Assembly (NCBI GenBank): GCA_947651825.1
Contig: CANTAQ010000001.1
Span: 20,598-84,597 of the forward strand
From: an uncultured Clostridium sp.
GTDB taxonomy: Bacteria; Bacillota; Clostridia; TANB77; CAG-508
Direction of reading: 5' to 3'
Length of the DNA: 64,000 nt
A program made the translations under genes and the position numbers. Each line of letters opens with the position of its first letter. Positions within the stretch are counted from its first letter, which is position 1. Of the stretch, positions 1-64,000 are shown one piece after another. The notes below the pieces were generated by a model that had not been told where the DNA came from, did not search any database, and saw only the letters and a program-made list of their open reading frames with translations.

Positions 1-222
1 AAACAAATCTTTAGTACTACGAGATAACCTTGTTAAATCAGCAACTATAACTATGTCGCCCTCTCTTAACATATCAAGCATTTTATTCAATTCTTGTCTT
101 TCCCTTTTAGTACCAGTAATTTTCTCTTCAAATATTCTTTCTACACCATATTCATTAAGCAAATCAGTTTGCCTATCTAGTTTTTGATTTTGGGTTGATA
201 CCCTTTTATAACCGATTAACAT
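1..222 (-). CDS. Serine recombinase/resolvase (Tn3/Hin family), N-terminal catalytic domain only; the 3' end lies outside the window
   Basis: The reverse complement translates MLIGYKRVSTQNQKLDRQTDLLNEYGVERIFEEKITGTKRERQELNKMLDMLREGDIVIVADLTRLSRSTKDL, a typical resolvase catalytic domain with the active-site Ser in YKRVST. ATG is at complement 222, preceded by GGTAGGAAATT as RBS. Confidence 0.7.
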   Translation of the reverse strand, partial: MLIGYKRVSTQNQKLDRQTDLLNEYGVERIFEEKITGTKRERQELNKMLDMLREGDIVIVADLTRLSRSTKDLF

Positions 223-1088
223 AATTTCCTACCCCCTTGGACTGAAGTGTACCAAAAAGGAGTACCAGTTGTCAAGCATTTTGGTAATAATTTTTGAAAC
301 TTTTTTAAAATAATTATAATTAAGGTTGAATATGTTTAAACATCAATAGTTTCAGCACTTACAAGGTTAAATGTTGAATATTATAATTATTTAAGTATTA
401 TAATTGACCGTTTATGGGAAATAATTATAATATATAATAGTAGGAAAAATATTTTAAAATTTTTTTAAAAAAGGTATTGCATTTTATAAAAAAGGTGATA
501 TAATAAATTATATATCAAGATTAAAAATTAAAATATGTACAGTATATGCCATTGGTTGCATAGAGTACAGAATAAGAATACAATTTAGTAACAAATATAA
601 ATTTGTAAGGTAACCATTGGGTTTTCAGTTTAAAAGATTGAAGACCTTTTTGTGTTGCCTTTTTATTTTGCATAATACTATTGCATATTTGAAATCAAGT
701 TATAAGTAAGCCTAAAAAACTTATGACAATGCCTTTAAATTAAGGAATTGCAGTACATTGACAATTATATACAAAACCATTAAGCATATTTACTATTAGT
801 TGATATGGCAATCAGCAGAATTAGAATAATAGTAAATACATTTACCTAGCCATAGTTTGAGTGGAAATTTATTTTTAGTAATATTATTATTTTTAATAAG
901 TAAGACATCGCACACATTGGGGGCAACTGGGCAGATAGCCGAGAGGTGGAATTCCTATGATATTGTGCCAGCAATAGTTTAGTGGTTATTTTACTACTTG
1001 AGAATACTCCGATGTTATCAATAATTTAAGGACAATGTATATGTCTTGTGGTTATTGAATAGATTTATAACAAAGAGGTGTATTCAAA

Positions 1089-1199
1089 ATGGACACAATA
1101 GAATGTAAAAATATATTTCTTTCCAATAGTGAAGCAGAAAGAGAACAAGCATTTAATGAGATATGGCAAAGAATAGTAAACTTAATAGTAAATAAATAA
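1089..1199 (+). CDS. Hypothetical small protein (36 aa) immediately upstream of the large serine recombinase
   Basis: ATG with AAGAGG 11 nt upstream; it translates MDTIECKNIFLSNSEAEREQAFNEIWQRIVNLIVNK. Below the ORF-track size cutoff, so the call is speculative. Confidence 0.25.
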   Translation: MDTIECKNIFLSNSEAEREQAFNEIWQRIVNLIVNK

Positions 1200-1298
1200 A
1201 TTTAAGGAAAGCAATTTACAAGAACCAATGTTTTGTTATATACTAGGACAAAATATTGGTTTATTTTATTGTTTTCTTTAAAGGAGGAAATATATAAA

Positions 1299-2865
1299 AT
1301 GAACGAAACAAAGCCAAAGGTGGCAATATATTGTAGACTATCGCAAGAAGATAGAAATAAGAAAAACAAGGAGGACGATAGCGAGAGTATCAAAAATCAA
1401 AAAATAATGTTACAAGAATATGCAAAAGACCAGGATTGGGAAATACAAGGTATTTATAGTGATGATGACTATACTGGAACAGATAGAAACAGACCAGCAT
1501 TTAATGAAGTTTTAAAACTTGCAGAATGCAGAGAAATAGATATCATTTTATGTAAGAGCCAAAGTAGGTTTGCAAGGGAACTTGAAATGGTAGAAAAATA
1601 TATAAATGGTTTATTTCTTGAATGGGGTGTAAGATTTGTAAGCATTACAGACAACATAGATACAGCAGTTGAGGGAACTACACTAATGAGGCAAATGAAC
1701 GGAATAATGGACGAAAGTTATGTTGAAAAACTATCAGCAACTATAAAATCAGCACTAAAAACTAAAAGAGTAAATGGAGAACATACTGGTGGTTTAGTAT
1801 TATATGGTTATAAGAAAGACCCAGACCAAAAAGGACATTTAATTATTGACCCAGTTGCAGCAGAAGTTGTAAGAGAAGTATTTTCTTTATACAATCAAGG
1901 TATGGGAAAAACAGCAATAGCAAGAGAATTAAATAACAGAGGAATACCTAACCCTACCCAATATAAAGTTGAACAAGGTGTTGCATATAAGAAACCACCT
2001 AGTGAATTAGGTACACTATGGAAATATTTTTCAATAGATAATATGTTACATAATGAAATGTATATTCGGTAATATGGTGCAAGGTAAGTATGGTAGTGTA
2101 TCATACAAGAGCAAAAAGAATAAACCTAAACCAAAAGCCAAATGGAATAGAGTTGAAGGAACACACGAAGCAATTATTGATAGAGATTTATGGAATAGTG
2201 TGCAAAGCAAAATCAATGCAAATTTCAAGCCTTTTGGTGGTGGTAAAATTGGAATATTTGCAAAGAAATGTAGATGTAAGCATTGTGGTTATACATTAAA
2301 AACAAGTAAATCACACGAAGATAGATATTTGCGATGCCCAACAAGGCAAGTAGATAAAAACAGTTGTGTAGGCAGTTTTGTGGCAGAAAACACAGTTAAA
2401 AAGGAAGTACTTAAAAAATTAAATGAATTGATAAAGCAATACTTAAATGTAGACCAGTTAGAAGAAAAAGTCATACTAAACCAATTTAGAAATGATAAAG
2501 AAAAGTTGCAGAAAGAAATTTCACAGTACCAAGCAAATATAGATAAAAAATCAAACACAATAAAAAATCTATATATTGATAAGGTAAATGGAATAATAAG
2601 TCAAGAACAGTTTATAGAATTTAATGAGGATTTCCAAAGAGAAAAACAAGGCATTGAAATACTATTAGCAAAGAAACAAGCAAAACTATTAGAACTTAAC
2701 AACGAGCAAGAAGTATTAAAATCTAAAAGACAGATATTAGAACAATATGTCAATGTAACAGAACTTACAAGAGAAATGATTGAGGGTTTAATAGATTATA
2801 TAGAGGTTGGAGCAAAAGACCCAATAACAAAGAAAAAAGAAATTAAAATACATTGGAAATTTTAA
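1299..2865 (+). pseudogene. Large serine recombinase (resolvase domain + recombinase domain + zinc ribbon + coiled coil), split by a 1-nt insertion near 2067
   Basis: ORF 1233-2072 (VAIYCRLSQED...SRFARE, an N-terminal resolvase fold) continues in the +1 frame as ORF 2053-2865 (recombinase domain, CxxC...C zinc ribbon, coiled-coil tail). Removing c2067 restores ...NEMYIGNMVQGKY. Strong RBS AAGGAGG before ATG 1299. Confidence 0.75.
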
Positions 2866-2869
2866 TTGT

Positions 2870-3094
2870 GGTACTTTCAAAGGTGTAGCAGAACAAAAAG
2901 CACGAGCAACTTATGAAAAATTAATAGATTTATGTAGAGATGATCCAGATGTTATAGATCCGTTACGATTTTTAAGACAAAGAGAAATAGTACATTTCCA
3001 AAGATTTGGGGAAGCACTAAATGGAGTTCATGAAAAATTAGCTCAAAAGAAATTTTATATGAATGATATGAATTGTATGAATAATAAATTTTAG
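2870..3094 (+). pseudogene. 3' fragment (about 75 codons) of a Mn-catalase / CotJC-family gene; no start codon; it abuts the recombinase stop
   Basis: Open frame GTFKGVAEQKARATYEKLIDLCRDDPDVIDPLRFLRQREIVHFQRFGEALNGVHEKLAQKKFYMNDMNCMNNKF*. It resembles the conserved C-terminal LxFLxxREIxHxQxF segment of Mn-containing catalases. There is no ATG/RBS, and the frame runs straight out of the recombinase 3' end. Confidence 0.4.
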
Positions 3095-3281
3095 ATTATT
3101 TAAAAAAGTAAATAGTGAAAATACTATTTACTTTTTTTATAAAATGTGAACTAAATTTATAAATTTACATATAAATAATTAGGAATAGAAAAGGAAAAAA
3201 TTCATAAAAAAAGTATTGAAAAATAAAATAAAATATTATAATATTATTCCATATAAAATAAAAAAGAAAGGGTGTAAACTT

Positions 3282-6200
3282 ATGAAAAAAACACTAAAGC
3301 TTATTGTAGCACTATTGTTATTAGTTAGCATTCTTGTGCAACCAGTATCAGTATTGGCAATAGGACTTAGCAATGAAGAATTTACTAATAGTGAAAGTTC
3401 AAACAATATGCTTAATGAAGAAAATCAAGAAGACGAAACGAAAGAAAATCTAGAAGAAAAAACAGAAGTAAATGAAAACATTGACAAAACAGAAAATGAA
3501 GACCAAACACTTACAGAAGAACAAACAGAAGAAAGCAGAGGTGAAAATACAGATAATAATATACTTGAAAATCCAGAAGAACAACTAGAAACACAACCAG
3601 AGACAGGTTTAACCTCTGTGCAAGAAGAAAATAATAATGACACCACAGAAATATATCAAAGTGAAAATCCTTTAGCAGAGCAAGAAAAGACAGAAACTGA
3701 ACTACAAAAGACAGAAGATGATTTATGTGATTTTGTAATAGAAATTATTTTAAGATTGCCAACACAAGACAATTTTGAAGTGAAATTAAATAAAGAAAAT
3801 AAAGAATTTACAGCTCAAAAAAATGTTCAAGAAGATAAAATATATTATAATTTTGAAAATATTGAAAAAGGAAATTATGTAGTAACAATTACAGGAAAAA
3901 ATTATATTACATACACACAAAATATAGAAATAATATCAGGTTTAACAAAAATATCATTAAGTAATGGTCATGATATAAATGACCTACTAGGTAATAATCA
4001 AACTCAATATGGTGTAATTGCTTTAGGAGATGTTACAGGGAATGGCATTATAGATGAAGATGATGAAAATAAGCTGATAGAGGTAATAGAATCAAAAGTA
4101 TATAATGCTAAATTTGATTTAAATAATGATGGAAGAATAGACATTTTAGATTTATCATATGCAACTTTTAATAAAGGGAAGAATATTCAATCGACACCAT
4201 TAAAAATGCTTAAACTAAATGAGCAAAATATAGAGACAGTTACAGGTACAGAAATTACTTCAACAGGAAAAGATGTATCTTCAATATTTAAAGATGATGG
4301 AGAACATGTTGAATTAAAACCAAAAAATGGGCAAAATATTTCACAAACAAATCCTGTAGAAATAACTTTAAATGTAGAAGGAAGTAAGGACAAAACAGAA
4401 GCAATTGTAATAGAAGCACCAAAAGATAAAACAAACATAATTAAAAATGGTGAGATGGAAGTTACATATTTTAATGACTTGGGAGTTGAAGAGACAACCA
4501 CAGTAAATATATCTTCAACATTAGATATTGCTGAAGCAAAATTAGAGGCAATTCCACTAAAAGTTGCTAGTTTGAATGGAACTTCTGCACCAAGAAGAGC
4601 AATAGAAACAAAAATACAGAAAGATGGAACAATTATAATAGACTTGGGTGGACAAATAGCAATAAAGAAAATAACAATAAGAATTACAGAAACGGGAAGC
4701 AATAAATTAGCAGACATAGCAAAAGTAGAATTTTTAAACAACATGGAAAGTAAAATTCCAGAGCCAGAAATGGATATACCTGAGAATGTTATAGCAATAC
4801 CAGGAAGTGAACAATTTACAGTAAATTGGAAAAAGTCAATAAATGTAACAGGATATGAAGTAGCCATTACTTCAGATGGAACAACAGAAGTGGTATATAG
4901 TGCAGCAAATAGTATAACTATAAATAAATTCAAAGGAAAAGACATAAAAAATGGAACAACATTCAAGGTTAAAGTTCAATCTGTAAATGGAGATTGGAAG
5001 AGTGGATATTCTGCAGAAGTAGCAGTAATACCAGAAGCAAATAAAGCACCTGATGCTCCAGAGAATGTAAGAATTGATCCAGGATATAAATTCTTAAAAA
5101 TCTCATGGAAAGACATGGATGATACAGACACATATACTTTATATTATAAACAAGATAGTGAAACAGAATATAAATCTGTTGCAGGAATTAATACTAACAG
5201 TTATATGTTAACAGAATTAGCAGATGGGGTAAAATATCAAATTTATTTGATAGGAACAAATAAAATAGGGGCAAGTAAACCATCAAAAATTTATGAATCA
5301 ACAACAGTTGCTGCAGAGCCACCAATTACCTCAAACTACAAATTACTAAACACACCAAATGGTGTAAATGAAATAACAAATCATATAAAAGACGTTACTT
5401 ATCCAGGAGGAAATGCACCAGAAGATAAATTCGATATTGTAGATAATGATTATACATCATCATGGAAAGCAAATAAGACTTGGGATGTTGGAGGATTTAA
5501 TGATTACAAATCTGCACCAATTGTTGAGTTTGATGATTTTTATGAGATGGATAGAATTATATTAGTTCCAGACCAAGCACAACAATATGACTATTTTTAT
5601 CACACAATTTATTATTGGAATGAAAATGGGCAAAGAGTAAAACTATGGAATCAAATGAAAATGCAGGCAAAAACAAGTAGCAATGGAAAGAAATATTATG
5701 AATATGAATTTTCAGCTCCAATAAAAACAAATAAGATTCAAATAAATCTAGCGTTATATTCAGCAAATAATAGTGCAAGCATATCAATATCAGAGATGAA
5801 ATTTTATCATTATGACACAATACAATCGGAAATAAATAATTTATTTACAGACCAAATGCATTTAGTTTTAAGAGAAGATGTAACACCAGAGACAATTAAG
5901 AACTTAGAAGATAGATTAAATACACCAGATTCATATAGTGGAGAACTACATTATAAAAAAGATTTATTACAAAGAGAATTAGACACAGCAAAATTAATAT
6001 TAAATGATGAAAAGATAAAATCAGTAATTCAAATAGATACATCAGTTTCAAAAAAATATGATGGACACTTAAGTATGGTGGGAGGATTAAATGCATCACA
6101 ACCACTAGGAGTTGTTGGATATGCAAATGAGACAATAGCAATTTATGTAGGAAGCCCAAACAAAACAACAGGAACTGCTACAAGCTTAAGATTAGTAGCA

Positions 6201-8690
6201 ACACAATATCATGCAGAATCAGGAAGTTGGCAAAGAAATGTTAAAGATTTAAAAATAGGTAAAAATGAGGTAACTATACCAAACATTCAAGACTTAGCAA
6301 CAGAACATGGTGGATCATTATATATAGAATATATAGGAAATAATAAAAATGAAGTATATGCAGTTCGTGTAAGCGGTGGTCATGAAACACCTATGTTAAA
6401 CATTTCAAATGTAACAGATGAAAATGAAAGAAAAGCATTAGTAAAAGCATATGTGGAAGAATTAGAAAACTATGTACCAACAATAGAAAGTTTGCATAAT
6501 GAAAAACATAAAGGCTCAGAAACATTAGTTGATTATGATTTTGACCAAACAAATTGTATTTTAGGAGCAACAGAGATAGTAATTGATAAGATGATGTATT
6601 CTGTTTCAGCACAACAAATATTATCAGCATTGAAAGGAGCAACAGATGAAAAAGCAGAACAATTATATAATTCTTTAGTAGCAATGGAAAAAATGATAGA
6701 TTTATTCTATCAACATAAAGGATTAAATGATGCAGGAGGAACTTATAACAAATTACCAACAAGTAGACTAAATATAAGATATCAAAGAATGTTTGCAGGA
6801 GCATTTATGTATGCTGGAGGATCACATATAGGAATAGAATGGGGTTCTGTACCAGGACTTGCAACATCTGTACCAGTGACAACAGACGAAAATGGAAAAT
6901 ATATTAGTGGAAGATATTTCGGTTGGGGAATTGCCCATGAGATAGGACACATTATAAATGAAGGAAGTTATGCAGTTGCAGAAGTAACAAATAATTATTT
7001 TTCAATACTTGCTCAAGCAAAAGATACAAATGATAGTGTACGTTTTAAATATGACAATGTATATAGTAAAGTAACCTCAGGAACAAAAGGAACAGCATCA
7101 AATGTGTTTACACAGCTTGCAATGTATTGGCAATTACATTTAGCATATGATAAAGGTGGATATAACTTTAAGACATTTGATAATTACGAGGAACAATTTA
7201 ATAATCTATTCTTTGCAAGAGTAGACGCATATTCAAGAAATGTTGCAAATGCACCAAAACCAGGAGGAATAGCATTAACAATAAAAGGAGCAGACAAAGA
7301 TAATGTATTAATGAGATTATCAGTAGCTGCTGCTGAAAAGAATATATTAGAATTCTTTGAGGACTGGGGAATGGTTCCAGATGAAGAAACAATTGCATAT
7401 GCAAATCAATTTGAAAAAGAAACAAGAAGAATTAAATTTGTAAATGATGAAGCAAGAGCATATGAATTAGCGGGAGGAAAAGGATTTATAGAAGGAACAG
7501 CAGTAATTGCAAATATAGAAACTGAACAAAGAGAATCAATTGTAAATAATACACAAATTACAATAAGTGTAGATTTACAAAATGGAGATACAAATGCACT
7601 TTTAGGGTATGAGATATATAGAAATGGAAAATCAGTAGGATTTATTACTGCTGATAAGACTGAATTTATAGACACAATAAATGTAAATAACAGAGTATAC
7701 ACGTATGAAGTTGTAGCAGTAGATAAGCTATTAAATACAACTGAAAAAGTTAAATTAAATCCAATAAAAGTAAGACATGATGGAAGCATTGCAAAAGACG
7801 GATTTTCAATTACAACAAATATGGTTTCAGAAGAAGATACCAAGGAAGAAGAAGATCAAAATTGTGCTGGTATGCCAAGTATTCAAGCAATAAGTAAGTT
7901 AATAGATAAAGACATTTCAAATGTATATACAGGTAAAACAACTGAAAATGCAGAAATAGTATTAGAATTTAATGAAATACTATCAATAATAGGTGTTAAA
8001 GTAACAAAATCAAGTGCAGAAGAAAATTTATCAGAATATGAAATACAAATAATGAATGAAAATCAAGAATGGCAAACAGTAAAAACAGGAATTTTTAGTT
8101 TTGATGGAAATATTTCAACAATACACTTTGATAAATTTGAAGAAAATAAAGATGCAAGAGTAGAAGTATATAATACAGCATATGTTAAATTGATACTAAA
8201 AAATAGTACTGGAGTAGAAATGAATGTATCACTCTCAGAATTAGATGTGCTTGGAAAACCAGGAGATAATGTAGAAATACTAAAAGAAAATGGCATAGGA
8301 ACATTAAAAGCGGATTATATATTAGATGAAGAAGCAGGAGTAAAAATACCAGCAGGTTCATTTATTGTAACAGGTGAGTATAGTGGTCACCCAGCATATA
8401 ATGCAATAAAACTATATGATGAAAATGGAAATATCATAGAAGGAGTGCAAGCAATATTTGCAACAGAACCAGTAAATGGAAATTTAGGAAATATTACAGA
8501 AGGAACATGGATTTACTATATTGAACCAGAAGATTTAGAAAAATTAGAAAAACTACCAAGTAAAGTAAGAGCAGAATTATATAGAGTTAATGATGCATTA
8601 ACATTAGAAGGAGAAAGATTAGTTAGTGATTCCTTAGAAAGAATCGTACCAGAAAATTTACCAGAAATTGAAATAAACAAAGGAAACTAG
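3282..8690 (+). CDS. Secreted multidomain M60-like (enhancin/ZmpB-type) zinc metallopeptidase with an acidic low-complexity linker, type-I dockerin, FN3 and F5/8-type C modules
   Basis: Signal peptide MKKTLKLIVALLLLVSILVQPVSVLA follows an RBS (AAAGGGTG). Dockerin Ca-loops DVTGNGIIDEDD and DLNNDGRIDILD are present. The zincin motif GWGIAHEIGHIINEG (HExxH) with a downstream Glu is typical of Peptidase_M60. The 5.4-kb ORF is uninterrupted. Confidence 0.75.
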   Translation: MKKTLKLIVALLLLVSILVQPVSVLAIGLSNEEFTNSESSNNMLNEENQEDETKENLEEKTEVNENIDKTENEDQTLTEEQTEESRGENTDNNILENPEEQLETQPETGLTSVQEENNNDTTEIYQSENPLAEQEKTETELQKTEDDLCDFVIEIILRLPTQDNFEVKLNKENKEFTAQKNVQEDKIYYNFENIEKGNYVVTITGKNYITYTQNIEIISGLTKISLSNGHDINDLLGNNQTQYGVIALGDVTGNGIIDEDDENKLIEVIESKVYNAKFDLNNDGRIDILDLSYATFNKGKNIQSTPLKMLKLNEQNIETVTGTEITSTGKDVSSIFKDDGEHVELKPKNGQNISQTNPVEITLNVEGSKDKTEAIVIEAPKDKTNIIKNGEMEVTYFNDLGVEETTTVNISSTLDIAEAKLEAIPLKVASLNGTSAPRRAIETKIQKDGTIIIDLGGQIAIKKITIRITETGSNKLADIAKVEFLNNMESKIPEPEMDIPENVIAIPGSEQFTVNWKKSINVTGYEVAITSDGTTEVVYSAANSITINKFKGKDIKNGTTFKVKVQSVNGDWKSGYSAEVAVIPEANKAPDAPENVRIDPGYKFLKISWKDMDDTDTYTLYYKQDSETEYKSVAGINTNSYMLTELADGVKYQIYLIGTNKIGASKPSKIYESTTVAAEPPITSNYKLLNTPNGVNEITNHIKDVTYPGGNAPEDKFDIVDNDYTSSWKANKTWDVGGFNDYKSAPIVEFDDFYEMDRIILVPDQAQQYDYFYHTIYYWNENGQRVKLWNQMKMQAKTSSNGKKYYEYEFSAPIKTNKIQINLALYSANNSASISISEMKFYHYDTIQSEINNLFTDQMHLVLREDVTPETIKNLEDRLNTPDSYSGELHYKKDLLQRELDTAKLILNDEKIKSVIQIDTSVSKKYDGHLSMVGGLNASQPLGVVGYANETIAIYVGSPNKTTGTATSLRLVATQYHAESGSWQRNVKDLKIGKNEVTIPNIQDLATEHGGSLYIEYIGNNKNEVYAVRVSGGHETPMLNISNVTDENERKALVKAYVEELENYVPTIESLHNEKHKGSETLVDYDFDQTNCILGATEIVIDKMMYSVSAQQILSALKGATDEKAEQLYNSLVAMEKMIDLFYQHKGLNDAGGTYNKLPTSRLNIRYQRMFAGAFMYAGGSHIGIEWGSVPGLATSVPVTTDENGKYISGRYFGWGIAHEIGHIINEGSYAVAEVTNNYFSILAQAKDTNDSVRFKYDNVYSKVTSGTKGTASNVFTQLAMYWQLHLAYDKGGYNFKTFDNYEEQFNNLFFARVDAYSRNVANAPKPGGIALTIKGADKDNVLMRLSVAAAEKNILEFFEDWGMVPDEETIAYANQFEKETRRIKFVNDEARAYELAGGKGFIEGTAVIANIETEQRESIVNNTQITISVDLQNGDTNALLGYEIYRNGKSVGFITADKTEFIDTINVNNRVYTYEVVAVDKLLNTTEKVKLNPIKVRHDGSIAKDGFSITTNMVSEEDTKEEEDQNCAGMPSIQAISKLIDKDISNVYTGKTTENAEIVLEFNEILSIIGVKVTKSSAEENLSEYEIQIMNENQEWQTVKTGIFSFDGNISTIHFDKFEENKDARVEVYNTAYVKLILKNSTGVEMNVSLSELDVLGKPGDNVEILKENGIGTLKADYILDEEAGVKIPAGSFIVTGEYSGHPAYNAIKLYDENGNIIEGVQAIFATEPVNGNLGNITEGTWIYYIEPEDLEKLEKLPSKVRAELYRVNDALTLEGERLVSDSLERIVPENLPEIEINKGN

Positions 8691-8782
8691 ATAAAATATA
8701 TAGGCAGGTTTTAGCAAAATCTGCCTCCCCAAATAAAAAAGTGAGGAGGAAATAGAACAATCTATAATTGTTTTAAAAATAT

Positions 8783-9745
8783 ATGAAAAATAAAATATTA
8801 ATAACATTATTTGGAGTGCTAGTGCTAATTTTAATTTTCACACTACCTACATATGCAGCAGAAGCAAATGTAATATTTGAAAGAGATTCTGCTTCAAACA
8901 ATAAGGTAAAAGTTATTTTAGAAGTGTCAGATGAACAAAGTGTTACAAAAGCAAATGTTGTTTTAGATATTAAACCTTCAAATAGAGAAAACTTAAAAAA
9001 CGCTGAATTTACTTTTAGTAATGAAATTTCCAGAAATTCAGAAACTGCAAAGTGGACATATAATAATGATAAAGTAAATTTATATGTGGTAAGCAAGAAT
9101 GAACTAGGAAATAAAAGTTCAAATGGAAAGAAAATTATAGAATTAGGGACTTTAATAGTAAATACTAATAACACTGCACAAACATCAATTGATATATCAA
9201 CCTCAAACGATGGAGTGGTAATAGCATCAGTTGATCACAAATCTGCAAATATTACAAATGATATTTCAGCATCTACACAATTAAAAATTGGAACAACTAC
9301 TTCAGGTGATAATGTGCAAGGTGGAGATAATAACCAAGGAAATAATAAACCAGGAAACAATAATCAAGGAAATAATCAAAACAATGTAAATAATGGTGTA
9401 AATCAATCAAATGGAAACAATAGTTCAAATTCAGGGAATAAAAGACCAGATAATAGTAACAATAGCAATAATACAAACTCAGTAAATAACAATGAAATAG
9501 AAAATGAAACTAATAATAATGTATTGGATAATACAACGAATAATACTAATGCTACAAACAATGAAATTACAAATAATACAAAGAATACAGTACAATCTTC
9601 AAAAGAATTGCCAGAAACTGGTGAAGAAGAAAAAAGTTATATTTGGATTGCAATAGTTATACTTTTAATATTATTTGTAACTGCAGGGATTGTTGCATCT
9701 AGATTAACTAAAAACAAAAAGCATAGAGGGAATTATAGATTATAA
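8783..9745 (+). CDS. LPXTG cell-wall-anchored surface protein with an N-terminal globular domain and an N/Q/G-rich stalk
   Basis: N-terminal signal peptide (LPTYAAEA). The C-terminus has LPETG, then a hydrophobic stretch IWIAIVILLILFVTAGIVA, then the basic tail RLTKNKKHRGNYRL, which is the sortase sorting signal. Confidence 0.7.
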   Translation: MKNKILITLFGVLVLILIFTLPTYAAEANVIFERDSASNNKVKVILEVSDEQSVTKANVVLDIKPSNRENLKNAEFTFSNEISRNSETAKWTYNNDKVNLYVVSKNELGNKSSNGKKIIELGTLIVNTNNTAQTSIDISTSNDGVVIASVDHKSANITNDISASTQLKIGTTTSGDNVQGGDNNQGNNKPGNNNQGNNQNNVNNGVNQSNGNNSSNSGNKRPDNSNNSNNTNSVNNNEIENETNNNVLDNTTNNTNATNNEITNNTKNTVQSSKELPETGEEEKSYIWIAIVILLILFVTAGIVASRLTKNKKHRGNYRL

Positions 9746-9751
9746 TATAAA

Positions 9752-9782
9752 CCAGAGCGGGTGGCAATGCCACCCGCTCTGG
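9752..9782. terminator. Bidirectional rho-independent terminator between convergent genes
   Basis: Perfect 13-bp stem CCAGAGCGGGTGG / CCACCCGCTCTGG with loop CAATG, flanked by A/T-rich sequence on both sides. Confidence 0.7.
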
Positions 9783-9809
9783 TAATGTAAATACTATAAG
9801 AAAGGTTTC

Positions 9810-10904
9810 TTATTTCATTTTTTTGGAAAAAATCTTGAGCATAGTCATAATAGAAGTATCAGGGTAGTTCTCAAGAATTTCCGGATGTTGCTGGGCTATC
9901 CATTGTTCATAAGAGGTATAAAGGGTTTCCTTTAAAATCTCTTTGCAAGAGAAGCGATGGATTTTACTAAGTGCTGCAATGATAGAGGTTATGGTAACCC
10001 TAGGAACCTCACAAGAGACCACAAAGGCATCATGAACGACAGCTAATTGGTCATTAAATTTAAGCTCTGAGAGCAAAAACGATACCTTGTCTTCGAGAGA
10101 AAAGTCAGGTTCATTGATGCTGGATAAAAAGGGCTCCAAGAAATTTTCCATATAAGCCTCAAAAGAAATTTTTTTCTCTCGGATTTTTTTGGGCTTTTTT
10201 TCTGGAACCGCTTCAGTTCCAGAAACTACATCTATAGGGCTGGGAACACTGCCATTATTAAATAAACCATTATAGGCTGGCAAGTTGTACGAAAAATCCA
10301 TTGAATGATGGAAAATTTGAAGCAGGTGCTGAAAGAAATCAGGAGAAGTTTTTCCAACAATTATACGAATTCTTTCAGGTCGTACATATTTTCCCATGCG
10401 AAGAAGAACCGTGCCACCGTTGAATTTGGGATTGTAGTAAGAAATATCCTGATTTGCTCGTGCAAGAAGATACTTTTTGCCATCACCATCTAAAATTTGC
10501 TTAGTGATTGGCAAGAGGTATACAGTTCCATCATCCTGAATATCGCATACAATGGAGTGAACATGCATACCAGAGATTTCCCCATCCACATGGGTGCCGA
10601 ATTTACAATCTACTACATCTCCAACAGAAAAAGCAATTAAAGAATCTGCAGGAATTGGATTGTATTGTATAGAAATTTCAAGAGCGGCACCAAGAAGGAA
10701 CTTTAAAGTATCGATAATACTTGCGTTAGAATGGTAAACAGCATTAATGAGTGAACCGATGATTCTGTTTACAAAACTGCCTACCTCTGGATCAGAAAAG
10801 TGAATTTTGCTGTAAAAATCGCCAAGTTTTGAAATTATTACCTTGGTGTTAGCCTTGTTTTTGGAAGGCACATTAGTATCACTTAAATTTTGAGCCATTT
10901 CCAT
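9810..10904 (-). CDS. Hypothetical protein (364 aa), compositionally atypical (GC-richer)
   Basis: Long minus-strand ORF with AAAGGA RBS. No recognisable motif. Local GC is about 40% versus about 27% in the surroundings. Confidence 0.55.
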   Translation of the reverse strand: MEMAQNLSDTNVPSKNKANTKVIISKLGDFYSKIHFSDPEVGSFVNRIIGSLINAVYHSNASIIDTLKFLLGAALEISIQYNPIPADSLIAFSVGDVVDCKFGTHVDGEISGMHVHSIVCDIQDDGTVYLLPITKQILDGDGKKYLLARANQDISYYNPKFNGGTVLLRMGKYVRPERIRIIVGKTSPDFFQHLLQIFHHSMDFSYNLPAYNGLFNNGSVPSPIDVVSGTEAVPEKKPKKIREKKISFEAYMENFLEPFLSSINEPDFSLEDKVSFLLSELKFNDQLAVVHDAFVVSCEVPRVTITSIIAALSKIHRFSCKEILKETLYTSYEQWIAQQHPEILENYPDTSIMTMLKIFSKKMK

Positions 10905-11262
10905 AAAATCCTTTCATAAACCGTAAGAGCCAATTACGAACAAATTTTATTGCCAACTAAAGTTTAATGTAATCACATCCTTTATAAAGTAGTTTTTGAA
11001 TTTCTATAGAATCCCCATTTCTAAAAATGAGTTTAAGTAAAACCTCCTTGTAAGTTATTTACTTTTCATATCTTTTTCAGCTAATTTGATGAAAAATGAT
11101 AAAAAAGTATAGTAAAATTATACCATTGTTTTATGTAAAGTCAATAATAAGTCATAAAATACGTAAAAAACACAAAAAAATACTGTAAAAATTTGCATTT
11201 TATATTAAATTATGTTAAAATTAATATTAGTGATACATAGGACAAATTTTAGGAGGTAAAAT

Positions 11263-11412
11263 ATGGAAGAAAATAATATGTTAAATATTTCTCAAGAAAT
11301 GTTAGACAGCTTATCTGTTGAAGAAATAGCTGATTTAAAAGTAGAAGTTGATGATTTATTAAAGAGATTAGATGATATTTTAGAAGATTGTAATGAAGAA
11401 GTAAATTCTTAA
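11263..11412 (+). CDS. Small acidic protein (49 aa), first gene of a two-gene operon
   Basis: Strong RBS TTTTAGGAGGTAAAAT before the ATG; it translates MEENNMLNISQEMLDSLSVEEIADLKVEVDDLLKRLDDILEDCNEEVNS. The stop lies 18 nt before the next gene's RBS. Confidence 0.45.
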   Translation: MEENNMLNISQEMLDSLSVEEIADLKVEVDDLLKRLDDILEDCNEEVNS

Positions 11413-11430
11413 AAAATAAGGAGGAAAAAA

Positions 11431-12597
11431 ATGGATTTAGAAGTAGAGAACGTATCTTATGTGGCTGTAAAAGAAAAACTAGAAGAAAAGAAAAAAAGAG
11501 TAACTCAATTAGAAAGGGAAGTTACAGAATTAACAGAAAGTAAGAGAGATAAAGAAGAACAAATAAGATTAATTGACAGAGGAGTAATAGCAGGAGATAA
11601 AAAAGTATTATCAAAAGAACTTCAGGATACTAAAAAGGAATTAAAAACAAAAGAAGAAGAAACTAAAAAAATAAAAGAAGAAATAGTACCTTTACAAAAA
11701 TCTATTGATGCTGCAATAGCAAAAATTAAAGATAATCCAGAGATGAAAGTACAATTAGAAGGTGCTATAAGTCAAAAAGTTAAAGACGATTTAGAAAAAA
11801 AGAAAAAAGCTAAAGAAACCCTTGCTAATAAGCAAAAAGGGTTCCAAACATTAGCTAAAGATAGACCAGCAGAATTAAAGGCATTTTATAAAGCAGGAAA
11901 ATTAGTAGAAGATTTGAAAACGGAATTAAAAAGTTTAGCTCGTAAAGATGATTCTGGTGTAATAACATATACAAATCCAGTAAGAGCAGCAGAAATTAAT
12001 AATACATTATTACCAGATGCTAATGCTGCACTAGTAGCAACTAAAAAGACATTACTAAATTATGTTAAGAGAAAGAAAATAAAATTAGATGAACAAGATA
12101 TTGAAGCATTTAGTTATAAAAATGCATTAGGAAAAAACGGAAAACTTGATATAGATGCAACTCTTAATAAACAAGTGAAAACTTTAGATAAAAAGATAGC
12201 AAGAATTGATGAAAAAATAGCACATTTGCAAACACTTTCAGAAGCAACAAGAAGAGATGATGAAGGAAGGGAATCAGGAGAAGAAGGTGGCAATGGAGGA
12301 GAAAATCCAAAATGGTGGCAATTTATAAAAAGATTTAAAAATTGGAATATGAGAAGAAAACAAGAAAAACTTGCAGATGAATTTGAAAGAGATGATGATG
12401 AAGAAACACGAGATTCTGAAGATTCTGAAAGAGAAGAAAACAGCGAACAAGATAATGACTTTAAAGAAAGTTTAAAATATGATATATTTAAAGCTGCTGT
12501 AAAGAAACAAATGGAAGAAGATAGAGAAACCTTGGCACAAGCAAGAAGAGATGCTGCAAGAGAAGCAGAAGAACCAGATGATGATAGAGAACCATAG
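11431..12597 (+). CDS. Hypothetical K/E-rich coiled-coil protein (388 aa) with an acidic C-terminal tail
   Basis: RBS AAGGAGG. Heptad-like charged repeats throughout, and a D/E-rich C-terminus. No catalytic motif recognised. Confidence 0.6.
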   Translation: MDLEVENVSYVAVKEKLEEKKKRVTQLEREVTELTESKRDKEEQIRLIDRGVIAGDKKVLSKELQDTKKELKTKEEETKKIKEEIVPLQKSIDAAIAKIKDNPEMKVQLEGAISQKVKDDLEKKKKAKETLANKQKGFQTLAKDRPAELKAFYKAGKLVEDLKTELKSLARKDDSGVITYTNPVRAAEINNTLLPDANAALVATKKTLLNYVKRKKIKLDEQDIEAFSYKNALGKNGKLDIDATLNKQVKTLDKKIARIDEKIAHLQTLSEATRRDDEGRESGEEGGNGGENPKWWQFIKRFKNWNMRRKQEKLADEFERDDDEETRDSEDSEREENSEQDNDFKESLKYDIFKAAVKKQMEEDRETLAQARRDAAREAEEPDDDREP

Positions 12598-12619
12598 TTA
12601 AAAATTAATAAAATAAAAA

Positions 12620-12651
12620 AAGATTACTATATTCTTAGTAATCTTTTTTTA
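12620..12651 (+). terminator. Rho-independent terminator
   Basis: Stem AAGATTACTA / TAGTAATCTT, loop TATTCT, followed by a T7 run. Confidence 0.6.
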
Positions 12652-12713
12652 TATAAAAGTTGTACCTTTTATATAAATAGAATCATAAAATATATTAGAA
12701 GGAGGGAACAACA

Positions 12714-13121
12714 ATGTGTAGTAGTAACAAAGATAATAACTTCTGTTATTTATTAACTTTAATATCTAGTATATTAGGAGCAATAGGTATTGCAGCAGTA
12801 TTTTATACAGGACTTATTACTAGTGTAATAGCATTAGCTGCTGTTACTTTAGTTTTTGGAATATTTTCTCTAATTGCTTTAATAGTTTTATTGTATTGTA
12901 AAATGGAAGAAGGATGTTATTGTATAGACAAGAATTGTTTGATTACCACAATGGTAGGTTCAATAATTACTAGTATATTTGCTTTAACAATAACAAGTTT
13001 AGCAACTTTATCAATACCAGTAGCGATATTAATAGGAGCAGTAGCTTTCTTTCTTATAAGCAATTTAATAGCTTTAATAAAAACAATAATATGTGTAATT
13101 TGCCTTATGAGATGTAGATAA
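12714..13121 (+). CDS. Cys-rich polytopic small membrane protein (135 aa)
   Basis: RBS GAAGGAGGG. Four hydrophobic helices. Cys clusters (CKMEEGCYCIDKNC and ICVICLMRCR) lie at a loop and at the C-terminus. Confidence 0.55.
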   Translation: MCSSNKDNNFCYLLTLISSILGAIGIAAVFYTGLITSVIALAAVTLVFGIFSLIALIVLLYCKMEEGCYCIDKNCLITTMVGSIITSIFALTITSLATLSIPVAILIGAVAFFLISNLIALIKTIICVICLMRCR

Positions 13122-13331
13122 TAGATTGACAAAGATTATAGTATAATAATTTGCTCCATTTCGTTGAAAGTTAAATTAAAAAATGGTCTTAAATAAGTCT
13201 TTTAAAGATTTGACTTTCACATGGAGCTACATAATACACTAAAATAAAATTGTAGTAATTATAATATTATTTTTGATTTTTGTGTTATAATATTTTATAT
13301 ACTAATATAAAATAAAGGGAGAACATGTAAA

Positions 13332-14081
13332 ATGAGAGCATTAGTAACAGGGGCATCATCAGGGATTGGACGAGATATGGCAAGATATCTTAGTAAGTTA
13401 GGATATGACTTAATTATAGTTGCACAAAGAGAAGAAAGATTAATTGAATTGAAAGAAGAACTAAAAACAAATGTACAAGTTATAAGTATGGATTTAAGCA
13501 TTAAAGAAAATTGCATTAATTTATATAAAAGCATAAAAAATCAAGAGATAGATCTATTAATAAACAATGCTGGTTTTGGAGAATTTGGAACTTTTAATGA
13601 GACTGATTTAGAAAAAGAAATTAAATTAATAAATACCAATATTACTGCTGTACACATATTGACAAAATTATTTTTAAAAGATATGAAAAAAGTAAACAAA
13701 GGAAGAATATTAAATGTAGCATCAGTAGCAGGATTTGCACCAGGGCCATTAATGGCAGCATACTATTCGTCAAAAGCATATGTTCTTAGATTATCTCAAG
13801 CAATATATACAGAGTTAAAAAAGGACAAGTCAAATGTGCATATAAGTGTGCTTTGTCCAGGACCAATTGCAACAGAATTTAATGATGTAGCAGGAGTTAA
13901 ATTTACTTTAAAGCCATTAAGTAGTGAGTATGTTGCAAAATATGCAATAGACAAGACTTTAAAAAATAAACCAATGATAATTCCAGGACTATTAAATAAG
14001 ATGATGATAATGTTAACCAAAGTTGCACCAAGTAAACTAACTGCTAGAATAGTTTATAGAAATCAAAAGAAGAAGAGATAA
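13332..14081 (+). CDS. Short-chain dehydrogenase/reductase (SDR) family oxidoreductase
   Basis: N-terminal TGASSGIG Rossmann motif, NNAG, and a catalytic S...YxxxK (YSSSKAY). Confidence 0.8.
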   Translation: MRALVTGASSGIGRDMARYLSKLGYDLIIVAQREERLIELKEELKTNVQVISMDLSIKENCINLYKSIKNQEIDLLINNAGFGEFGTFNETDLEKEIKLINTNITAVHILTKLFLKDMKKVNKGRILNVASVAGFAPGPLMAAYYSSKAYVLRLSQAIYTELKKDKSNVHISVLCPGPIATEFNDVAGVKFTLKPLSSEYVAKYAIDKTLKNKPMIIPGLLNKMMIMLTKVAPSKLTARIVYRNQKKKR

Positions 14082-14109
14082 AGCAATAATTAGAAATATG
14101 AATATTGAA

Positions 14110-14150
14110 AAAGTTCCATTTGATTCAAATGGAACTTTTATTTTTCTTCT
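14110..14150. terminator. Bidirectional terminator hairpin between the SDR gene and fic
   Basis: Stem AAGTTCCATTTG / CAAATGGAACTT with loop ATTC, and T-runs on both flanks. Confidence 0.5.
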
Positions 14151-14734
14151 AAACATTTTAATATTAAAACTTCTAGGTAAGAAGCATCTACAACTGATTG
14201 TACACTTGCATCAAACATTTCCTTTGCATCAATTTTTGATAAGTTTAATATATAACCACATTTATATGCAAGTTGTCTACAAAATTCTCTAATTGTTCTA
14301 CCATTACCATCTCTAAAAGGATGTAAAACATTTAACTCTGCCATATAATAAGCTAAACGATTTGCTAAACTAGGTTTATCTAAATCTTTCAAAAAGTTTT
14401 CATTTTTTAATTCATTTAAAATTCTTTTCAATTCATCTTCTATAAATTCCCATTCAGCAAATTTAAAATTATCTTTTGCTATATTTTCAGTTCTGAAAGA
14501 ACCTGCAAATTTGTAAACTGCACTAAATAAAAATTTATGTATATTAGTAAAATGTTCTATATCAAAATTTCCAATATCTTTATTTTTTCTTAGGTCAAAT
14601 AGTTTTGCAAGAACTAATGGACGTTCAATATTAGCTAATTGCTTTGCATCTTTAACGTCAAAATTATTTAATAGAACATTAGTACCTTTATAGCAATATA
14701 TAGAGTTTCTTACTTCATATAAATCATCTACCAT
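14138..14734 (-). CDS. Fic-family protein (AMPylase-type Fic/Doc fold)
   Basis: Full canonical Fic motif HPFRDGNGRTIR (HxFx[D/E]GNGRxxR). RBS AAGGAGATGAGG. Confidence 0.8.
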   Translation of the reverse strand: MVDDLYEVRNSIYCYKGTNVLLNNFDVKDAKQLANIERPLVLAKLFDLRKNKDIGNFDIEHFTNIHKFLFSAVYKFAGSFRTENIAKDNFKFAEWEFIEDELKRILNELKNENFLKDLDKPSLANRLAYYMAELNVLHPFRDGNGRTIREFCRQLAYKCGYILNLSKIDAKEMFDASVQSVVDASYLEVLILKCLEEK

Positions 14735-14748
14735 ATGACCTCATCTCC

Positions 14749-14913
14749 TTATAGATTAGATTTTTTTACTATATTTACTAATTCATTAAAATTTATTTCT
14801 TCATTTGCATATCTCTTTAATAAACCTATATCATTAGCTGTAAGACTAATATTTTCTATTTCAAAATCTCTTTTCAAATTTTCTAATTCAAAATTAAAAT
14901 TACTTTCTAACAA
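14749..14913 (-). CDS. Small ORF (54 aa, TTG start) translationally coupled upstream of fic; candidate Fic antitoxin/partner
   Basis: GGAGG sits 7 nt before the TTG. The stop TAA overlaps the fic RBS. It translates LLESNFNFELENLKRDFEIENISLTANDIGLLKRYANEEINFNELVNIVKKSNL. The ORF track shows only the mirror + ORF (14735-14929). Confidence 0.4.
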   Translation of the reverse strand: MLESNFNFELENLKRDFEIENISLTANDIGLLKRYANEEINFNELVNIVKKSNL

Positions 14914-15117
14914 GTTAAAACCTCCATAAACAGTCTCTAATTATATTATAACATAGATTAGTGTAAAAAGCGAATGGGGAAATGAGAACTTTAAGTTGTA
15001 GTAGAAAGTATTTCTAGATGGATGTTTTATTTTTCGGTAATGCTTTAGTCAAAATTGAAAAATAAAATCATCCAGCAAGATAGAACGAATTAGATTTATC
15101 AGATTTGAACGATAAAT

Positions 15118-17731
15118 TTAAATCCATTCATGATACTTTTTAATATAAACTTTTTTGGCAAATAGAGCTACAAAACAATATAGTATAGGAACACCAACTA
15201 TTATAGCTAAATATTTTAAAGATATAGGAACTAAGCCAATTATTTCACCTAAAAAAGAGAAAGGTACAGCAATAGCTACTATACTAAGCAGAATAGAAGA
15301 GAAGTATACAATTTTAGATGCATTACTCTGTACAAAAGGCAATTTTGCTGTTCTTATAATATGCATTCCAATCAAATTAGACACTACGCCATATGAAAAC
15401 CAAATAGTTTGAAATACTGCAGCTTCTCTAATACCAAATATAAACCAAATAGAAGAAAAAACAATCATATCAAAAAGGGAACTAAGAGGTCCCATAAAAA
15501 GCATAAAATGTTTTAAACTTTTTAAACTCCATATTTGAGGTTTTTCTAAATATTCCTCATCAACATTATCATAAGGTAAAGTTAACTGACCAAAATCGTA
15601 AAGTAAACTTTGTACTAAAAGTTGAATAGGAGTTATAGGCAAAAATGGAAGAAAAATACTTGCAATAATTACAGAAGATACTTCTCCAAAGTTAAAACTT
15701 ACAGCCATTTTTATATATTTCATAAGATTAGTAAATGTCTTTCTACCTTCTTTAGCACCATCTAAAAGGACATTTAAGTCTTTTTCTAATAGAATTATAT
15801 CAGCTGCTTCCTTAGCAATATCTGCACCAGTATCAACAGAAATACCAACATCAGAATTATTAAGAGAAGGTCCATCATTAATTCCATCACCTAAGTATCC
15901 GAACAGTATTACCAGTTTCTCTTAAAATTCTTACAATTCTGGCTTTTTGTATAGGAGAAAGTTTAGCAAAAATATTAGTTTTTTTTAGAATTCTAGTAAC
16001 AGCCATATCAGATAATCTATCTATTTGTGAGCCTAGTATAATGTTCTGAGAGTTAATATTTAATTGTTTACAAATATATTTCGTAACTTCTAAGTTATCA
16101 CCAGTTAAAACAATTACTCTAACACCTGCATTATTTAATTTTTCTATGGAATTTTTGGCACTCTTTTTAGGAGGGTCAAGGAATCCAATAAACCCAAGTA
16201 ATGTCATATTATTTTCATCTTTAACAGTAAAATTAGATTTATTAGGTAGGCTATACTTAGAACATACAGCAAGAACTCTAAAACCGTCAGAGTTTAAAGA
16301 ATTACATAAGTTTCTTATACTAGTTTTAAATTCTTTATTTAGAGGAATAAGATTGCCATTAGCATCTTTTACTGTAGAAGAAATTGATAAAATTTCCTCT
16401 AGAGCGCCTTTGGTAATCATTTGTATTTCATGATGATTGTTAACAATAATAGACAATCTTCTGCGCATAAAGTCAAAAGGAATTTCATCTACTTTTGTAT
16501 AATTTTTAGCACATATATTTACATTTAAATGTTTTCCTCTTTCAATAATAGCAAGGTCGATATTGCTTTTTATACCATTTTGAAAATAAGAATTTAAAAA
16601 TACAGTTTTTAGTATTTCAATATTTTCATTACCATAAACATCAAGATATTTTTCAAGAACAATTCTATCTTCTGTAAGTGTTCCTGTTTTATCAGTACAT
16701 AAAATATTCATTGAACCAAAGTTTTGGATGCTATCTAACTTTTTTACAATAACTTTCTTTTTTGACATTCTTATAGCACCACGAGATAGACTAGAAGATA
16801 GAATAACAGGCAATAATAAAGGAGTAATACCAATAGCAATAGCTACTGCAAATGTGAAGGCAGTAATAGATTCATGTTTCCAAGCATTTATAAAAAAAAC
16901 TATTGGAATTAAGATAAGCATAAATTTTATAAGAAGATTACTAATACTAGAGATTCCAGTTTCAAAGGCAGATTTGGGTTTTTGATTATCTGAAAAGCTT
17001 TTTGCAATATTACCAAAAAAAGTATCATTTCCAATTTTTATAACAATACCTTTTGCAGAACCGCTAATCACATTTGTTCCCATAAAAGCAATAGTATCTA
17101 AAACTGAAATATCATCTATATTACTAGTTTTGGAATTTGTATTTTCAACTTTTCTGACACTGTCTGATTCACCAGTTAATGCAGATTGTCCAACATATAA
17201 ATTATTTGTTTCAATAATTCTTAAATCAGCAGGAATGATGCTACCAGCAGATAATAATACTATATCTCCAATAGTGATTTTATTTACTGGAACTTGGATT
17301 TCTTCATTACTCCTTAAAATAGATACTGTGGTGGCAACAAGTGCTTTTAATTTTTCAGCAGCTTTATTTGATTTGAATTCTTCAAAAAACTCTAGAAGTG
17401 TACTAACAGCTACTAAAACTAATATAACAAGAATATTTGCGTAATTAGGGACTTGCGGTAACATAACATCTGTATAGAATAATACAAAGCAAATGCCAAG
17501 TAAAATACAAGAAAAAGGACTAAATAAGCTTTTAAATAAATAATGATACCATTTTTTAGATTTAACTTCTTTTATTTCATTCAAACCATATCTATTAATG
17601 TTTTGATTAACTTCATCATCAGACAAGCCATTTAAATTTATATTATATTTTTTTATAAAATCGTCTTTATTTAAATAGAAATAATCACCATACATTTTTT
17701 GAATATCAATATTATCTTTATTATTAGACAT
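15118..17731 (-). pseudogene. mgtA: Mg2+-importing P-type ATPase (MgtA-like), broken by a 1-nt insertion near 15901
   Basis: ORF 15887-17731 carries the P-type ATPase core (DKTGTLT, TGES) and stops at ...TGNTVRILR. ORF 15118-15723 is the C-terminal TM segment in another frame. The region between them encodes GDGINDGPSL. Deleting g15901 (coding strand gttCgga) gives TGNTVGYLGDGIND. Confidence 0.7.
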
Positions 17732-17857
17732 AATAACCTCCTACATATTAATACTTTATAATATATTATGGTATAAATTTAAAAGAATATTGCAATAAAT
17801 TTGAAAATAATATATAATACAGACTAGAATTTTAAATAAAAAGAGGGGAAATAAACT

Positions 17858-19300
17858 ATGAGAAAAACCAAAATTGTTTGTACTTTAGGACCCGCAACAG
17901 ATGATGAAAATATTTTAAGAGAACTTATGTTAGCAGGGATGAATGTTGGAAGAATAAATTTTTCACATGGAAATTATAAAGATCAAGCGGATAGAATTAA
18001 TACGTTTAAAAAAATTAGAGAAGAACTAAAATTGCCTATACCATTATTATTAGATACACAAGGACCAGAAATAAGAATAGGAAAATTTAAAAATTCAAGA
18101 GGTATAACATTAGTAAATGGACAGCAATTCACATTATTAAATGAAGAAGAATTAGGAGACGAAACGAAAGTTTCAATAACATATAAAACTTTATTTCAAG
18201 AAATAGATGTAGGAAAAACAATACTAATAAATGATGGAACAATTGAATTAAGAGTAGATGAAATTAGAGATAAAGATATAGTTTGTACAGTAATACAAGG
18301 TGGAAAATTAACTAATAGAAAGAGTATAAACATTCCAGACTTTATTGTTAATTTACCAGGAATTACAGAAAAGGACATTGAAGATATCAAATATGGTATA
18401 GAAGCAGGGTTTGATTATATTGCTGCATCATTTGTAAGAAAGCCAAAAGATGTCTTGGAAGTAAGAGAAGTTTTGAAACAAAATGCTGGAGAACATATTA
18501 AAATAATATCAAAAATAGAAAATAGAGAAGGCATAGATAATTTTGATGAAATTTTAAATGTGTCAGATGGAATAATGGTTGCTAGAGGAGATTTGGGAGT
18601 AGAAATACCTATGGAAGAGGTCCCAATTTTACAAAAACAATTTATAAAGAAAACGTATGCTCAAGGTAAGCCAGTAATAACAGCAACACAAATGTTAGAA
18701 TCAATGATTACAAATCCAAGACCAACTAGAGCAGAAGTTAGTGATGTTGCAAATGCAATATATGATGGAAGTAGTGCAATCATGTTATCTGGAGAAACTG
18801 CAAGTGGAAATTTTCCAGTAGAATGTGTAAGAACAATGAGTTCAATAGCAGTTGCAATAGAAGAATCGATTAAATATGCAAAAAGATTCAAGATGAGAGA
18901 TTATGACTTAGAAAACCTTAACAATATATTTAATATGAATTATGCAGTGGCAACAACAGCGACAAATATTGATGCAAAAGCAATTGTTTCATATACGAAT
19001 ACAGGAGATACAGTAAGAATGGTGTCAAGTTTTGGTGTAGGATGTCCTATTTTTGCAATAACGCAAAATGATATAACATATAGACAATTAGGACTTTGTT
19101 GGAATATAACACCTAAATTATTTGAGCCTCAAGAAAATATTGATAAATTATTACATGTAGGATTAAATAAGTTAAAGGAAGAAAAGTTTTTAAATAAAAA
19201 TGATAAAGTAGTTATTGCAGGAGGAACAAAGGTATTAACAGATTTAGCAGAAGATGAAGCAACCATGAATATGGTTATGGGAGGAATAGTTGTAATATAG
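17858..19300 (+). CDS. pyk: Pyruvate kinase
   Basis: MRKTKIVCTLGPATDDE..., and the Pyk fold motifs GMNVGRINFSHG and MVARGDLGVEIP. RBS AAGAGGGG. Confidence 0.85.
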   Translation: MRKTKIVCTLGPATDDENILRELMLAGMNVGRINFSHGNYKDQADRINTFKKIREELKLPIPLLLDTQGPEIRIGKFKNSRGITLVNGQQFTLLNEEELGDETKVSITYKTLFQEIDVGKTILINDGTIELRVDEIRDKDIVCTVIQGGKLTNRKSINIPDFIVNLPGITEKDIEDIKYGIEAGFDYIAASFVRKPKDVLEVREVLKQNAGEHIKIISKIENREGIDNFDEILNVSDGIMVARGDLGVEIPMEEVPILQKQFIKKTYAQGKPVITATQMLESMITNPRPTRAEVSDVANAIYDGSSAIMLSGETASGNFPVECVRTMSSIAVAIEESIKYAKRFKMRDYDLENLNNIFNMNYAVATTATNIDAKAIVSYTNTGDTVRMVSSFGVGCPIFAITQNDITYRQLGLCWNITPKLFEPQENIDKLLHVGLNKLKEEKFLNKNDKVVIAGGTKVLTDLAEDEATMNMVMGGIVVI

Positions 19301-19995
19301 TGGAAAGTTTAATTATAATAGGTTTTCTAATTTCAATTATAGTTATACTAAAAATAATTTTCAGAATTAATATAAAAAAAGCAAAATCGATACAAGACAA
19401 TAAAGAGTTAGAAAAGATAACTGACAGATTTCCAGAGAATATTGAAATTGTAAAAGATATATTAAAAATGCTTGATAATGAAAATGTAAAAATTGAAGAA
19501 GAAAAAGATACAAAAACAAGTTTATATATAGCAATAAGTAATAAAATAATAATAGCAGATATGAAGAACAATTATGCAAGAATACAAACAATAGCCCATG
19601 AATGTGCACACTCAATACAAGATAAAAGAATATTGCTAGCTAATTTTATAATTTCAAATATATGTATATTATATTATTTTATAATGCTTGTTTTAACAAT
19701 TTGTAAAGTAATTACTAATCCATTATTACATATAATAATATTTATGCTATTTTTATGTATTAAACTAGTAATAAGAACTTATTTAGAAACAGAAGCTATG
19801 ACAAAATCTAGATATATTTCAGAAAAATATATAGATATGAAGAATGTTTGTGAAGAAAAGGAAAAAGAAGAATTATTAACTAAATATGATGAAATAAATA
19901 AAATGGGTATTCCATTCATGATTGATAGTTTAGTTACTTCACGGATTATTTGGTATTTTATTGTATGCAATTATAATATTTTTTATATAAAGTAA
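19300..19995 (+). CDS. Membrane protein with an HExxH motif (putative membrane zinc metallopeptidase-like); start codon uncertain (GTG)
   Basis: IAHECAHSIQD (HExxH) lies between an N-terminal TM and C-terminal hydrophobic helices. It overlaps the pyk stop. The alternative internal ATG starts are weaker. Confidence 0.45.
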   Translation: MESLIIIGFLISIIVILKIIFRINIKKAKSIQDNKELEKITDRFPENIEIVKDILKMLDNENVKIEEEKDTKTSLYIAISNKIIIADMKNNYARIQTIAHECAHSIQDKRILLANFIISNICILYYFIMLVLTICKVITNPLLHIIIFMLFLCIKLVIRTYLETEAMTKSRYISEKYIDMKNVCEEKEKEELLTKYDEINKMGIPFMIDSLVTSRIIWYFIVCNYNIFYIK

Positions 19996-20043
19996 AAGGA
20001 AAAATGGGTAAAGATGCTTATTTTTCAAACAATGCGAGACTTT

Positions 20044-20067
20044 TCTAGACTGACCATTCAGTCTAGA
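20044..20067. promoter_or_regulatory. 9-bp perfect inverted repeat TCTAGACTG-N6-CAGTCTAGA upstream of the AMP-binding ligase gene (candidate operator)
   Basis: Seen directly. No T-run follows it, so it is unlikely to be a terminator. Confidence 0.3.
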
Positions 20068-20111
20068 GACTTAAATGATTATATGTTGTATAATATATAA
20101 GGAGGTAAATA

Positions 20112-21842
20112 ATGAAAGGTAAGAAAAAATTTGAAGCAGAAGAGTTTAATAATATAAAAGAGATTATTTATAACTCTGCAAAAAAATATAAAGATAAAAT
20201 TGCATTTACAATAAAACATCAGGAAAAGAAAAAAGTTGAATATGAAAATGTAACATATGAAAGACTACTAGATGATATAAATGCATTTGGTGCAGGATTA
20301 TTTAAATTAGGTGCTAAGGGAAAAAGAGTTGCAATAATTGGAAAAAACAGATATGAATGGGCTGTTACTTATTTGGCAAATTTACTAGGAGGAATTGTAG
20401 CAGTTCCATTAGATAAAGATTTGCAATATGAAGAACTTGAAAGTTCATTAATTAGAAGTAAAGCTGATATGATAGTTTTTGACGAAAAGTTAGTAGATAA
20501 AATGGAACAAATAAGAGAAAATAATAATACTAACTTAAAAGAATTTATATGTATGAGCAAAGTAGATGGATTTAAATCTTTTACTGAAATAATGGAGCAA
20601 GGAAGTAAAGAACTAAAATCAAATAAAGAATATTTAGAGGTGAAAATAGATGAAAATGTGATGAACATTTTGCTATTTACTTCAGGAACAACTTCAAAAT
20701 CAAAAGCAGTTATGCTTTCACAAAAAAATATTGCATCAAATATTTATGCAATGCAATGTTGTGAAGATATTAGAAGTACAGACGTTAATATAGCATTCTT
20801 ACCATTTCATCATATTTTTGGGTCAACTTGTATTATAATGATGATAGCTTCAGGAGTAAAAACAGCTTTTCCAGATGGATTAAGATATATAAAGCAAAAT
20901 TTAAATGAATATAAAGTTACTTTATTTGTAGGTGTACCAGTTTTAACAGAGGCAATTTACAAAACAATAATGAAAGAAATTGATAAACAAGGTAAAACAA
21001 AATTAATAAATACAGCTATAAAAATTAGTAATTTTCTATTAAAGTTACATATAGATATAAGAAGAAAATTATTCAAACAGGTTATTGACGCATTAGGAGG
21101 AGAATTAAGATTTGTAATTTCAGGAGGTGCACCAGCAGACCCTATAATTTCAAAAGGATTTAATGATTTAGGAATAAAGGTAGTACAAGGATATGGCTTA
21201 ACAGAAACATCACCAGTAATTGCAGCAGAAGATGATGTGCATATGAAAAATGGTACAGTAGGTGTACCAATGACTAATGTTACTATAGAGATAGTAAATA
21301 AAGATAATAATGGAATAGGAGAAATAAGAGCAAAAGGTCCTAATGTTATGCTTGGATATTACGAAATGCCAGAAGAAACAGAAGAAGTTTTAAAAGATGG
21401 ATGGTTTTATACAGGAGATTTAGGATATATAGATAAAGAAGGGTATATAGTTATAACAGGAAGAAGCAAAAATATGATTGTTTTAAAAAATGGAAAAAAG
21501 ATATTTCCTGAAGAATTAGAAACAATTGTAAATAGATTAGAACTAGTTGCAGAATCAATGGTATTTGGTTTACCAGATGATAGAGATAAAAATGATATTA
21601 AATTATCAGTAAAAGTTGTTTATGATAAAGAAATTGTAAAGGAAAAATATCCAGAAAAGACAGAAGAAGAACTTCATAAGATAATATGGGAGCAAATAAA
21701 AGAACTGAATAAGGGATTCCCAAGATACAAACATATACAAAATATGATATTAACAGGAGAAGAACTTATAAAAACAACAACTAAAAAGGTAAAAAGACAA
21801 GATAATTTAAAATTGATATTAGAAAAAGAAAAACAGGCTTAA
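20112..21842 (+). CDS. AMP-dependent synthetase/ligase (long-chain fatty-acid--CoA ligase-like)
   Basis: AMP-binding motif LLFTSGTTSKSKAVMLSQKN, and GYGLTETS. RBS AAGGAGG. Confidence 0.8.
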   Translation: MKGKKKFEAEEFNNIKEIIYNSAKKYKDKIAFTIKHQEKKKVEYENVTYERLLDDINAFGAGLFKLGAKGKRVAIIGKNRYEWAVTYLANLLGGIVAVPLDKDLQYEELESSLIRSKADMIVFDEKLVDKMEQIRENNNTNLKEFICMSKVDGFKSFTEIMEQGSKELKSNKEYLEVKIDENVMNILLFTSGTTSKSKAVMLSQKNIASNIYAMQCCEDIRSTDVNIAFLPFHHIFGSTCIIMMIASGVKTAFPDGLRYIKQNLNEYKVTLFVGVPVLTEAIYKTIMKEIDKQGKTKLINTAIKISNFLLKLHIDIRRKLFKQVIDALGGELRFVISGGAPADPIISKGFNDLGIKVVQGYGLTETSPVIAAEDDVHMKNGTVGVPMTNVTIEIVNKDNNGIGEIRAKGPNVMLGYYEMPEETEEVLKDGWFYTGDLGYIDKEGYIVITGRSKNMIVLKNGKKIFPEELETIVNRLELVAESMVFGLPDDRDKNDIKLSVKVVYDKEIVKEKYPEKTEEELHKIIWEQIKELNKGFPRYKHIQNMILTGEELIKTTTKKVKRQDNLKLILEKEKQA

Positions 21843-21861
21843 TCCTGTTTTTCTTTTTTAC
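21829..21861 (+). terminator. Rho-independent terminator of the CoA-ligase gene
   Basis: AAACAGG-CTTAAT-CCTGTTT stem-loop, then TTCTTTTTT. Confidence 0.5.
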
Positions 21862-22000
21862 TCTCTTTAATTTCTGGAATTATAATCTCCTTTTTATTTT
21901 CTTTTGGTTTAGGTTTTGCAGCATTTAAATGTTCATATACAGGAGATATTTCTAAATCATTATCATCATTTACAACAACTTCAATATCTTGATTATCCAT
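21839..22000 (-). CDS. Hypothetical small protein (53 aa) convergent with, and overlapping, the ligase stop
   Basis: Strong RBS (GGAGG 8 nt before the ATG). It translates MDNQDIEVVVNDDNDLEISPVYEHLNAAKPKPKENKKEIIIPEIKESKKEKQD. Confidence 0.3.
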   Translation of the reverse strand: MDNQDIEVVVNDDNDLEISPVYEHLNAAKPKPKENKKEIIIPEIKESKKEKQD

Positions 22001-22141
22001 AATAAACCTCCATTAATCATGTTATCTCATGAAATATACTTTTATAATATCATATCAGTTATATTATGTCAAAGGAAAGAGTGATTTTTTTATTTTTGTT
22101 TGCATATACTATAATAATCTAAAATTTATAGGAGGTAAATT

Positions 22142-22666
22142 ATGGACTATGAGGAGTATATGAGAAGTGTTTTAGGATATAATCAAATTCCAAATAATAT
22201 TTATACAAATACATATAATGATTATTATTATGATACACAATACTTAAATACACAAGCAAATACAGATGCTCTAAATGACATGTATCCAGAAATATATAGA
22301 ATTATATATCCAATGGTATGTAGAGTGTGTACACAAAATGTTCAAAGAGAAATAACGAAAGAAATGATTGAGAATATGACAGAAGAAGTTTATAGAAATG
22401 TGGAGCCACCAGATGTTCAAAATAACTCTACACAAAATGCAATACAACGAATGCCACTAAAAAATGGAGACGTAAGAAATCCAAATGCTAAAGAAGAACA
22501 AATAGTAAGGGGAGAAACAAGGCAAAATAATTTTGCACTAAGAGACTTAATAAAAATTTTAATAATAAGGGAATTATTAAGACCTAATAGACCACCACAA
22601 ATGCCAAGACCTCCAAGACCTCCACGCCCACCATATGATCAAAGACCTCCATGGAGACCATATTAA
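22142..22666 (+). CDS. Hypothetical protein with a Tyr/Asn-rich N-terminus and a Pro/Arg-rich C-terminus (PRPPRPPRPPY); possibly spore-coat associated
   Basis: RBS TAGGAGG. The composition is typical of spore-coat/exosporium proteins, but no homolog was recognised. Confidence 0.5.
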   Translation: MDYEEYMRSVLGYNQIPNNIYTNTYNDYYYDTQYLNTQANTDALNDMYPEIYRIIYPMVCRVCTQNVQREITKEMIENMTEEVYRNVEPPDVQNNSTQNAIQRMPLKNGDVRNPNAKEEQIVRGETRQNNFALRDLIKILIIRELLRPNRPPQMPRPPRPPRPPYDQRPPWRPY

Positions 22667-22734
22667 AAAATATGTATATTTTTCCTTTCAAAAATAAATA
22701 ATAATAACATATTGTTTTTTAGAAAGGAGATATA

Positions 22735-23178
22735 ATGAAAGTAAAAGAATGCATGTGTACACAAATTTCTTGTGTATCACCAGAAACTAATTTGACTGAA
22801 GTAGCTAAAATTATGAAAGATAAGCATGTTGGATGTATACCTGTTTGTAATACAAACAATCAAATAGTAGGATTAATAACAGACAGAGATTTGGTTTTAA
22901 GAGGAATTGCTTGTAATAAAGATACAAACACAACACCTGCAAGTGACATAATGACAACTAAACTTTATTCAGTTACACCTGATGAAAATGTTGAAAATGC
23001 AACTAAAACAATGTGCGAATGTCAAGTAAGAAGGATACCTGTTATTGAAAATAATACAATGGTAGGAATATTAACATTAGCTGATATTGCAAATAAAAAT
23101 GAAATTAATCAAGAACAAGTTGGGCATACAGTAGAAGGTATTTGCAAATGTGGAAATCATGCTAGAAATAATGAATAA
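22735..23178 (+). CDS. CBS-pair domain protein with a Cys-rich C-terminus
   Basis: Two CBS repeats (IPVCNTNNQIVGLITDRDL and RIPVIENNTMVGILTLADI), then CKCGNH. Confidence 0.75.
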   Translation: MKVKECMCTQISCVSPETNLTEVAKIMKDKHVGCIPVCNTNNQIVGLITDRDLVLRGIACNKDTNTTPASDIMTTKLYSVTPDENVENATKTMCECQVRRIPVIENNTMVGILTLADIANKNEINQEQVGHTVEGICKCGNHARNNE

Positions 23179-23257
23179 GTTGTTGTATAGAGAGTTCTAT
23201 ACAACAAAAAATTATAATAGGTCAGGACAAACTGACCTATTACATAAGGAGAGAAAA

Positions 23258-24350
23258 ATGGTAATTGATGTTGGATATTGGACAAGAGTACTAAAAAGGA
23301 TACTAATATTAGCTATTTCACTTTTAGTAATATACTTGAGTTTTAAACTAGCTATTTTTTATATGCCTTTTTTGATTGCATTAATAATTTCTTTAATGGT
23401 AGAACCATTAATTAAGAAAATCGTCAATAAAACACACATCACGAGAAAACGTGTAGCTGTGTGTGTAATTGTAGTAATATTTTTGATTATTTTTGGATTA
23501 ATTGCATGGGGAATATTTAGTCTTATAACAGAAAGCTCAAACTTAATGCAAAAATTAAATTATTATATAGAGATTGGTACTGAGAAAATAAGCGATTATA
23601 TAGATAAAATAAGAAGTAGAGAAACTTCAATACCAGAACAAGTGATAACATTAGTAGAAAATTCTTCAGATAAAATAATAGTAAATGTTTCAAATTTTGC
23701 ATATGAAATGCTCACTAAAGTAACACATATAATATCTTCACTTCCAGTATTTGCAATATATGCATTTATAACAATATTATCAACATATTTTATATGTACA
23801 GATAGAATGTATATTTTAGATCAAATGGAACATCATTTACCATCTATATGGGTAAAAAAAATAGGTATACACTTTAGAAGTATTATAAAAAGTTTAGGAT
23901 GTTATTTAAAAGCAGAAATAATTTTAGTAATAATATCATTTTTTATTGTTTTGGTAGGATTATATATATTAAAATTTACAGGACATAATGTTCCATATCC
24001 ATTACTTACATCTATTGGAATTGGGCTTGTAGATGCATTACCAATACTTCGGCTCAGGGACAGTAATGGTGCCATGGGCTATAGTTGTTGCTATAAATGG
24101 AGATTTACCACTTGGAATATATATAATAATTATACTAGTTATAATAATGGTAGCAAGACAATTATTGGAACCTAAAATAGTAAGTAGTAATATAGGAATT
24201 CATCCAATTTTTACATTGATTGCAATGTACACAGGATTTAAATTAACGGGGGTATTAGGACTTTTTATAGGACCAATAATTTTTATAATATTAAAAAATA
24301 TATTTAAAACGATGATAGAGAATGGAATTGTTAAAAGCATATTGGATTAG
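23258..24350 (+). pseudogene. AI-2E family transporter / sporulation integral membrane protein YtvI-like, disrupted by a 1-nt insertion near 24050
   Basis: ORF 23150-24175 ends ...DALPILRLRDSNG. The +1 frame ORF 24033-24350 reads GSGTVMVPWAI.... Deleting c24050 (cttCggc) restores the family signature DALPILGSGTVMVPWA. RBS AAGGAGAG before ATG 23258. Confidence 0.65.
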
Positions 24351-24475
24351 CTATTTACAAAATGCTATAAATATGATAAAAATATAGTGTAAAGTTGGAA
24401 AATATAACTTAAGGGTCGCTATCTTTGGCGACCCAAAAATCCATAAACAACAAATTAGTTAAAAGAAGGTAATAC

Positions 24476-25855
24476 ATGTTAAAGAAAAATGAAGTATATG
24501 AAGTAGAAGTAATTGATAATGGATATCAAGGAGAAGGAATTGCAAAAATTGATAATATGCCTATATTTATACAAGGAGCTATAGTAGGAGAAAGGCTAGA
24601 GATAAAGATTTTAAAAGTACAATCAAGTTTTGCTTATGGGAAAATAATTAAGATAATAAAAGCATCTGCTGTAAGAGTTGAAGCAGAATGCAAAGATTAT
24701 ACTAAATGTGGTGGTTGTAATTTAAGACATGTAAAATATGAAGAAACATTGGAGATAAAAAAGGCAATTGTAGAAAATTGCTTGTATAAATCATTTGGAC
24801 AAGAACATAAAGTTAAAAATGTGATTGGAATGGAAAAACCATTGTTTTATAGAAATAAATTGCAATATCCAGTAGGTGCAGATAAAGATAATAATAAAGT
24901 TATGGGAATATATGCAAGCAGAACACATAACATCATACCAGTAAATAAGTGCTACATTCAAAACGAAGCTTGTGAAGAGATTGCAAGAGACATTTTTGAA
25001 TTTATAAAAGAAAATGATATTTCAACATATAATGAGGAAACACTAAAAGGAACATTAAGACATATTGTTGTAAAAATTGGAATAAAGACTAATGAAGTTT
25101 TAGTTACATTAGTACTAAATGATAAGAATTTTAAATGTGATGAGAAATTCACAGAATATATTACTGAAAAATATCCTAATATAAAAACAATTGTAAAAAA
25201 TTATAATATGAAAAATACAAATGTAATATTAGGAAAAGAAAATGAAGTGATATATGGGAATGGATACATTTTTGATATACTAGGCGAGTATAGGTTTAAA
25301 ATATCTCCACTATCATTTTATCAAGTAAATCCACTTCAAACAGAAATACTATATAATACCGCAATGCAACATGTAGAAAAAGAAGAAGGCAAAATAGCAT
25401 TAGATTTATACTGTGGAATAGGAACGATTGGAATATTTGCATCAAAATATTTTAAAAAAGTATATGGAATAGAAATAGTAGAAGAAGCAATAGACAATGC
25501 AAAAGAAAATGCTAAAATAAACAATGTAGAAAATATTGAATTTTATGCAGGAGATGTAGAAAAGGTATTACCTAAAATCCTAGAAAAAGAAAATATAAAA
25601 CCAGATACAATATTTGTAGACCCACCAAGAAAAGGATTAGATAATAATACTATACAGTTATTGAACAAACTAGAAGTAGAAAATATAATATACATAAGTT
25701 GTAATCCTGCAACACTTGCAAGAGATTTGAAATTATTAAGTGAAAAGTATGAGATAGGGGAAGTACAGCCAGTTGATATGTTTCCGTATACTTCACACGT
25801 GGAAGTAGTCTCAGTGCTAGGTCTAAAAGAAGAAAAAAAGCCTAAAAATCAATAA
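24476..25855 (+). CDS. rlmD: 23S rRNA (uracil-C5)-methyltransferase RlmD/RumA family (TRAM + 4Fe-4S + SAM-MTase)
   Basis: N-terminal TRAM domain, Cys cluster CKDYTKCGGCNLRH, the MTase motif FYQVNP...LDLYCGIGTIG, and the catalytic Cys region ISCNPATLARD. Confidence 0.8.
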   Translation: MLKKNEVYEVEVIDNGYQGEGIAKIDNMPIFIQGAIVGERLEIKILKVQSSFAYGKIIKIIKASAVRVEAECKDYTKCGGCNLRHVKYEETLEIKKAIVENCLYKSFGQEHKVKNVIGMEKPLFYRNKLQYPVGADKDNNKVMGIYASRTHNIIPVNKCYIQNEACEEIARDIFEFIKENDISTYNEETLKGTLRHIVVKIGIKTNEVLVTLVLNDKNFKCDEKFTEYITEKYPNIKTIVKNYNMKNTNVILGKENEVIYGNGYIFDILGEYRFKISPLSFYQVNPLQTEILYNTAMQHVEKEEGKIALDLYCGIGTIGIFASKYFKKVYGIEIVEEAIDNAKENAKINNVENIEFYAGDVEKVLPKILEKENIKPDTIFVDPPRKGLDNNTIQLLNKLEVENIIYISCNPATLARDLKLLSEKYEIGEVQPVDMFPYTSHVEVVSVLGLKEEKKPKNQ

Positions 25856-25977
25856 TTATAAAAATGATTGAAATAAAAATTTTAGCAAAAAGGGAAAAAA
25901 TCAAAAAAATTTATAAAAAGAATTAGCAATATGGAGTGTGGGGAAAAGAAATCAAATAAATAATTTTTAACCAGTGT

Positions 25978-26004
25978 AAAGCATAGAAATATGCTTTATT
26001 TTTT
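25978..26004 (+). terminator. Rho-independent terminator downstream of rlmD
   Basis: AAAGCATA-GAAA-TATGCTTT, then ATTTTTT. Confidence 0.4.
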
Positions 26005-26201
26005 AGCTTTAAAAGGTTTTATACTAGCATTATGCCCAAAAGTTGTGGGAGTATTTTTTTATAATTCCCCCTTACAAACCCCTTTTATTACTTACTCTTT
26101 ACTAGCTGAAAAGAATATATATATTAAATAAAATAAAAATTGCACCTTTGCATTATATAGGAAATGCGACTAAAATAAAAACAAGTAAGGAGGAATGAAT
26201 T

Positions 26202-26657
26202 ATGAGAAAGATTATTGTAATTATTATAGTCGCAATGATTTCTAGTTTTAGTTATTATGGAGCAGTAAATGAAAAAAGAGAAAAAGTAGTAGATTTTACT
26301 ACTAGCACACAAGAAGAAAATAAAAATGTAGAAGAAACACCAGAAAATATTATAGAGCAAATAGAAAATACAATAGCACAAGCAGAAACAACACAAAACC
26401 AAGAAACAAAGACACAAGGTATAGAAAATGAAAAGATAACAACACCTATTGTGAAAAAGTCAAATACAAGTGAAAACAACAAAAACAGTGTAAACAAAGA
26501 AGCAACAAAAACAATAGAAAGCAAAACTATTACACAGCCAAAAGTTACAGAGAAAAAAAGAGATGTAGCAATAGAAGAAACACCAATAAATAAGAGTAAA
26601 AATCAAAATTCTAATACCAATAATGTACCAAAATGTAGTCATTCAAATAGTAACTAG
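26202..26657 (+). CDS. Hypothetical secreted/membrane-anchored low-complexity (E/T/N/K-rich) protein
   Basis: RBS AAGGAGG; N-terminal hydrophobic anchor. An in-frame TAG at 26655 is followed by 58 more protein-like codons (see findings). Confidence 0.5.
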   Translation: MRKIIVIIIVAMISSFSYYGAVNEKREKVVDFTTSTQEENKNVEETPENIIEQIENTIAQAETTQNQETKTQGIENEKITTPIVKKSNTSENNKNSVNKEATKTIESKTITQPKVTEKKRDVAIEETPINKSKNQNSNTNNVPKCSHSNSN

Positions 26658-26852
26658 TATAATTCAAAAGTAGAGGCAATAGCAATATATAATGCAGAAA
26701 TAAAAAAATGGGGCGATAAATGGACAAATTATGAAATAGATAATGATACCTATTATAAGAATTGTCCTAGTGGATACGAAGTATTTAGTTGTCTATATTG
26801 CAATAAGTGGACTATAAATTTATATTATTAATGAAAAGGTAGGTAATAGAAA

Positions 26853-27236
26853 ATGGAATTAAAAAAAGAATATATTGATGAAAAAACAGAAATAGCATAT
26901 ACATTAAAAGGAAATTATTATTTTCCTAATTTATCTATAACAAAAGATAGAAATTTTACGATTGGAAGATATGGAAAAGCAAGATTAAGATACATTAAAC
27001 AATACAACAAAGTTTTATATAATAACTTATTATTAAATGGAAAATTAGATACTTATTTACATTCAATAGATATGAAATGCAATACAGTTTTAGAAAGTCT
27101 AATAACAAAACTAGCTAAACAAGAAAATGTTACAGAAGATTTAAAAGCAAGTTATCAATTAGAATGGGTAACTAGAATGAATAATATTAAAAATAGAGCA
27201 GAGGAAATTATTTATAACGAGTATGTATATATTTAA
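26853..27236 (+). CDS. TnpV-like transposon-associated protein
   Basis: MELKKEYIDEKTEIAYTL...NFTIGRYGKARLRYIKQ...LLNGKLDTYLHSID...YQLEWVTRMNNIKNRAEEII. Its size (127 aa) and conserved blocks match the TnpV family found in Tn4451-type clostridial elements. Confidence 0.55.
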   Translation: MELKKEYIDEKTEIAYTLKGNYYFPNLSITKDRNFTIGRYGKARLRYIKQYNKVLYNNLLLNGKLDTYLHSIDMKCNTVLESLITKLAKQENVTEDLKASYQLEWVTRMNNIKNRAEEIIYNEYVYI

Positions 27237-27256
27237 AAATAGAAATCAAATTATAG

Positions 27257-27297
27257 CCTTATATCGAATCAAAAATTGATATAAGGTTTATTTTTTT
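27257..27297 (+). terminator. Rho-independent terminator
   Basis: CCTTATATC-N12-GATATAAGG stem, then TTTATTTTTTT. Confidence 0.6.
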
Positions 27298-27300
27298 GCA

Positions 27301-27420
27301 AATCAAAGATGATTATAAATCTGCATTGATAGATTTATCTATCAGTGTAGCGAGCATAGGTTTTGTATAGCACACAAAACCGACAACTATTGCTGAAAGG
27401 GGTTTTGCACCCCTATAACC
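27301..27420. promoter_or_regulatory. Putative oriT / nic region: three consecutive hairpins between tnpV-like and mobC-like genes
   Basis: IRs TGATAGAT-T-TATCTATCA, GGTTTTGT-ATAGCAC-ACAAAACC, and AGGGG-TTTTGCAC-CCCCT. The position, immediately upstream of MobC and the relaxase, is typical of an oriT. Confidence 0.35.
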
Positions 27421-27453
27421 CCAACTAAAAAATGAAAGGAAGTGTAAAAAATT

Positions 27454-27777
27454 TTGAAAGAAAAAGTAGTACAAATATGTATAAGAGTTAGTAAAAATGA
27501 AAAGAAAAAATTACAGCAAAAAGCAAAAAAATGTAACTTATCTTTATCAAATTATTTAAGGAAAACAGGACTAAAACAAAAAATTTATCCAATACCAGAT
27601 AAAGAATTTTATCAAATTTATTTACAAGTATGTCAATTAAAAAATGACATTTTAAAAATAGATATAGAACAAATAGAAGAATGTTTAGAGATAATAGAAC
27701 ACAATTTTTTAGTGATTTATAATTCAAAAAGTAATGGAGATGATGACGATGGCGACAACAAAAATATGGTCAGTTAA
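27454..27777 (+). CDS. MobC-like relaxosome accessory protein (ribbon-helix-helix), TTG start
   Basis: IRVSKNEKKKLQQKAKKCNLSLSNYLRKTGL matches the MobC/RHH mobilisation-protein signature. It ends in an acidic tail. Confidence 0.6.
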   Translation: MKEKVVQICIRVSKNEKKKLQQKAKKCNLSLSNYLRKTGLKQKIYPIPDKEFYQIYLQVCQLKNDILKIDIEQIEECLEIIEHNFLVIYNSKSNGDDDDGDNKNMVS

Positions 27778-29119
27778 AGACAGCTTATCACGAGTAGTTA
27801 ATTATGCAAGTAACCCAGAAAAAACGATATTTTCTAATCTAAAACAAGTATTATTATATGCAGAAAATAATGAGAAAACAGTTAATGAAAAAGAAAAAAT
27901 AATGTATGTAACAGGAGTAAATTGTAAAGCCGAAACAGCCTATGAAGAAATGAAAATGACACAAGAAAAGTTTGGAAAATGCACAGGAAATATCGCATAT
28001 CACGCATATCAAAGTTTTAAAACTGGCGAAGTTTCTCCAGAACTTGCACACGAAATTGGAGTAAAACTTGCAAGGAAAATGTGGGCAGAACACCAAGTAT
28101 TAGTTGCAACACATTTCAATACAGGCACATATCATAATCATTTTGTAGTGTGCACTGTTAATATGTTTACAGGGAAAAAGTTTAATTGCAACAAAGGAGC
28201 GTATTATCGTTTTAGAGGTTTATCAGATGAATTATGTAATGAAAATAATTTAACAGTAATTAAGAATCCAAAAGGAAGAACACCAAGAAATATATATTTT
28301 GCAGAAAAAAGGGGAGAACCAACAAAGTATAATCTAATGAGAAAAGCAATAGATGAAACACTAGAAATGTGTGTAAGCTATGCACAATTTAAGAAAGCAA
28401 TGTATAAAAAAGGTTATATCATAAATGATGACCAAAATCGAAAATATGCTACTATTCGTTCAATAAATGATAAAAAAGCAACAAGAATGTACCAATTAGG
28501 AGAAAAATATACACCTAAAAATATTGCAGATAGAGTGTTTAATAACCCTTATTATTTGCAAGAACAGTATTATAAATTTATAAAACCTAGAAAGATATAC
28601 AAGAAAAACAAAGTATGTATGCTTAATGGGAAATTCAAAGATATAAGTAAAATTACAGGGCTTGAAGCTCTTTTTTTATTGCTTTATCACTTATTAGGAC
28701 TAATACCAAAAGAAAATACTAGAAAGCCATTATCTCCAGAAATGAAACAAGAAGTAAGGAAAATGCAAAGATATTCTAACGAGATAAGACTAATAGCAAA
28801 AGAGAAACTACAAACAACAGATGATGTAAAAAGCTATATTTCACAGAATGAAAAGAACATTGCAGAAGTAACTGGAATAAGGCAAAAATACAGAAACAAA
28901 TTAAGAAATTGCAAAGATGATGAGTTAATAAAAGAATATAAAACCAAAAGGGATGAATGCACTACAATTCTAAAAGATTATAGAAATAGCTTAAAAGTTG
29001 CAAATCAAATCGTTGAAGATAACCCAAAAATCAAAGAAGTAATAAGAATAGAAAGACAAGCAAGAAATGAAGAATTGCAACAAACAAAAACAAAATATAA
29101 AAATAGGGAAGTGAGATAA
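27749..29119 (+). CDS. Relaxase / mobilisation nuclease (MobA/VirD2-type)
   Basis: It starts MATTKIWSVK. The 3-His metal motif is HFNTGTYHNHFVV (HxDxxHxH-like). The C-terminal half is long and alpha-helical. GGAG sits 9 nt before ATG 27749. Confidence 0.7.
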   Translation: MATTKIWSVKDSLSRVVNYASNPEKTIFSNLKQVLLYAENNEKTVNEKEKIMYVTGVNCKAETAYEEMKMTQEKFGKCTGNIAYHAYQSFKTGEVSPELAHEIGVKLARKMWAEHQVLVATHFNTGTYHNHFVVCTVNMFTGKKFNCNKGAYYRFRGLSDELCNENNLTVIKNPKGRTPRNIYFAEKRGEPTKYNLMRKAIDETLEMCVSYAQFKKAMYKKGYIINDDQNRKYATIRSINDKKATRMYQLGEKYTPKNIADRVFNNPYYLQEQYYKFIKPRKIYKKNKVCMLNGKFKDISKITGLEALFLLLYHLLGLIPKENTRKPLSPEMKQEVRKMQRYSNEIRLIAKEKLQTTDDVKSYISQNEKNIAEVTGIRQKYRNKLRNCKDDELIKEYKTKRDECTTILKDYRNSLKVANQIVEDNPKIKEVIRIERQARNEELQQTKTKYKNREVR

Positions 29120-29120
29120 A

Positions 29121-29945
29121 ATGAGTGAAAAAATTGTAAATATAAAGGAATTACACGAATTTAAAGATAACCCATACCAAGTAAAAGATAATGAGGATAT
29201 GAAAGATTTAATTGAAAGTATAAAAGAATACGGAGTTATAGAGCCGTTAATAGTAAGGAATAGAGAAAAAGGAGGATATGAAATAGTGAGTGGGCATAGA
29301 AGAAAATATGCGTGTGAAAAAGCAGGAAAAATCGAAATTCCTGTTTTAGTTCGTGATATGGATAAAGATATGGCAATAATTACTCTTGTAGATAGTAACC
29401 TACAAAGAAGTGATATATTACCAAGTGAAAAAGCCTTTGCTTATAAAATGAAATTAGAGGCAGAGAAAAGTCAAAGCAAAAAAAGTTATGGACACAATGT
29501 CCACAAGTCCAGAGATAAAATTGCAGATGGAATAAGTGGTAGGCAAGTACAAAGATATGTAAGATTAACAGAACTTATAAAACCACTATTACAATTAGTT
29601 GATGAAAATAAAATGGCAATGAACCCAGCAGTAGAAATATCATATTTAAAAGAACAGGAACAAAAGGACTTATTAGAAACAATAGAAAGCGAAGATTGCA
29701 CACCCTCATATTCACAAGCAATAAGAATGAAAGAGTTAAGCAAACAAAATAAACTAGATATGGATGCAATTTTCAATATAATGATAGAACAAAAACCAAA
29801 TCAAAAGGAACAGATAAGGTTTAAAGTAGAAAAATTAAAAAGTTATTTTCCAAAGGGTTATAGTACAAAACAAATGGAAGATGTTATAGAAAAATTGTTA
29901 AAACAATATAAACAAAAATGGAAGAATAAAGATTTAGAAAGGTAG
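29121..29945 (+). CDS. ParB-like nuclease/partition domain protein
   Basis: The ParB N-terminal box is IEPLIVRNREKGGYEIVSGHRRKYA. Confidence 0.65.
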   Translation: MSEKIVNIKELHEFKDNPYQVKDNEDMKDLIESIKEYGVIEPLIVRNREKGGYEIVSGHRRKYACEKAGKIEIPVLVRDMDKDMAIITLVDSNLQRSDILPSEKAFAYKMKLEAEKSQSKKSYGHNVHKSRDKIADGISGRQVQRYVRLTELIKPLLQLVDENKMAMNPAVEISYLKEQEQKDLLETIESEDCTPSYSQAIRMKELSKQNKLDMDAIFNIMIEQKPNQKEQIRFKVEKLKSYFPKGYSTKQMEDVIEKLLKQYKQKWKNKDLER

Positions 29946-29988
29946 AGAGAAAACAGAAACAATGAAATGAAAAAGGCTAACAAATAAG

Positions 29989-30237
29989 TTAGTCTTTATT
30001 ACTTTCTTGTTCAGCAGTATCAAATGTTGTGTCAGTAAAAAATTCGCCTAATGTAATTTCAAAACCCTCGCATATATGCAATAGTGTATCAAGTTTTAGC
30101 AGTTCTGTTTTACCACTCATAAAAGTAGATATAGTAGAGCAAGGAATACCAGTAGCTTTGCATAAATCCCATATTTTCATATCTTTTTGTTTTAAATAAT
30201 ATTTTATTCGTTTTCTAATTGCATTTGATAATTTCAT
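29989..30237 (-). CDS. XRE-family helix-turn-helix transcriptional regulator (82 aa)
   Basis: The HTH is IWDLCKATGIPCSTISTFMSGKTEL. It is divergent from the downstream + genes. Confidence 0.7.
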   Translation of the reverse strand: MKLSNAIRKRIKYYLKQKDMKIWDLCKATGIPCSTISTFMSGKTELLKLDTLLHICEGFEITLGEFFTDTTFDTAEQESNKD

Positions 30238-30308
30238 ATAATTTACACCCCTTTATAGTTTGTACTAAAAAATTAATAAAATTATATAAAAATACGAGTT
30301 GACACCAC

Positions 30309-30351
30309 TTTGGTAAATTGAAAAAATATAAAAAAATTTCAATTTACCAAA
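30309..30351. promoter_or_regulatory. Perfect 15-bp inverted repeat TTTGGTAAATTGAAA-N13-TTTCAATTTACCAAA in the divergent promoter region (candidate XRE operator)
   Basis: Seen directly. A TTGACA -35-like hexamer lies just upstream. A third half-site-like copy CAATGTACCAAAC lies downstream. Confidence 0.4.
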
Positions 30352-30423
30352 CTATATCGTTGAATTGAAAAAATAGTTATGATAATATTACTTCAATGTA
30401 CCAAACTATAAAAGGAGGAAATT

Positions 30424-31038
30424 ATGGAAGATTTATATGAAAATAAAATACTTGACGATTTATATGAAATAAGGGAGGGATTTATTACAAGTTATAAAAA
30501 GAAATACGGAGAACTAGAAGAAACAAAGAAAGCAGAACAGGCTGAAGATGAGTTAGTAAACTTTATGAAAAAATTTATTAAAGATGAAAACACTATGAAA
30601 GAATTATTTGAGAAAATAAATAAATTTGAAGGGTATGCATTAGATGAAATGTGTTTTTGGCATAAACCATATTATAAATTAGGATTTATAGATGGAATGA
30701 GATTAAAAAAAGAAATAAGAGAAGGAAAAATAATAGAAAACACATCAAATGATAGTATTATCTTACAAAATATAAATGAAATATCAGATTATTTTGAAGA
30801 ACAAAAATACAGAAATTTAAAAAAGAATAAAGAATACGATAAAATTAGACACAAAATTGAAGAAATAAAAAATAAGTATCCTAGAGTAAGAGAATTTTTT
30901 GAAGATGACAAAATAGAACAACTTACTAAAAAAGAAATGAAAGCAATTTTAGATATAACAGAATTACAAAATGATAGGGCTATGTATGAGGCAGACGAAA
31001 TGCTAAAAATAGGATTGCGAGAAGGAAAGGCATTGTAG
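30424..31038 (+). CDS. Hypothetical protein (204 aa), first copy of a tandem duplicate
   Basis: RBS AAGGAGG. The C-terminal block KIRHKIEEIKNKYPRVREFFED...KIGLREGKAL is repeated in the next gene. Confidence 0.5.
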   Translation: MEDLYENKILDDLYEIREGFITSYKKKYGELEETKKAEQAEDELVNFMKKFIKDENTMKELFEKINKFEGYALDEMCFWHKPYYKLGFIDGMRLKKEIREGKIIENTSNDSIILQNINEISDYFEEQKYRNLKKNKEYDKIRHKIEEIKNKYPRVREFFEDDKIEQLTKKEMKAILDITELQNDRAMYEADEMLKIGLREGKAL

Positions 31039-31039
31039 G

Positions 31040-31519
31040 GTGGAGAAAATGGAAAAAAGAGAATATAAAGTAAATGAAATATTTGAAAATCAAATTTTGA
31101 ATGAAATATACGAAACAAGAGGAGATGGACTAGAATGCTTTTATATAAGAATGTATGGAGAGCCAGAAGAAATAAAGGAAACAAAAACAAGATTTTTCAA
31201 AAATAAAGAAAACAAGAAGATACAATAAAATAGCTTTTTCTACCTATACATAGATAGTATTATGCAATTTTTAGAAGATAATAGATATAATATTTGGCAA
31301 AAAAGAAAAGATTACAAGCAAATAAAAGATAAAATGAGAGAAATAAAAAATAAATATGCTAATGTTAGGCTATTTATTGAAGATAGAGTAGTAACAGCAA
31401 ATTTAACAAAAGAAGAATTGAAAGCTGTTCTTGAATATATCAATTTAGATGATGAGATAGAAAGAATAGAGAAAATAGAAACTTTTAAATTGGGATTAAA
31501 AGAGGGCAATTGGCTATAA
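31040..31519 (+). pseudogene. Degenerate tandem duplicate of the preceding gene, split into two ORFs (31040-31228 and 31262-31519)
   Basis: ILNEIYETRGD...EEIKETK matches the N-terminus of the upstream gene. IKDKMREIKNKYANVRLFIED...FKLGLKEGNWL matches its C-terminus. A stop followed by a 33-nt gap interrupts the copy. Confidence 0.35.
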
Positions 31520-31618
31520 GAGGTAGAAATATCTCTTGTTTTTTATATGTATTGTTTTTATAATGAAAAACTGATATAATTATCCCAACAGATAGTAAGT
31601 TGTAGAGGAGATTATAAA

Positions 31619-32296
31619 TTGGATATAGAAGTAAATAATATAAAAATTCATTATGAAGTTATTGGAAATGGCAAACCGATAATTTTACTAAATCCTAATA
31701 GTGTTAATACTGGATTGATGAAATTTATTGCGAACAAATTAAAAGATAAATATAAAGTATATATTTTTGATAGAAGATGTTGTGGTAAAAGTGAAAAGAA
31801 TTGCGATTTAACCTATGAAGAATCAGCGAAAGATGTTGCAGAATTTATAAAAAAATTAAATATTGATAAACCATATTTACTAGGATGTAGTGGTGGAGGA
31901 ACTGTTGCTCTTAATGTTGCAATTCATTATCCAACAAGTATATCTAAGTTAATTCTCTGTAGTGGAGTTGCAAGAAATAATATTATTAAAAAACCGAATT
32001 ATGCAAAATTTATGGAAAGATTACCATATTATCCTGGAAAAAAGAGCAACGAAAAATTTGAAAAATTACTTAATGAATCTAAAACCATAACAAAGGAAGA
32101 ATTAAATTCTATTATTGTTCCTACATTAGTTTTTAATGGTGGTATTAAAGATTTAGTTCCAAAAAATGAGGTTGAATATATTTCAAACAATATTAAAAAG
32201 TCAGAAATGTTTATATTAGAAAAAGCAGGACATTGTAATTATATTTTCAATAATGATGACTTTTATAACAAGTTAAATAATTTTTTAGAAGAATAA
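31619..32296 (+). CDS. Alpha/beta-hydrolase fold protein (TTG start)
   Basis: The nucleophile elbow is GCSGGG, and the topology is alpha/beta. GAGGAG sits 8 nt before the TTG. Confidence 0.7.
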   Translation: MDIEVNNIKIHYEVIGNGKPIILLNPNSVNTGLMKFIANKLKDKYKVYIFDRRCCGKSEKNCDLTYEESAKDVAEFIKKLNIDKPYLLGCSGGGTVALNVAIHYPTSISKLILCSGVARNNIIKKPNYAKFMERLPYYPGKKSNEKFEKLLNESKTITKEELNSIIVPTLVFNGGIKDLVPKNEVEYISNNIKKSEMFILEKAGHCNYIFNNDDFYNKLNNFLEE

Positions 32297-32327
32297 AAAA
32301 TTACAATATATAGAGGAGGTACGCAAA

Positions 32328-32489
32328 TTGAAAAAAGAAAAATGGTTAATAATTATTGGAAATATTTTATTATTTATTACTTGCATACTTCAAGTAATAG
32401 TAAAATTAAGCAGTGAAGTTTATGTTACTTTAATTACTATATCAGTTTTACTAGAATTAATTGGAATTGCATTAGGTAAAGAAGAATAA
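32328..32489 (+). CDS. Small membrane protein (53 aa, TTG start)
   Basis: GGAGG sits 8 nt before the TTG. It translates KKEKWLIIIGNILLFITCILQVIVKLSSEVYVTLITISVLLELIGIALGKEE. Confidence 0.35.
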   Translation: MKKEKWLIIIGNILLFITCILQVIVKLSSEVYVTLITISVLLELIGIALGKEE

Positions 32490-32513
32490 AATTACAATTT
32501 GAAAGGAATGGAA

Positions 32514-33119
32514 ATGATACTACTATTAAAATATGGAAATACAAATTGTTATTATATAAAAGGTAAAAATGGTAGTATATTAGTAGATACAGACTGGGCA
32601 GGAACACTACAAGCCTTTTATAGAAAAATGAAAGAATTAAATATTGAAAAAATTGATTATCTTTTAATAACACATTACCACCCAGACCACATAGGAATAG
32701 CACAAGATATAATTGATATGGGAACAAAACTATTATTAGTAGATGTTCAAAAAGATTATATTCATAGTTCAGACACAATTTTGCAAAAAGATAAAAATAT
32801 TCAGTTTAAGCCTATAAATACAGAGCCTGTAATTATATCGTGTGAGCAAAGTAGAGAGTTTTTAAATGATTTAGGAATAGATGGAGAAATAATATATACA
32901 CCAGGACATAGTGAAGATAGTATTTCTCTAATTTTAGATAATGGTAGTGTTTTTGTAGGAGATTTATACGATTTAAAATCTGCAATAACATTTAATGATG
33001 AAAAGATAAATAATAGTTGGAATAAAATATTAAGCCATAATATATCAAAAATATACTATGGTCATCACGAACAAACTATTAGCAATATAAAAAAGATAGA
33101 AGATACACTAATCAATTAG
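32514..33119 (+). CDS. MBL-fold metallo-hydrolase
   Basis: LITHYHPDHIG (HxHxDH), and a later GHSEDS. Confidence 0.7.
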   Translation: MILLLKYGNTNCYYIKGKNGSILVDTDWAGTLQAFYRKMKELNIEKIDYLLITHYHPDHIGIAQDIIDMGTKLLLVDVQKDYIHSSDTILQKDKNIQFKPINTEPVIISCEQSREFLNDLGIDGEIIYTPGHSEDSISLILDNGSVFVGDLYDLKSAITFNDEKINNSWNKILSHNISKIYYGHHEQTISNIKKIEDTLIN

Positions 33120-33203
33120 TGCTAGAAATTACAAGTTTGTAGTTTGAAAGATTTATAGTAATTTATTGCTAGAGTTGTAATAATATGAAAGGAAGAATGT
33201 AAA

Positions 33204-33998
33204 ATGAACGAATCTAATGTTAGAAATATAAATTTTCATAGTGATATACTTAATAAAGATATGGGAATAAATGTGTATTTGCCAAAAGGATATGAAGAAA
33301 ATAATAATCCACTACCAGTATTATATTTTCTTCACGGAAGAAGTGGGAATGAAAATATTATATTTGATTTGAATATGAAAGGAATAGCAGATGAAATGAT
33401 AGAAAGTGGGAAAATAAAACCACTAATAATTGTTTGCCCTAGAATTGAAAATAGTAGAGGGGTAAATTCATCTTCTATAAGTAATGAAGTATTAAGTCCA
33501 GGAGATAGTGGAATTATTATAAATGTTGGAATGTATGAAGATTATTTTATAAAGGAAGTTGTACCTTTAATTGATAATATATTTAATACAATAAAGACAA
33601 AAAATGGTAGATATATTGGTGGTGTTTCAGCAGGTGGATATGCAGCACTTCATAATTCATTTAGACATCAAGAAATGTTTGGCAAAGTTGGAGGACATAT
33701 GCCTGCAATAGAACTAACTTTAGAGAAAGAAGATACTCCATATTTTAAGGATATATCTGTGTGGGAAAAATACGATCCTATAACGATTGCTAAAAATAAT
33801 GAAATTTCAAAGGAACTTAAAGTTTATCTTGATGCAGGAAATCAAGATGAAGGACATTTTTATGAAGGATGTAAAGTTTTGCAGGATATATTAGAAAAGA
33901 AACAAGTAACATCTCAAAACCACATTTATGATGGACATCATAATGGAGCATATATAATATCTAATTTAGAAAAATATTTAGAATTTTATAATTCATAA
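33204..33998 (+). CDS. Putative esterase (esterase D / enterochelin-esterase-like alpha/beta hydrolase)
   Basis: LYFLHGRSGNE, and GGVSAGGYAAL (GxSxG). Confidence 0.65.
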   Translation: MNESNVRNINFHSDILNKDMGINVYLPKGYEENNNPLPVLYFLHGRSGNENIIFDLNMKGIADEMIESGKIKPLIIVCPRIENSRGVNSSSISNEVLSPGDSGIIINVGMYEDYFIKEVVPLIDNIFNTIKTKNGRYIGGVSAGGYAALHNSFRHQEMFGKVGGHMPAIELTLEKEDTPYFKDISVWEKYDPITIAKNNEISKELKVYLDAGNQDEGHFYEGCKVLQDILEKKQVTSQNHIYDGHHNGAYIISNLEKYLEFYNS

Positions 33999-34025
33999 AT
34001 TACAAGTTGAAAGTTAGGTGTATTT

Positions 34026-34475
34026 ATGGAATATGACAAATTAGAATTTGAAACAACTTTTAAGAATGGGGATATGATTCCAGTAGAATATACTGGGTAT
34101 GGAAAAAATATATCTCCAGAATTTAGAATTAAAAATTTATCAGATAAAGCAAAAAGTTTAGTAATAATTTTAGAAGATTTAAGTCATCCGATAAAGAACT
34201 TTACTCATTGGATTGCGTGGAATATAAAGGCAAATTCTGTAATTCCAGAAAATGTTGGAAATATGGATAATGTTATGCAAGGAATTGCCTATGGATTTCA
34301 TAAATATGCAGGAGCAAAACCACCAATGTTTCAAAAACACAATTATAAATATACAATATATTCATTAGATAACACTTTAGAATTGTCATCTAATATTATG
34401 AAAAAGAAACTTTTGAAAGCAATGAATGGGCATATTTTACAAAAGGGAACTATTATAGGTTATTTTAAAAGATAA
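34026..34475 (+). CDS. YbhB/YbcL (PEBP/RKIP) family protein
   Basis: The PEBP signature is ILEDLSHPIKNFTHWIAWNI (D.D.P...HW..NI). Confidence 0.7.
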   Translation: MEYDKLEFETTFKNGDMIPVEYTGYGKNISPEFRIKNLSDKAKSLVIILEDLSHPIKNFTHWIAWNIKANSVIPENVGNMDNVMQGIAYGFHKYAGAKPPMFQKHNYKYTIYSLDNTLELSSNIMKKKLLKAMNGHILQKGTIIGYFKR

Positions 34476-34588
34476 ATTACAATATATAGGGCAGGTAATT
34501 GAATTTATCTGTCTTTTATTATATAATCGTAGCAGAAGATAGTAAATTTATCGTTAAGATTAAAATTTATTGTGGGGAGATGTATCGT

Positions 34589-35440
34589 ATGAAAAAGAAA
34601 ATAGGTATTAGTATAGGAATATTGGTAATTGTACTTATAGTTGCAGGGATTATTACAAATTATTCAGATAGTGCTAGAGTAACAACAGGACACGAGCCAA
34701 AGTGTTGCATAAAGGTAGTTAGCAATGATGGAAGTAAAGTAACTTATTGGGGATTAGGTTATAAAGTAGTTCGTTATGTTGGAGTATCTCCAAACGAGCC
34801 TTATGAAAGCAATATTGGTGTAAAAATGGGAAATTGGTTTATGAAATATGAATTACCAAAAGCTGATATTATTGAAATTGAATATGAAGGACAAATAATT
34901 ACTATTACAGATATAAAAGATATAGGAATTATAGAAAATATATTATTAAATTCAAAATATAATGGAGAAATATGCAATGGAATAAATACTCACAAAATAA
35001 TATTAAATAAGGATATTTATTATATTAAAGAATCTTGCAAAGAAATACAAAAAGGAGATAAACAAGCGACAATTTCAACAGAAGATTTAGAAACAATCAA
35101 TAATATTATTTTTCAAAATAAAACTAATGAAATAAAAAGTATAGCAGAAAGCTATACTTTTACAAAAACATATAATGTAGTAAATGTAGCTGACAGTAAT
35201 GATGAAAATTACTTATACTTAACAATTAGGCAATTTCAAGATGAAAAAGTAAAAACGGTCAAAGTACAAAGAAGTTTAGCAAATACTGTTGAAAAAGAAA
35301 ATAATTATGAGTTTACTTTTCAATATACAAATAATATCCCTGAAGATAACATAGAATCAATATTTGCAAATACTATGCTTATTGCAATAAAGAAAACAGA
35401 TAAACAAGGATTAGAGCAAGTTCAAGATTCAATTAGATAA
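34589..35440 (+). CDS. Hypothetical membrane-anchored/secreted protein
   Basis: GGGGAG sits 9 nt before the ATG. N-terminal anchor KKKIGISIGILVIVLIVAGIIT. No motif recognised. Confidence 0.5.
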   Translation: MKKKIGISIGILVIVLIVAGIITNYSDSARVTTGHEPKCCIKVVSNDGSKVTYWGLGYKVVRYVGVSPNEPYESNIGVKMGNWFMKYELPKADIIEIEYEGQIITITDIKDIGIIENILLNSKYNGEICNGINTHKIILNKDIYYIKESCKEIQKGDKQATISTEDLETINNIIFQNKTNEIKSIAESYTFTKTYNVVNVADSNDENYLYLTIRQFQDEKVKTVKVQRSLANTVEKENNYEFTFQYTNNIPEDNIESIFANTMLIAIKKTDKQGLEQVQDSIR

Positions 35441-35482
35441 TCATCTCGAAAAATTACAATATATAAAGGAGGAAAAATAATA

Positions 35483-35626
35483 ATGGATAAGAAAAAAATG
35501 ATGAACTGGATAATAGCAATAATAGTTGCTATCGTGTATTTAACAGTAAGTATTATATTTAAGTCTTGGGCATATTCTTGGCTTATATGGGTTGCGTACG
35601 CAACTTATAGATTTATTGTTAAATAA
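35483..35626 (+). CDS. Small membrane protein (47 aa)
   Basis: Strong RBS AAAGGAGG. It translates MDKKKMMNWIIAIIVAIVYLTVSIIFKSWAYSWLIWVAYATYRFIVK. Confidence 0.35.
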   Translation: MDKKKMMNWIIAIIVAIVYLTVSIIFKSWAYSWLIWVAYATYRFIVK

Positions 35627-35657
35627 CTAAATTACAATTTGAAAGTGAGATGAAGTA

Positions 35658-36134
35658 ATGAATATTCACTTTGGATTTTCATATATAGGGTTCATATTTT
35701 TGTTAATGCTAATGATACCTAATATTATATGGAGTAAAAATCAACCTAAAGACTATGATAAATATGTTAAAAATGAGAATAAAGTATTATTATTATTTGA
35801 AAGAATTGGAGAAATGCTAGTAACTTGTATATCATTGATATTTATTGATTTCAATATAAATAAAATTTCAAATTGGTCTATTATCTTGTTAATTGCATTT
35901 ATTCTAATGATTTTATATGAAATATATTGGATAAGATATTTCAAAAGTAATAGAACAATGAAAGATATGTATAGTAGTTTATTAGGAATACCTGTTGCAG
36001 GAGCAACTTTGCCAATATTTGCATTTCTGTTATTAGGTATATATGGTAAAAATGTATTTTTAATTATTGCAACAATTATATTAGGAATTGGACATATTGG
36101 AATACACTTAAATCATAGAAAAGAAGTTAGATAA
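35658..36134 (+). CDS. Hypothetical 4-TM membrane protein
   Basis: Four hydrophobic helices; RBS GTGAGATGAAG. Confidence 0.5.
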   Translation: MNIHFGFSYIGFIFLLMLMIPNIIWSKNQPKDYDKYVKNENKVLLLFERIGEMLVTCISLIFIDFNINKISNWSIILLIAFILMILYEIYWIRYFKSNRTMKDMYSSLLGIPVAGATLPIFAFLLLGIYGKNVFLIIATIILGIGHIGIHLNHRKEVR

Positions 36135-36162
36135 ATTATAAGTTTTTAAGGAGAACAAAAAT

Positions 36163-36669
36163 ATGGATATATCAATTAGAAAATGGAAAATAGAAGATGC
36201 AGAAGAATTAAAAAATGCAATAAACAATGAAAAAATTTTAGATAATTTACGAGATGGAATACCATATCCATATACAATAGAAAATGCACAAGAATTTATC
36301 ACACAAACTTTAAATGCTCCTAAAGATAGTCAATATTCTTGGGCGATACTAGTAGATAATAAAGTGATTGGAAGTGTTGGTGTATTTAGAAAAGATAATA
36401 TTCATTATCAAACAGCAGAAATCGGCTATTATATAGCCGAAGAATATTGGGGAAATGGTATTATGACAAAAGTTATAACAGAAGTATGTAATTATATATT
36501 TAATGAAACTGATATAATTAGAATATTTGCAGAGCCATTTGCTTATAATGTAGCTTCCTGTAAAGTTTTGGAAAAAGCAGGGTTTGAATTAGAAGGCATA
36601 TTAAGAAATAATGCAATTAAGAATAATAAAATATTAGATATGAAAATGTATTCTATTATTAAAAAGTAA
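36163..36669 (+). CDS. GNAT family N-acetyltransferase (RimJ/RimL-like)
   Basis: The acetyl-CoA binding region is IGYYIAEEYWGNGIMTKV. Confidence 0.75.
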   Translation: MDISIRKWKIEDAEELKNAINNEKILDNLRDGIPYPYTIENAQEFITQTLNAPKDSQYSWAILVDNKVIGSVGVFRKDNIHYQTAEIGYYIAEEYWGNGIMTKVITEVCNYIFNETDIIRIFAEPFAYNVASCKVLEKAGFELEGILRNNAIKNNKILDMKMYSIIKK

Positions 36670-36750
36670 ACGCAAAATTACAATTTTTTAAAATAATTAC
36701 TTGACTATGCCATTACAGGTTAGCTTACAATTATAACAGAGGTGGTTATA

Positions 36751-37623
36751 ATGTTAATAAATGAAGTTGCAAAATTGTGTAATTTAACTAAAAAAGCAGT
36801 TGAATATTATACAGAACAAAAACTAATATGTCCTAGTATCCTAGAAAATGGATATAGAGATTTTTCAAAGAAAGATGTAGAAATTTTAAAGCAAATTGCT
36901 TTATATAGAAGATTAGGATTAAGTATATCTGAAATTAAAAGTATTCTTGCTAATCCAGATGAATTAAAAAGTATTTTATATAAGAAAACTCTTGAATTAG
37001 AGCAAGAAAAAGCAAAACAGGATATTTTACAAAAGTTATGCAATGGAGAAAGTTTAGAAAAATTAGAACAAGAAATAAATAATATAAATTCTAAAACAAT
37101 TATCATTAAAAAGTTGATGGATTTATTTCCTAGTTATTATGGAAAATTTATAAGTTTGAATTTTTCTAGGTATCTTACAGGAAGAATTGAAACAAAGGAA
37201 CAATTGGAAGCATTTAAAGAAATTATTGATTTTTTTGATAATGTACCTAATATTAAAATACCAAAAGACTTACAAGAATATTTAGATGAGTATTTAGAAG
37301 AATATTCAAGTGAAAAAGGTCAAAAAATAATAAATAGTATTATTCAATCAAAGGATAAAAATATAAGAAATATAGATGAGTTTGTAAGAAAAAATAAGGA
37401 ATCACTAGACAAATATAATGAATATAAGAAAACAGAAGAATTTAAAAATTCACCTGCTAATAGATTAATGGAACTAATGAAACAAGTTTGTGCTACAAAT
37501 GGATATTATGAAAAGTTTATACCTGCAATGAGAAAGTTAAGTCCATTATATAATGAATATTATGAGGAAATGTTAAAAGCAAATGAACAATTTATTAAAA
37601 ATTATCCTGAATATACAGAATAA
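36751..37623 (+). CDS. MerR-family transcriptional regulator with a long helical C-terminal domain
   Basis: The N-terminal MerR HTH is MLINEVAKLCNLTKKAVEYY...GYRDFSKKDVEILKQIALYRRLGLSISEI. TTGACT-N19-TACAAT lies upstream. Confidence 0.7.
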   Translation: MLINEVAKLCNLTKKAVEYYTEQKLICPSILENGYRDFSKKDVEILKQIALYRRLGLSISEIKSILANPDELKSILYKKTLELEQEKAKQDILQKLCNGESLEKLEQEINNINSKTIIIKKLMDLFPSYYGKFISLNFSRYLTGRIETKEQLEAFKEIIDFFDNVPNIKIPKDLQEYLDEYLEEYSSEKGQKIINSIIQSKDKNIRNIDEFVRKNKESLDKYNEYKKTEEFKNSPANRLMELMKQVCATNGYYEKFIPAMRKLSPLYNEYYEEMLKANEQFIKNYPEYTE

Positions 37624-37662
37624 TATCTATTAAACAAATTACAATTTTGTAAGGAGGTATCT

Positions 37663-38511
37663 ATGAAAAAGAAAGCTATAATTACAATTTCGGTTATGAT
37701 TGCAATATTAGTTTTATGTGGAATATATTTACATTATGAAAACACCAAATTACAAGTAAGTAATTATAATATAATCAATCATAATATACCTGTTGATTTT
37801 AATAACTATAAAATAGTGCAAATATCAGACTTTCACAATAATAAATCTAATGCTTTAACTAATGATTTAATAAAAGAAATAGAAAAACAAAAACCGAACA
37901 TTATTGTTTTGACAGGAGATTTAATTGATTCAAATAAAATAGATATAGAAGTTGCTACAGATTTTATTAAAAATATAAACAATATTGCACCTATTTACTT
38001 TATTTCTGGCAATCATGAATCCAATATTAGTAGTTATCCAGAACTTAAAGAACAACTAGAAAAAAATAGGGTTATTGTTTTAGATAATAAAACTGAAGTG
38101 TTAAAAATAAATGAATCAAAGATAAACTTAATAGGTATAGATGATCCACGAATGGCTCACGAAAATTTTGTATCAGATTCTGAAATAATAAAAGTTGAGT
38201 TAGATAATGCAAAATACAATGAAAATAAATATAGTATATTGCTATCTCACAGACCAGAATTGTTTGATACTTATGCAGAAAAGGAATTAGACTTAATTTT
38301 AGTAGGACATGCACATGGAGGGCAAATAAGAATACCATTTATAGGTGGAATTGTTGCTCCAAATCAAGGATTTTTTCCTAAATATACAAGTGGAATATTT
38401 GAAGAAAATAAAACAACAATGGTAGTAAGTAGGGGGATTGGGAATAGTATTTTGCCTTTTAGAATAAATAATAGACCAGAATTAGTAATTGTAACATTAA
38501 ATAATAAGTAA
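37663..38511 (+). CDS. Calcineurin-like metallophosphoesterase (YkuE-like) with an N-terminal anchor
   Basis: The motifs are QISDFHNN, LTGDLID, GNHE, and GHAHGGQ. Confidence 0.75.
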   Translation: MKKKAIITISVMIAILVLCGIYLHYENTKLQVSNYNIINHNIPVDFNNYKIVQISDFHNNKSNALTNDLIKEIEKQKPNIIVLTGDLIDSNKIDIEVATDFIKNINNIAPIYFISGNHESNISSYPELKEQLEKNRVIVLDNKTEVLKINESKINLIGIDDPRMAHENFVSDSEIIKVELDNAKYNENKYSILLSHRPELFDTYAEKELDLILVGHAHGGQIRIPFIGGIVAPNQGFFPKYTSGIFEENKTTMVVSRGIGNSILPFRINNRPELVIVTLNNK

Positions 38512-38662
38512 CACAAAATTACAATCTATTGATAGATTTCCAAAAATGTTAGGTTTAAGTGTCAATATTCCAGTATGAAATGGTAGAAATAAGTGCGATA
38601 AAATTCTACAATAATAATAGATATTGGTTAATATCAAATTATGTAGAAAGGAAGATGTAACA

Positions 38663-39037
38663 ATGAAATTTAACGAAAAACTAATTAAGTTAAGGAAGGC
38701 AGCAGGGTTATCTCAAGAAGAACTAGGAAACAGACTAGATGTAGCAAGGCAAACTGTTTCAAAGTGGGAACTCGGAGAAACAACACCAGAAATGGATAAA
38801 TTAGTAGAATTATCTAATTTATTCAATGTTAGTATGGATGAAATGGCAAAGGAAACAGAAATACCAGAAGTAATTGCAAGAGAATTAGACCATAAAAAAA
38901 TTGATTCAGTTTATAATGATGTTGGAACAGCAAAAAAAATCATAAAACATTATATAATAATTTTCGGAACAATAGCAATTATAATAGCAATAATACTGAT
39001 AAATTACTTTGTTAGAACAGCCTTTCATTTATGGTAA
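38663..39037 (+). CDS. XRE-family HTH regulator with a C-terminal transmembrane helix
   Basis: The HTH is LRKAAGLSQEELGNRLDVARQTVSKWE. The C-terminal TM is IIIFGTIAIIIAIILI. Confidence 0.65.
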   Translation: MKFNEKLIKLRKAAGLSQEELGNRLDVARQTVSKWELGETTPEMDKLVELSNLFNVSMDEMAKETEIPEVIARELDHKKIDSVYNDVGTAKKIIKHYIIIFGTIAIIIAIILINYFVRTAFHLW

Positions 39038-39061
39038 TTCAATAATTTAAGTAAAATTGTA

Positions 39062-39084
39062 AGGGAGTAAATTTACTCCCTTTT
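39062..39084 (+). terminator. Rho-independent terminator at the end of the gene array
   Basis: Perfect palindrome GGGAGTAAATTTACTCCC, followed by TTTT. Confidence 0.6.
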
Positions 39085-39209
39085 CAATTACCATAAATGC
39101 AGGTAAGAAGTTGAAAATTATTATCATTTTGTGTTATAATCATCTCGAGAAATTACAAGTTATAGAGAGGATTATCATAAATATTATATAAAAAATGAAA
39201 TATAACAAA

Positions 39210-39246
39210 AAGAGATATTAAAAACAAGTTAGTATCTCTTTTTTGT
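39210..39246 (+). terminator. Second rho-independent terminator
   Basis: AAGAGATA-N15-TATCTCTT, followed by TTTT. Confidence 0.5.
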
Positions 39247-39270
39247 GTCTAATTATATTTTAAATCTAAA

Positions 39271-39540
39271 TTTTCATTAAAAATTTTTTTAAAAATGTCC
39301 CATTTTTCATTTCTCAATCGCTGTTATAGATAAGAGAGAAAATCTCATATATAAAAACTTCAAAAAAAAATAAAATTTTTTCAAAAAAAGGTCAAGTTTT
39401 TGATTTTTCAATCGCTGTTATAAGTAGGAGATTTAAAATCACATATACAAAAAATAAAATTTTTTTGAAAAAAACATAACCTTTTTAACTTTTCAAACGC
39501 TGTTATATATGAGAGGGAAAATCTCGAAAAATTAAAGAAC
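39271..39540. repeat. Three tandem copies (about 90-bp period) of a composite unit, [A/T-tract palindrome] + [~57-bp conserved block TTTTCAATCGCTGTTATA..GAG..AAAATC.CATATA.AAAAA]; iteron-like
   Basis: Conserved blocks lie at 39303-39357, 39398-39454 and 39481-39537. The A/T palindromes (AAAAATTTTTTTAAAAA and similar) precede each block. Confidence 0.6.
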
Positions 39541-39870
39541 ATTGAAAATTGAATAGCAATTCATTAGATACAGTCCTTTGATTACTTGAGCTAGTAATAA
39601 AATCTATTACTTAAATATTAGCTTGCAACTAATAAGGCGAAGATAAGTGTAAGAGGAAAGAAACTTTTGTATAGTCATAGAACGAGCGTTAAAAGCGTCC
39701 CACGCAATGAGTACAAGCCTGTAAACAGGTAGGTGAAAATCCTATGAGATGTAAGCAAAACATCTGTCTAATGAATTATTGGAAAAGGTATAAAGAGAAA
39801 ATATACCAATAACTACCAAAGAAAATTGAATGGTAGTGTTTTTATCAATCACTTAAAGGAGATGGTAACA

Positions 39871-40035
39871 TTGATTGAGAAAGTTTTAACAAATAACAGT
39901 GAAAAAGTAGATAAAAAATTACTCCAATATACACTACAATTAAGAGCATTAAATCATTTAAAAAATAATAATAAAATAGATGAAATAGTATATAAATCAA
40001 CAAAAGCTAAAATAAATAAAAATTCACACATTTGA
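39871..40035 (+). CDS. Small K/N-rich protein (54 aa, TTG start) directly upstream of the large serine recombinase; candidate recombination-directionality/accessory factor
   Basis: GGAG sits 9 nt before the TTG. The longer ORF-track version starts at 39826. It loosely resembles the small ORF at 50256, which occupies the equivalent position. Confidence 0.3.
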   Translation: MIEKVLTNNSEKVDKKLLQYTLQLRALNHLKNNNKIDEIVYKSTKAKINKNSHI

Positions 40036-40093
40036 AAATAAGAAGATAAAAATATAATGTGTTAGTGGTTAAAAATTGGAAAAGGAGGTATGA

Positions 40094-41905
40094 ATGAATG
40101 TAACTTTAATAAAAAAAGTCGATGGACGAATAAATCGTACAACTGGTTTAAAGGTTACAACAGGATTAAGAGTAACAGCATATTGTAGAGTAAGTACAGA
40201 TGATGAAGACCAAAAAAACAGTTATGAATCGCAAAAAGCATATTACAAAGAAAAAATAACCTCTAATCCAGAATGGAGGTATATAGAAATTTATGCAGAT
40301 GAGGCAATTTCTGGTACATTAGACTATAAAAGAAATGACTTTATGAAAATGATACAGGACGCTTTAGATGATAAATTTGATATGATAATGACAAAGTCAA
40401 TATCAAGATTTGCAAGAAATACAGTAGACACACTAAAATATGTAAGAATGTTAAAAGAGCATAATGTAGCTGTATTTTTTGAAGAAGAAGGAATAAATAC
40501 ATTAGAAATGTCAGGAGAATTACTATTAACAATATTAAGTTCAGTAGCACAACAAGAAAGCGAAAATACATCTACACACGTAAAATTAGGACTAAAAATG
40601 AAAAAGGAACGAGGAGAACTAATTGGCTTTGGTGGTTGTTTAGGTTATACTTATAATCCAGAAGATAACACTTTAACTATAAATGAACAAGAGGCAGAAA
40701 TTGTTAGACTAATTTATGAAAAATATTTAGAGGGATTTGGAGCAGAAAGTATATCAAGACAATTAACTAAACTGGGAATAAAAACACCAAAGGGAAAAGC
40801 TGTATGGTGCGAAACAACAGTAAGAAAAATACTAAAAAATGAAAAATACAAAGGAGATGTACTACAAGGAAAAACATTTACAATAGACCCAATTAGTCAT
40901 AAAAGATTATCTAATATGGGAGAGGAAGATAAGTATTATATTTCTAATCATCACGAGGCAATAATAGACGAAGAAACATTTGAAAAAGTACAACAAATAA
41001 TGAAAGAAAGAAACGGAGGCAGGTCAGCAAGTAGGAAAGTTGGAAATGTAGGAAGAAAATACCCAATGAGTAATAGAATTAGATGTGGATTTTGTGGAAG
41101 TACCTTTACAAGAAGAAGTCTATATACAACAGCAAATCCAAAACCTGCTTGGCTATGTCAAACAGCAAGTAAACTAGGAAAAGAGTTTTGTAATAAATGT
41201 AAAATAATGAGAGCAGATGTATTAGAAAAGTCATTTGTAGACGCATATAAACTACTATGTAATGATAACAAATTATTAGTAGACAATTTCCTAAATAATA
41301 TATCAAGTCTAATGAAAAGCAATTCTCCAAAAGATAATATAAAGAAACTAGAAACACAAAAAGAAGAATTAAAAAATAAATGCAATAAGTTATTAGACTA
41401 TATGCTAGATGGTACAATTACAAAAGATATTTATACAGAAAAGAAAGATGAGTGTTTATTAAAAATAAAAGAAGTAGACACTAAAATAATGGAAATTCAA
41501 GCAAATATGGAAGATGACGACAGCATAGAAAGAGGCATAAAGAAATTAAAAAAAGTTTTTGACACTAACGCTATTATGGAAGAATTTGATATAGATGTCT
41601 TTGACACACTTGTTGACTATATTATTGTTGGAGGGTATAATGAAAGTGGCAGAGCAGACCCATATATGTTAAGATTTATTGTAAAAACTCATTCAAATAT
41701 GTTTAAGAAAGAAAAAGATGTTTCAAAAGAGCATATAGTGGAACGAAACAAATTAACACAAGATTATAGAAATATAGTGTTATTAGATTTTATAGACCAA
41801 CAAAATTTTATAGCTTACGATAGAGATAAAGACGGAAATTTTAAGAAAAAAGTAATAAAAAAGGTTAGAGTTAGGGTAGAATGTGATATGAGTAATGAAA
41901 ATTAG
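40094..41905 (+). CDS. Large serine recombinase (SpoIVCA/CisA-like), intact
   Basis: The resolvase domain is LRVTAYCRVSTDDEDQ...SISRFARN. Then come the recombinase domain, a zinc ribbon (CGFCGSTFTRR...C..C) and a coiled coil. RBS AAAGGAGG. Confidence 0.85.
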   Translation: MNVTLIKKVDGRINRTTGLKVTTGLRVTAYCRVSTDDEDQKNSYESQKAYYKEKITSNPEWRYIEIYADEAISGTLDYKRNDFMKMIQDALDDKFDMIMTKSISRFARNTVDTLKYVRMLKEHNVAVFFEEEGINTLEMSGELLLTILSSVAQQESENTSTHVKLGLKMKKERGELIGFGGCLGYTYNPEDNTLTINEQEAEIVRLIYEKYLEGFGAESISRQLTKLGIKTPKGKAVWCETTVRKILKNEKYKGDVLQGKTFTIDPISHKRLSNMGEEDKYYISNHHEAIIDEETFEKVQQIMKERNGGRSASRKVGNVGRKYPMSNRIRCGFCGSTFTRRSLYTTANPKPAWLCQTASKLGKEFCNKCKIMRADVLEKSFVDAYKLLCNDNKLLVDNFLNNISSLMKSNSPKDNIKKLETQKEELKNKCNKLLDYMLDGTITKDIYTEKKDECLLKIKEVDTKIMEIQANMEDDDSIERGIKKLKKVFDTNAIMEEFDIDVFDTLVDYIIVGGYNESGRADPYMLRFIVKTHSNMFKKEKDVSKEHIVERNKLTQDYRNIVLLDFIDQQNFIAYDRDKDGNFKKKVIKKVRVRVECDMSNEN

Positions 41906-41954
41906 TAACCTTACAACAACACTTACTCCATATTAAGACTACCTTACACTCAGA

Positions 41955-41984
41955 CCCACACCACACATGTGGAGTGTGTGGCAG
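41955..41984. other. GC-rich imperfect palindrome CCCACACCACACATGTGGAGTGTGTGGCAG 50 bp past the recombinase stop; candidate att core
   Basis: 7-bp arms CCACACA/TGTGTGG around CATGTGGAG. A related sequence, CCATGTGGAATGCGTGG, lies at the 3' end of the second recombinase gene (52274-52290). Confidence 0.35.
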
Positions 41985-42674
41985 TGCTACAACTAAAGCA
42001 AGACATGTAATACTTGATTTTGATATGGTTTCAGAGATTATAACTTTTGAAGAAAAAGGCAGATTTGGGAAAGAAAAACATCAAAATTTGAGTGTGAAAG
42101 TTAAAGTGGTTGCTTAAGTGGTAAGTGGAAACACATAAATGAAATTTTAGAAAATGGAGCAAAGTGTTTAAAATACTGGAAAAATTGCGATTGTATCTAC
42201 TGTAAGCATAACAGGTATAGGTTGTGTTGGTTAGTAGATATGAAACAAAGTTAGATGTTTCAACTATTAGAAAGAATTTATTAAAAGGAGTTATAGAGAA
42301 TCTTTATTAAATGGGTGTCAGTAGAGATATGTGCTGATACTTATTTTTTATAGGACGAAAATTTAATAAAATTCGGCTTATAAAAATTCATAGGACGAAA
42401 AAGTTAAAAAATTCGTCCTATAACATTTGCATACCAATTTTAATCTCCAATAAAAATAATATCAAGAGTAAAATAAACTCACTTCGTTCGCTCTTGACAT
42501 TATTTCCATTGGAGATTTTGTGGCAATTAAGCAAATGTAAGGATAAATATGTTTTGCAAATATTGGTAAAACACTATTAAAAATTGTTAATTTGTGATAT
42601 ATTATCTGTAGTTTTAAAGACATATTGAACTATTATAATTTTAGAAATAATTTTGAAAAGAGGAAATATATAAT

Positions 42675-43115
42675 ATGAAAATAAGAATAGCAAAAAAAGA
42701 AGATGTTGAGCAAGTATGGAATATAGGTAATAATGTATCTGAATTTAAGACAGCAGAAAATGTTGTTATATTTTGGCCAGAAGAAACATTGGAAAATTGC
42801 ATTAATAAAGATGATATTTTGTTTTATGTTGTAGAAATAGAAAATAAAATTATAGGTTTTTCAATAGTTAATTTAAATAAATCATTAGGAAAAGCAGAAA
42901 TAGAAAATATCTATGTATTACCAGAATATAGAAAAAATAAAATTGGTACATCAATATTAGATGAAATTTTGAAAGAATTAAAGGCTAGGAAGTATGATAA
43001 TGTAAATTGTTTAGTAGATGAAGCAACTGAAATTTATAAAAGATATGGATTTACAAAGGGAAAAGATTTTGCATGGATGGATATAGCATTATCAGATAAA
43101 TTTAAGAGAGGTTAA
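42675..43115 (+). CDS. GNAT family N-acetyltransferase
   Basis: IENIYVLPEYRKNKIGTSILDEI, with an acetyl-CoA fold. Confidence 0.75.
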   Translation: MKIRIAKKEDVEQVWNIGNNVSEFKTAENVVIFWPEETLENCINKDDILFYVVEIENKIIGFSIVNLNKSLGKAEIENIYVLPEYRKNKIGTSILDEILKELKARKYDNVNCLVDEATEIYKRYGFTKGKDFAWMDIALSDKFKRG

Positions 43116-43117
43116 AT

Positions 43118-43747
43118 ATGAATATTATAGAAATTTATAAAAAATATCATTTACCAGAAAGCTTACAAATGCACATGTTAAGAGTTGCAGCATGTAGTAA
43201 TTTAATAATAGATAACTGGAATGGAAAAGAAATAGATAAAGAAGCAATTATTAGAGTTTGTTTATTACATGATATGGGGAATATGGTAAAAATACCAGAA
43301 GATTTTTCAAAGTATGAAGAATTCATAAAGATAAGAAAAAAGTACTTTGATAAATATGGAACAAACGACCACGAAATCAATTTAGAAATAGGAAGACAAG
43401 AAGGATTAACAGAGAAAGAAATTATTATATTGGATGGAAAAAGGTCAAGAAAAAATGAAGAAACATTAGAATCAGACTCTTATGAAAGAAAAATTTGTGC
43501 ATACTGTGACCAAAGAGTAGCACCAGATGGAGTTGTAGGAATAAAAGAAAGATTAGAAGATGCAAAAATTAGATATAAAGATAAACCATTATCAGTATGG
43601 TCAAATGAAGAAAAAGCAAATCATTTAATAGAATGTTCTTTAGGTATAGAAAAGCAGATTATGAAACATTGCAACATAAAGCCAGAAGATATAAATGATA
43701 ATAGTATAAAAATATATATAGAAAAATTAAAAGAATATGAAATATAG
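43118..43747 (+). CDS. HD-domain phosphohydrolase
   Basis: H..H...LLHDMGN (HD motif). Confidence 0.7.
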   Translation: MNIIEIYKKYHLPESLQMHMLRVAACSNLIIDNWNGKEIDKEAIIRVCLLHDMGNMVKIPEDFSKYEEFIKIRKKYFDKYGTNDHEINLEIGRQEGLTEKEIIILDGKRSRKNEETLESDSYERKICAYCDQRVAPDGVVGIKERLEDAKIRYKDKPLSVWSNEEKANHLIECSLGIEKQIMKHCNIKPEDINDNSIKIYIEKLKEYEI

Positions 43748-43758
43748 TAGGAGGACTT

Positions 43759-44064
43759 ATGAATAAAAGAAAAGTTGTTACACTATGTGGTTCAGTAAAA
43801 TTTTATGATAAAATGCAAGAAATAAATGAAAAATTAGCATTAGAAAATGAATATGTAGTAATTGGACTAACACCTCGTGTTACCAATAGAAATTTTACAG
43901 AACATGACAAAGAATTATTAGGTGAATTACATAGAGCAAAAATAGATTTATCGGATGCAATATTTGTAGTAAATGTAGATGGATACATTGGGGAAAGCAC
44001 AAAAGGAGAAATAGAATATGCTAAACAAAGAGAAAAAGAAATAATGTATTTAGAAAGTATTTAG
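43759..44064 (+). CDS. Hypothetical small protein (101 aa), possibly a nucleoside 2-deoxyribosyltransferase-like fold
   Basis: VVTLCGSVKF...AIFVVNVDGYIGESTKGEIEYA. The pattern resembles the nucleoside 2-deoxyribosyltransferase-like superfamily. Weak. Confidence 0.45.
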   Translation: MNKRKVVTLCGSVKFYDKMQEINEKLALENEYVVIGLTPRVTNRNFTEHDKELLGELHRAKIDLSDAIFVVNVDGYIGESTKGEIEYAKQREKEIMYLESI

Positions 44065-44075
44065 GGAGGAATTAT

Positions 44076-44858
44076 ATGATAGATATTGCAAGGGCAAAAA
44101 ATGCTTTTAAAGATTTTTTAGAAGAATACAAAGATAAAAGCGACTTAGGATTTGAATTAAAAATAGTACATACTTATCATGTTGCAGAAAATGCGAAGAA
44201 AATAGCACAAGAATTAAATTTAAGTAAAGAAGATATAGAACTAGCTGAATTAATAGGAATACTACATGATATAGGACGATTTGAAGAATTAAAGATTACA
44301 AAGGAATTAAATAGTGTTAAATTTGATCATGCAGGACATGGCTCCAAAATGTTATTTGAAAAAGGTATGATTAGAAAATTTATAGAAGATAGTCAGTATG
44401 ATAATATAATAAAAAAAGCAATAGAAAATCACAGCAGATTAGAAATTGAAGAGAATTTAGATGAAAGAACTTTATTACATTCTAAAATAATAAGAGATGC
44501 AGATAAAATAGATAATTATAGAGTAAAGAAAGATGAAAAAATAGAAGCAATATTTCCTAAAAGAGTAAATAAGATAGAAGATATGGAAGAATCAAAGTTA
44601 TCAGACAAAGTTTATAATACTATTTTGGATAAAAAATGTGTTGACATACATGATAGAGTAACACCATTAGATTTTTGGGTTTGTATATTAGCTTTTACAT
44701 TTGACTTAAATTTTGATGTATCTTATAAAATAGTAAAAGAAAATGACTATATAAATGTGCTAGTAGATAAATTTGAATATAAAGATGAAGAAACTAAAAA
44801 TAGAATGGAAAAAGTAAGAAAAATTATAAATGAATATATAAATGAAAAAGTAAATTGA
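44076..44858 (+). CDS. HD-domain protein (paralog of 59783-60562)
   Basis: IGILHDIGRFEE, HAGHGSKMLFE, and IRDADKIDN. About 50% identical to the HD protein at 59783. Confidence 0.7.
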   Translation: MIDIARAKNAFKDFLEEYKDKSDLGFELKIVHTYHVAENAKKIAQELNLSKEDIELAELIGILHDIGRFEELKITKELNSVKFDHAGHGSKMLFEKGMIRKFIEDSQYDNIIKKAIENHSRLEIEENLDERTLLHSKIIRDADKIDNYRVKKDEKIEAIFPKRVNKIEDMEESKLSDKVYNTILDKKCVDIHDRVTPLDFWVCILAFTFDLNFDVSYKIVKENDYINVLVDKFEYKDEETKNRMEKVRKIINEYINEKVN

Positions 44859-44889
44859 AGTTTGTAGAGAAATTATAAATGAAGGAGTA

Positions 44890-45489
44890 ATGATGAAAAT
44901 ATTGTTATCGAGTAATAAAGAAATTATAAAAGAATATATTGTTAAAAATTCTAAAATTGGATTTATTCCTACTGCTTCAGAATTGGATAATGATAGATGG
45001 TACATGGAAAAAGATAGAGAAGATCTTATTAAAATGAAATTTAATGTAATAGATATTGACATTTCAAAGGAAAGTAAAGAAAAAATTATAGAAAAGTTTA
45101 ATAGTGTAGATGTAATATTTGTTGCTGGTGGAAATTGTTTCTATTTATTACAACAGTTAAAAATAAAAGATGTTTTGCAAGAGTTAATAGAGTTTGCGAA
45201 TAATAAAATATATATAGGTTCAAGTGCTGGTTCATGTATTACTTGTCCATCTATTGACTATGCTGAAAAATTAGATGACATATCACAAGCACCACTATTA
45301 AGTAATTGTAATGCAATGAATTTAGTAGATTTTTATATTTTACCTCATTATAACAGCAAAGAAAAATATACTAAATTAGCTGATGAAATTGAAAGCAGTT
45401 ATAACAATTATAAATTTATAAAATTATCTAATGAACAAGCTATTATAGTAGATAATATGAACAACTATAAAGTAGTTGAAACAAAATAG
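44890..45489 (+). CDS. Peptidase E-like (S51) / class-I glutamine amidotransferase-like protein
   Basis: VIFVAGGNCFYLL, and a GSSAGS nucleophile region. Confidence 0.6.
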   Translation: MMKILLSSNKEIIKEYIVKNSKIGFIPTASELDNDRWYMEKDREDLIKMKFNVIDIDISKESKEKIIEKFNSVDVIFVAGGNCFYLLQQLKIKDVLQELIEFANNKIYIGSSAGSCITCPSIDYAEKLDDISQAPLLSNCNAMNLVDFYILPHYNSKEKYTKLADEIESSYNNYKFIKLSNEQAIIVDNMNNYKVVETK

Positions 45490-45577
45490 AAAATTATAAA
45501 ATTAGAACAAGTAGAGAAATCTAATAATAATGAAAAAAGTAAGCTATTAGAATTATAGGAGAGGAATAGGTGTTAGT

Positions 45578-46021
45578 ATGGAATATTCTTTTAGAAATTG
45601 CACATTAGATGATTTTGACTTTTTATTTGAATTAAAAAAGCAGAACTTTAAATGGTATGTTGATAAAATTTGGGGTTGGAAAGATAATGAACAAAAAGAA
45701 AGACTAAAACAAGACTTAGAAGAGCATTTGCAACATAAACGAATTATATTAGTGGATAATAAAGGGGTTGGAGTATATGCAGTATATATAACAGAAGATG
45801 GGAAATTCTTTATAAATGAAATAAGTATATTAAAAGAATATCAAAATAAAGGAATTGGAAGAAAAATTTTAGAAGAACAACTAAAAGAAAATCAATCAAA
45901 AGGAATTAGAACAATTCTACAAGTATTTAAAGATAATCCAGCTAAAAATCTATATGAAAAATTAGGTTTCAAAGTATATGGAGAAACTGAAACACATTAT
46001 CAAATGGAAAATGTAAAATAA
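45578..46021 (+). CDS. GNAT family N-acetyltransferase
   Basis: ILKEYQNKGIGRKILEE (Q/RxxGxG/A). Confidence 0.75.
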   Translation: MEYSFRNCTLDDFDFLFELKKQNFKWYVDKIWGWKDNEQKERLKQDLEEHLQHKRIILVDNKGVGVYAVYITEDGKFFINEISILKEYQNKGIGRKILEEQLKENQSKGIRTILQVFKDNPAKNLYEKLGFKVYGETETHYQMENVK

Positions 46022-46294
46022 ATATTAATATAAACAAGAGGTGGAAAAAATGCAGTTATTTTCAAAAGAAGTAAAAGGATTGGAGAAAATAAGGAAAATC
46101 ATAAATCAATTTATAAACAACAAGATTTTTAAATAAATTTTAAAATAAAAAAACTATAGCTCATATATTTCTATATAAGCTACATTCTAAATCATAACTG
46201 CTTACCGAAGTAAGCCTTCTCGGTCATCTAATAAAAGTATAATAGAAATTTTAATAAAAATCAATAATTTTTAACAAATTTTATATAAATACTT

Positions 46295-46340
46295 GCCGGA
46301 AACTCTCGTAAATGATACAATATTTACGAGAGTTTCCGGC
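46295..46340. promoter_or_regulatory. Perfect 19-bp inverted repeat GCCGGAAACTCTCGTAAAT-N7-ATTTACGAGAGTTTCCGGC spanning a TTGCCG-N17-TACAAT promoter; candidate AbiEi autoregulatory operator
   Basis: Seen directly. It lies immediately upstream of the RBS AAAGGAGAG of the AbiEi gene. Confidence 0.5.
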
Positions 46341-46355
46341 AAAGGAGAGAAAAGA

Positions 46356-46949
46356 ATGGAAAATATAGATATTATAAAAAAGTTATTAAAAAAGAATAAC
46401 GGAATAATAACAACAAAAGAGGTAGAAGACCTAGGAATTAATAGCAAAATTTTAACTAGAATGATTGAAAAAGGAATAATAGAAAGAGTTTCAAGAGGAC
46501 TTTATATAAGTATAGACACATTAGAAGATAAATATTTTATTACACAGGCTATTTGTAAAAAAGGAATATTCTCTCATGAAACAGCTTTATATTTTCACGA
46601 TTTATGTGATAGGACACCTATAAAATATCAATTAACAATACCAAGTTATTATAATAATGTATTGATTAAAGATAAAGATTATCAATTTTTCTATTTAAGA
46701 GATGAACTATATGAAATAGGTATGACAGCGATGAAGACACCTTATGGAAATAAAGTAAAAGTTTACGATTTAGAAAGAACGATATGCGATATTATACGAA
46801 ATAAAAAGAAAATTGAGATTGCATTATTTACGGATGCTATGAAAAGATATGCTGAAAGAAAAGATAGAAATTCAATAAAGTTACATAAATATGCAAAACT
46901 ATTTAATATAGAAGATGAAGTAAGAAAATACTTGGAGGTGTTGCTATGA
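46356..46949 (+). CDS. AbiEi-family antitoxin (type IV TA) with an N-terminal wHTH
   Basis: MENIDIIKKLLKKNNGIITTKEVEDLGINSKILTRMIEKGIIERVSRGLYI is the AbiEi_4 pattern. It overlaps the next gene by 4 bp (ATGA). Confidence 0.7.
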   Translation: MENIDIIKKLLKKNNGIITTKEVEDLGINSKILTRMIEKGIIERVSRGLYISIDTLEDKYFITQAICKKGIFSHETALYFHDLCDRTPIKYQLTIPSYYNNVLIKDKDYQFFYLRDELYEIGMTAMKTPYGNKVKVYDLERTICDIIRNKKKIEIALFTDAMKRYAERKDRNSIKLHKYAKLFNIEDEVRKYLEVLL

Positions 46950-47791
46950 TAGCTAAGAATAGAGCACAATTAAAAGCATGGATAAAAAACATGTCAGCAA
47001 AAGTTGATGTAAATGAAAATATCATTTTACAAAACTATATGCTAGAGAGATTATTAGAAAGAATTTCAGTATCAAATTATAAATATAAATTTGTATTAAA
47101 AGGTGGTATGTTAATAACAGCTATAGTTGGAATAGATATGAGAAATACACTAGATATGGATGCAACAATAAAAGGTTTTGATTTAGAAAAAGATAACCTT
47201 GAAAATATATTAAACGAAATATTTAGTATAGACTTAAATGATGGTGTAACTTTTGAATTTAGAAACATAAAAGAAATAAGACAAGAAGATGAATATGGAG
47301 GATATAGAGTATCATTAGATGCAAAATTTGATAAATTAGTTGTACCTATGAAATTGGACATAACAACAGGAGATGTAATTATTCCTAAAGAAGTTAATTA
47401 TAAATTTGATTTAATGTTTGAAGATCGCTCTATAGAAATACTCGCATATAATATGGAAACAGTAATAGCGGATAAATTTGAAACAATCATATCTAGAAAT
47501 ATTGATACAACAAGAGCAAGAGATTTTTATGATATTTATATACTTTGGACTACACAACAGCAAAATTTTGATAAAGAATTGCTAGGACAAGCTATTGCAA
47601 AGAAATTCGAATATAGAGAGTCTATAGATAATTTGAAGAATATTGATGAGATAGTGGAAGTTATAAAAGAAAGTGATGCATTAAAAGAACATTGGAAGAA
47701 TTATCAGACCAAGTTTAGTTATGCTGAAGATATTAGTTATGAAGATGCGATGAGGGTGATAGAAGAAATAACAAGTGAATTAAGAAAATAA
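46946..47791 (+). CDS. AbiEii/AbiGii-family nucleotidyltransferase toxin (DUF1814)
   Basis: FVLKGGMLI...DMDATIKG is the NTase fold of the AbiEii family. Its pairing and overlap with AbiEi support the call. Confidence 0.75.
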   Translation: MIAKNRAQLKAWIKNMSAKVDVNENIILQNYMLERLLERISVSNYKYKFVLKGGMLITAIVGIDMRNTLDMDATIKGFDLEKDNLENILNEIFSIDLNDGVTFEFRNIKEIRQEDEYGGYRVSLDAKFDKLVVPMKLDITTGDVIIPKEVNYKFDLMFEDRSIEILAYNMETVIADKFETIISRNIDTTRARDFYDIYILWTTQQQNFDKELLGQAIAKKFEYRESIDNLKNIDEIVEVIKESDALKEHWKNYQTKFSYAEDISYEDAMRVIEEITSELRK

Positions 47792-47846
47792 ATTTCATAA
47801 CTGAATATATAGAATAATTAAATATATATGAAAATGGGAGCAAAAT

Positions 47847-49700
47847 ATGGAAGATTCTAATAGCAAATTAAAAAGAATAAAAAGATTTTTTTTAAATAAA
47901 AATTATAAAGTAAAAGAATATTTAAAATGGTATAAAATATATGATAATAAAAGACATTTTTTAGTTAAGCAAAAAATCATGAATTTACTAATGATTATTT
48001 TTATATTAAGTATAGGTATATTAAGTATATTTATATTTTTTTATGCTATTAATGATTACAAAATTGAAAATATAATAGAACTGAATAAAAAATTTAATAT
48101 TGAATCAAAGGATATATTATTAGCTCAAATTAGTAATACATTGATAATAATTTCAGTAATATCTTTATTATCTGGCTTATCTGAAAGTTATATATTAGGA
48201 AAAAAACATATTAATGTTATTTTTCCTAATAATAGTTTTCTATCATTGCTAAAAATTTTTATAATTTTAGTACTCCTACTATTTGTAAATACTATCGAAT
48301 GCCTAAAAGATAGTAGTCAAGTACTAATATTAATAAATTTCTTGATTTCTCTTATACTTATATTTTATATGTGTATTAAAATGATTTGGTTCTATACTCA
48401 TAAAAATTGGTTTGGGAATAATTTATTATGTATGTATTTAGAAAAACAAAAGAAACATATAAAAAAAGCTGTTCCTTTAAATAGTCATGAATGCAAAGAT
48501 GTTATAGAATTAAAAAATCAAACATTGATATTAATACAGAAGAACGATAATGATTATAATTATAATATTCACAACATAATGAATCTTATAGATTTAACCT
48601 TATTTAATAACAAGAGAATTCTTCAAGAATATTATACAGAAATGATTTTTAGAAGTGATTTGATTAGTGCTATACATGAAATTGTTTCTCATTTGATCCT
48701 ATATAATAAACATATCGAGGCTGCAAATATATATTGTAAGCTTTATACAATGTTTGCTTATTATAAATTTGTACCTGTTCATGATGATTATAAAATGCAA
48801 AATGTTGCTAATTTGATAGACAAAATAAAATACATTCAAACTGAAAGTCAAGAAAAAGAATATATAAATCTTATATGGAGAATTATTAAATTAGATATGT
48901 ATTTAATTTTTCTATATGAAAATGTTATAGATTTTAGCTATTGTAGATTATATAAATATGATTCTATATATATGTTTACTAGTAATAGATATTTGGAATC
49001 TGTATATACATGTGTTATTGAAAATAAGAATTTAACTAAAAATGAAAAGTACAGAGTACTGGAAGAATTATATGATAATATAAGATTAATGGAACATGGG
49101 GAAAAATTTCCAGATAGGGATATTAATGATTTCCTACAAAGAAAAAACATACATAAAGAAGAAATATTCATACCATATCTTATAAAGGGTGAGCCAATAA
49201 TTATAATGTTTTTGAAAATGATTGAAAACAATGATATTAGAGCAATAAAAATATTTAGAACAATGAATTTATCAAAAGAATTTATGCATTATATAATTAT
49301 GAGTATTACACTATCGGTAATCACTATAATAAGCAAAAATAACACTAGAGAATATGTTGATGATTTAAATATAGACATTGATAAAATAAATTATCTTTTC
49401 AAAGAAACGAAATTTCATAAAATAACTTTGGATAGTGATGAATTAAATAATTTATATAAATTATTTAATGAAAACTATTTTTATAAGAAGAAAAGAGCTT
49501 ATTCATTAAGACCTAGATTAGAAACAACAGAAAATGCATTAAAAAATTATTTTTATTTCTTGTATAAAGATATAGATAAAGTAGAGGAATTTTATAAATT
49601 AGAAAATTGTAGAAACTTTATTCCAGATGAAAAATTACAAGAGAGTATTAAAAACCTAAGTATTGTAAATAAAATTACATCAAAATCTAATAATAATTAG
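47847..49700 (+). CDS. Hypothetical 617-aa protein with an N-terminal multi-TM region and a large Y/N/K-rich soluble domain
   Basis: RBS GGGAG; three or four TM helices in the first 200 aa; no known motif. Confidence 0.5.
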   Translation: MEDSNSKLKRIKRFFLNKNYKVKEYLKWYKIYDNKRHFLVKQKIMNLLMIIFILSIGILSIFIFFYAINDYKIENIIELNKKFNIESKDILLAQISNTLIIISVISLLSGLSESYILGKKHINVIFPNNSFLSLLKIFIILVLLLFVNTIECLKDSSQVLILINFLISLILIFYMCIKMIWFYTHKNWFGNNLLCMYLEKQKKHIKKAVPLNSHECKDVIELKNQTLILIQKNDNDYNYNIHNIMNLIDLTLFNNKRILQEYYTEMIFRSDLISAIHEIVSHLILYNKHIEAANIYCKLYTMFAYYKFVPVHDDYKMQNVANLIDKIKYIQTESQEKEYINLIWRIIKLDMYLIFLYENVIDFSYCRLYKYDSIYMFTSNRYLESVYTCVIENKNLTKNEKYRVLEELYDNIRLMEHGEKFPDRDINDFLQRKNIHKEEIFIPYLIKGEPIIIMFLKMIENNDIRAIKIFRTMNLSKEFMHYIIMSITLSVITIISKNNTREYVDDLNIDIDKINYLFKETKFHKITLDSDELNNLYKLFNENYFYKKKRAYSLRPRLETTENALKNYFYFLYKDIDKVEEFYKLENCRNFIPDEKLQESIKNLSIVNKITSKSNNN

Positions 49701-49865
49701 AAAAAATACATAAATACTAAAGGCAGGAAAGCGAGTGTTCACACATCGCCTACATACATTGAATGGCAAGCCTTCAAGAGTTAATAAAAGAACAAAAATT
49801 TTAAGCAGATTTTATGTGAAAATTCACCGAATGAACCACTAGAAAATACCCATTAGAGTGCGAAA

Positions 49866-50064
49866 GTTCACTAAATGTACTAAATTTTATAAAAATATAG
49901 CAATTAGTTCACCAAGTGTACTTGAATTTAATTGAATTTTAAAATAAAGTACACCAAGTGAACTAAAGATTTAAAAAAATTAGTAAAAAGTACACTAAGT
50001 GAACCCACAAATAAGGATTATAAAATAAATTTTTAAAATTTTTATACAAGTACACTTAGTGTAC
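49866..50064. repeat. Five phased copies (41-42 bp spacing) of a 15-bp imperfect palindrome GTWCACYAAGTGWAC
   Basis: GTTCACTAAATGTAC at 49866, GTTCACCAAGTGTAC at 49908, GTACACCAAGTGAAC at 49949, GTACACTAAGTGAAC at 49990, and GTACACTTAGTGTAC at 50050. Confidence 0.5.
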
Positions 50065-50181
50065 TTACCTAAAAATCAATACTTTATAAATTTTAATGAG
50101 ACAAAAGGGAAAAAAATGGGAATTGAACTTTATAGAACAGCATAATATAATTGTATTATCAAAAAATGTAAAACATTTAAG

Positions 50182-50210
50182 TCAGTCGAAGCTAGCCGAC
50201 TGGCTTTTTC
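50182..50210 (+). terminator. Rho-independent terminator
   Basis: TCAGTCG-AAGCTAGC-CGACTGG stem-loop, followed by CTTTTT. Confidence 0.5.
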
Positions 50211-50255
50211 TGTTGCCTTTTTTGAAATTTAAATTATTCAAGGAGGAGAATTTTT

Positions 50256-50441
50256 ATGTTATATGAAATCAAATTTGATAATACGAAAAACATCAAACTA
50301 AATGAAAATATCTTTAAATGCAGTATAAAAATAGCAATATTAAACAAAACATTTAATGCAGGACTAATCAAAGAAAAGAGATATTTAGAACTAAAACAAA
50401 ATATCTTACAAGAATATAATTTAACTCACATAGGTATTTGA
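50256..50441 (+). CDS. Small K/N-rich protein (61 aa) upstream of the second large serine recombinase
   Basis: RBS AAGGAGGAG. Its position and composition parallel the ORF at 39871. The shared pattern is [LI]x[LI]xxLNxxxNxxx[IL]xE. Confidence 0.35.
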   Translation: MLYEIKFDNTKNIKLNENIFKCSIKIAILNKTFNAGLIKEKRYLELKQNILQEYNLTHIGI

Positions 50442-50521
50442 AAATTTAATATTTTGATGTATAATAAGCACATAAAGATTCTCTAAACTTGAGAAAGAGA
50501 GGTTTTAGATAGTGTTGAAAA

Positions 50522-52303
50522 ATGACTGAAACGAATTTTTCATACAGTATCTTAATGCCGAAAGAATGGAGGTTAAATTTGAAAGTACAAGTTATAGAGA
50601 AGAAAAAAGGTCGAATTAATAGAACAACAGGAGAAGAAATAAAAGGAAATTTAAGAGTATGTGCCTATGCAAGAGTAAGTACAGAAAAAGAAGAACAAAT
50701 AAACAGTTATAATTCTCAATTAAAGTATTATGAAGAAAAGATAAAAGCAAATAGTGATTGGAAATATGTTGGCATTTATGCAGATGAAGGTATAACAGGA
50801 ACTTTAGACTATAAGAGAGATGGCTTTATGAAAATGATGCAAGATGCTACAAATAACAAATTTGATATGATAATTACAAAATCAATATCAAGATTTGGAA
50901 GGAATACAGTTGATACCTTAAAATATGTAAGAGGGTTAAAAGAAAAAGGAATTGCTATTTACTTTGAAGAAGAAAGAATAAATACTTTAGAAATATCTGG
51001 AGAAATCATGCTAACAGTATTAAGTGCAATGGCACAACAAGAAAGCGAAAATATATCTTCTCATGTAAAACTAGGATTACAAATGAAACAAAAAAGAGGA
51101 GAACTAATTGGATATAATGGTTGTTTAGGATATGTATATGATAAAGATACAAAAGAAATATCAATCAATTATGAAGAAGCAGAAATTGTAAGATATATCT
51201 TTGAAAGATACTGCCAAGGAGTAGGCTGTACAACAATAGCTAAAGAACTAACCAATATGAAATATAAAACTCCAACAGGTAAAAAGAAATGGCACGAATC
51301 AACAATACGAGGAATCTTAAAAAATGAAAAATACAAAGGAGATGTCTTACAAGGAAAAACATATACAACAGATCCAATATCTCATAGAAGAGTAGTCAAT
51401 ATGGGAGAAGAAAATCAATATTACATACAAGAACATCATGAGCCAATAATCTCTGAAAGAATGTTTAATCAAGCACAAGAAATTCTTCAAAAACGAGGAG
51501 GAGTACGAGGCTCTGGGAGGAGAAAAGGCAATTTTAGTAGAAAATATCCTTTTAGTAGCAGACTATATTGTGGCTTCTGTGGAAGTTTATTAACAAGAAG
51601 AAATTGGCATTCTGGAACTAAAAATAGTATTACAGTTTGGCATTGTATGGAATTTGTAAAACATGGAAAAGAAAATTGCCCACATTGTAAAGCTATGAAA
51701 GAAAGCATTATAGAAGAAGCATTTACAGAAGGCTATAAACTACTATGTAATAACAATAAAGAGTTAATCCAAACATTCTTAAACGAAATGGAAGAAATGA
51801 TACAAGAAGAAAGTAATGAAAGTTCTATTAAAAGACTAGAGGAAGAAAAACAAATTTTAAAAGAAAAGATAGACAAATTAATTGATTTAAACTTAAATGG
51901 AACAATAACATTAGAAACGTTACAAGAAAAGAAAGCAAAACTACAAAACAAAATAAATAGCATAGAAAAAGAACAAGAGCATTTACAAATAGAATTAGAA
52001 GATTCAATGAGTTTAAATCAAGGATTAAACAAGTTTAAAACATTGTTTAAAGACAATAAAATCATGCCAGAATTTGATAAAGATGTTTTTGAATTAATGA
52101 TAGAAAAAGTTATAATAGGAGAAAAGGACAGTAAAGGGAAAGCTAATCCAAGAGTAATAACATTTATCCTAAAATCTGAAAATGAAATTAAATGCAAAGA
52201 TGACAAAAAAGAAGACAAAAATCAACAGTCATCATACGAGATAAGCAAAAACCATCTACAGCCTATGTGTGAGCCATGTGGAATGCGTGGTTCTGTTAAC
52301 TAA
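50522..52303 (+). CDS. Large serine recombinase, paralog of 40094-41905 (true start possibly TTG at 50579)
   Basis: GRINRTTGEEIKGNLRVCAYARVSTEKEEQ...SISRFGRN. Recombinase domain and zinc ribbon CGFCGSLLTRR. About 65% identical to the first copy. GGAGG sits 5 nt before TTG 50579. Confidence 0.85.
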   Translation: MTETNFSYSILMPKEWRLNLKVQVIEKKKGRINRTTGEEIKGNLRVCAYARVSTEKEEQINSYNSQLKYYEEKIKANSDWKYVGIYADEGITGTLDYKRDGFMKMMQDATNNKFDMIITKSISRFGRNTVDTLKYVRGLKEKGIAIYFEEERINTLEISGEIMLTVLSAMAQQESENISSHVKLGLQMKQKRGELIGYNGCLGYVYDKDTKEISINYEEAEIVRYIFERYCQGVGCTTIAKELTNMKYKTPTGKKKWHESTIRGILKNEKYKGDVLQGKTYTTDPISHRRVVNMGEENQYYIQEHHEPIISERMFNQAQEILQKRGGVRGSGRRKGNFSRKYPFSSRLYCGFCGSLLTRRNWHSGTKNSITVWHCMEFVKHGKENCPHCKAMKESIIEEAFTEGYKLLCNNNKELIQTFLNEMEEMIQEESNESSIKRLEEEKQILKEKIDKLIDLNLNGTITLETLQEKKAKLQNKINSIEKEQEHLQIELEDSMSLNQGLNKFKTLFKDNKIMPEFDKDVFELMIEKVIIGEKDSKGKANPRVITFILKSENEIKCKDDKKEDKNQQSSYEISKNHLQPMCEPCGMRGSVN

Positions 52304-52537
52304 AGTACATAAAGAATAGTGTGAAAATGCTTGATAAATATGCTACTTAGTTTGGCAGGCGCATCATTAAATGCAAGAAGGGTAATCGATATCTTACTTG
52401 AATGTTTCGGACCTTCGTATAATCCTATAAAGATTTTGGAAAGAGAACAATATTGGAAAAGTTACTTGGACACTATAAAGAATCAGTATAATGATAACTG
52501 ATTGAATTTTATTTATTAATTTGTAGGAGGTGTTGCC

Positions 52538-53338
52538 ATGAGAGTTTTGGATTTAGATATGGACTATTTCATGACTAAAATAGCAAGTACTCCATTTACT
52601 TGTGAAGAAAGGCTTGATGAAGAGTACTATGGGGATTCAGTATGGACTGAGGAGGAAGTTCGACAATTTTTGGAGCAAAATTTAGGATTATCAAAAAATC
52701 ACAAAATTCCTGGAAGAATTGTGAGTGGTCATAATGAAGCTCTGTTATTTTGGGAAGAACTTATTAATAACAAAATGCTTTCGGATCCTTTTGATGTTGT
52801 TCATGTTGATTCTCACGCTGATTTAGGATTGGGTGACACATCATGGAGTTTTTTGCAAAGCCTGTTTCTTACACTTCCTATTGATTCAAGAAGAAAAATA
52901 AGTGAGTATGAATTTTGCGATGAAATAAAAGGAATTAGTATAGGTGATTATTTGCTTTGGGCAGTTGCCTATAAAATGGTTTCATCTATCACATATTGTG
53001 CGAATCCTCATGGACACAAGAATGATTATCTATGGGAGACTCTAAAGGATTTTCATGAAGAAGACTTGTGGGATAAGCCTGTAAAAAATTATATACAGTT
53101 AAAGTATAATGAAACGATGGAAATGCCTGAGTATAATTCGTCTGATGCATATAAGAAAAAATATCTTGAGGGTGCAATAAAAGATCCTGAAGTTGAACTA
53201 TTAATTATTCCAACAATTGATGATGTAAAATTTGCAGGAGATTTTGACTATGTAGTTATGGCACAATCTCCAAATTATACTCCGGCAAGTGCAGATTTCA
53301 TAATAGATATTTTTAGAGAATATATTGAAGAAATATAA
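52538..53338 (+). CDS. Hypothetical protein, possibly UPF0489-like (HVDSHADLG motif), GC-richer than its neighbours
   Basis: RBS GGAGG; conserved-looking DxHxD. No firm family assignment. Confidence 0.5.
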   Translation: MRVLDLDMDYFMTKIASTPFTCEERLDEEYYGDSVWTEEEVRQFLEQNLGLSKNHKIPGRIVSGHNEALLFWEELINNKMLSDPFDVVHVDSHADLGLGDTSWSFLQSLFLTLPIDSRRKISEYEFCDEIKGISIGDYLLWAVAYKMVSSITYCANPHGHKNDYLWETLKDFHEEDLWDKPVKNYIQLKYNETMEMPEYNSSDAYKKKYLEGAIKDPEVELLIIPTIDDVKFAGDFDYVVMAQSPNYTPASADFIIDIFREYIEEI

Positions 53339-53511
53339 AAAATAAAGCACTTGAAGTTGACAGGGTGTGCAGAATAATATAAATTTTTTATAAAAAAGTC
53401 AAGAACGTTTGGGAATAAAACTGAAAAAGGAAGTGTTTGAAAACCCAGTTCCTTTTTTTTCCGTTTTATGTTAAAATAATGGCAAAATAAATAATTGGAG
53501 ATGAGGGCTAA

Positions 53512-54318
53512 ATGGAAAAAATCATAGTTTTAGGTACCGGCACAGCCAGTGTTATAGAAAATTTTAATACTTGTTTTGTATTAGAAAATAGTAACAAAGA
53601 ATATTTATTAGTAGATACAGGTGGAGGAAATAGAATATTAGGACATTTTAAAAAGGTAAATATAGATTTAACTAAAATCCATAATATTTTTATATCACAT
53701 AAACATATTGATCATTTATTTGGCATGTTATGGATATATAGGTTTGTAGATTTAGCAATGCAAAAAGGGACATATGAAGGAACTTTAAATATTTATTGTC
53801 ATGATGAAGTGGCAAAAATTATAAGAGAACAAATACATACTTTGCTAAGAAAGAGCCAACAACAATTTATAGACAAAAGAATTTTTATTAATATTGTAAA
53901 TAACCATGAAAAAGTTAAAATTCTAAATTATGAATTAGAGTTTTTAGATATCCTATCAAAGAGTGATAAACAATATGGATTTAAGACAACATTAAATAAT
54001 GGGAAAACACTTGCTTTTTTAGGAGATGAACCATTAGATGAAAAATTATATAATGATGTAATGAATATAGATTATTTGTTACATGAAGCATTTTGTTTAG
54101 AAACTGAATCAGATAAATATAAACCAAAAGAGAAGAACCATGACACAGTAAAGTCTGCAAGTTTAAAAGCACAAAAAATAGGCGCTAAAAATTTAGTATT
54201 ATGGCACACACAGGAAAATTTAGGAAAAGATAGAAAGAGATTTTATATAAAAGAAGCTAAAGAGAATTTCGAAGGAAATGTATATGTTCCAAATGATTTT
54301 GAAGAAATAATTTTATAA
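53512..54318 (+). CDS. MBL-fold metallo-hydrolase (RNase Z-like)
   Basis: FISHKHIDHLFG (HxHxDH). Confidence 0.7.
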   Translation: MEKIIVLGTGTASVIENFNTCFVLENSNKEYLLVDTGGGNRILGHFKKVNIDLTKIHNIFISHKHIDHLFGMLWIYRFVDLAMQKGTYEGTLNIYCHDEVAKIIREQIHTLLRKSQQQFIDKRIFINIVNNHEKVKILNYELEFLDILSKSDKQYGFKTTLNNGKTLAFLGDEPLDEKLYNDVMNIDYLLHEAFCLETESDKYKPKEKNHDTVKSASLKAQKIGAKNLVLWHTQENLGKDRKRFYIKEAKENFEGNVYVPNDFEEIIL

Positions 54319-54675
54319 AAGAGATGAAATTTTATGAAAAATTTAGTCAAAAGGAATAGCGTGAAATTAAGAGAAAAAGCCTAATGGTTTAATAAAGGAG
54401 AAAAGTATACAGAAAAAATACAAGAGAGTAGAAAATAATGAATTTTTACAATTGGAATATGTATAATTATAAAAAGTTTTTAATCTGTATTTTAATTCCA
54501 ATTTAATAATTCAACAATTTCATCGTGAATTTTACCATTTAAATTCTATACTAAAATTCTAACTATGAACGTATTAATAGTCATGGAGAATATTGTAAAT
54601 TAGTTAATAGTTAAATTAGAATTATTTATTTTAGATATTATACAAAATGAAATTTATATAAAGAGGTGTAAGTAT

Positions 54676-56043
54676 ATGAAAATAGTTTCTATAAACCCAA
54701 GCAATAATGAAGAGGTAGGTGCAATTGAAGAAACTACAAAGGAAGAAGTTATAAAAAAAGTAAATCTAGCAAAATCAGTAAAAAATAAGTGGGCTAGATT
54801 AGAGATAGAAGAAAGAATTGTTGTTTTGAAAGAAATATGTAATAAGTTTGAAGAAAATTCAGATAAAATTGCAAATTTAATATCATTAGAAATGGGAAAA
54901 CCAATTAATCAATCAGAAAATGAAATAAAGTCTACATTAAAAACTATGAAATGGGACTTAGAAAATGCAGCAAATTGTATTGCTCCAGAAACAACCTTTG
55001 AAAGTGATAATGAAATACAAAAAGTATTTTATGAACCAAAGGGTATAGTAGTTGCCATTTCACCATTTAATTATCCGTTTTCATTATGTTGTGCAACAGC
55101 TTTCCAAAATTTAATAGTTGGGAACCTTGTAATTAGTAAGCCAGATCCAAATGTACCGCTTCTATATAAATTTTTAGAAGAAATATTAGATAATTCGAAC
55201 TTACCAAGTGGTGTATGGCAATTTGTATTTGGAGGAAAAGAGATAGGAAGTTATTTAGTAGAACAAGATATTGATATGATTTGTTTTACAGGAAATACAA
55301 AAACGGGAGAATATTTATATAAAGTAGCAGCAAGTAAGATGATTCCAATCCTTATGGAGCTAGGTGGTTCTGCACCAGGAATTGTTTGTGAAGATGCAGA
55401 CATTAATTGTGTTATTGATGGAATATTTAAAAAGAAATTTTCAAATAGTGGTCAATTATGCCATGCTTTAAAGAGATTAATTGTTCATGAAAATGTGTTT
55501 GGTGAAGTAGTGAATAAACTTAAAAGTATTGCTGAAAAACAGAACATTGGAGAACCACTGGATAGAAATACTACAATAGGACCTCTTGTAAATGAAAAAC
55601 AAATCAATACTTTATTAGAACAATTTAATGATGCAAAAAGTAAAGGTGCAAATATTATCTGTGGTGGAAAGCAACTAAAAGGGAATTACTTTGAACCAAC
55701 AATTTTAACAAATATTACAAAAGATATGAAAGTATGGGAAGAAGAAGTTTTTGGACCAATATTGCCTATTGTTACATTCAAAACAATAGAAGAAGCAATA
55801 GAACTTGCAAATGATACGATTTATGGTTTAGGCGGATATGTATTTACTACAAATAGAGAAAATTTTGAGAAAATAAGTAGAGAATTAAAAACAGGTATGG
55901 TAGCTTTGAATAATTTAGCATATTCTGCACCATATAATCCATTTGGAGGAGTAAAGAAATCTGGGCTAGGAAGAACTCGTGGAAAATGGGGACTAAGAGG
56001 ATTATGTAATATAAAAGTGGTTACATTTGAAAATAATATGTAA
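54676..56043 (+). CDS. NAD(P)-dependent aldehyde dehydrogenase family protein
   Basis: MELGGSAP (ELGGK/S), the catalytic Cys region FSNSGQLCHA, and the GxGxxG region. Confidence 0.8.
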   Translation: MKIVSINPSNNEEVGAIEETTKEEVIKKVNLAKSVKNKWARLEIEERIVVLKEICNKFEENSDKIANLISLEMGKPINQSENEIKSTLKTMKWDLENAANCIAPETTFESDNEIQKVFYEPKGIVVAISPFNYPFSLCCATAFQNLIVGNLVISKPDPNVPLLYKFLEEILDNSNLPSGVWQFVFGGKEIGSYLVEQDIDMICFTGNTKTGEYLYKVAASKMIPILMELGGSAPGIVCEDADINCVIDGIFKKKFSNSGQLCHALKRLIVHENVFGEVVNKLKSIAEKQNIGEPLDRNTTIGPLVNEKQINTLLEQFNDAKSKGANIICGGKQLKGNYFEPTILTNITKDMKVWEEEVFGPILPIVTFKTIEEAIELANDTIYGLGGYVFTTNRENFEKISRELKTGMVALNNLAYSAPYNPFGGVKKSGLGRTRGKWGLRGLCNIKVVTFENNM

Positions 56044-56146
56044 AAGAGCTGAGGAAAGTGTTTTAGCAAGCACTTTCTTTTTTTAGCTTTTTATGATAAT
56101 ATAATATCGATATGAGAAACGAATAAGGAAAGGAAAATAAATCGAT

Positions 56147-56611
56147 ATGAATATTAATATAGAAATTCCTAAAGTAGAGGAACAGAAGGAAATAAATGAC
56201 TTAGCAAGACAGATACAGAAAATTCATTTTAATTGGAGACCAGATTTATTTTTAAATGTAGAAGAAGTAATATCAAAAGAGAGATTAAGAGGATTATTGG
56301 ATAAAAATTGTATATATGTTGCTAAAATAGATGAAAAAATAGTAGGTTATATAATTATAGATATCATGGAAAAGGATAATTCATTTATAAGATATAGAAA
56401 GCTTTTAGTCGTAGATACTTTATGTGTAGATGAGAATTATAGAGGAAAAGGAATAGGAACCCAACTATTAGAATTTGCTAAGAATTTAGGAAAAGAAAAT
56501 AAATGTACAGATATGTATTTAACTGTTAATCCAAAAAATGAAAATGCAATAAAGACATATGAAAAATTTGGAATGAGACTAAAAGATATAACATATATGA
56601 TGGAAATATAA
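56147..56611 (+). CDS. GNAT family N-acetyltransferase
   Basis: LCVDENYRGKGIGTQLLE. Confidence 0.7.
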   Translation: MNINIEIPKVEEQKEINDLARQIQKIHFNWRPDLFLNVEEVISKERLRGLLDKNCIYVAKIDEKIVGYIIIDIMEKDNSFIRYRKLLVVDTLCVDENYRGKGIGTQLLEFAKNLGKENKCTDMYLTVNPKNENAIKTYEKFGMRLKDITYMMEI

Positions 56612-56631
56612 AGTAAAGGAGAGTAAAAATT

Positions 56632-57288
56632 ATGAAAATTACAAAATTCCCACAATCGTGTTTATTACTTGAAACAAAAGGAAAGAAAATATTGGTAGAC
56701 CCAGGAACATTAAAATACAAAGAAGAATATTTTGATGTTTGGAATAGTGCAGATGTTATATTAATAACACATAAACATTCAGATCACTGCAACACAGAAG
56801 TGTTAGAAAGATTAGACGATAAAATAACAATTTATTCAACTAGAGAAGTTCAAGAAGCAAATCAAAGTTTGAAAATAAATATTGTTGAAGAAACTGATAT
56901 TATAAAATTAGATGATATAAAAATAGAAGTTGTTCATGCTGTACATGGATATCAACCATTATTAAAAGGAGATAAAGAAATACACGAAAATGTAGGCTAT
57001 ATTATTGATGATGGAGAAACTAGATTATACACAACAAGTGATACAATTTGTTTTAAAAATGATTATAAGGTAGATATAGTATGTGTTCCAGTAACTGGAT
57101 ATGGATTAACAATGTCAGCATTTGAAGCAGCATTGTATTCAAAAGAAGTTGGAGCAACACTAACAATTCCAATTCATATGGATAATCCAGCATTTCCACC
57201 AAATTTTGAATTTATAAAAGAAATGTTTGATAAATATGAAGTAGAATATGAAATTTTAGAAAATGATGAAAGTATTGAAATCGAATAG
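56632..57288 (+). CDS. MBL-fold metallo-hydrolase
   Basis: LITHKHSDH, and later VHAVHGY. Confidence 0.7.
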   Translation: MKITKFPQSCLLLETKGKKILVDPGTLKYKEEYFDVWNSADVILITHKHSDHCNTEVLERLDDKITIYSTREVQEANQSLKINIVEETDIIKLDDIKIEVVHAVHGYQPLLKGDKEIHENVGYIIDDGETRLYTTSDTICFKNDYKVDIVCVPVTGYGLTMSAFEAALYSKEVGATLTIPIHMDNPAFPPNFEFIKEMFDKYEVEYEILENDESIEIE

Positions 57289-57300
57289 GAGGAAAATAAA

Positions 57301-57839
57301 ATGGGAAATTATTTTATAATACATGGGTCATTTGGTAACTCTTTTGGAAACTGGTTGATTATATAGAAAATGCTGGACATGTATATGTGCCAAGTTTTCC
57401 AATAGGAGAAGAATATCAAAATTATGAAAATTGGAGTAAATTATTAAAGTATTATTTAGATTTAGGATTAATTGATGAAGACACAACAATAATAGGACAT
57501 AGCATTGCACCAGTATTCATATCAAAATTTTTAACTGAAAATAAAGTAAAAGTTAAAAAGCTAATATTTGTATGTGGATTTAATAACTATCTAGGAATAA
57601 ATGAAGAATATGATACAGTAAATAGAACAATGTATTTTGATAACTTAAAAGAGGTAAAACAATATGCTGATGAAATAATATGTTTCTATTCAGATAATGA
57701 TCCGTATGTAAAATATGAAGTTGAAAAAGAATTTGCAGATACAGTTGCAACAGAACAAATCTTAATACCTAATGCAGGGCATATCAATAGCGAAAGTGGA
57801 TATGATGTATTTGAAGATATAATAGATTATTTATTTTGA
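57301..57839 (+). pseudogene. Serine hydrolase YdeN/RBBP9-like alpha/beta hydrolase with a frameshift near 57350
   Basis: The N-terminus MGNYFIIHGSFGNSFGNW is in one frame; the rest (LVDYIENAGHVYVPSFP...IIGHSIAP...) is in the -1 frame (ORF 57387-57839). A likely 1-nt deletion in a T-run (tggtt[t]gat). Confidence 0.5.
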
Positions 57840-57856
57840 AAGGAAAATATACATAG

Positions 57857-58429
57857 ATGAAAATTTTAATTTTAAGTTTTAGCAATAATAAAGTAAATGA
57901 AGATAGTTATGTTCCAGATAAAATAGGACTAACTTTCTCATGTGTAGATGAATGTATTAACGAACTCAAAAATAAGGGCATACAGGTAGAACATATATGT
58001 ATAAATTATAAAAATATAAAGAAATGTATGGCATGTGGTGAAAGAGGTTGGGGAATTTGTTTAGAAAAACATAAATGTATTATAGATGATGATTTTAATG
58101 AATTATATGATATGATGAATCAATATGACGGATTTATATTCATAACACCTGTTTACTTTTGGGAAATGAGTGAAAGTGCTAAAACTTTTTTTGATAGATT
58201 AAAAAGATGTGATGCATTTAATGAAAATTCAAAAATTATAGGAAAGAAGTTTATTGCAATGGCCTGTGCAGGAGGAAGTGGAAATGGAACAGAAAATACT
58301 CTTCAATCATTTGACACATTAAATCATTTTATGAAAATGGATATGATAGGCAGACTATCTATAACAAAATTTAATTTTGAAGAGCAAAAACAAGAAATAA
58401 TAAATTGTATTAATAAATTTAATGATTAG
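57857..58429 (+). CDS. Flavodoxin-like / NADPH-dependent FMN reductase-like protein with an extra Cys cluster
   Basis: MKILILSFS..., CMACGERGWGIC, and ITPVYFWEMSESAKTFFDR (FMN_red-like). Confidence 0.55.
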   Translation: MKILILSFSNNKVNEDSYVPDKIGLTFSCVDECINELKNKGIQVEHICINYKNIKKCMACGERGWGICLEKHKCIIDDDFNELYDMMNQYDGFIFITPVYFWEMSESAKTFFDRLKRCDAFNENSKIIGKKFIAMACAGGSGNGTENTLQSFDTLNHFMKMDMIGRLSITKFNFEEQKQEIINCINKFND

Positions 58430-58440
58430 TGGAGGCTTAT

Positions 58441-58872
58441 ATGACTTTTAGAAATGCAGAATTAAAGGATAAAGAATTTATATTAAATGCACATAAAGAA
58501 ATAAATATTTTATCTGATTTAAAGGATAGTACATTTGAAAATAGAATTGATAAAGAGTTATTTGAAGATAAAATTTGCAAAATTATTATTGCAGAACTTG
58601 ATGACAAAAGAGTTGGGTTTGTACTATACTCATATATTTATTGGGCTAACTGTGGCAAAGGAATATATCTATCACAAGCTTATGTAAGAAGTGAATATAG
58701 AGGACAAGGAATTTTTAGGAAACTTTTAAAAGAGCTAGAAAATTGTGAAAACGACTGTAATTTTATTACAAATTTAGTTGGATTAGAGAATGAAGGAATG
58801 AAAAATACACTTAACAGATTAGATTTTAGCACATCTGATTTAACAACATACTATCGAATGATAAAAAGATAA
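58441..58872 (+). CDS. GNAT family acetyltransferase
   Basis: GGAGG sits 5 nt before ATG 58441; VRSEYRGQGIFRKLLKE. Confidence 0.65.
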   Translation: MTFRNAELKDKEFILNAHKEINILSDLKDSTFENRIDKELFEDKICKIIIAELDDKRVGFVLYSYIYWANCGKGIYLSQAYVRSEYRGQGIFRKLLKELENCENDCNFITNLVGLENEGMKNTLNRLDFSTSDLTTYYRMIKR

Positions 58873-58919
58873 TATATAAGTACAACTAAAATATAAAGTG
58901 TTGTAAGAAAAGGTATAAA

Positions 58920-59786
58920 ATGTTTAAGAAGATATATGTAGAAATAACTAATATTTGCAATTTGAAATGTAAATTTTGTCCTGAAACAAGTAGAAGACTA
59001 CAATTTATGACCATAGAAAACTTTGAAGAGATAGTAAAAAGAATATGCAAGTTTACTAATATAATATGCTTACATGTAAAAGGGGAACCATTATTGCATA
59101 ATAATTTAGAAGACATTTTAAAGACATTAGAGAAATATAATTTAAAAGCGAATATAACAACAAATGGAATATTACTAAAAGACAAATTACTTATAATAGA
59201 AAAAACTAAAGCAGTTAGACAAATTAATATATCATTACATAGTAGTACTCAAAATGAATTGCTTAGCAAACAATATTTAAAAGATATTTTTGAGAGTGTA
59301 GAGAAAATGCAAAATGTAATTGTTTCATATAGATTATGGAATTTGAAAACTATTAAAGAAAATGATATAAATAATGAAATAATACAAGAAATATCAAATT
59401 ACTATAATATAGAGAACTTAAAAGAACAATTATCACAAAACGAGTTTTTTAAAATAAGAGATAATATATTTATAAATCAAGATACAGAATTTATATGGCC
59501 TAATATAGAGAATAAATCTATAATTGAAAAAGGAAGATGTCTTGCACTAAAAGAGCAGATAGCTATATTGGTAGATGGAACTGTTGTACCTTGCTGTTTA
59601 GATAACAATGGAGATATTTTTTTAGGAAATATATTAGAAGAAACTTTAGAAGAAATATTAAGCAAACATAAAACTATCGAAATTAAAAAGAATTTTGAAA
59701 ACCAAGTAATAACGTGTAAGTTATGCAAAACTTGTGGATTTTTACAAAGACTAGAAGAAAAAAGAAATAGAGGAGCTAAAAAATGA
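58920..59786 (+). CDS. Radical SAM protein with a C-terminal SPASM/twitch-like Cys cluster
   Basis: CNLKCKFC (CxxxCxxC); C-terminal C...DGTVVPCC...CKLCKTC. Confidence 0.75.
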   Translation: MFKKIYVEITNICNLKCKFCPETSRRLQFMTIENFEEIVKRICKFTNIICLHVKGEPLLHNNLEDILKTLEKYNLKANITTNGILLKDKLLIIEKTKAVRQINISLHSSTQNELLSKQYLKDIFESVEKMQNVIVSYRLWNLKTIKENDINNEIIQEISNYYNIENLKEQLSQNEFFKIRDNIFINQDTEFIWPNIENKSIIEKGRCLALKEQIAILVDGTVVPCCLDNNGDIFLGNILEETLEEILSKHKTIEIKKNFENQVITCKLCKTCGFLQRLEEKRNRGAKK

Positions 59787-60562
59787 TTGATTTCAGAAAA
59801 GCTGAAGAAAGTTTTAAGAATTATTTAAAAAATTATGATGTAGAAGATGGAAATATTAAATTAAAAATAAAACATACATATGAAGTGGTTAGAAAAAGTG
59901 AATATATAGCAAAAGGACTAAACTTGAGTAATGAAGATATTGAACTTGCAAAATTAATAGGTTTATTACATGATATTGGAAGATTTGAACAAGTGAAACA
60001 AACTAGTGATTTTATAGATAATGACGAATTTGATCATGCAGATTATGGTGTAAAGGTATTATTTGAATATGGAATGATACGAGACTTTACAGATGAAAGC
60101 AAATATGATGACATAATCAAAAAGGCAATATATAATCATAATAAATACAAGATTGGAGAAAGCCTTAATGACAGGGAATTATTACATAGTAAAATTATAA
60201 GAGATGCAGACAAACTTGATAATTTTAGAGTAAAAGAAAAAGAACATTTCAAAAATATTTTCCCTAGTGTATATAATGCAGAAACATTAGAATATGAGGA
60301 AATATCAGATAGTGTGTATGAAGCAATAATGAGAAATCAGTGTGTTCAATCATCAGATAGAAGAACACAAATTGATTACTGGATTTGTTTTATAGGATTT
60401 ATATTTGATTTGAATTTTGATATATCATTGAATTATATTAAAGAAAAAAACTATGTAGATATAGTAATTGATAGAATAGATTACAAAAATAATGAAACAA
60501 AAGAAAAGATGGAGAAAATAAGAAAAGTTGCAAATGATTTTTTAGATGAAAAAGGTAATTAA
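59783..60562 (+). CDS. HD-domain phosphohydrolase (paralog of 44076-44858)
   Basis: IGLLHDIGRFEQ and IRDADKLDN. It overlaps the radical-SAM stop by 4 bp. Confidence 0.7.
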   Translation: MIDFRKAEESFKNYLKNYDVEDGNIKLKIKHTYEVVRKSEYIAKGLNLSNEDIELAKLIGLLHDIGRFEQVKQTSDFIDNDEFDHADYGVKVLFEYGMIRDFTDESKYDDIIKKAIYNHNKYKIGESLNDRELLHSKIIRDADKLDNFRVKEKEHFKNIFPSVYNAETLEYEEISDSVYEAIMRNQCVQSSDRRTQIDYWICFIGFIFDLNFDISLNYIKEKNYVDIVIDRIDYKNNETKEKMEKIRKVANDFLDEKGN

Positions 60563-60591
60563 TATAGTATATATGGAGCAAATAAGAAACA

Positions 60592-61761
60592 ATGAATAGA
60601 TTATTAAGAACAGGATTTGATACACTATTAACATCAGTAACACCAATAGCAATATGGTTTTTATTGGGAATATTAGTAGACAAAAATTTAATTAATATAT
60701 TCACATTAATATATCCTATACAGTTTATTATAAGCAGTATAAAAAGTATTTTTGGGGTAGGAGCCAATATAAGTGCTATTAGAGATAGAACAAAAGAAAA
60801 TGTGTTTTCAGGATTCCTATGTGGAGCAATATTAGGACTTATAATACTTGGATGCATAATTATTAATATAGATAAATATATAAATTTTATGAATATGGAG
60901 AGTGGCATATATAGAACTTTTGCAATATATGCAGTAGCTCAAATGTTTTTACAACTATTGTTGAATTTGTCATTATGCAAATTGTATTATGAAAATAAAC
61001 ATAAATTAGCAAATAAATGTAGTTTGACATTTAATCTAATTAATTTTTGTTCATTAATAATAATGAGCCTAATAACAAAAAATCAAATACAGATAACAAG
61101 TATTTCTTTTGTTATTACCTTAATATTTGTTTTAGTAATTGTATTAAGAACAATAGAAAAAACAAAATTTAAGATAAATATAATTAAGTGTATAAGATAT
61201 GACTCAGCATTTTTATTTGCTGAAATAAGTATGTTTATTATATATTTATTTGGATTTAAAAATTCATTTGATTTTGGAGAAAAATACATTTTGGCAATAT
61301 CTTTTGCTACATTAATAACAGATACACAATGGGATATTTCAGACACAATAAAAACAGTTGCACAAATTGACATAACGAAAAAAGAATTTTCATATAGCGA
61401 ACATTTAAAAAATAGTAAAAAATTAGTTTTAGGATTAATAGTATCAAGTATTGCAATGGGAATTGTTTTATATCCAATTTATAAAGTAGATATAAAAACA
61501 ACACTAATTGTAGCTGGAATTGAACTTATAAGCATGTATATATATCCAATTTATTTGACTAAACTGACATATATACAACTTGAACATTCAGCATTAAAAG
61601 CAACTATTCATAAGCAAATTTCAAATATAATAAGAATAATGTGTTCTTTTATATTATCTCCATTTTGCACTTCGATAGGGTTAGTTGCATCTGTAATATA
61701 TCAACTAGTAGTAACAGATATTATTGTAAGAAAAAATAAAATTAATATGGAGATGAAATAA
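60592..61761 (+). CDS. Polytopic membrane protein (about 12 TM; flippase/MATE-like)
   Basis: Hydrophobic throughout; its stop overlaps the next ATG. Confidence 0.55.
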   Translation: MNRLLRTGFDTLLTSVTPIAIWFLLGILVDKNLINIFTLIYPIQFIISSIKSIFGVGANISAIRDRTKENVFSGFLCGAILGLIILGCIIINIDKYINFMNMESGIYRTFAIYAVAQMFLQLLLNLSLCKLYYENKHKLANKCSLTFNLINFCSLIIMSLITKNQIQITSISFVITLIFVLVIVLRTIEKTKFKINIIKCIRYDSAFLFAEISMFIIYLFGFKNSFDFGEKYILAISFATLITDTQWDISDTIKTVAQIDITKKEFSYSEHLKNSKKLVLGLIVSSIAMGIVLYPIYKVDIKTTLIVAGIELISMYIYPIYLTKLTYIQLEHSALKATIHKQISNIIRIMCSFILSPFCTSIGLVASVIYQLVVTDIIVRKNKINMEMK

Positions 61762-62448
61762 TGGAAAATATGAATAACAAAAATAAAATTGTAATTTGGG
61801 ACTGGGGAGGAATAGTATCAAGCCATCATAAAGGTGAATACAATTGTTATACTTCAAGAATAGACACTATAAATAGATTAAATGAGAAAACAAAAGAACT
61901 AGATGATGAAACTATTTGTAAAATGTGGGATGAATGTAGTCGTGATGAAAACGGCAAATATATTTCAGAGGTAATAATAAGTGAAGATATACAAAAGTGG
62001 TTTGAAAGAATAAAGAAAAAATTTGAACTAGAATGTACTTATGATGACTTTTATCAAGTTTATCAAGAAGAGACTGATAAAATAGTATTTTACAAAGACA
62101 TAGTTTCGTTTGCACATAGTTTAAAGAGTAAATGCAAAATAGGAATTTTATCTAATTTGACTTTGTTAGATAAAAACAGAATAAATAAACACTATAATTT
62201 ATCAAAATTTGATTTTGTATGGTTATCATTTGAACTAGGTTGCAGAAAACCAGATAAAAAAATATATAAAATTGTTGAGGAACAATGTAAAATATCAAAA
62301 AAAACATTTTATTTATAGATGATACACTGGCAAATATAGAAACAGCAAAGCAAATAGGATGGAATGTCTGTTTGGCAACAGGATTAGAATTTGATAAAAT
62401 TAAAGAAAGTGTATATAAATTTTTAGAAATAGAGGAAAAAATATGATA
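61761..62448 (+). pseudogene. HAD-superfamily hydrolase with a frameshift in an A8 homopolymer (about 62296-62303)
   Basis: The N-terminus is IVIWDWGGIV (HAD motif I-like). The +1 frame continues FIDDTLANIETAKQIGW, which is HAD motif IV. Confidence 0.55.
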
Positions 62449-62580
62449 AATAATAATGTGGCTTTCAAAATATAATATAGCAGTTATTCAAATAGTAATA
62501 ACTGTTATATTTTTAATAAACTACTGTTAAAATCAATTGAATTCTGATATAATATATGCAAAATAGAAGGAGTAGAGTAT

Positions 62581-63717
62581 ATGGAACATATTTATTTTGA
62601 TAATAATGCAACAACTGAATGTGATGTAGAAGTATTAGAAGCAATGTTACCATTTTTTAAAGAAATGTATGGTAATCCTAGTAGTATATACTCATTTGGT
62701 AGAGAAGCTAAAGAAGCCATAATAGAAGCTAGAAATAATATAGCTGAATTACTAAATGCAAATCAAAATGAAATTATATTTACTAGTTGTGCTAGTGAAA
62801 GTAATGTAACAGCGATTCTGAATGCAGTAAAAAATAATCCTGATAAAAGGCATATTATTACAACCAAAGTTGAACATGCTTCTATAATGGAAACTATGAA
62901 ACATCTAGAGACATTAGGATATGAGGTTACATATTTATCAGTAAATACTAAAGGTCAGATAGATTTATCAGAATTAGAGAATTCAATAAAGAAAGATACT
63001 TTATTAGTAACTGTAATGATGGCAAATAATGAAATAGGTAATATTTATCCAATAAAAAAAATAGGAGAAATTGCAAAAAAACATAACATATTATTCCATT
63101 GTGATGCGGTACAAGCAGTTGGAAAGATAAAGATAGATGTTAAAGAATTAAATATAGATACATTATCATTATCAGGACATAAAATACATACACCAAAAGG
63201 AATTGGCGTTTTATATCTTAAAGAGGGAAGAGCATATACTCCACTAATTTTTGGACATCAAGAAAAAAATAGAAGAGGTGGAACTGAAAATGTTCCATAT
63301 ATAGTAGGAATTGGTAGAGCAGCAAAAAAGATACTGGAAGATAGTTATGAGAGTAATAAAAAAATAGAATATTTAAGAGACAAATTAGAAAAAGAAATAA
63401 AGGATAATATAGAAGATGTTATCATTTATGGAGAATTGGAAAATAGATTGCCAAATACATCTAGTATAGCTTTTAAAGGGGTTAAAGCAGAAGAATTACT
63501 TTTAATGTTAGAAGCATTTAGTATTTATGTTTCAACAGGTTCAGCATGTAATTCAGAAATAGCAGAGCCATCACATGTATTAATAGCGTGCAATGCAGAT
63601 ATGGAAAATTATAGCCCAATAAGAATAAGTTTAAGCAAAAACAATACTGAAGAAGAAGTCGAAACGTTTGTGAAAAGAATTATAAATATAGTGAATCAGA
63701 TAAGAAAGAGAGGATAA
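62581..63717 (+). CDS. nifS: Cysteine desulfurase (NifS/IscS class V aminotransferase)
   Basis: The PLP-Lys region is SLSGHKIHTPKGIG. The catalytic Cys loop is STGSACNS. RBS AAGGAG. Confidence 0.8.
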   Translation: MEHIYFDNNATTECDVEVLEAMLPFFKEMYGNPSSIYSFGREAKEAIIEARNNIAELLNANQNEIIFTSCASESNVTAILNAVKNNPDKRHIITTKVEHASIMETMKHLETLGYEVTYLSVNTKGQIDLSELENSIKKDTLLVTVMMANNEIGNIYPIKKIGEIAKKHNILFHCDAVQAVGKIKIDVKELNIDTLSLSGHKIHTPKGIGVLYLKEGRAYTPLIFGHQEKNRRGGTENVPYIVGIGRAAKKILEDSYESNKKIEYLRDKLEKEIKDNIEDVIIYGELENRLPNTSSIAFKGVKAEELLLMLEAFSIYVSTGSACNSEIAEPSHVLIACNADMENYSPIRISLSKNNTEEEVETFVKRIINIVNQIRKRG

Positions 63718-63721
63718 GAAA

Positions 63722-64000
63722 ATGCCTGTATTAGTTAATTTTAAGGTTTGTGATAATGCGAAAGAATGTGGAGGAGTTGCAATATGTCCAACTGGAGCAA
63801 TAACATTTGATGAGAAGAAAGAGACATTAGTTATAGATAATAGCAAATGTATTTCTTGTGGGCAATGTGAAAATGAATGCCCTATTGGAGCAATAAGAGT
63901 TGCAAAAGATGAGAATGAATATAAAAAAATAAAAGAAGAAATTGAGAATGACCCAAGAAAGACAAAAGACTTATTTGTTGATAGATATGGAGCAGCGCCA
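63722..64000 (+). CDS. 4Fe-4S ferredoxin-domain protein, 5' part only (runs off the window)
   Basis: CISCGQCENECP (CxxCxxCxxxCP); RBS AGAGGATAAG. Confidence 0.5.
   Translation, partial: MPVLVNFKVCDNAKECGGVAICPTGAITFDEKKETLVIDNSKCISCGQCENECPIGAIRVAKDENEYKKIKEEIENDPRKTKDLFVDRYGAAP

What the first reader, a model, noticed from the sequence alone, without database searches (positions are those of the whole stretch)
31560..39200. Cassette-array-like locus: 12 consecutive unrelated small genes joined by a conserved AAATTACAA(T/G) linker
From about 31.6 to 39.2 kb every gene is on the + strand and follows the previous stop codon within tens of nucleotides. Within that short linker (24-31 nt at the tightest junctions, up to about 160 nt at others) lies a conserved core, AAATTACAAT, in one of two flavours: AAATTACAATATATAGAGGAGG or AAATTACAA(T/G)TTGAAAGG. 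Two copies share a longer 21-mer, TAATCATCTCGARAAATTACAA (35441 and 39131). The last copy (39131) is followed by no gene, like an empty terminal site. The genes are functionally unrelated: alpha/beta hydrolase, MBL hydrolase, esterase, PEBP, GNAT, MerR, metallophosphoesterase, XRE, and small membrane peptides. A single extended -10 promoter (TGATATAAT, about 31572) lies upstream and two terminators lie downstream. Upstream is a TnpV-MobC-relaxase-ParB mobilisation module. About 0.9 kb downstream of the array are iteron-like repeats and a large serine recombinase. The organisation resembles an integron cassette array: promoterless diverse ORFs plus a conserved recombination-site-like junction. 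The linkers, however, are far shorter than attC sites, and no tyrosine integrase is present. No cassette system of this kind using this motif is known to me in Clostridium.
Basis: partly seen in the sequence, partly recalled or inferred. Interest (0 to 1): 0.85.

Follow-up and report, generated by a model that had tools for sequence, protein, structure and literature searches.

The report
Short-site gene-cassette array in gut Firmicutes
A mobile element in a mouse-gut Clostridium-like bacterium carries a row of single-gene cassettes joined by a 12-base site at which cassettes are swapped between many elements and about 40 species, like an integron but without an integron's integrase or folded attC sites.

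Summary
Eleven exact AAATTACAA copies and one variant sit 0-15 nt after consecutive stop codons at 32.3-39.2 kb. All are on the + strand. The motif is absent from intergenic DNA elsewhere in the window and from chromosomal flanks.

The cassette reading is supported. The identical 149-aa PEBP gene occurs in hundreds of assemblies and about 40 species genomes, with 13 different left and 19 different right neighbours. Across 71 loci, 41% of synteny breakpoints lie within 10 nt of an exact site (0.9% expected).

The site is AAATT-AC-AAKTT. Base variants place the crossover between positions 3 and 8. A second class, ATAGTAAKTT, sits 11-15 nt downstream of extended -10 promoters at array starts.

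The carrier is a 16-kb mobilisable element inserted in rumA by a large serine recombinase whose att site is unrelated to the motif.

It is not an integron. There is no IntI, no attC hairpins, and linkers can be as short as 24 nt. The recombinase is unproven. The best candidate is a XerA-like tyrosine recombinase that itself sits in a site-bounded unit in sibling arrays, ICEs and chromosomes. IS110 elements and group II introns target the sites. I found no prior description.

The parts
25794..25803 (+). attL core (CACACGTGGA) inside the 3' end of the rumA/TRAM methyltransferase gene; left end of the 16-kb integrative mobilisable element (IME)
   Evidence: Comparison of the empty site L073 with window attL and attR. 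L073 and L074 show rumA followed directly by the 266-aa gene of window 52538.
26853..31519 (+). Conserved IME backbone: TnpV, NikA-like MobC, PF03432 relaxase, ParB_N, HTH (- strand), DUF6664, 59/62-aa ORF, 85-aa ORF
   Evidence: Pfam. The same backbone at 98-100% identity carries different arrays in L019-L028.
31572..31580 (+). Extended -10 promoter TGATATAAT of the array platform
   Evidence: Read from sequence. The same box, 11-15 nt upstream of the start site, is seen in many backbones.
31592..31601 (+). Start-type (B) site ATAGTAAGTT, where the first cassette is joined to the promoter platform
   Evidence: Different first cassettes follow the identical platform after ATAGTAA in L019, L021, L024 and L028. 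9.1% of breakpoints lie at B sites against 1.4% at random.
31602..32297 (+). Cassette 1: alpha/beta hydrolase (gene 31619-32296)
   Evidence: The same unit follows RhuM in L001.
32298..32306 (+). A site 1 (AAATTACAA)
32307..32488 (+). Cassette 2: 53-aa membrane peptide (32328-32489). It follows ICMT in L006 and PEBP in L037.
32489..32497 (+). A site 2, overlapping the TAA stop codon
32498..33125 (+). Cassette 3: MBL-fold hydrolase (32514-33119)
33126..33164 (+). Composite junction: A site (33126-33134), 20-nt adaptor GTTTGTAGTTTGAAAGATTT, then B site ATAGTAATTT (33155-33164)
   Evidence: The esterase unit starts at ATAGTAATTT in seven different left contexts. When it lies inside an array it is preceded by this adaptor.
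33165..33996 (+). Cassette 4: esterase (33204-33998)
33997..34005 (+). A site 4, overlapping the stop codon
34006..34473 (+). Cassette 5: PEBP/YbhB (34026-34475); 38 instances with 13 left and 19 right neighbours
34474..34588 (+). A site 5 (34474-34482), terminator-like hairpin (34488-34515), -10 box (34522-34527) and B-like site (34539-34548); start of a new transcription unit
   Evidence: Homologous hairpin-promoter-B modules occur in L002, L011 and L052.
34589..35450 (+). Cassette 6: 283-aa protein of unknown family (34589-35440)
   Evidence: Gene call in L001 and L021
35451..35459 (+). A site 6, preceded by TAATCATCTCGAA
35460..35628 (+). Cassette 7: 47-aa membrane peptide (35483-35626). 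In L013 and L019 it is followed directly by the LSR module.
35629..35637 (+). A site 7
35638..36132 (+). Cassette 8: 158-aa membrane protein (35658-36134)
36133..36141 (+). A site 8, variant AAATTATAA, overlapping the stop codon
36142..36674 (+). Cassette 9: GNAT acetyltransferase (36163-36669)
36675..36683 (+). A site 9
36684..37635 (+). Cassette 10: MerR-family regulator (36751-37623) with its own TTGACT-N19-TACAAT promoter (about 36702-36735)
37636..37644 (+). A site 10
37645..38515 (+). Cassette 11: metallophosphoesterase (37663-38511). It follows an HTH_19 cassette in L008.
38516..38524 (+). A site 11
38525..39149 (+). Cassette 12: XRE regulator (38663-37 aa end at 39037) with its own promoter region, an inverted repeat (39045-39098) and an outward promoter TTGAAA-N18-TGTTATAAT (39111-39140)
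39150..39161 (+). Terminal A site (AAATTACAAGTT); boundary between the array and the LSR module
   Evidence: The left limit of identity of the LSR module in L011, L013, L016 and L018 falls exactly here, with four different upstream partners.
39162..41956 (+). LSR module: three 82-nt repeats (39276-39536), a small ORF (about 39865-40035) and the 603-aa large serine recombinase (40094-41905)
41957..41985 (+). attR (CACACCACACATGTGGAGTGTGTGG), followed by the displaced 3' end of rumA; right end of the IME

Best explanation
The locus is the cargo region of a 16-kb integrative mobilisable element inserted in rumA. The cargo is an array of mobile gene cassettes that are exchanged by site-specific recombination at a short site.

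Anatomy (shown):
- Each unit reads 5'-AAKTT, 5-10 nt, Shine-Dalgarno sequence, one ORF, stop codon, 0-15 nt, AAATTAC-3'.
- Neighbouring units therefore share the 12-bp site AAATT-AC-AAKTT. It is a near-palindrome whose asymmetric centre gives it polarity.
- Arrays start at a platform made of an extended -10 promoter, 11-15 nt, and a second site class, ATAGTAAKTT. The second class differs from the first only in its three central bases.
- Some cassettes bring a terminator plus promoter, or their own regulator promoter, so the array is several transcription units.

Dynamics (shown):
- Breakpoints between related arrays fall on the sites.
- The same cassette has many different neighbours.
- Arrays differ by precise gain or loss of site-bounded units.
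- Orientation is essentially never inverted.
- Base variants at positions 1-3 travel with the upstream unit and those at positions 8-9 with the downstream unit.

Mechanism (inferred): recombination between two direct sites releases the intervening units as a circle that carries one site. The circle re-enters at a site of the same class in any array, on an IME, an ICE or the chromosome.

Enzyme (inferred, weakest step): it acts in trans. The best candidate is a 331-aa XerA-like tyrosine recombinase. It is not in this window. It lies inside a site-bounded unit in a sibling IME, in an ICE transfer operon and at chromosomal loci.
For: Motif enrichment and strand bias:
- 19 copies against 6.2 expected in the window.
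- 318 copies on the + strand against 20 on the - strand across 71 loci.
- The 12-mer occurs 8 times against 0.29 expected.

Cassette-level variation:
- The identical PEBP protein has different neighbours in L001-L010 and in 42 loci from about 40 species genomes.
- The identical IME backbone carries four different arrays.
- The identical LSR module has four different upstream cassettes, joined exactly at 39150.

Breakpoints: of 1187 internal alignment ends, 40.9% lie within 10 nt of an exact site (0.9% of random positions), 11.4% at one-mismatch sites (3.7%) and 9.1% at ATAGT[AG]A (1.4%).

Cassette census: 306 cassette instances fall into 144 families with 152 distinct adjacencies. Precise indels are seen: 0-[12]-30, 0-[28-82]-12 and 0-[53-3-54]-28.

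Anatomy: in 70 of 93 single-ORF families the stop codon lies within 20 nt of the next site, and in 26 it overlaps the site. The median coding fraction is 0.85.

Site logo: there is no conservation left of the site, and K-T-T follows it on the right.

Variant segregation:
- TAATTACAA, AACTTACAA and AATTTACAA follow the left flank.
- AAATTACCA, AAATTACAG and AAATTACAC follow the right flank.

Site classes: a cassette family keeps one left site class. Only one of the families, PEBP in L039, showed both.

Arrangements such as promoter-B-esterase-A-PEBP-A-adaptor-B-VanZ in L005 are what insertion of a multi-cassette circle at a B site predicts.

Candidate enzyme:
- It scores 239.7 bits on NCBIfam NF040815, above the cut-off of 220.
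- Its closest solved relatives are XerA and XerD.
- R, K, H-x-x-R, H and Y residues can be read at the expected motifs in the translation; this is by eye, not from an alignment to a reference.
- The same or a 92-93% identical protein occurs in at least six contexts. Its conserved leader of about 190 nt begins exactly at a B or A site and is joined to different upstream partners.
- L011 is a sibling of this IME, with the identical LSR module, and carries the gene.
Against: - No recombinase has been shown to act on the site. No circular cassette or excision junction was observed.
- The XerA-like gene is absent from the window. It is within 10 kb of the array in only one of about 60 array loci.
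- Formally the XerA-like gene is just another site-bounded unit, so it could be cargo.
- Only 12 bp are conserved. This is much less than the 28-34 bp core sites of characterised Xer or Cre-type enzymes (from general knowledge, not tested here).
- Single variants at positions 6 and 7 give conflicting side assignments, so the crossover is bracketed rather than mapped.
- The loci were gathered through three anchor proteins (PEBP, the 85-aa ORF and the LSR), so neighbour counts are biased towards those units.
- Not all junctions in these cargo regions carry a site. Examples are the region downstream of the recombinase in L202 and L206, and the second IME at 42.6-47.8 kb.
Confidence: 0.55

Rival explanations
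1. Same cassette system, but the enzyme is a serine recombinase. It would be one of the large serine recombinases that every carrier IME or ICE encodes, or a small resolvase-type enzyme. It would cut at the central AC dinucleotide of the dyad AAATT-AC-AATTT.
For: - The site is a 5+2+5 near-palindrome whose only asymmetry is the central AC. The B class has the inverse centre, GT.
- Cassette families keep their site class, as expected if the central bases must match.
- The bracketed crossover (positions 3 to 8) includes AC.
- The terminal site abuts the LSR module, which has three repeats between the site and the gene.
- LSRs are present on the IME and on the ICE (L005 has three).
Against: - The att site of LSR603 is in rumA (CACA[CT]GTGGA) and has no similarity to the motif.
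- Many arrays have no serine recombinase within 10 kb.
- LSRs of the different carriers are only about 25% identical, yet the site is invariant.
- Known serine recombinase half-sites need sequence further from the centre than is conserved here (general knowledge).
- A-by-B recombination would invert DNA, yet inverted cassettes are almost never seen.
Confidence: 0.15
2. There is no dedicated recombinase. The motif is an expression element (an intercistronic leader or translation-initiation module). Shuffling results from RecA-independent microhomology or template-switch events at the only sequence that unrelated cassettes share.
For: - In about 70% of cassettes the Shine-Dalgarno G sits at a fixed distance (position 21) from the motif, and the start codon follows 15-24 nt after it.
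- The motif also sits just downstream of -10 boxes, at the 5' end of predicted transcripts.
- No enzyme has been demonstrated.
Against: - The motif is also present where no gene follows (39150) and upstream of terminator hairpins (34474; several).
- It is absent from the intergenic DNA of about 50 other genes in the window and from chromosomal loci.
- An exact 9-12-mer conserved at about 100 non-redundant junctions (67-69 non-redundant flanks, 107 unique exact-motif junctions), whose flanks show no similarity, across about 40 species is hard to maintain without a sequence-specific process.
- Breakpoints fall on one short site. Consistent left or right segregation of variants indicates a defined crossover.
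Confidence: 0.12
3. Cassettes move as single-stranded DNA through an HUH enzyme that cuts after TTAC (AAATTAC|AA). The enzyme would be the element's relaxase or an IS200/IS605-type Y1 transposase, acting during conjugative transfer.
For: - Carriers seen so far are conjugative or mobilisable elements, although chromosomal arrays also exist.
- The strand bias is strict.
- The most consistent crossover placement is right after TTAC. IS608 cleaves 3' of TTAC (from memory; a lead only).
- A 7-nt duplication, TAATTAC-AAATTAC-AA, occurs in L011 and L044.
Against: - There are no subterminal hairpins at cassette ends. Folding of 3' ends is no better than shuffled controls (p = 0.18).
- The oriT-like region upstream of mobC (27237-27453) has no motif-like sequence.
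- Relaxases of the carriers are only 29-33% identical.
- Site-class fidelity is not expected of HUH enzymes.
- Arrays also lie in chromosomes.
Confidence: 0.07
4. Artefact: chimeric metagenome assemblies at repeated cassettes create apparent neighbour diversity.
For: Most loci come from short-read metagenome assemblies. Cassettes are repeated within samples, and 349 of 712 PEBP blocks have contigs under 2 kb.
Against: - Chimeras would break inside shared cassettes, which are longer than the k-mer, and not at a 9-12-bp site.
- The same junctions recur in independent samples and sources (the counts per junction).
- Arrays sit inside long contigs of up to 1.68 Mb and in species-representative genomes.
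Confidence: 0.01

Closest known systems
Integrons (IntI tyrosine integrase, attI, Pc promoter, attC-bounded cassettes)
   Same: - Arrays of co-oriented, mostly single-ORF, functionally unrelated cassettes lie downstream of a platform promoter.
- Cassette-level gain, loss and reshuffling occur at a conserved junction.
- Arrays occur on mobile elements and in chromosomes, often far from any integrase (as in CALINs).
- The sites are themselves targeted by an IS110/IS1111-type IS and by group II introns, as integron attC sites are.
   Different: - There is no IntI. The candidate enzyme scores 74 against a cut-off of 265 on the integron-integrase model.
- There is no attC. Linkers are as short as 24 nt and cassette ends have no hairpin.
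- The conserved site is a 12-bp double-strand-type near-palindrome.
- Cassettes bring their own Shine-Dalgarno sequence, and the conserved part lies at the 5' end of the cassette.
- The hosts are Firmicutes, in which complete integrons were not found (PMC4889954).
pdif / dif modules of Acinetobacter plasmids (XerC/XerD-dependent)
   Same: Small gene modules are bounded by short recombination sites, shuffled between replicons, and presumably use a Xer-family recombinase supplied in trans.
   Different: - pdif sites are 28 bp and dif-like, and they alternate in orientation around each module.
- Here the sites are 12 bp, all direct, and arranged as an expressed array behind a promoter.
- The candidate enzyme is element-borne and XerA-like, not the host XerC/XerD.
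SCC composite arrays and Tn4451-family elements (large serine recombinases)
   Same: The carrier element has TnpV, a Mob module and a terminal large serine recombinase, and it integrates into a conserved rRNA-methyltransferase gene. Two such elements sit in tandem, as SCC elements do.
   Different: - This describes the 16-kb carrier, not the single-gene cassettes inside it.
- The att site of the LSR is unrelated to the cassette site.
- LSR603 scores 153 against a cut-off of 900 on the CcrC model.
R64-type shufflon (Rci tyrosine recombinase, asymmetric sfx sites)
   Same: The short recombination site is conserved in the spacer and on one side only.
   Different: Shufflons invert segments between inverted sites to switch one gene's 3' end. 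Here the sites are direct, inversions are almost absent, and whole genes are exchanged between replicons.

Membership tests
Integron | IntI-type tyrosine integrase (with the IntI-specific additional domain) next to the array | tested here: not met
   No tyrosine recombinase is encoded in the window (tblastn). The recombinase found in sibling arrays scores 74.3 bits on TIGR02249, whose cut-off is 265, and passes the XerA-type model NF040815 instead.
Integron | attC sites: 55-140 bp imperfect palindromes that fold as single strands | tested here: not met
   Linkers of 24-42 nt include the ribosome-binding site. There is no sequence conservation left of the site. Folding energy of 69 non-redundant cassette 3' ends is -2.24 against -1.67 kcal/mol for shuffled controls (p = 0.18).
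Integron | Platform promoter plus primary site upstream of the first cassette | tested here: inconclusive
   An analogous arrangement exists: TGATATAAT, 11-15 nt, then ATAGTAAKTT, after which first cassettes differ. Promoter activity and site function are untested, and no integrase gene is adjacent.
Integron | Co-oriented, mostly promoterless single-ORF cassettes that vary between strains as whole units | tested here: met
   At least three of the 12 cassettes here do carry promoters.
pdif (Xer) modules | 28-bp XerC/XerD-type sites in alternating orientation around each module | tested here: not met
   Conservation is limited to 12 bp. All sites are in direct orientation, 318 against 20.
pdif (Xer) modules | Recombination by the host XerC/XerD | not testable with these tools
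   Host genomes could not be queried as a whole. Only a XerA-like, element-borne recombinase was found.
SCC / Ccr-type cassette chromosome | Ccr-family large serine recombinase and direct repeats of its att core at every junction | tested here: not met
   LSR603 scores 153 bits against a cut-off of 900 on CcrC. Its att core, CACA[CT]GTGGA, is found only at the ends of the IME and not between genes.
Integrative mobilisable element with serine recombinase (Tn4451-like carrier) | TnpV + Mob/relaxase + terminal large serine recombinase + defined att sites and an empty target site | tested here: met
   Pfam hits. attL, attR and attB were compared and the empty rumA site was found in L073 and L074. 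Sequence relationship to Tn4451 itself was not tested.
Shufflon | Inverted sites and inversion of segments | tested here: not met
   Only one inverted alignment was found among 71 loci.
IS200/IS605-type single-strand transposition | Subterminal hairpins at both ends of each mobile unit and a Y1 transposase | tested here: not met
   No hairpins at cassette ends. No such transposase appears in the annotated loci.

The most novel reading that the evidence does not exclude
This is an independent, previously unrecognised invention of the integron principle in gut Firmicutes. A gene-capture and expression system uses 12-bp double-strand sites in two compatibility classes and promoter platforms. A mobile XerA-like tyrosine recombinase travels as a cassette itself. 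The system spreads identical single-gene cassettes among ICEs, IMEs and chromosomes of dozens of species.
Probability: 0.45. Interest if true: 0.92.

Novelty: new variant of a known kind. Interest (0 to 1): 0.85.

Why it matters
Integrons are the textbook system for capturing and expressing single genes, and complete integrons were not found in Firmicutes (PMC4889954). If this reading is right, gut Firmicutes have a functional counterpart with a much simpler site.

It would explain how 100% identical small genes appear in many genomic contexts and in about 40 species of the mouse gut. The cassette pool includes families often linked to drug or toxin modification and immunity: MBL-fold hydrolases, GNATs, an aminoglycoside-resistance-family protein, a double ABC_tran ATPase, MatE, and Imm11 and Imm33. 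This bears on resistance-gene flow.

A 12-bp directional site with a small recombinase would also be a useful genome-engineering tool. A close variant of the PEBP cassette gene is annotated in a cultured species, Thomasclavelia cocleata. If its flanks carry the sites, which was not checked, the question is directly testable.

Tried and rejected
- Generic RBS or leader: rejected. The motif is not found in other intergenic regions of the window or in chromosomal loci.
- Known plasmids or phages: megablast of the 8.4-kb array against PLSDB and INPHARED gave no match.
- Known RNA family: Rfam at gathering thresholds found nothing in the window.
- attC-like structure at cassette ends: not supported.
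- The neighbouring LSR as cassette integrase: made unlikely by mapping its att sites to rumA.
- Relaxase nic site: the region upstream of mobC holds several inverted repeats but nothing resembling the motif.
- DUF6664 and ParB_N proteins as hidden recombinases: no supporting family or structure hits.
- Inversion switching between the two site classes: only one inverted alignment was found.
Only one genuine array (L087) came out, so it says little about distribution.
- My first junction-clustering approach, based on exact flanks, was swamped by SNP noise. I replaced it with alignment-end mapping.
- Five literature searches, including the motif itself, found no description of the system.

Full report
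**1. The observation**

AAATTACAA occurs 19 times in the window against 6.2 expected, and no shuffle of 100 reached 19. Twelve copies lie on the + strand between 32298 and 39158. Eleven of them start 0-15 nt after the stop codon of one gene and 15-140 nt before the start of the next. One copy (37747) is inside a gene. The 158-aa/GNAT junction carries the variant AAATTATAA at 36133.

The extended 12-mer AAATTACAAKTT occurs 8 times against 0.29 expected. The other copies in the window are all intragenic. Linkers of about 25 downstream genes do not use the motif. Two chromosomal loci of the same organism have no copy. So this is not a generic leader.

**2. What carries it**

Comparison with an empty site shows how the region is built. 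In L073 and L074, rumA is followed directly by the gene at window 52538. The window therefore holds two integrative elements in tandem in the 3' end of a rumA/TRAM 23S rRNA methyltransferase gene.

The first element spans about 25.80-41.98 kb. It comprises:
- TnpV, NikA-like MobC, a PF03432 relaxase, ParB_N, an HTH gene and DUF6664;
- the cassette array;
- a terminal module with three 82-nt repeats, a small ORF and a 603-aa large serine recombinase.

The att core of that recombinase is CACA[CT]GTGGA. It lies in the conserved HVE-coding part of rumA and has nothing in common with the cassette motif. The element replaces the 3' end of rumA, and the displaced end lies just beyond attR.

**3. Cassette-level variation is real**

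- The exact 149-aa PEBP protein of the array is indexed in 712 assembly blocks. In ten loci it has different neighbours on both sides.
- In one-genome-per-species contigs, PEBP (74-100% identical) was found at 42 loci in about 40 MAGs. These are labelled Clostridia, Clostridiaceae, Erysipelotrichales, Bacilli or Tenericutes. PEBP is nearly always flanked by the motif on both sides. Homologues of 56-57% identity in Lachnospiraceae were also recovered and carry 0-1 copies of the motif within their 10-20 kb loci; their immediate flanks were not examined.
- The 85-aa backbone protein retrieves the same IME backbone, 98-100% identical, with at least four different arrays.
- The identical serine-recombinase module has four different upstream cassettes. 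Its left limit of identity is exactly the last motif copy, at 39150.

**4. Breakpoints coincide with the site**

I ran an all-against-all megablast of 71 loci. Alignment starts pile up at offset 0 to -8 from the motif, and alignment ends at +8 to +13. Of 1187 distinct internal alignment ends:

| Location of alignment end | Share of ends | Random positions |
|---|---|---|
| Within 10 nt of an exact site | 40.9% | 0.9% |
| Near a one-mismatch copy | 11.4% | 3.7% |
| Near ATAGT[AG]A | 9.1% | 1.4% |

The motif is on the array strand 318 times and on the other strand 20 times. Cutting the loci at the sites gives 306 cassette instances in 144 families with 152 different adjacencies. PEBP has 13 left and 19 right neighbours. 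Three pairs of arrays differ by precise insertion or deletion of one to three site-bounded units. Only one inverted alignment exists in the whole set.

**5. Anatomy of site and cassette**

Among 136 unique junctions there is no conservation to the left of the motif. To the right, positions 10-12 are K-T-T, and a Shine-Dalgarno G sits at position 21 in 69% of cassettes. The site is therefore AAATT-AC-AAKTT, a 5+2+5 near-palindrome with an asymmetric centre.

Variant bases bracket the crossover:
- Changes at positions 1-3 (TAATTACAA, AACTTACAA, AATTTACAA) stay with the upstream unit when the downstream unit differs.
- Changes at positions 8-9 (AAATTACCA, AAATTACAG, AAATTACAC) stay with the downstream unit when the upstream unit differs.
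- Single cases at positions 6 and 7 conflict, so the crossover lies between positions 3 and 8 and cannot be fixed more precisely.

In 70 of 93 single-ORF families the stop codon lies within 20 nt of the next site, and in 26 the TAA overlaps it. The start codon usually follows 15-24 nt after the site, and the median coding fraction is 0.85. Cassette 3' ends do not fold better than shuffled controls.

**6. A second site class and the array platform**

First cassettes are not preceded by AAATTACAA. They are preceded by ATAGTAAKTT, placed 11-15 nt downstream of an extended -10 box (window 31572-31601). The same arrangement occurs in unrelated backbones. This second class (B) differs from the first (A) only in the three central bases, AGT instead of TAC. 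It is also a breakpoint hot spot.

A cassette family keeps one class on its left side. Only PEBP showed both. B-type cassettes inside arrays are preceded by a composite of an A site, a conserved 20-nt adaptor and a B site (window 33126-33164).

Arrangements such as promoter-B-esterase-A-PEBP-A-adaptor-B-VanZ (L005) are what insertion of a multi-cassette circle at a B site would give. The same holds for the window's promoter-B-hydrolase-A-53aa-A-MBL-A-adaptor-B-esterase.

Class fidelity suggests that the central bases must match between partners. That is a property of both tyrosine and serine recombinases.

Other junctions begin with a terminator hairpin, a -10 box and a B site (window 34474-34548). 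The array is therefore several transcription units.

**7. Which enzyme?**

Within the IME only the relaxase and the serine recombinase process DNA, and neither has a site like the motif. A tblastn of candidate proteins against all loci found no recombinase that is regularly within 10 kb of arrays.

One array, L011, is a sibling IME with the identical serine-recombinase module. It contains a 331-aa tyrosine recombinase:
- It passes the XerA-type model NF040815 (239.7 bits against a cut-off of 220). It fails the integron-integrase model (74 against 265).
- Its nearest solved relatives are XerA and XerD.
- R, K, H-x-x-R, H and Y residues can be read at the expected motifs in the translation; I judged this by eye, not from an alignment.

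Near-identical proteins are abundant. They lie in at least six contexts: inside an ICE transfer operon, at several chromosomal places including next to spoIIIA, and behind a promoter-B platform.

In every case the conserved leader of about 190 nt begins exactly at a B or A site (...ATAGTAA|KTTGTCGCTGAGATTGAA...). The upstream partners differ. They are cassettes, an IS91-type element, a group II intron or a promoter. Where the flanks were read, an A or A-like site follows 80-125 nt after the stop codon in two of the four variants of the gene examined (L196-type and L202-type), but not in L011 or L201.

This is the best candidate for a trans-acting cassette recombinase, but the evidence is circumstantial. 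Formally it is one more site-bounded unit. No activity has been shown.

**8. Comparison with known systems**

The organisation works like an integron: a promoter platform, co-oriented single-gene cassettes, exchange at a conserved junction, and arrays often remote from any integrase. It fails the defining tests for membership. There is no IntI and no attC.

It also differs from the other near relatives:
- pdif modules use 28-bp sites in alternating orientation.
- SCC arrays use the att core of the serine recombinase at every junction.
- Shufflons invert segments between inverted sites.

Complete integrons were not found in Firmicutes (PMC4889954). Five full-text searches, including one for the motif itself, found no description of such a system. 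The array has no match in the plasmid and phage collections.

**9. Verdict**

- Shown: the site, its confinement to arrays, cassette-level variation across elements and species, coincidence of breakpoints with the site, a bracketed crossover, the second site class, and the promoter platform.
- Inferred: excision and re-insertion through circles, and the identity of the recombinase.

I rate it a new variant of a known kind, an integron-like cassette system. There is a substantial chance that it is an independent and previously unrecognised system.

Noticed in passing
window 25794-52400; L073, L074: Two integrative elements sit in tandem in the 3' end of rumA (about 25.8-42.0 kb and 42.0-52.4 kb). 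Each ends with a large serine recombinase gene (53% identical to each other). The ORF of the second (50522-52303) runs across its att site and ends in the original 3' end of rumA. Displaced, diverged rumA 3' ends lie after the first attR. In other loci these fall into three sequence classes.
   Followed up: partly
window 39276-39536 and 39866-39882: There are three 82-nt direct repeats upstream of the serine recombinase. The first repeat holds TTTCTCAATCGCTGTTA at 39310-39326, and the other two carry a similar core. This 17-mer is 88% complementary to the ribosome-binding and start region of the small ORF that precedes the recombinase gene. This may be antisense or operator control of recombinase expression.
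   Followed up: no
L002 10801-12420; L020 14168-15800: An IS110-family element is inserted inside the A site (AAATTACA|GGTATAC ... GATAGTCAA|TTTGAAAG) in two arrays that have different cassettes on both sides. Its 5' untranslated region contains CAAATTACAGAGG, as expected if a bridge-RNA loop is programmed for this site. This parallels the IS1111-attC elements of integrons.
   Followed up: partly
L024 7867; L058 13676; L207 1796-1900; L028 2551-3819: A group II intron 5' end (GTGCGCCCAGC) starts right after AAATTACAATT in two arrays with different upstream cassettes. In L207 an intron 3' end abuts the leader of the tyrosine recombinase at the position of the B site. This parallels the group IIC-attC introns of integrons.
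   Followed up: partly
window 42560-42625; L012, L014, L015: Downstream of the first element a conserved promoter region (…AAAAATTGTTAATTTGTGATATA) is followed by completely different genes in different loci. The break comes right after the -10 box. This looks like a further recombination hot spot without the AAATTACAA motif. Genes at 42.7-47.8 kb are tightly packed but lack the site.
   Followed up: no
window 49900-50330: There are five copies of an imperfect palindrome of about 17 nt (GTACACYWAGTGWAC) upstream of the second serine recombinase gene.
   Followed up: no
L196 9330-11190 (also L195, L197-L200): Next to the XerA-like recombinase lies a RiPP-like cluster within the same site-bounded unit. 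It holds a small Cys/Ser-rich precursor peptide (…CSCNCSSGCSACSSSCGSCTSCSTSCS), a radical SAM/SPASM enzyme and a TehB-type methyltransferase.
   Followed up: no
L011 8680-8702; L206 5845-5870; L049 9960; L043 11493: Variant sites AACTTACAA are preceded by AGCGAC, AGCAAC or CTCGAC. This is the reverse complement of the start of B-type leaders (GTAAGTT-GTCGCT). It is the sequence expected from an inversion-type exchange between a B and an A site, yet the gene to the left is not inverted. Unexplained.
   Followed up: partly
L011 1859-1874; L044 11346-11361: There is a 7-nt tandem duplication within a site (TAATTAC-AAATTAC-AA) after the hexapeptide-transferase cassette. Other copies of the same cassette have a single site.
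   Followed up: no
L103, L112, L129, L157, L187, L191 and others: The metagenome scan for two sites 160-190 nt apart mostly returned long tandem arrays with periods of about 66 or about 78 nt that contain AAATTACAAKT. They may be CRISPR arrays or satellites and appear unrelated to the cassette system.
   Followed up: no
window 56147-62318; L073 13610-19923: The chromosomal region downstream of the insertion site is itself a tight run of small enzymes: GNAT, MBL-fold, serine hydrolase, FMN reductase, GNAT, radical SAM and HD. They resemble cassette cargo but have no sites between them.
   Followed up: no
cluster of window 34026-34475: A member of the same 90%-identity PEBP cluster is annotated in a cultured species, Thomasclavelia cocleata (WP_288060782.1, seen on 657 contigs). 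If its flanks carry the sites, which was not checked, a culturable host is available for experiments.
   Followed up: no

What the first reader, a model, noticed from the sequence alone, without database searches (positions are those of the whole stretch)
39826..52303. Two paralogous large serine recombinase modules in tandem (small ORF + recombinase + shared CATGTGGARTGYGTGG motif) bracketing a defence/accessory island
Recombinases at 40094-41905 and 50522-52303 are about 65% identical and co-oriented. Each is preceded by a small K/N-rich ORF (39871 and 50256). Each has the motif CATGTGGA(G/A)TG(T/C)GTGG at or just past its 3' end (41955-41984 non-coding; 52274-52290 inside the last codons). 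Conserved sequence at the recombinase-proximal boundary is what attL/attR cores of serine-recombinase elements look like. The arrangement suggests two related integrative elements inserted in tandem or nested at the same site, or an internal invertible or excisable segment. The 8.6-kb segment between them carries an AbiE toxin-antitoxin pair, HD hydrolases, GNATs and a 617-aa membrane protein, so it is a candidate anti-phage defence cargo.
Basis: partly seen in the sequence, partly recalled or inferred. Interest (0 to 1): 0.65.

Follow-up and report, generated by a model that had tools for sequence, protein, structure and literature searches.

The report
Two mobile elements stacked in rumA
Two separate mobile DNA elements, each with its own large serine recombinase, sit one behind the other in the end of the ribosomal-RNA methyltransferase gene rumA; this arrangement is already known from streptococci, but one of the elements carries an apparently undescribed array of swappable single-gene cassettes.

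Summary
The sequence features are real. The two recombinases are 53% identical, not 65%. The motif CATGTGGARTGYGTGG encodes H-V-E-C-V, the conserved C-terminus of RumA (23S rRNA U1939 methyltransferase). rumA lies at 24476-25855 and holds a third, diverged copy at 25796.

A near-isogenic strain (L002) has intact rumA followed directly by the gene at 52538. Its flanks differ from the window at 1 of 9,746 nt and 0 of 11,064 nt. So 26,479 bp are an insertion, with crossover dinucleotide CA at 25796, 41966 and 52275.

- **Element A** (16,170 bp) is a mobilizable element carrying TnpV, NikA, a relaxase, cargo and rec A.
- **Element B** (10,309 bp) carries GNATs, HD proteins, AbiE, a membrane protein and rec B.

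Each element's left end supplies a substitute RumA C-terminus. In B-type and C-type elements a second reading frame there also encodes the recombinase's C-terminal tail. Related loci show type-matched ends within elements, free combinations at the junctions between elements, and the reverse B-A order.

rumA-targeting serine-recombinase elements, including tandem pairs, are published for streptococci, so this is a new member of a known kind.

One thing appears new: A's cargo is a 12-unit gene-cassette array joined at AATTACAA. The same cassettes reassort among many clostridial mobile elements.

The parts
24476..25855 (+). rumA/rlmD (23S rRNA U1939 methyltransferase), now a hybrid gene. Native sequence runs to 25797. 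The last 19 codons (HVEVVSVLGLKEEKKPKNQ*) come from the left end of element A.
   Evidence: TIGR00479 rumA scores 438 bits against a cutoff of 183.55. Pfam tRNA_U5-meth_tr. Translation. In empty-site strains the gene is 454 aa and ends HVECVVLLTKVHKE*.
25796..25797 (+). Site 1: crossover dinucleotide CA, the junction between rumA and element A (attL of A).
   Evidence: The only mismatch between L002 and the window over 9,746 nt of left flank is at 25798, the first base after CA.
25798..41967 (+). Element A, 16,170 bp: an integrative mobilizable element with rec A at its right end.
   Evidence: The same left end (P'_A) and right end (P_A) bound A-type elements in L023 and L024. A's left end follows other recombinases in L030 and L088 at 99.5-100% identity.
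26853..29945 (+). Backbone of A: TnpV (26853-27236), oriT-like inverted repeat (27396-27425), NikA-like (27454-27777), MobA/VirD2-type relaxase (27734-29119), ParB_N protein (29121-29945).
   Evidence: Pfam. The oriT-like region is conserved in L107.
31598..39150 (+). Cargo of A: an array of 12 single-gene cassettes. They encode an alpha/beta hydrolase, a small membrane peptide, a metallo-beta-lactamase-fold protein, an esterase, a PEBP protein, a 313-aa protein, a 47-aa protein, a 158-aa protein, a GNAT, a MerR regulator, a metallophosphoesterase and an HTH protein. Each junction carries AATTACAA (once AATTATAA).
   Evidence: P about 1e-23 for 12 of 12 junctions. Homology breakpoints between loci fall on the motif.
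39151..41967 (+). Conserved rec A module: terminator hairpin (39205-39245), three ~90-nt direct repeats (39289-39530), sub-threshold pemK-like RNA (39655-39747), small ORF sA (39871-40035), rec A (40094-41905), and the P_A arm ending ...CCCACACCACA-CA.
   Evidence: It is 98.6-99.9% identical in more than 10 contigs that differ on both sides, with a sharp left edge at 39146-39153 and a right edge at the CA. Rfam.
40094..41905 (+). Rec A, a 603-aa large serine recombinase. It is complete in the integrated state: its own C-terminal tail and stop codon lie 60 nt before the crossover.
   Evidence: Pfam. A profile of the tails encoded by element left ends matches rec A residues 562-602 (E 1.2e-3). 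The exact protein is in 127 blocks of the collection, and 100%-identical matches (full length or as far as the contig runs) are in 9 species-representative MAGs.
41966..42117 (+). Site 2: junction of A's right arm and B's left arm, with crossover CA at 41966-41967. Two reading frames overlap here. Frame 1 (41966-42010) reads HVECVAVLQLKQDM*, a substitute RumA C-terminus. Frame 2 (41968-42117) reads CGVCGSATTKARHVILDFDMVSEIITFEEKGRFGKEKHQNLSVKVKVVA*, the tail that rec B would gain once B is excised as a circle.
41968..52276 (+). Element B, 10,309 bp: an integrative element with rec B at its right end. No relaxase and no copy of A's oriT were found.
   Evidence: The pairing of this left-end type with B-type right arms is seen in 11 distinct elements. 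A rec B-type element precedes element A in L088. for the missing oriT copy.
42675..49700 (+). Cargo of B: GNAT (42675), HD (43118), 101-aa protein (43759), HD (44076), peptidase S51 (44890), GNAT (45578), AbiEi (46293), AbiEii (46946), and a 617-aa protein with 4 N-terminal transmembrane segments (47847).
   Evidence: Pfam, PADLOC, hydropathy.
50256..50441 (+). Small ORF sB (61 aa), conserved upstream of B-type and C-type recombinases.
   Evidence: tblastn finds it at 83-98% identity in B-type modules and 33-46% in C-type modules, always just upstream of the recombinase.
50522..52303 (+). Rec B, a large serine recombinase in its integrated, truncated form (593 aa, ending ...CEPCGMRGSVN*). The crossover lies 27 nt before its stop codon. 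The predicted excised form is 634 aa.
52275..52319 (+). Site 3: junction of B's right arm and the native rumA 3' end (HVECVVLLTKVHKE*), with crossover CA at 52275-52276.
   Evidence: From 52275 the window is identical to L002 over 11,064 nt. Translation.

Best explanation
Notation: P and P' are the right and left arms of an element's attachment site. B and B' are the two halves of the chromosomal site in rumA.

Window 25798-52276 is two independent integrative elements lying head to tail in the 3' end of rumA/rlmD. Each was inserted by its own large serine recombinase at a CA dinucleotide. That CA is the first two bases of the His codon in the conserved RumA motif H-V-E-C-V.

- **Element A (16.2 kb)** is a mobilizable element with TnpV, an oriT-like site, NikA, a relaxase, a cassette array and the rec A module.
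- **Element B (10.3 kb)** carries accessory genes, an AbiE pair and rec B.

The shared 16-mer is the right half of the att core. It is conserved because each element's left arm must mimic the rumA 3' end: it has to restore a RumA C-terminus in one reading frame. In B-type and C-type elements a second frame of the same arm also encodes the recombinase's last 49-57 residues.

For rec B, integration therefore swaps the 3' ends of rumA and the recombinase gene. The result is a 593-aa truncated rec B when integrated next to native rumA sequence, and a 634-aa protein after excision or when another element follows. Rec A has taken the tail inside its own gene and is complete in either state.

Every inserted element recreates an attB-like site, so further elements can stack into tandem arrays.

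Shown: the insertion, its exact boundaries, the three sites, the dual coding, type-matched ends and variable order. Inferred: CA as the cleaved dinucleotide, the order of arrival, current activity, and a role for the small upstream ORFs as directionality or regulatory factors.
For: **Empty site.**
- L002 matches window 16059-25804 with one mismatch (at 25798) and 52275-63338 with none.
- About 17 similar contigs carry intact rumA next to the 52538 gene.

**Target identity.**
- The gene is rumA by TIGR00479, well above the curated cutoff.
- All three sites read HVE(C/V)V in the rumA frame.

**Crossover.**
- In 20+ contigs with rec A, everything left of the CA is identical.
- The sequence diverges from the next base into different RumA-tail-encoding arms.

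**Independent elements.**
- Left-arm and right-arm types are matched within elements: P'_1 with P_B 11 times, P'_2 with P_C 7 times, P'_A with P_A 3 times, and one exception.
- Junctions between elements combine freely.
- L088 has the order B-like then A. L030 has another recombinase type followed by A.

**Dual coding.**
- 51 distinct left-arm-encoded tails of 49-57 aa are conserved in the recombinase frame.
- Their profile matches rec A's own C-terminus (E 1.2e-3).

**Generality.**
- 72 of 92 related recombinase copies have such a site 75-340 nt after the conserved body of the gene.

**Literature.**
- Streptococcal elements with a single serine integrase insert in rumA and exchange the 3' parts of rumA and the integrase gene, changing the frame (PMC4701971).
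- Tandem vanG + ICE-r elements sit in rumA, each with a serine recombinase at its 3' end (PMC4120198).
- Tandem accretion of such elements is reviewed in PMC5704250.
Against: - There is no direct evidence of excision: no circle junction or restored attB from the same sample.
- The exact rec B protein is not on record elsewhere, so current activity of B is untested. Its integrated form lacks the conserved tail.
- No strain was found with A alone or B alone at this locus, so the order of insertion is unknown. Arrival of A+B as one pre-formed composite cannot be excluded.
- B has no recognisable transfer function.
- The crossover dinucleotide is inferred from homology breakpoints, not from cleavage data.
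Confidence: 0.9

Rival explanations
1. The region is one composite element whose two paralogous recombinases act together, as CcrA/CcrB or the recombinase triplets of some conjugative elements do, to move the whole 26.5-kb block or the 8.6-kb island between them.
For: The two genes are paralogous and co-oriented. No strain with only A or only B at this locus was recovered. Transfer of whole composites after accretion is documented for other elements (PMC5704250).
Against: Rec A occurs with at least 8 different downstream elements, and rec B-type recombinases occur without A. The order is reversed in L088. Ends are type-matched per element. Rec A sits at the end of a complete relaxase-bearing element that also exists alone between two sites (L023, L024).
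Confidence: 0.05
2. The segment between the two motif copies is a regulated excisable or invertible switch, a developmental or phase-variable rearrangement like skin or SPbeta, rather than a horizontally acquired element.
For: Large serine recombinases do drive such rearrangements. A third recombinase in the window interrupts a Mn-catalase/CotJC-like gene.
Against: The sites are direct repeats, so inversion is impossible. rumA is kept open by each left arm, so no excision is needed to restore it. The elements are 100% conserved across different species-level MAGs and absent from near-isogenic strains, which indicates horizontal mobility.
Confidence: 0.03
3. The shared motif is only a conserved recombinase C-terminal coding remnant with no role as a recombination site.
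For: The motif does lie in rec B's last codons. The sequence after 41966 does encode a recombinase-type tail.
Against: Homology with the empty site begins and ends exactly at the motif. A third copy sits in rumA. In the rumA frame it encodes the conserved HVECV.
Confidence: 0.02

Closest known systems
Streptococcal ICEs/IMEs with a single serine integrase that target rumA (e.g. ICE_Spy2096_rumA, IME_SpnAP200_rumA; Ambroset et al. 2016, PMC4701971; Guedon et al. 2017, PMC5704250)
   Same: The target is rumA and the recombinase is a single large serine recombinase at the right end. attR lies in or next to the integrase gene. Integration exchanges the 3' ends of rumA and the integrase gene in different reading frames. 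Short direct repeats flank the element.
   Different: The hosts here are uncultured low-GC gut Clostridia. The recombinases were not compared directly with the streptococcal ones. The crossover is CA inside the HVECV codons. Rec A is a variant that keeps its tail inside the gene. B has no transfer module.
Tandem vanG + ICE-r insertions in rumA of Streptococcus agalactiae and S. anginosus (Srinivasan et al. 2014, PMC4120198)
   Same: Two different elements lie in tandem in rumA, each with a serine recombinase gene at its 3' end and a repeated dinucleotide at each junction.
   Different: The repeated dinucleotide there is GA rather than CA. Those are vancomycin-resistance conjugative elements of about 45 kb. 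Dual coding of the left arms was not described.
CTn5 (Tn1549 family) of Clostridioides difficile, which moved into rumA (CD3393) in 630-delta-erm (as cited in PMC4701971)
   Same: It is a clostridial element with a serine integrase that uses rumA as its primary site.
   Different: CTn5 is a full conjugative element. No sequence comparison was made here.
SCC/SCCmec composite islands at rlmH (orfX) in staphylococci (from my own knowledge, not tested here)
   Same: Large serine recombinases insert at the 3' end of an rRNA methyltransferase gene. Every junction repeats the gene's last codons. Elements stack in tandem, including units that lack a recombinase. NCBIfam's best matches for rec A and rec B are CcrC, CcrB and XisF.
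   Different: The scores are far below the Ccr family cutoffs (153 against 900 bits). The target gene is rumA, not rlmH.
Site-specific accretion of ICESt1/ICESt3 with CIMEs (Pavlovic 2004 and Bellanger 2011, as cited in PMC5704250)
   Same: [quoted passage not shown]
   Different: Those elements use tyrosine integrases and the 3' end of fda.
Integrons (comparison for the cassette array inside element A only)
   Same: A promoter is followed by an array of promoterless, co-oriented single-gene units. The same units reassort between arrays exactly at a short core. An IS110-family element is inserted in a junction, recalling IS1111-attC elements (that parallel is from my own knowledge).
   Different: There is no IntI-type integrase next to the array. 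The junctions have no attC-like folded site. The conserved core is only 7-8 nt (AATTACAA or ATAGTAA). The hosts are clostridial ICEs and IMEs.

Membership tests
rumA-targeting serine-integrase integrative elements (Ambroset 2016) | Integrase is a large serine recombinase (Resolvase + Recombinase + zinc-ribbon domains) | tested here: met
   Pfam matches for both proteins.
rumA-targeting serine-integrase integrative elements (Ambroset 2016) | [quoted passage not shown] | tested here: met
   TIGR00479 above cutoff. Empty-site strain differs by the 26,479-bp insertion only.
rumA-targeting serine-integrase integrative elements (Ambroset 2016) | attR inside the integrase gene, with reciprocal exchange of the 3' ends of rumA and the integrase gene in different frames | tested here: met
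   Met for rec B: the crossover is 27 nt before its stop, and the protein is 593 aa integrated against 634 aa predicted when excised. Rec A is a variant, with its stop 60 nt before the crossover.
rumA-targeting serine-integrase integrative elements (Ambroset 2016) | Short direct repeats (2-21 bp) at the two ends | tested here: met
   CA at all three sites. There are 9 bp of near-identity, CA(T/C)GTGGAA, at the outer junctions.
rumA-targeting serine-integrase integrative elements (Ambroset 2016) | Excision to a circular form and re-integration | not testable with these tools
   Only assembled contigs are available. The predicted attP junctions are given.
Integrative mobilizable element (IME) | Own relaxase and oriT but no type IV secretion system | tested here: met
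   For element A: NikA-like protein, PF03432 relaxase and an oriT-like inverted repeat, with no T4SS genes. For element B this is not met: no relaxase and no copy of A's oriT.
SCC (staphylococcal cassette chromosome) | Ccr-type recombinase above the family threshold, and insertion in rlmH/orfX | tested here: not met
   CcrC 153 bits and CcrB 127-131 bits against a cutoff of 900. The target is rumA.
Tn4451/Tn4453 family | TnpX-type recombinase with the DUF4368 C-terminal domain | tested here: not met
   Rec A and rec B lack DUF4368. Only TnpV is shared. The frameshifted recombinase at 1233-2865 does carry DUF4368, but it belongs to another element.
Prophage | Phage structural or lysis genes, and close relatives in viral collections | tested here: not met
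   There are no phage families among the ORFs. The best viral-contig relatives are 49% identical or less. The cassette-array DNA (31560-39160) has no hit in the phage records.
Integron (for the cassette array 31598-39150) | Adjacent IntI tyrosine integrase, an attI site, and attC sites that fold into imperfect hairpins | tested here: not met
   No tyrosine recombinase in element A. The junctions show no common hairpin (mean z -0.55).

The most novel reading that the evidence does not exclude
The cargo of element A (31598-39150) may be one instance of an undescribed gene-cassette exchange system in gut clostridial mobile elements.

- The units are promoterless single genes, co-oriented, sitting behind a shared promoter module that ends in ...ATAGTAA|.
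- They are joined at a 7-8-nt core (AATTACAA|).
- They reassort exactly at that core among IMEs and T4SS-bearing ICEs. The identical PEBP cassette is listed in 712 blocks of the collection and has 5 different right-hand neighbours.
- There are no attC-like hairpins and no dedicated integrase next to the arrays, so the enzyme is unidentified.

If this is true site-specific recombination, it would be an integron analogue with a new kind of minimal site. A second novel reading concerns the rumA arrays themselves: they may behave as a recombinase-driven stacking platform in which each element's recombinase is completed in trans by the left arm of its downstream neighbour.
Probability: 0.4. Interest if true: 0.8.

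Novelty: new member of a known kind. Interest (0 to 1): 0.45.

Why it matters
- **Scope of a known mechanism.** rumA as a stacking site for serine-recombinase elements was described in streptococci and C. difficile. It now also appears in a large group of uncultured, low-GC gut Clostridia. Tandem stacks of two elements are common there, and some loci show four junction sites.
- **Recent spread.** A 100%-identical recombinase is shared across at least nine species-level genomes, which points to very recent horizontal transfer.
- **A testable prediction.** The left arms encode a RumA C-terminus in one frame, and in B-type and C-type elements the recombinase tail in another. So recombinase length, and perhaps activity, should depend on what lies downstream.
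- **Useful parts.** These are natural attP/attB pairs with defined CA crossovers, which could serve as orthogonal integrase tools.
- **Annotation.** The 8.6-kb 'island' should be assigned to element B, not treated as an island between two recombinases.
- **A possible new route of gene flow.** If the AATTACAA cassette arrays prove to be a recombination system, they would be a new way for accessory genes to move among Firmicutes mobile elements.

Tried and rejected
1. **Split host gene or recombinase pseudogene after 41966.** I first read this sequence as one or the other. The HVECV frame and the empty site showed that it is element B's left arm.
They are unrelated. They belong to a TnpX-like recombinase abutting a Mn-catalase fragment.
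3. **BLASTP between rec A's tail and the tail encoded after 41966.** It found nothing. A profile built from 51 such tails was needed to show the relationship.
4. **Rfam at gathering thresholds.** Nothing in the window. Only a sub-threshold pemK-motif hit upstream of rec A.
5. **tRNA target.** None present.
6. **Plasmid and phage collections.** Only distant recombinase hits on plasmids. No hit at all for the cassette array.
7. **Cassette junctions.**
   - Integron-type attC folding is rejected.
   - A relaxase nick-site origin is not supported, because the oriT cores (GGGG..CCCC + AACCCC) look nothing like AATTACAA.
   - The motif is not a general feature of ribosome-binding regions in the host: chromosomal junctions lack it.
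   - Literature searches for the motif or for clostridial cassette arrays found nothing relevant.
8. **Exact-protein look-up of rec B.** Not on record.
9. **Structure prediction of the small ORFs.** Not attempted. The alignments hold sequences from outside the window, which the tool refuses.

Full report
**Notation.** P and P' are the right and left arms of an element's attachment site. B and B' are the two halves of the chromosomal site in rumA. attL and attR are the left and right junctions of an integrated element.

**1. The observation**

The window is low-GC (about 26%) and nearly all genes are on the + strand.

- ORFs 40094-41905 (rec A, 603 aa) and 50522-52303 (rec B, 593 aa) both have the Resolvase, Recombinase and Zn_ribbon_recom domains of large serine recombinases.
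- They are 53% identical over 537 residues, not about 65%. Their C-terminal tails do not align.
- CATGTGGARTGYGTGG occurs exactly twice, at 41966 and 52275. About 0.03 matches are expected by chance.
- Small ORFs precede both genes.
- The interval between the recombinases encodes two GNATs, two HD proteins, an S51 peptidase and AbiEi/AbiEii (confirmed with PADLOC). It also encodes a 617-aa protein with four N-terminal hydrophobic segments.

**2. What the motif is**

Read as CAT GTG GAR TGY GTG, the motif encodes H-V-E-C-V.

- A gene at 24476-25855 is rumA/rlmD (TIGR00479, 438 bits against a cutoff of 183.55). It ends ...VDMFPYTSHVEVVSVLGLKEEKKPKNQ*. So a third, diverged copy of the site lies at 25796.
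- In the same frame, site 2 reads HVECVAVLQLKQDM* and site 3 reads HVECVVLLTKVHKE*.
- From my own recollection of RumA biochemistry, the Glu of this motif is the catalytic base. I did not test this.

**3. Empty site and exact boundaries**

I looked up contigs that encode exactly the protein of 52538-53338.

- This returned strains in which a 454-aa rumA is followed directly by that gene (L001-L003, plus 14 similar places).
- L002 matches window 16059-25804 with a single mismatch, and 52275-63338 with none over 11,064 nt.
- The one mismatch is at 25798, the first base after a CA shared by all sites.
- In more than 20 contigs carrying rec A, the sequence left of this CA is invariant (...CCCACACCACA). 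It diverges from the very next base.
- The window therefore carries a 26,479-bp insertion, with crossover dinucleotide CA at 25796-7, 41966-7 and 52275-6. Element A is 16,170 bp and element B is 10,309 bp.
- Other conspecific contigs (L004, L006) have different DNA to the left of the same breakpoint. L005 repeats the rec B junction.

**4. Two independent elements, not a bracketed island**

- Element A contains TnpV, an oriT-like inverted repeat, a NikA-like protein, a MobA/VirD2-type relaxase, a ParB_N protein and cargo. It ends with rec A.
- Element B contains the GNAT, HD and AbiE cargo and ends with rec B. It has no relaxase and no copy of A's oriT.
- The exact rec A protein is in 127 blocks of the collection. 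Matches that are 100% identical, over the full length or as far as the contig runs, lie in 9 species-representative MAGs of uncultured gut Clostridia.
- Rec A's 2.85-kb module is 98.6-99.9% conserved, while the DNA on both sides varies.
- Across 77 related loci, 72 of 92 recombinase copies have a RumA-tail site 75-340 nt after the conserved body of the gene. Two or more sites per locus are common, and some loci show four.
- Within elements, left-arm and right-arm types are matched: P'_1 with P_B 11 times, P'_2 with P_C 7 times, P'_A with P_A 3 times, and one exception. Junctions between elements combine freely.
- L088 has the reverse order, a B-like element followed by A. L030 has a third recombinase type followed by A at 100% identity.
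- Some segments bounded by sites lack a recombinase, as CIMEs do (L010, L086).

**5. Dual coding and exchange of 3' ends**

- In the recombinase frame, the left arms of the two commonest types (P'_1 and P'_2) encode conserved tails of 49-57 residues, in two main families.
- Joining rec B at the CA to B's own left arm (site 2) gives a 634-aa protein. It ends ...CEP|CGVCGSATTKARHVILDFDMVSEIITFEEKGRFGKEKHQNLSVKVKVVA*.
- Next to native rumA sequence, rec B stops after ...CGMRGSVN*.
- A profile of 51 such tails matches rec A residues 562-602 (E 1.2e-3). That was the only other hit among 472 six-frame ORFs of the window.
- So rec A carries the tail internally and is complete when integrated. The left arm of A-type elements gives only a short basic peptide in that frame.
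- This is the reciprocal exchange of rumA and integrase 3' ends, with a change of frame, reported for streptococcal elements (PMC4701971).
- Tandem vanG + ICE-r elements in rumA, each with a serine recombinase at its 3' end, are also published (PMC4120198). Accretion and CIMEs are reviewed in PMC5704250.

**6. The small ORFs**

- The two are not similar by BLASTP.
- Each is conserved just upstream of its own recombinase lineage. The sA family reaches down to 43% identity in distant A-like modules. The sB family is 83-98% identical in B-type modules and 33-46% in C-type modules.
- A profile-profile comparison gives a colinear match (probability 62%, E 7e-5).
- The 'small ORF + recombinase' module is therefore probably ancestral. 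Its role, as a directionality factor or a regulator, is only inferred.

**7. Rival explanations**

- **A cooperating recombinase pair or single composite element.** This is contradicted by the independent distribution of A and B and by their type-matched ends.
- **An invertible or developmental switch.** This is contradicted by the direct orientation of the sites, by the intact rumA frame, and by horizontal spread.
- **A mere C-terminal coding remnant.** This is contradicted by the empty site.
- **A prophage.** This is contradicted by the gene content and by viral-contig relatives of 49% identity or less.

**8. Side discovery: a cassette array**

- The cargo of A from 31598 to 39150 is 12 single-gene units.
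- Eleven junctions have AATTACAA (once AATTATAA) 0-14 nt after the stop codon. An extended Shine-Dalgarno sequence follows it, and where a cassette gene follows directly its start is 24-29 nt downstream. The twelfth has the motif 114 nt after the stop (P about 1e-23).
- The array begins after a promoter, at ...CAGATAGTAA|. It ends at AATTACAA|GTTATAGAGAGG, the first bases of the rec A module. A terminator follows.
- Homology between loci breaks exactly at the motif. The same left cassette is found with different right cassettes, and the reverse.
- L024 is an A-type element with no array.
- The identical PEBP cassette is listed in 712 blocks of the collection. It sits between nikA and the relaxase gene of a T4SS-bearing ICE, after VirB4 in the same ICE type, and in other IMEs, with five different right-hand neighbours.
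- Arrays in ICE backbones start with a shared promoter module ending ATAGTAA|.
- An IS110-family element is inserted precisely in one junction.
- The junctions have no common hairpin. The oriT cores do not resemble the motif. Host chromosomal junctions lack it. I found no description in the searchable literature.
- The mechanism is open. It could be site-specific recombination by an unidentified enzyme, or microhomology-mediated exchange combined with selection.

**9. Verdict**

The finding is real and now has a precise explanation: two serine-recombinase elements stacked at rumA. That explanation belongs to a published kind of system. The most novel material is the cassette array inside element A, together with the way a downstream neighbour's left arm completes an upstream recombinase gene.

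Noticed in passing
window 31598-39158 (also L007, L012, L020, L023, L029, L102-L111): An array of 12 promoterless single-gene cassettes joined at AATTACAA. An alternative left core, ATAGTAA, occurs at array starts. Identical cassettes reassort exactly at this core among IMEs and T4SS-bearing ICEs of gut Clostridia. There is no adjacent integrase and no attC-like hairpin. I found no description in the searched literature.
   Followed up: partly
L103:10800-12420: An IS110-family element (DEDD_Tnp_IS110 + Transposase_20) is inserted exactly inside a cassette junction (AAATTACA|IS|AATTTGAAAG). This suggests that it targets the junction motif.
   Followed up: partly
window 39655-39747: A sub-threshold match to the Rfam pemK RNA motif (RF02913): 26.7 bits against a gathering score of 34.8, E 0.003-0.017. 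It lies in the conserved leader upstream of the small ORF and rec A. The noncoding stretch just upstream of and partly overlapping it (window 39537-39721) is still 72% conserved in the diverged module of L030.
   Followed up: partly
window 39289-39530: Three direct repeats of about 90 nt (...TTTTCAATCGCTGTTATAGATAAGAGAG...). They lie between the array terminator and the rec A leader and are present in every rec A module. Each resembles the right half of a cassette junction. Their function is unknown.
   Followed up: no
window 1233-3094: A third large serine recombinase, frameshifted into two ORFs (1233-2072 and 2053-2865). It carries DUF4368 like TnpX and is 30% identical to rec A. It directly abuts the 3' fragment of a Mn-catalase/CotJC-like gene (2870-3094). 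This looks like the right end of another element that interrupts that gene upstream of the window.
   Followed up: partly
window 49860-50070: Four copies of an operator-like palindrome (GTACACYWAGTGWAC) lie upstream of the small ORF and rec B. They probably bind a regulator of the rec B module.
   Followed up: no
window 42347-42426 and 42416-42601: Two 40-nt repeats with hairpin potential (ATAGGACGAAAA...TTCGTCCTAT) are followed by a portable promoter-like segment. That segment recurs at 90-92% identity in front of different cargo genes in other elements (L008-L010, L012, L016).
   Followed up: no
L010:2854-6865, L086:11697-14955, L062/L065:6126: Segments bounded by two rumA-type att sites have no recombinase of their own. 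They may be decayed elements that could be mobilised in cis, like CIMEs.
   Followed up: partly
L007:11510-21449: The element downstream of rec A in this contig carries a Piwi-domain (prokaryotic Argonaute-like) protein and a DpnII-MboI domain protein. It also carries a SLFN/AlbA_2 protein and a PemK toxin. So some stacked elements at rumA look like true defence islands.
   Followed up: no
window 15118-17731 (- strand): A P-type cation ATPase is split into a 614-aa ORF and a separate 201-aa C-terminal ORF. The 614-aa product is called the same way in the empty-site strains. It is either a shared frameshift or a natural split.
   Followed up: no
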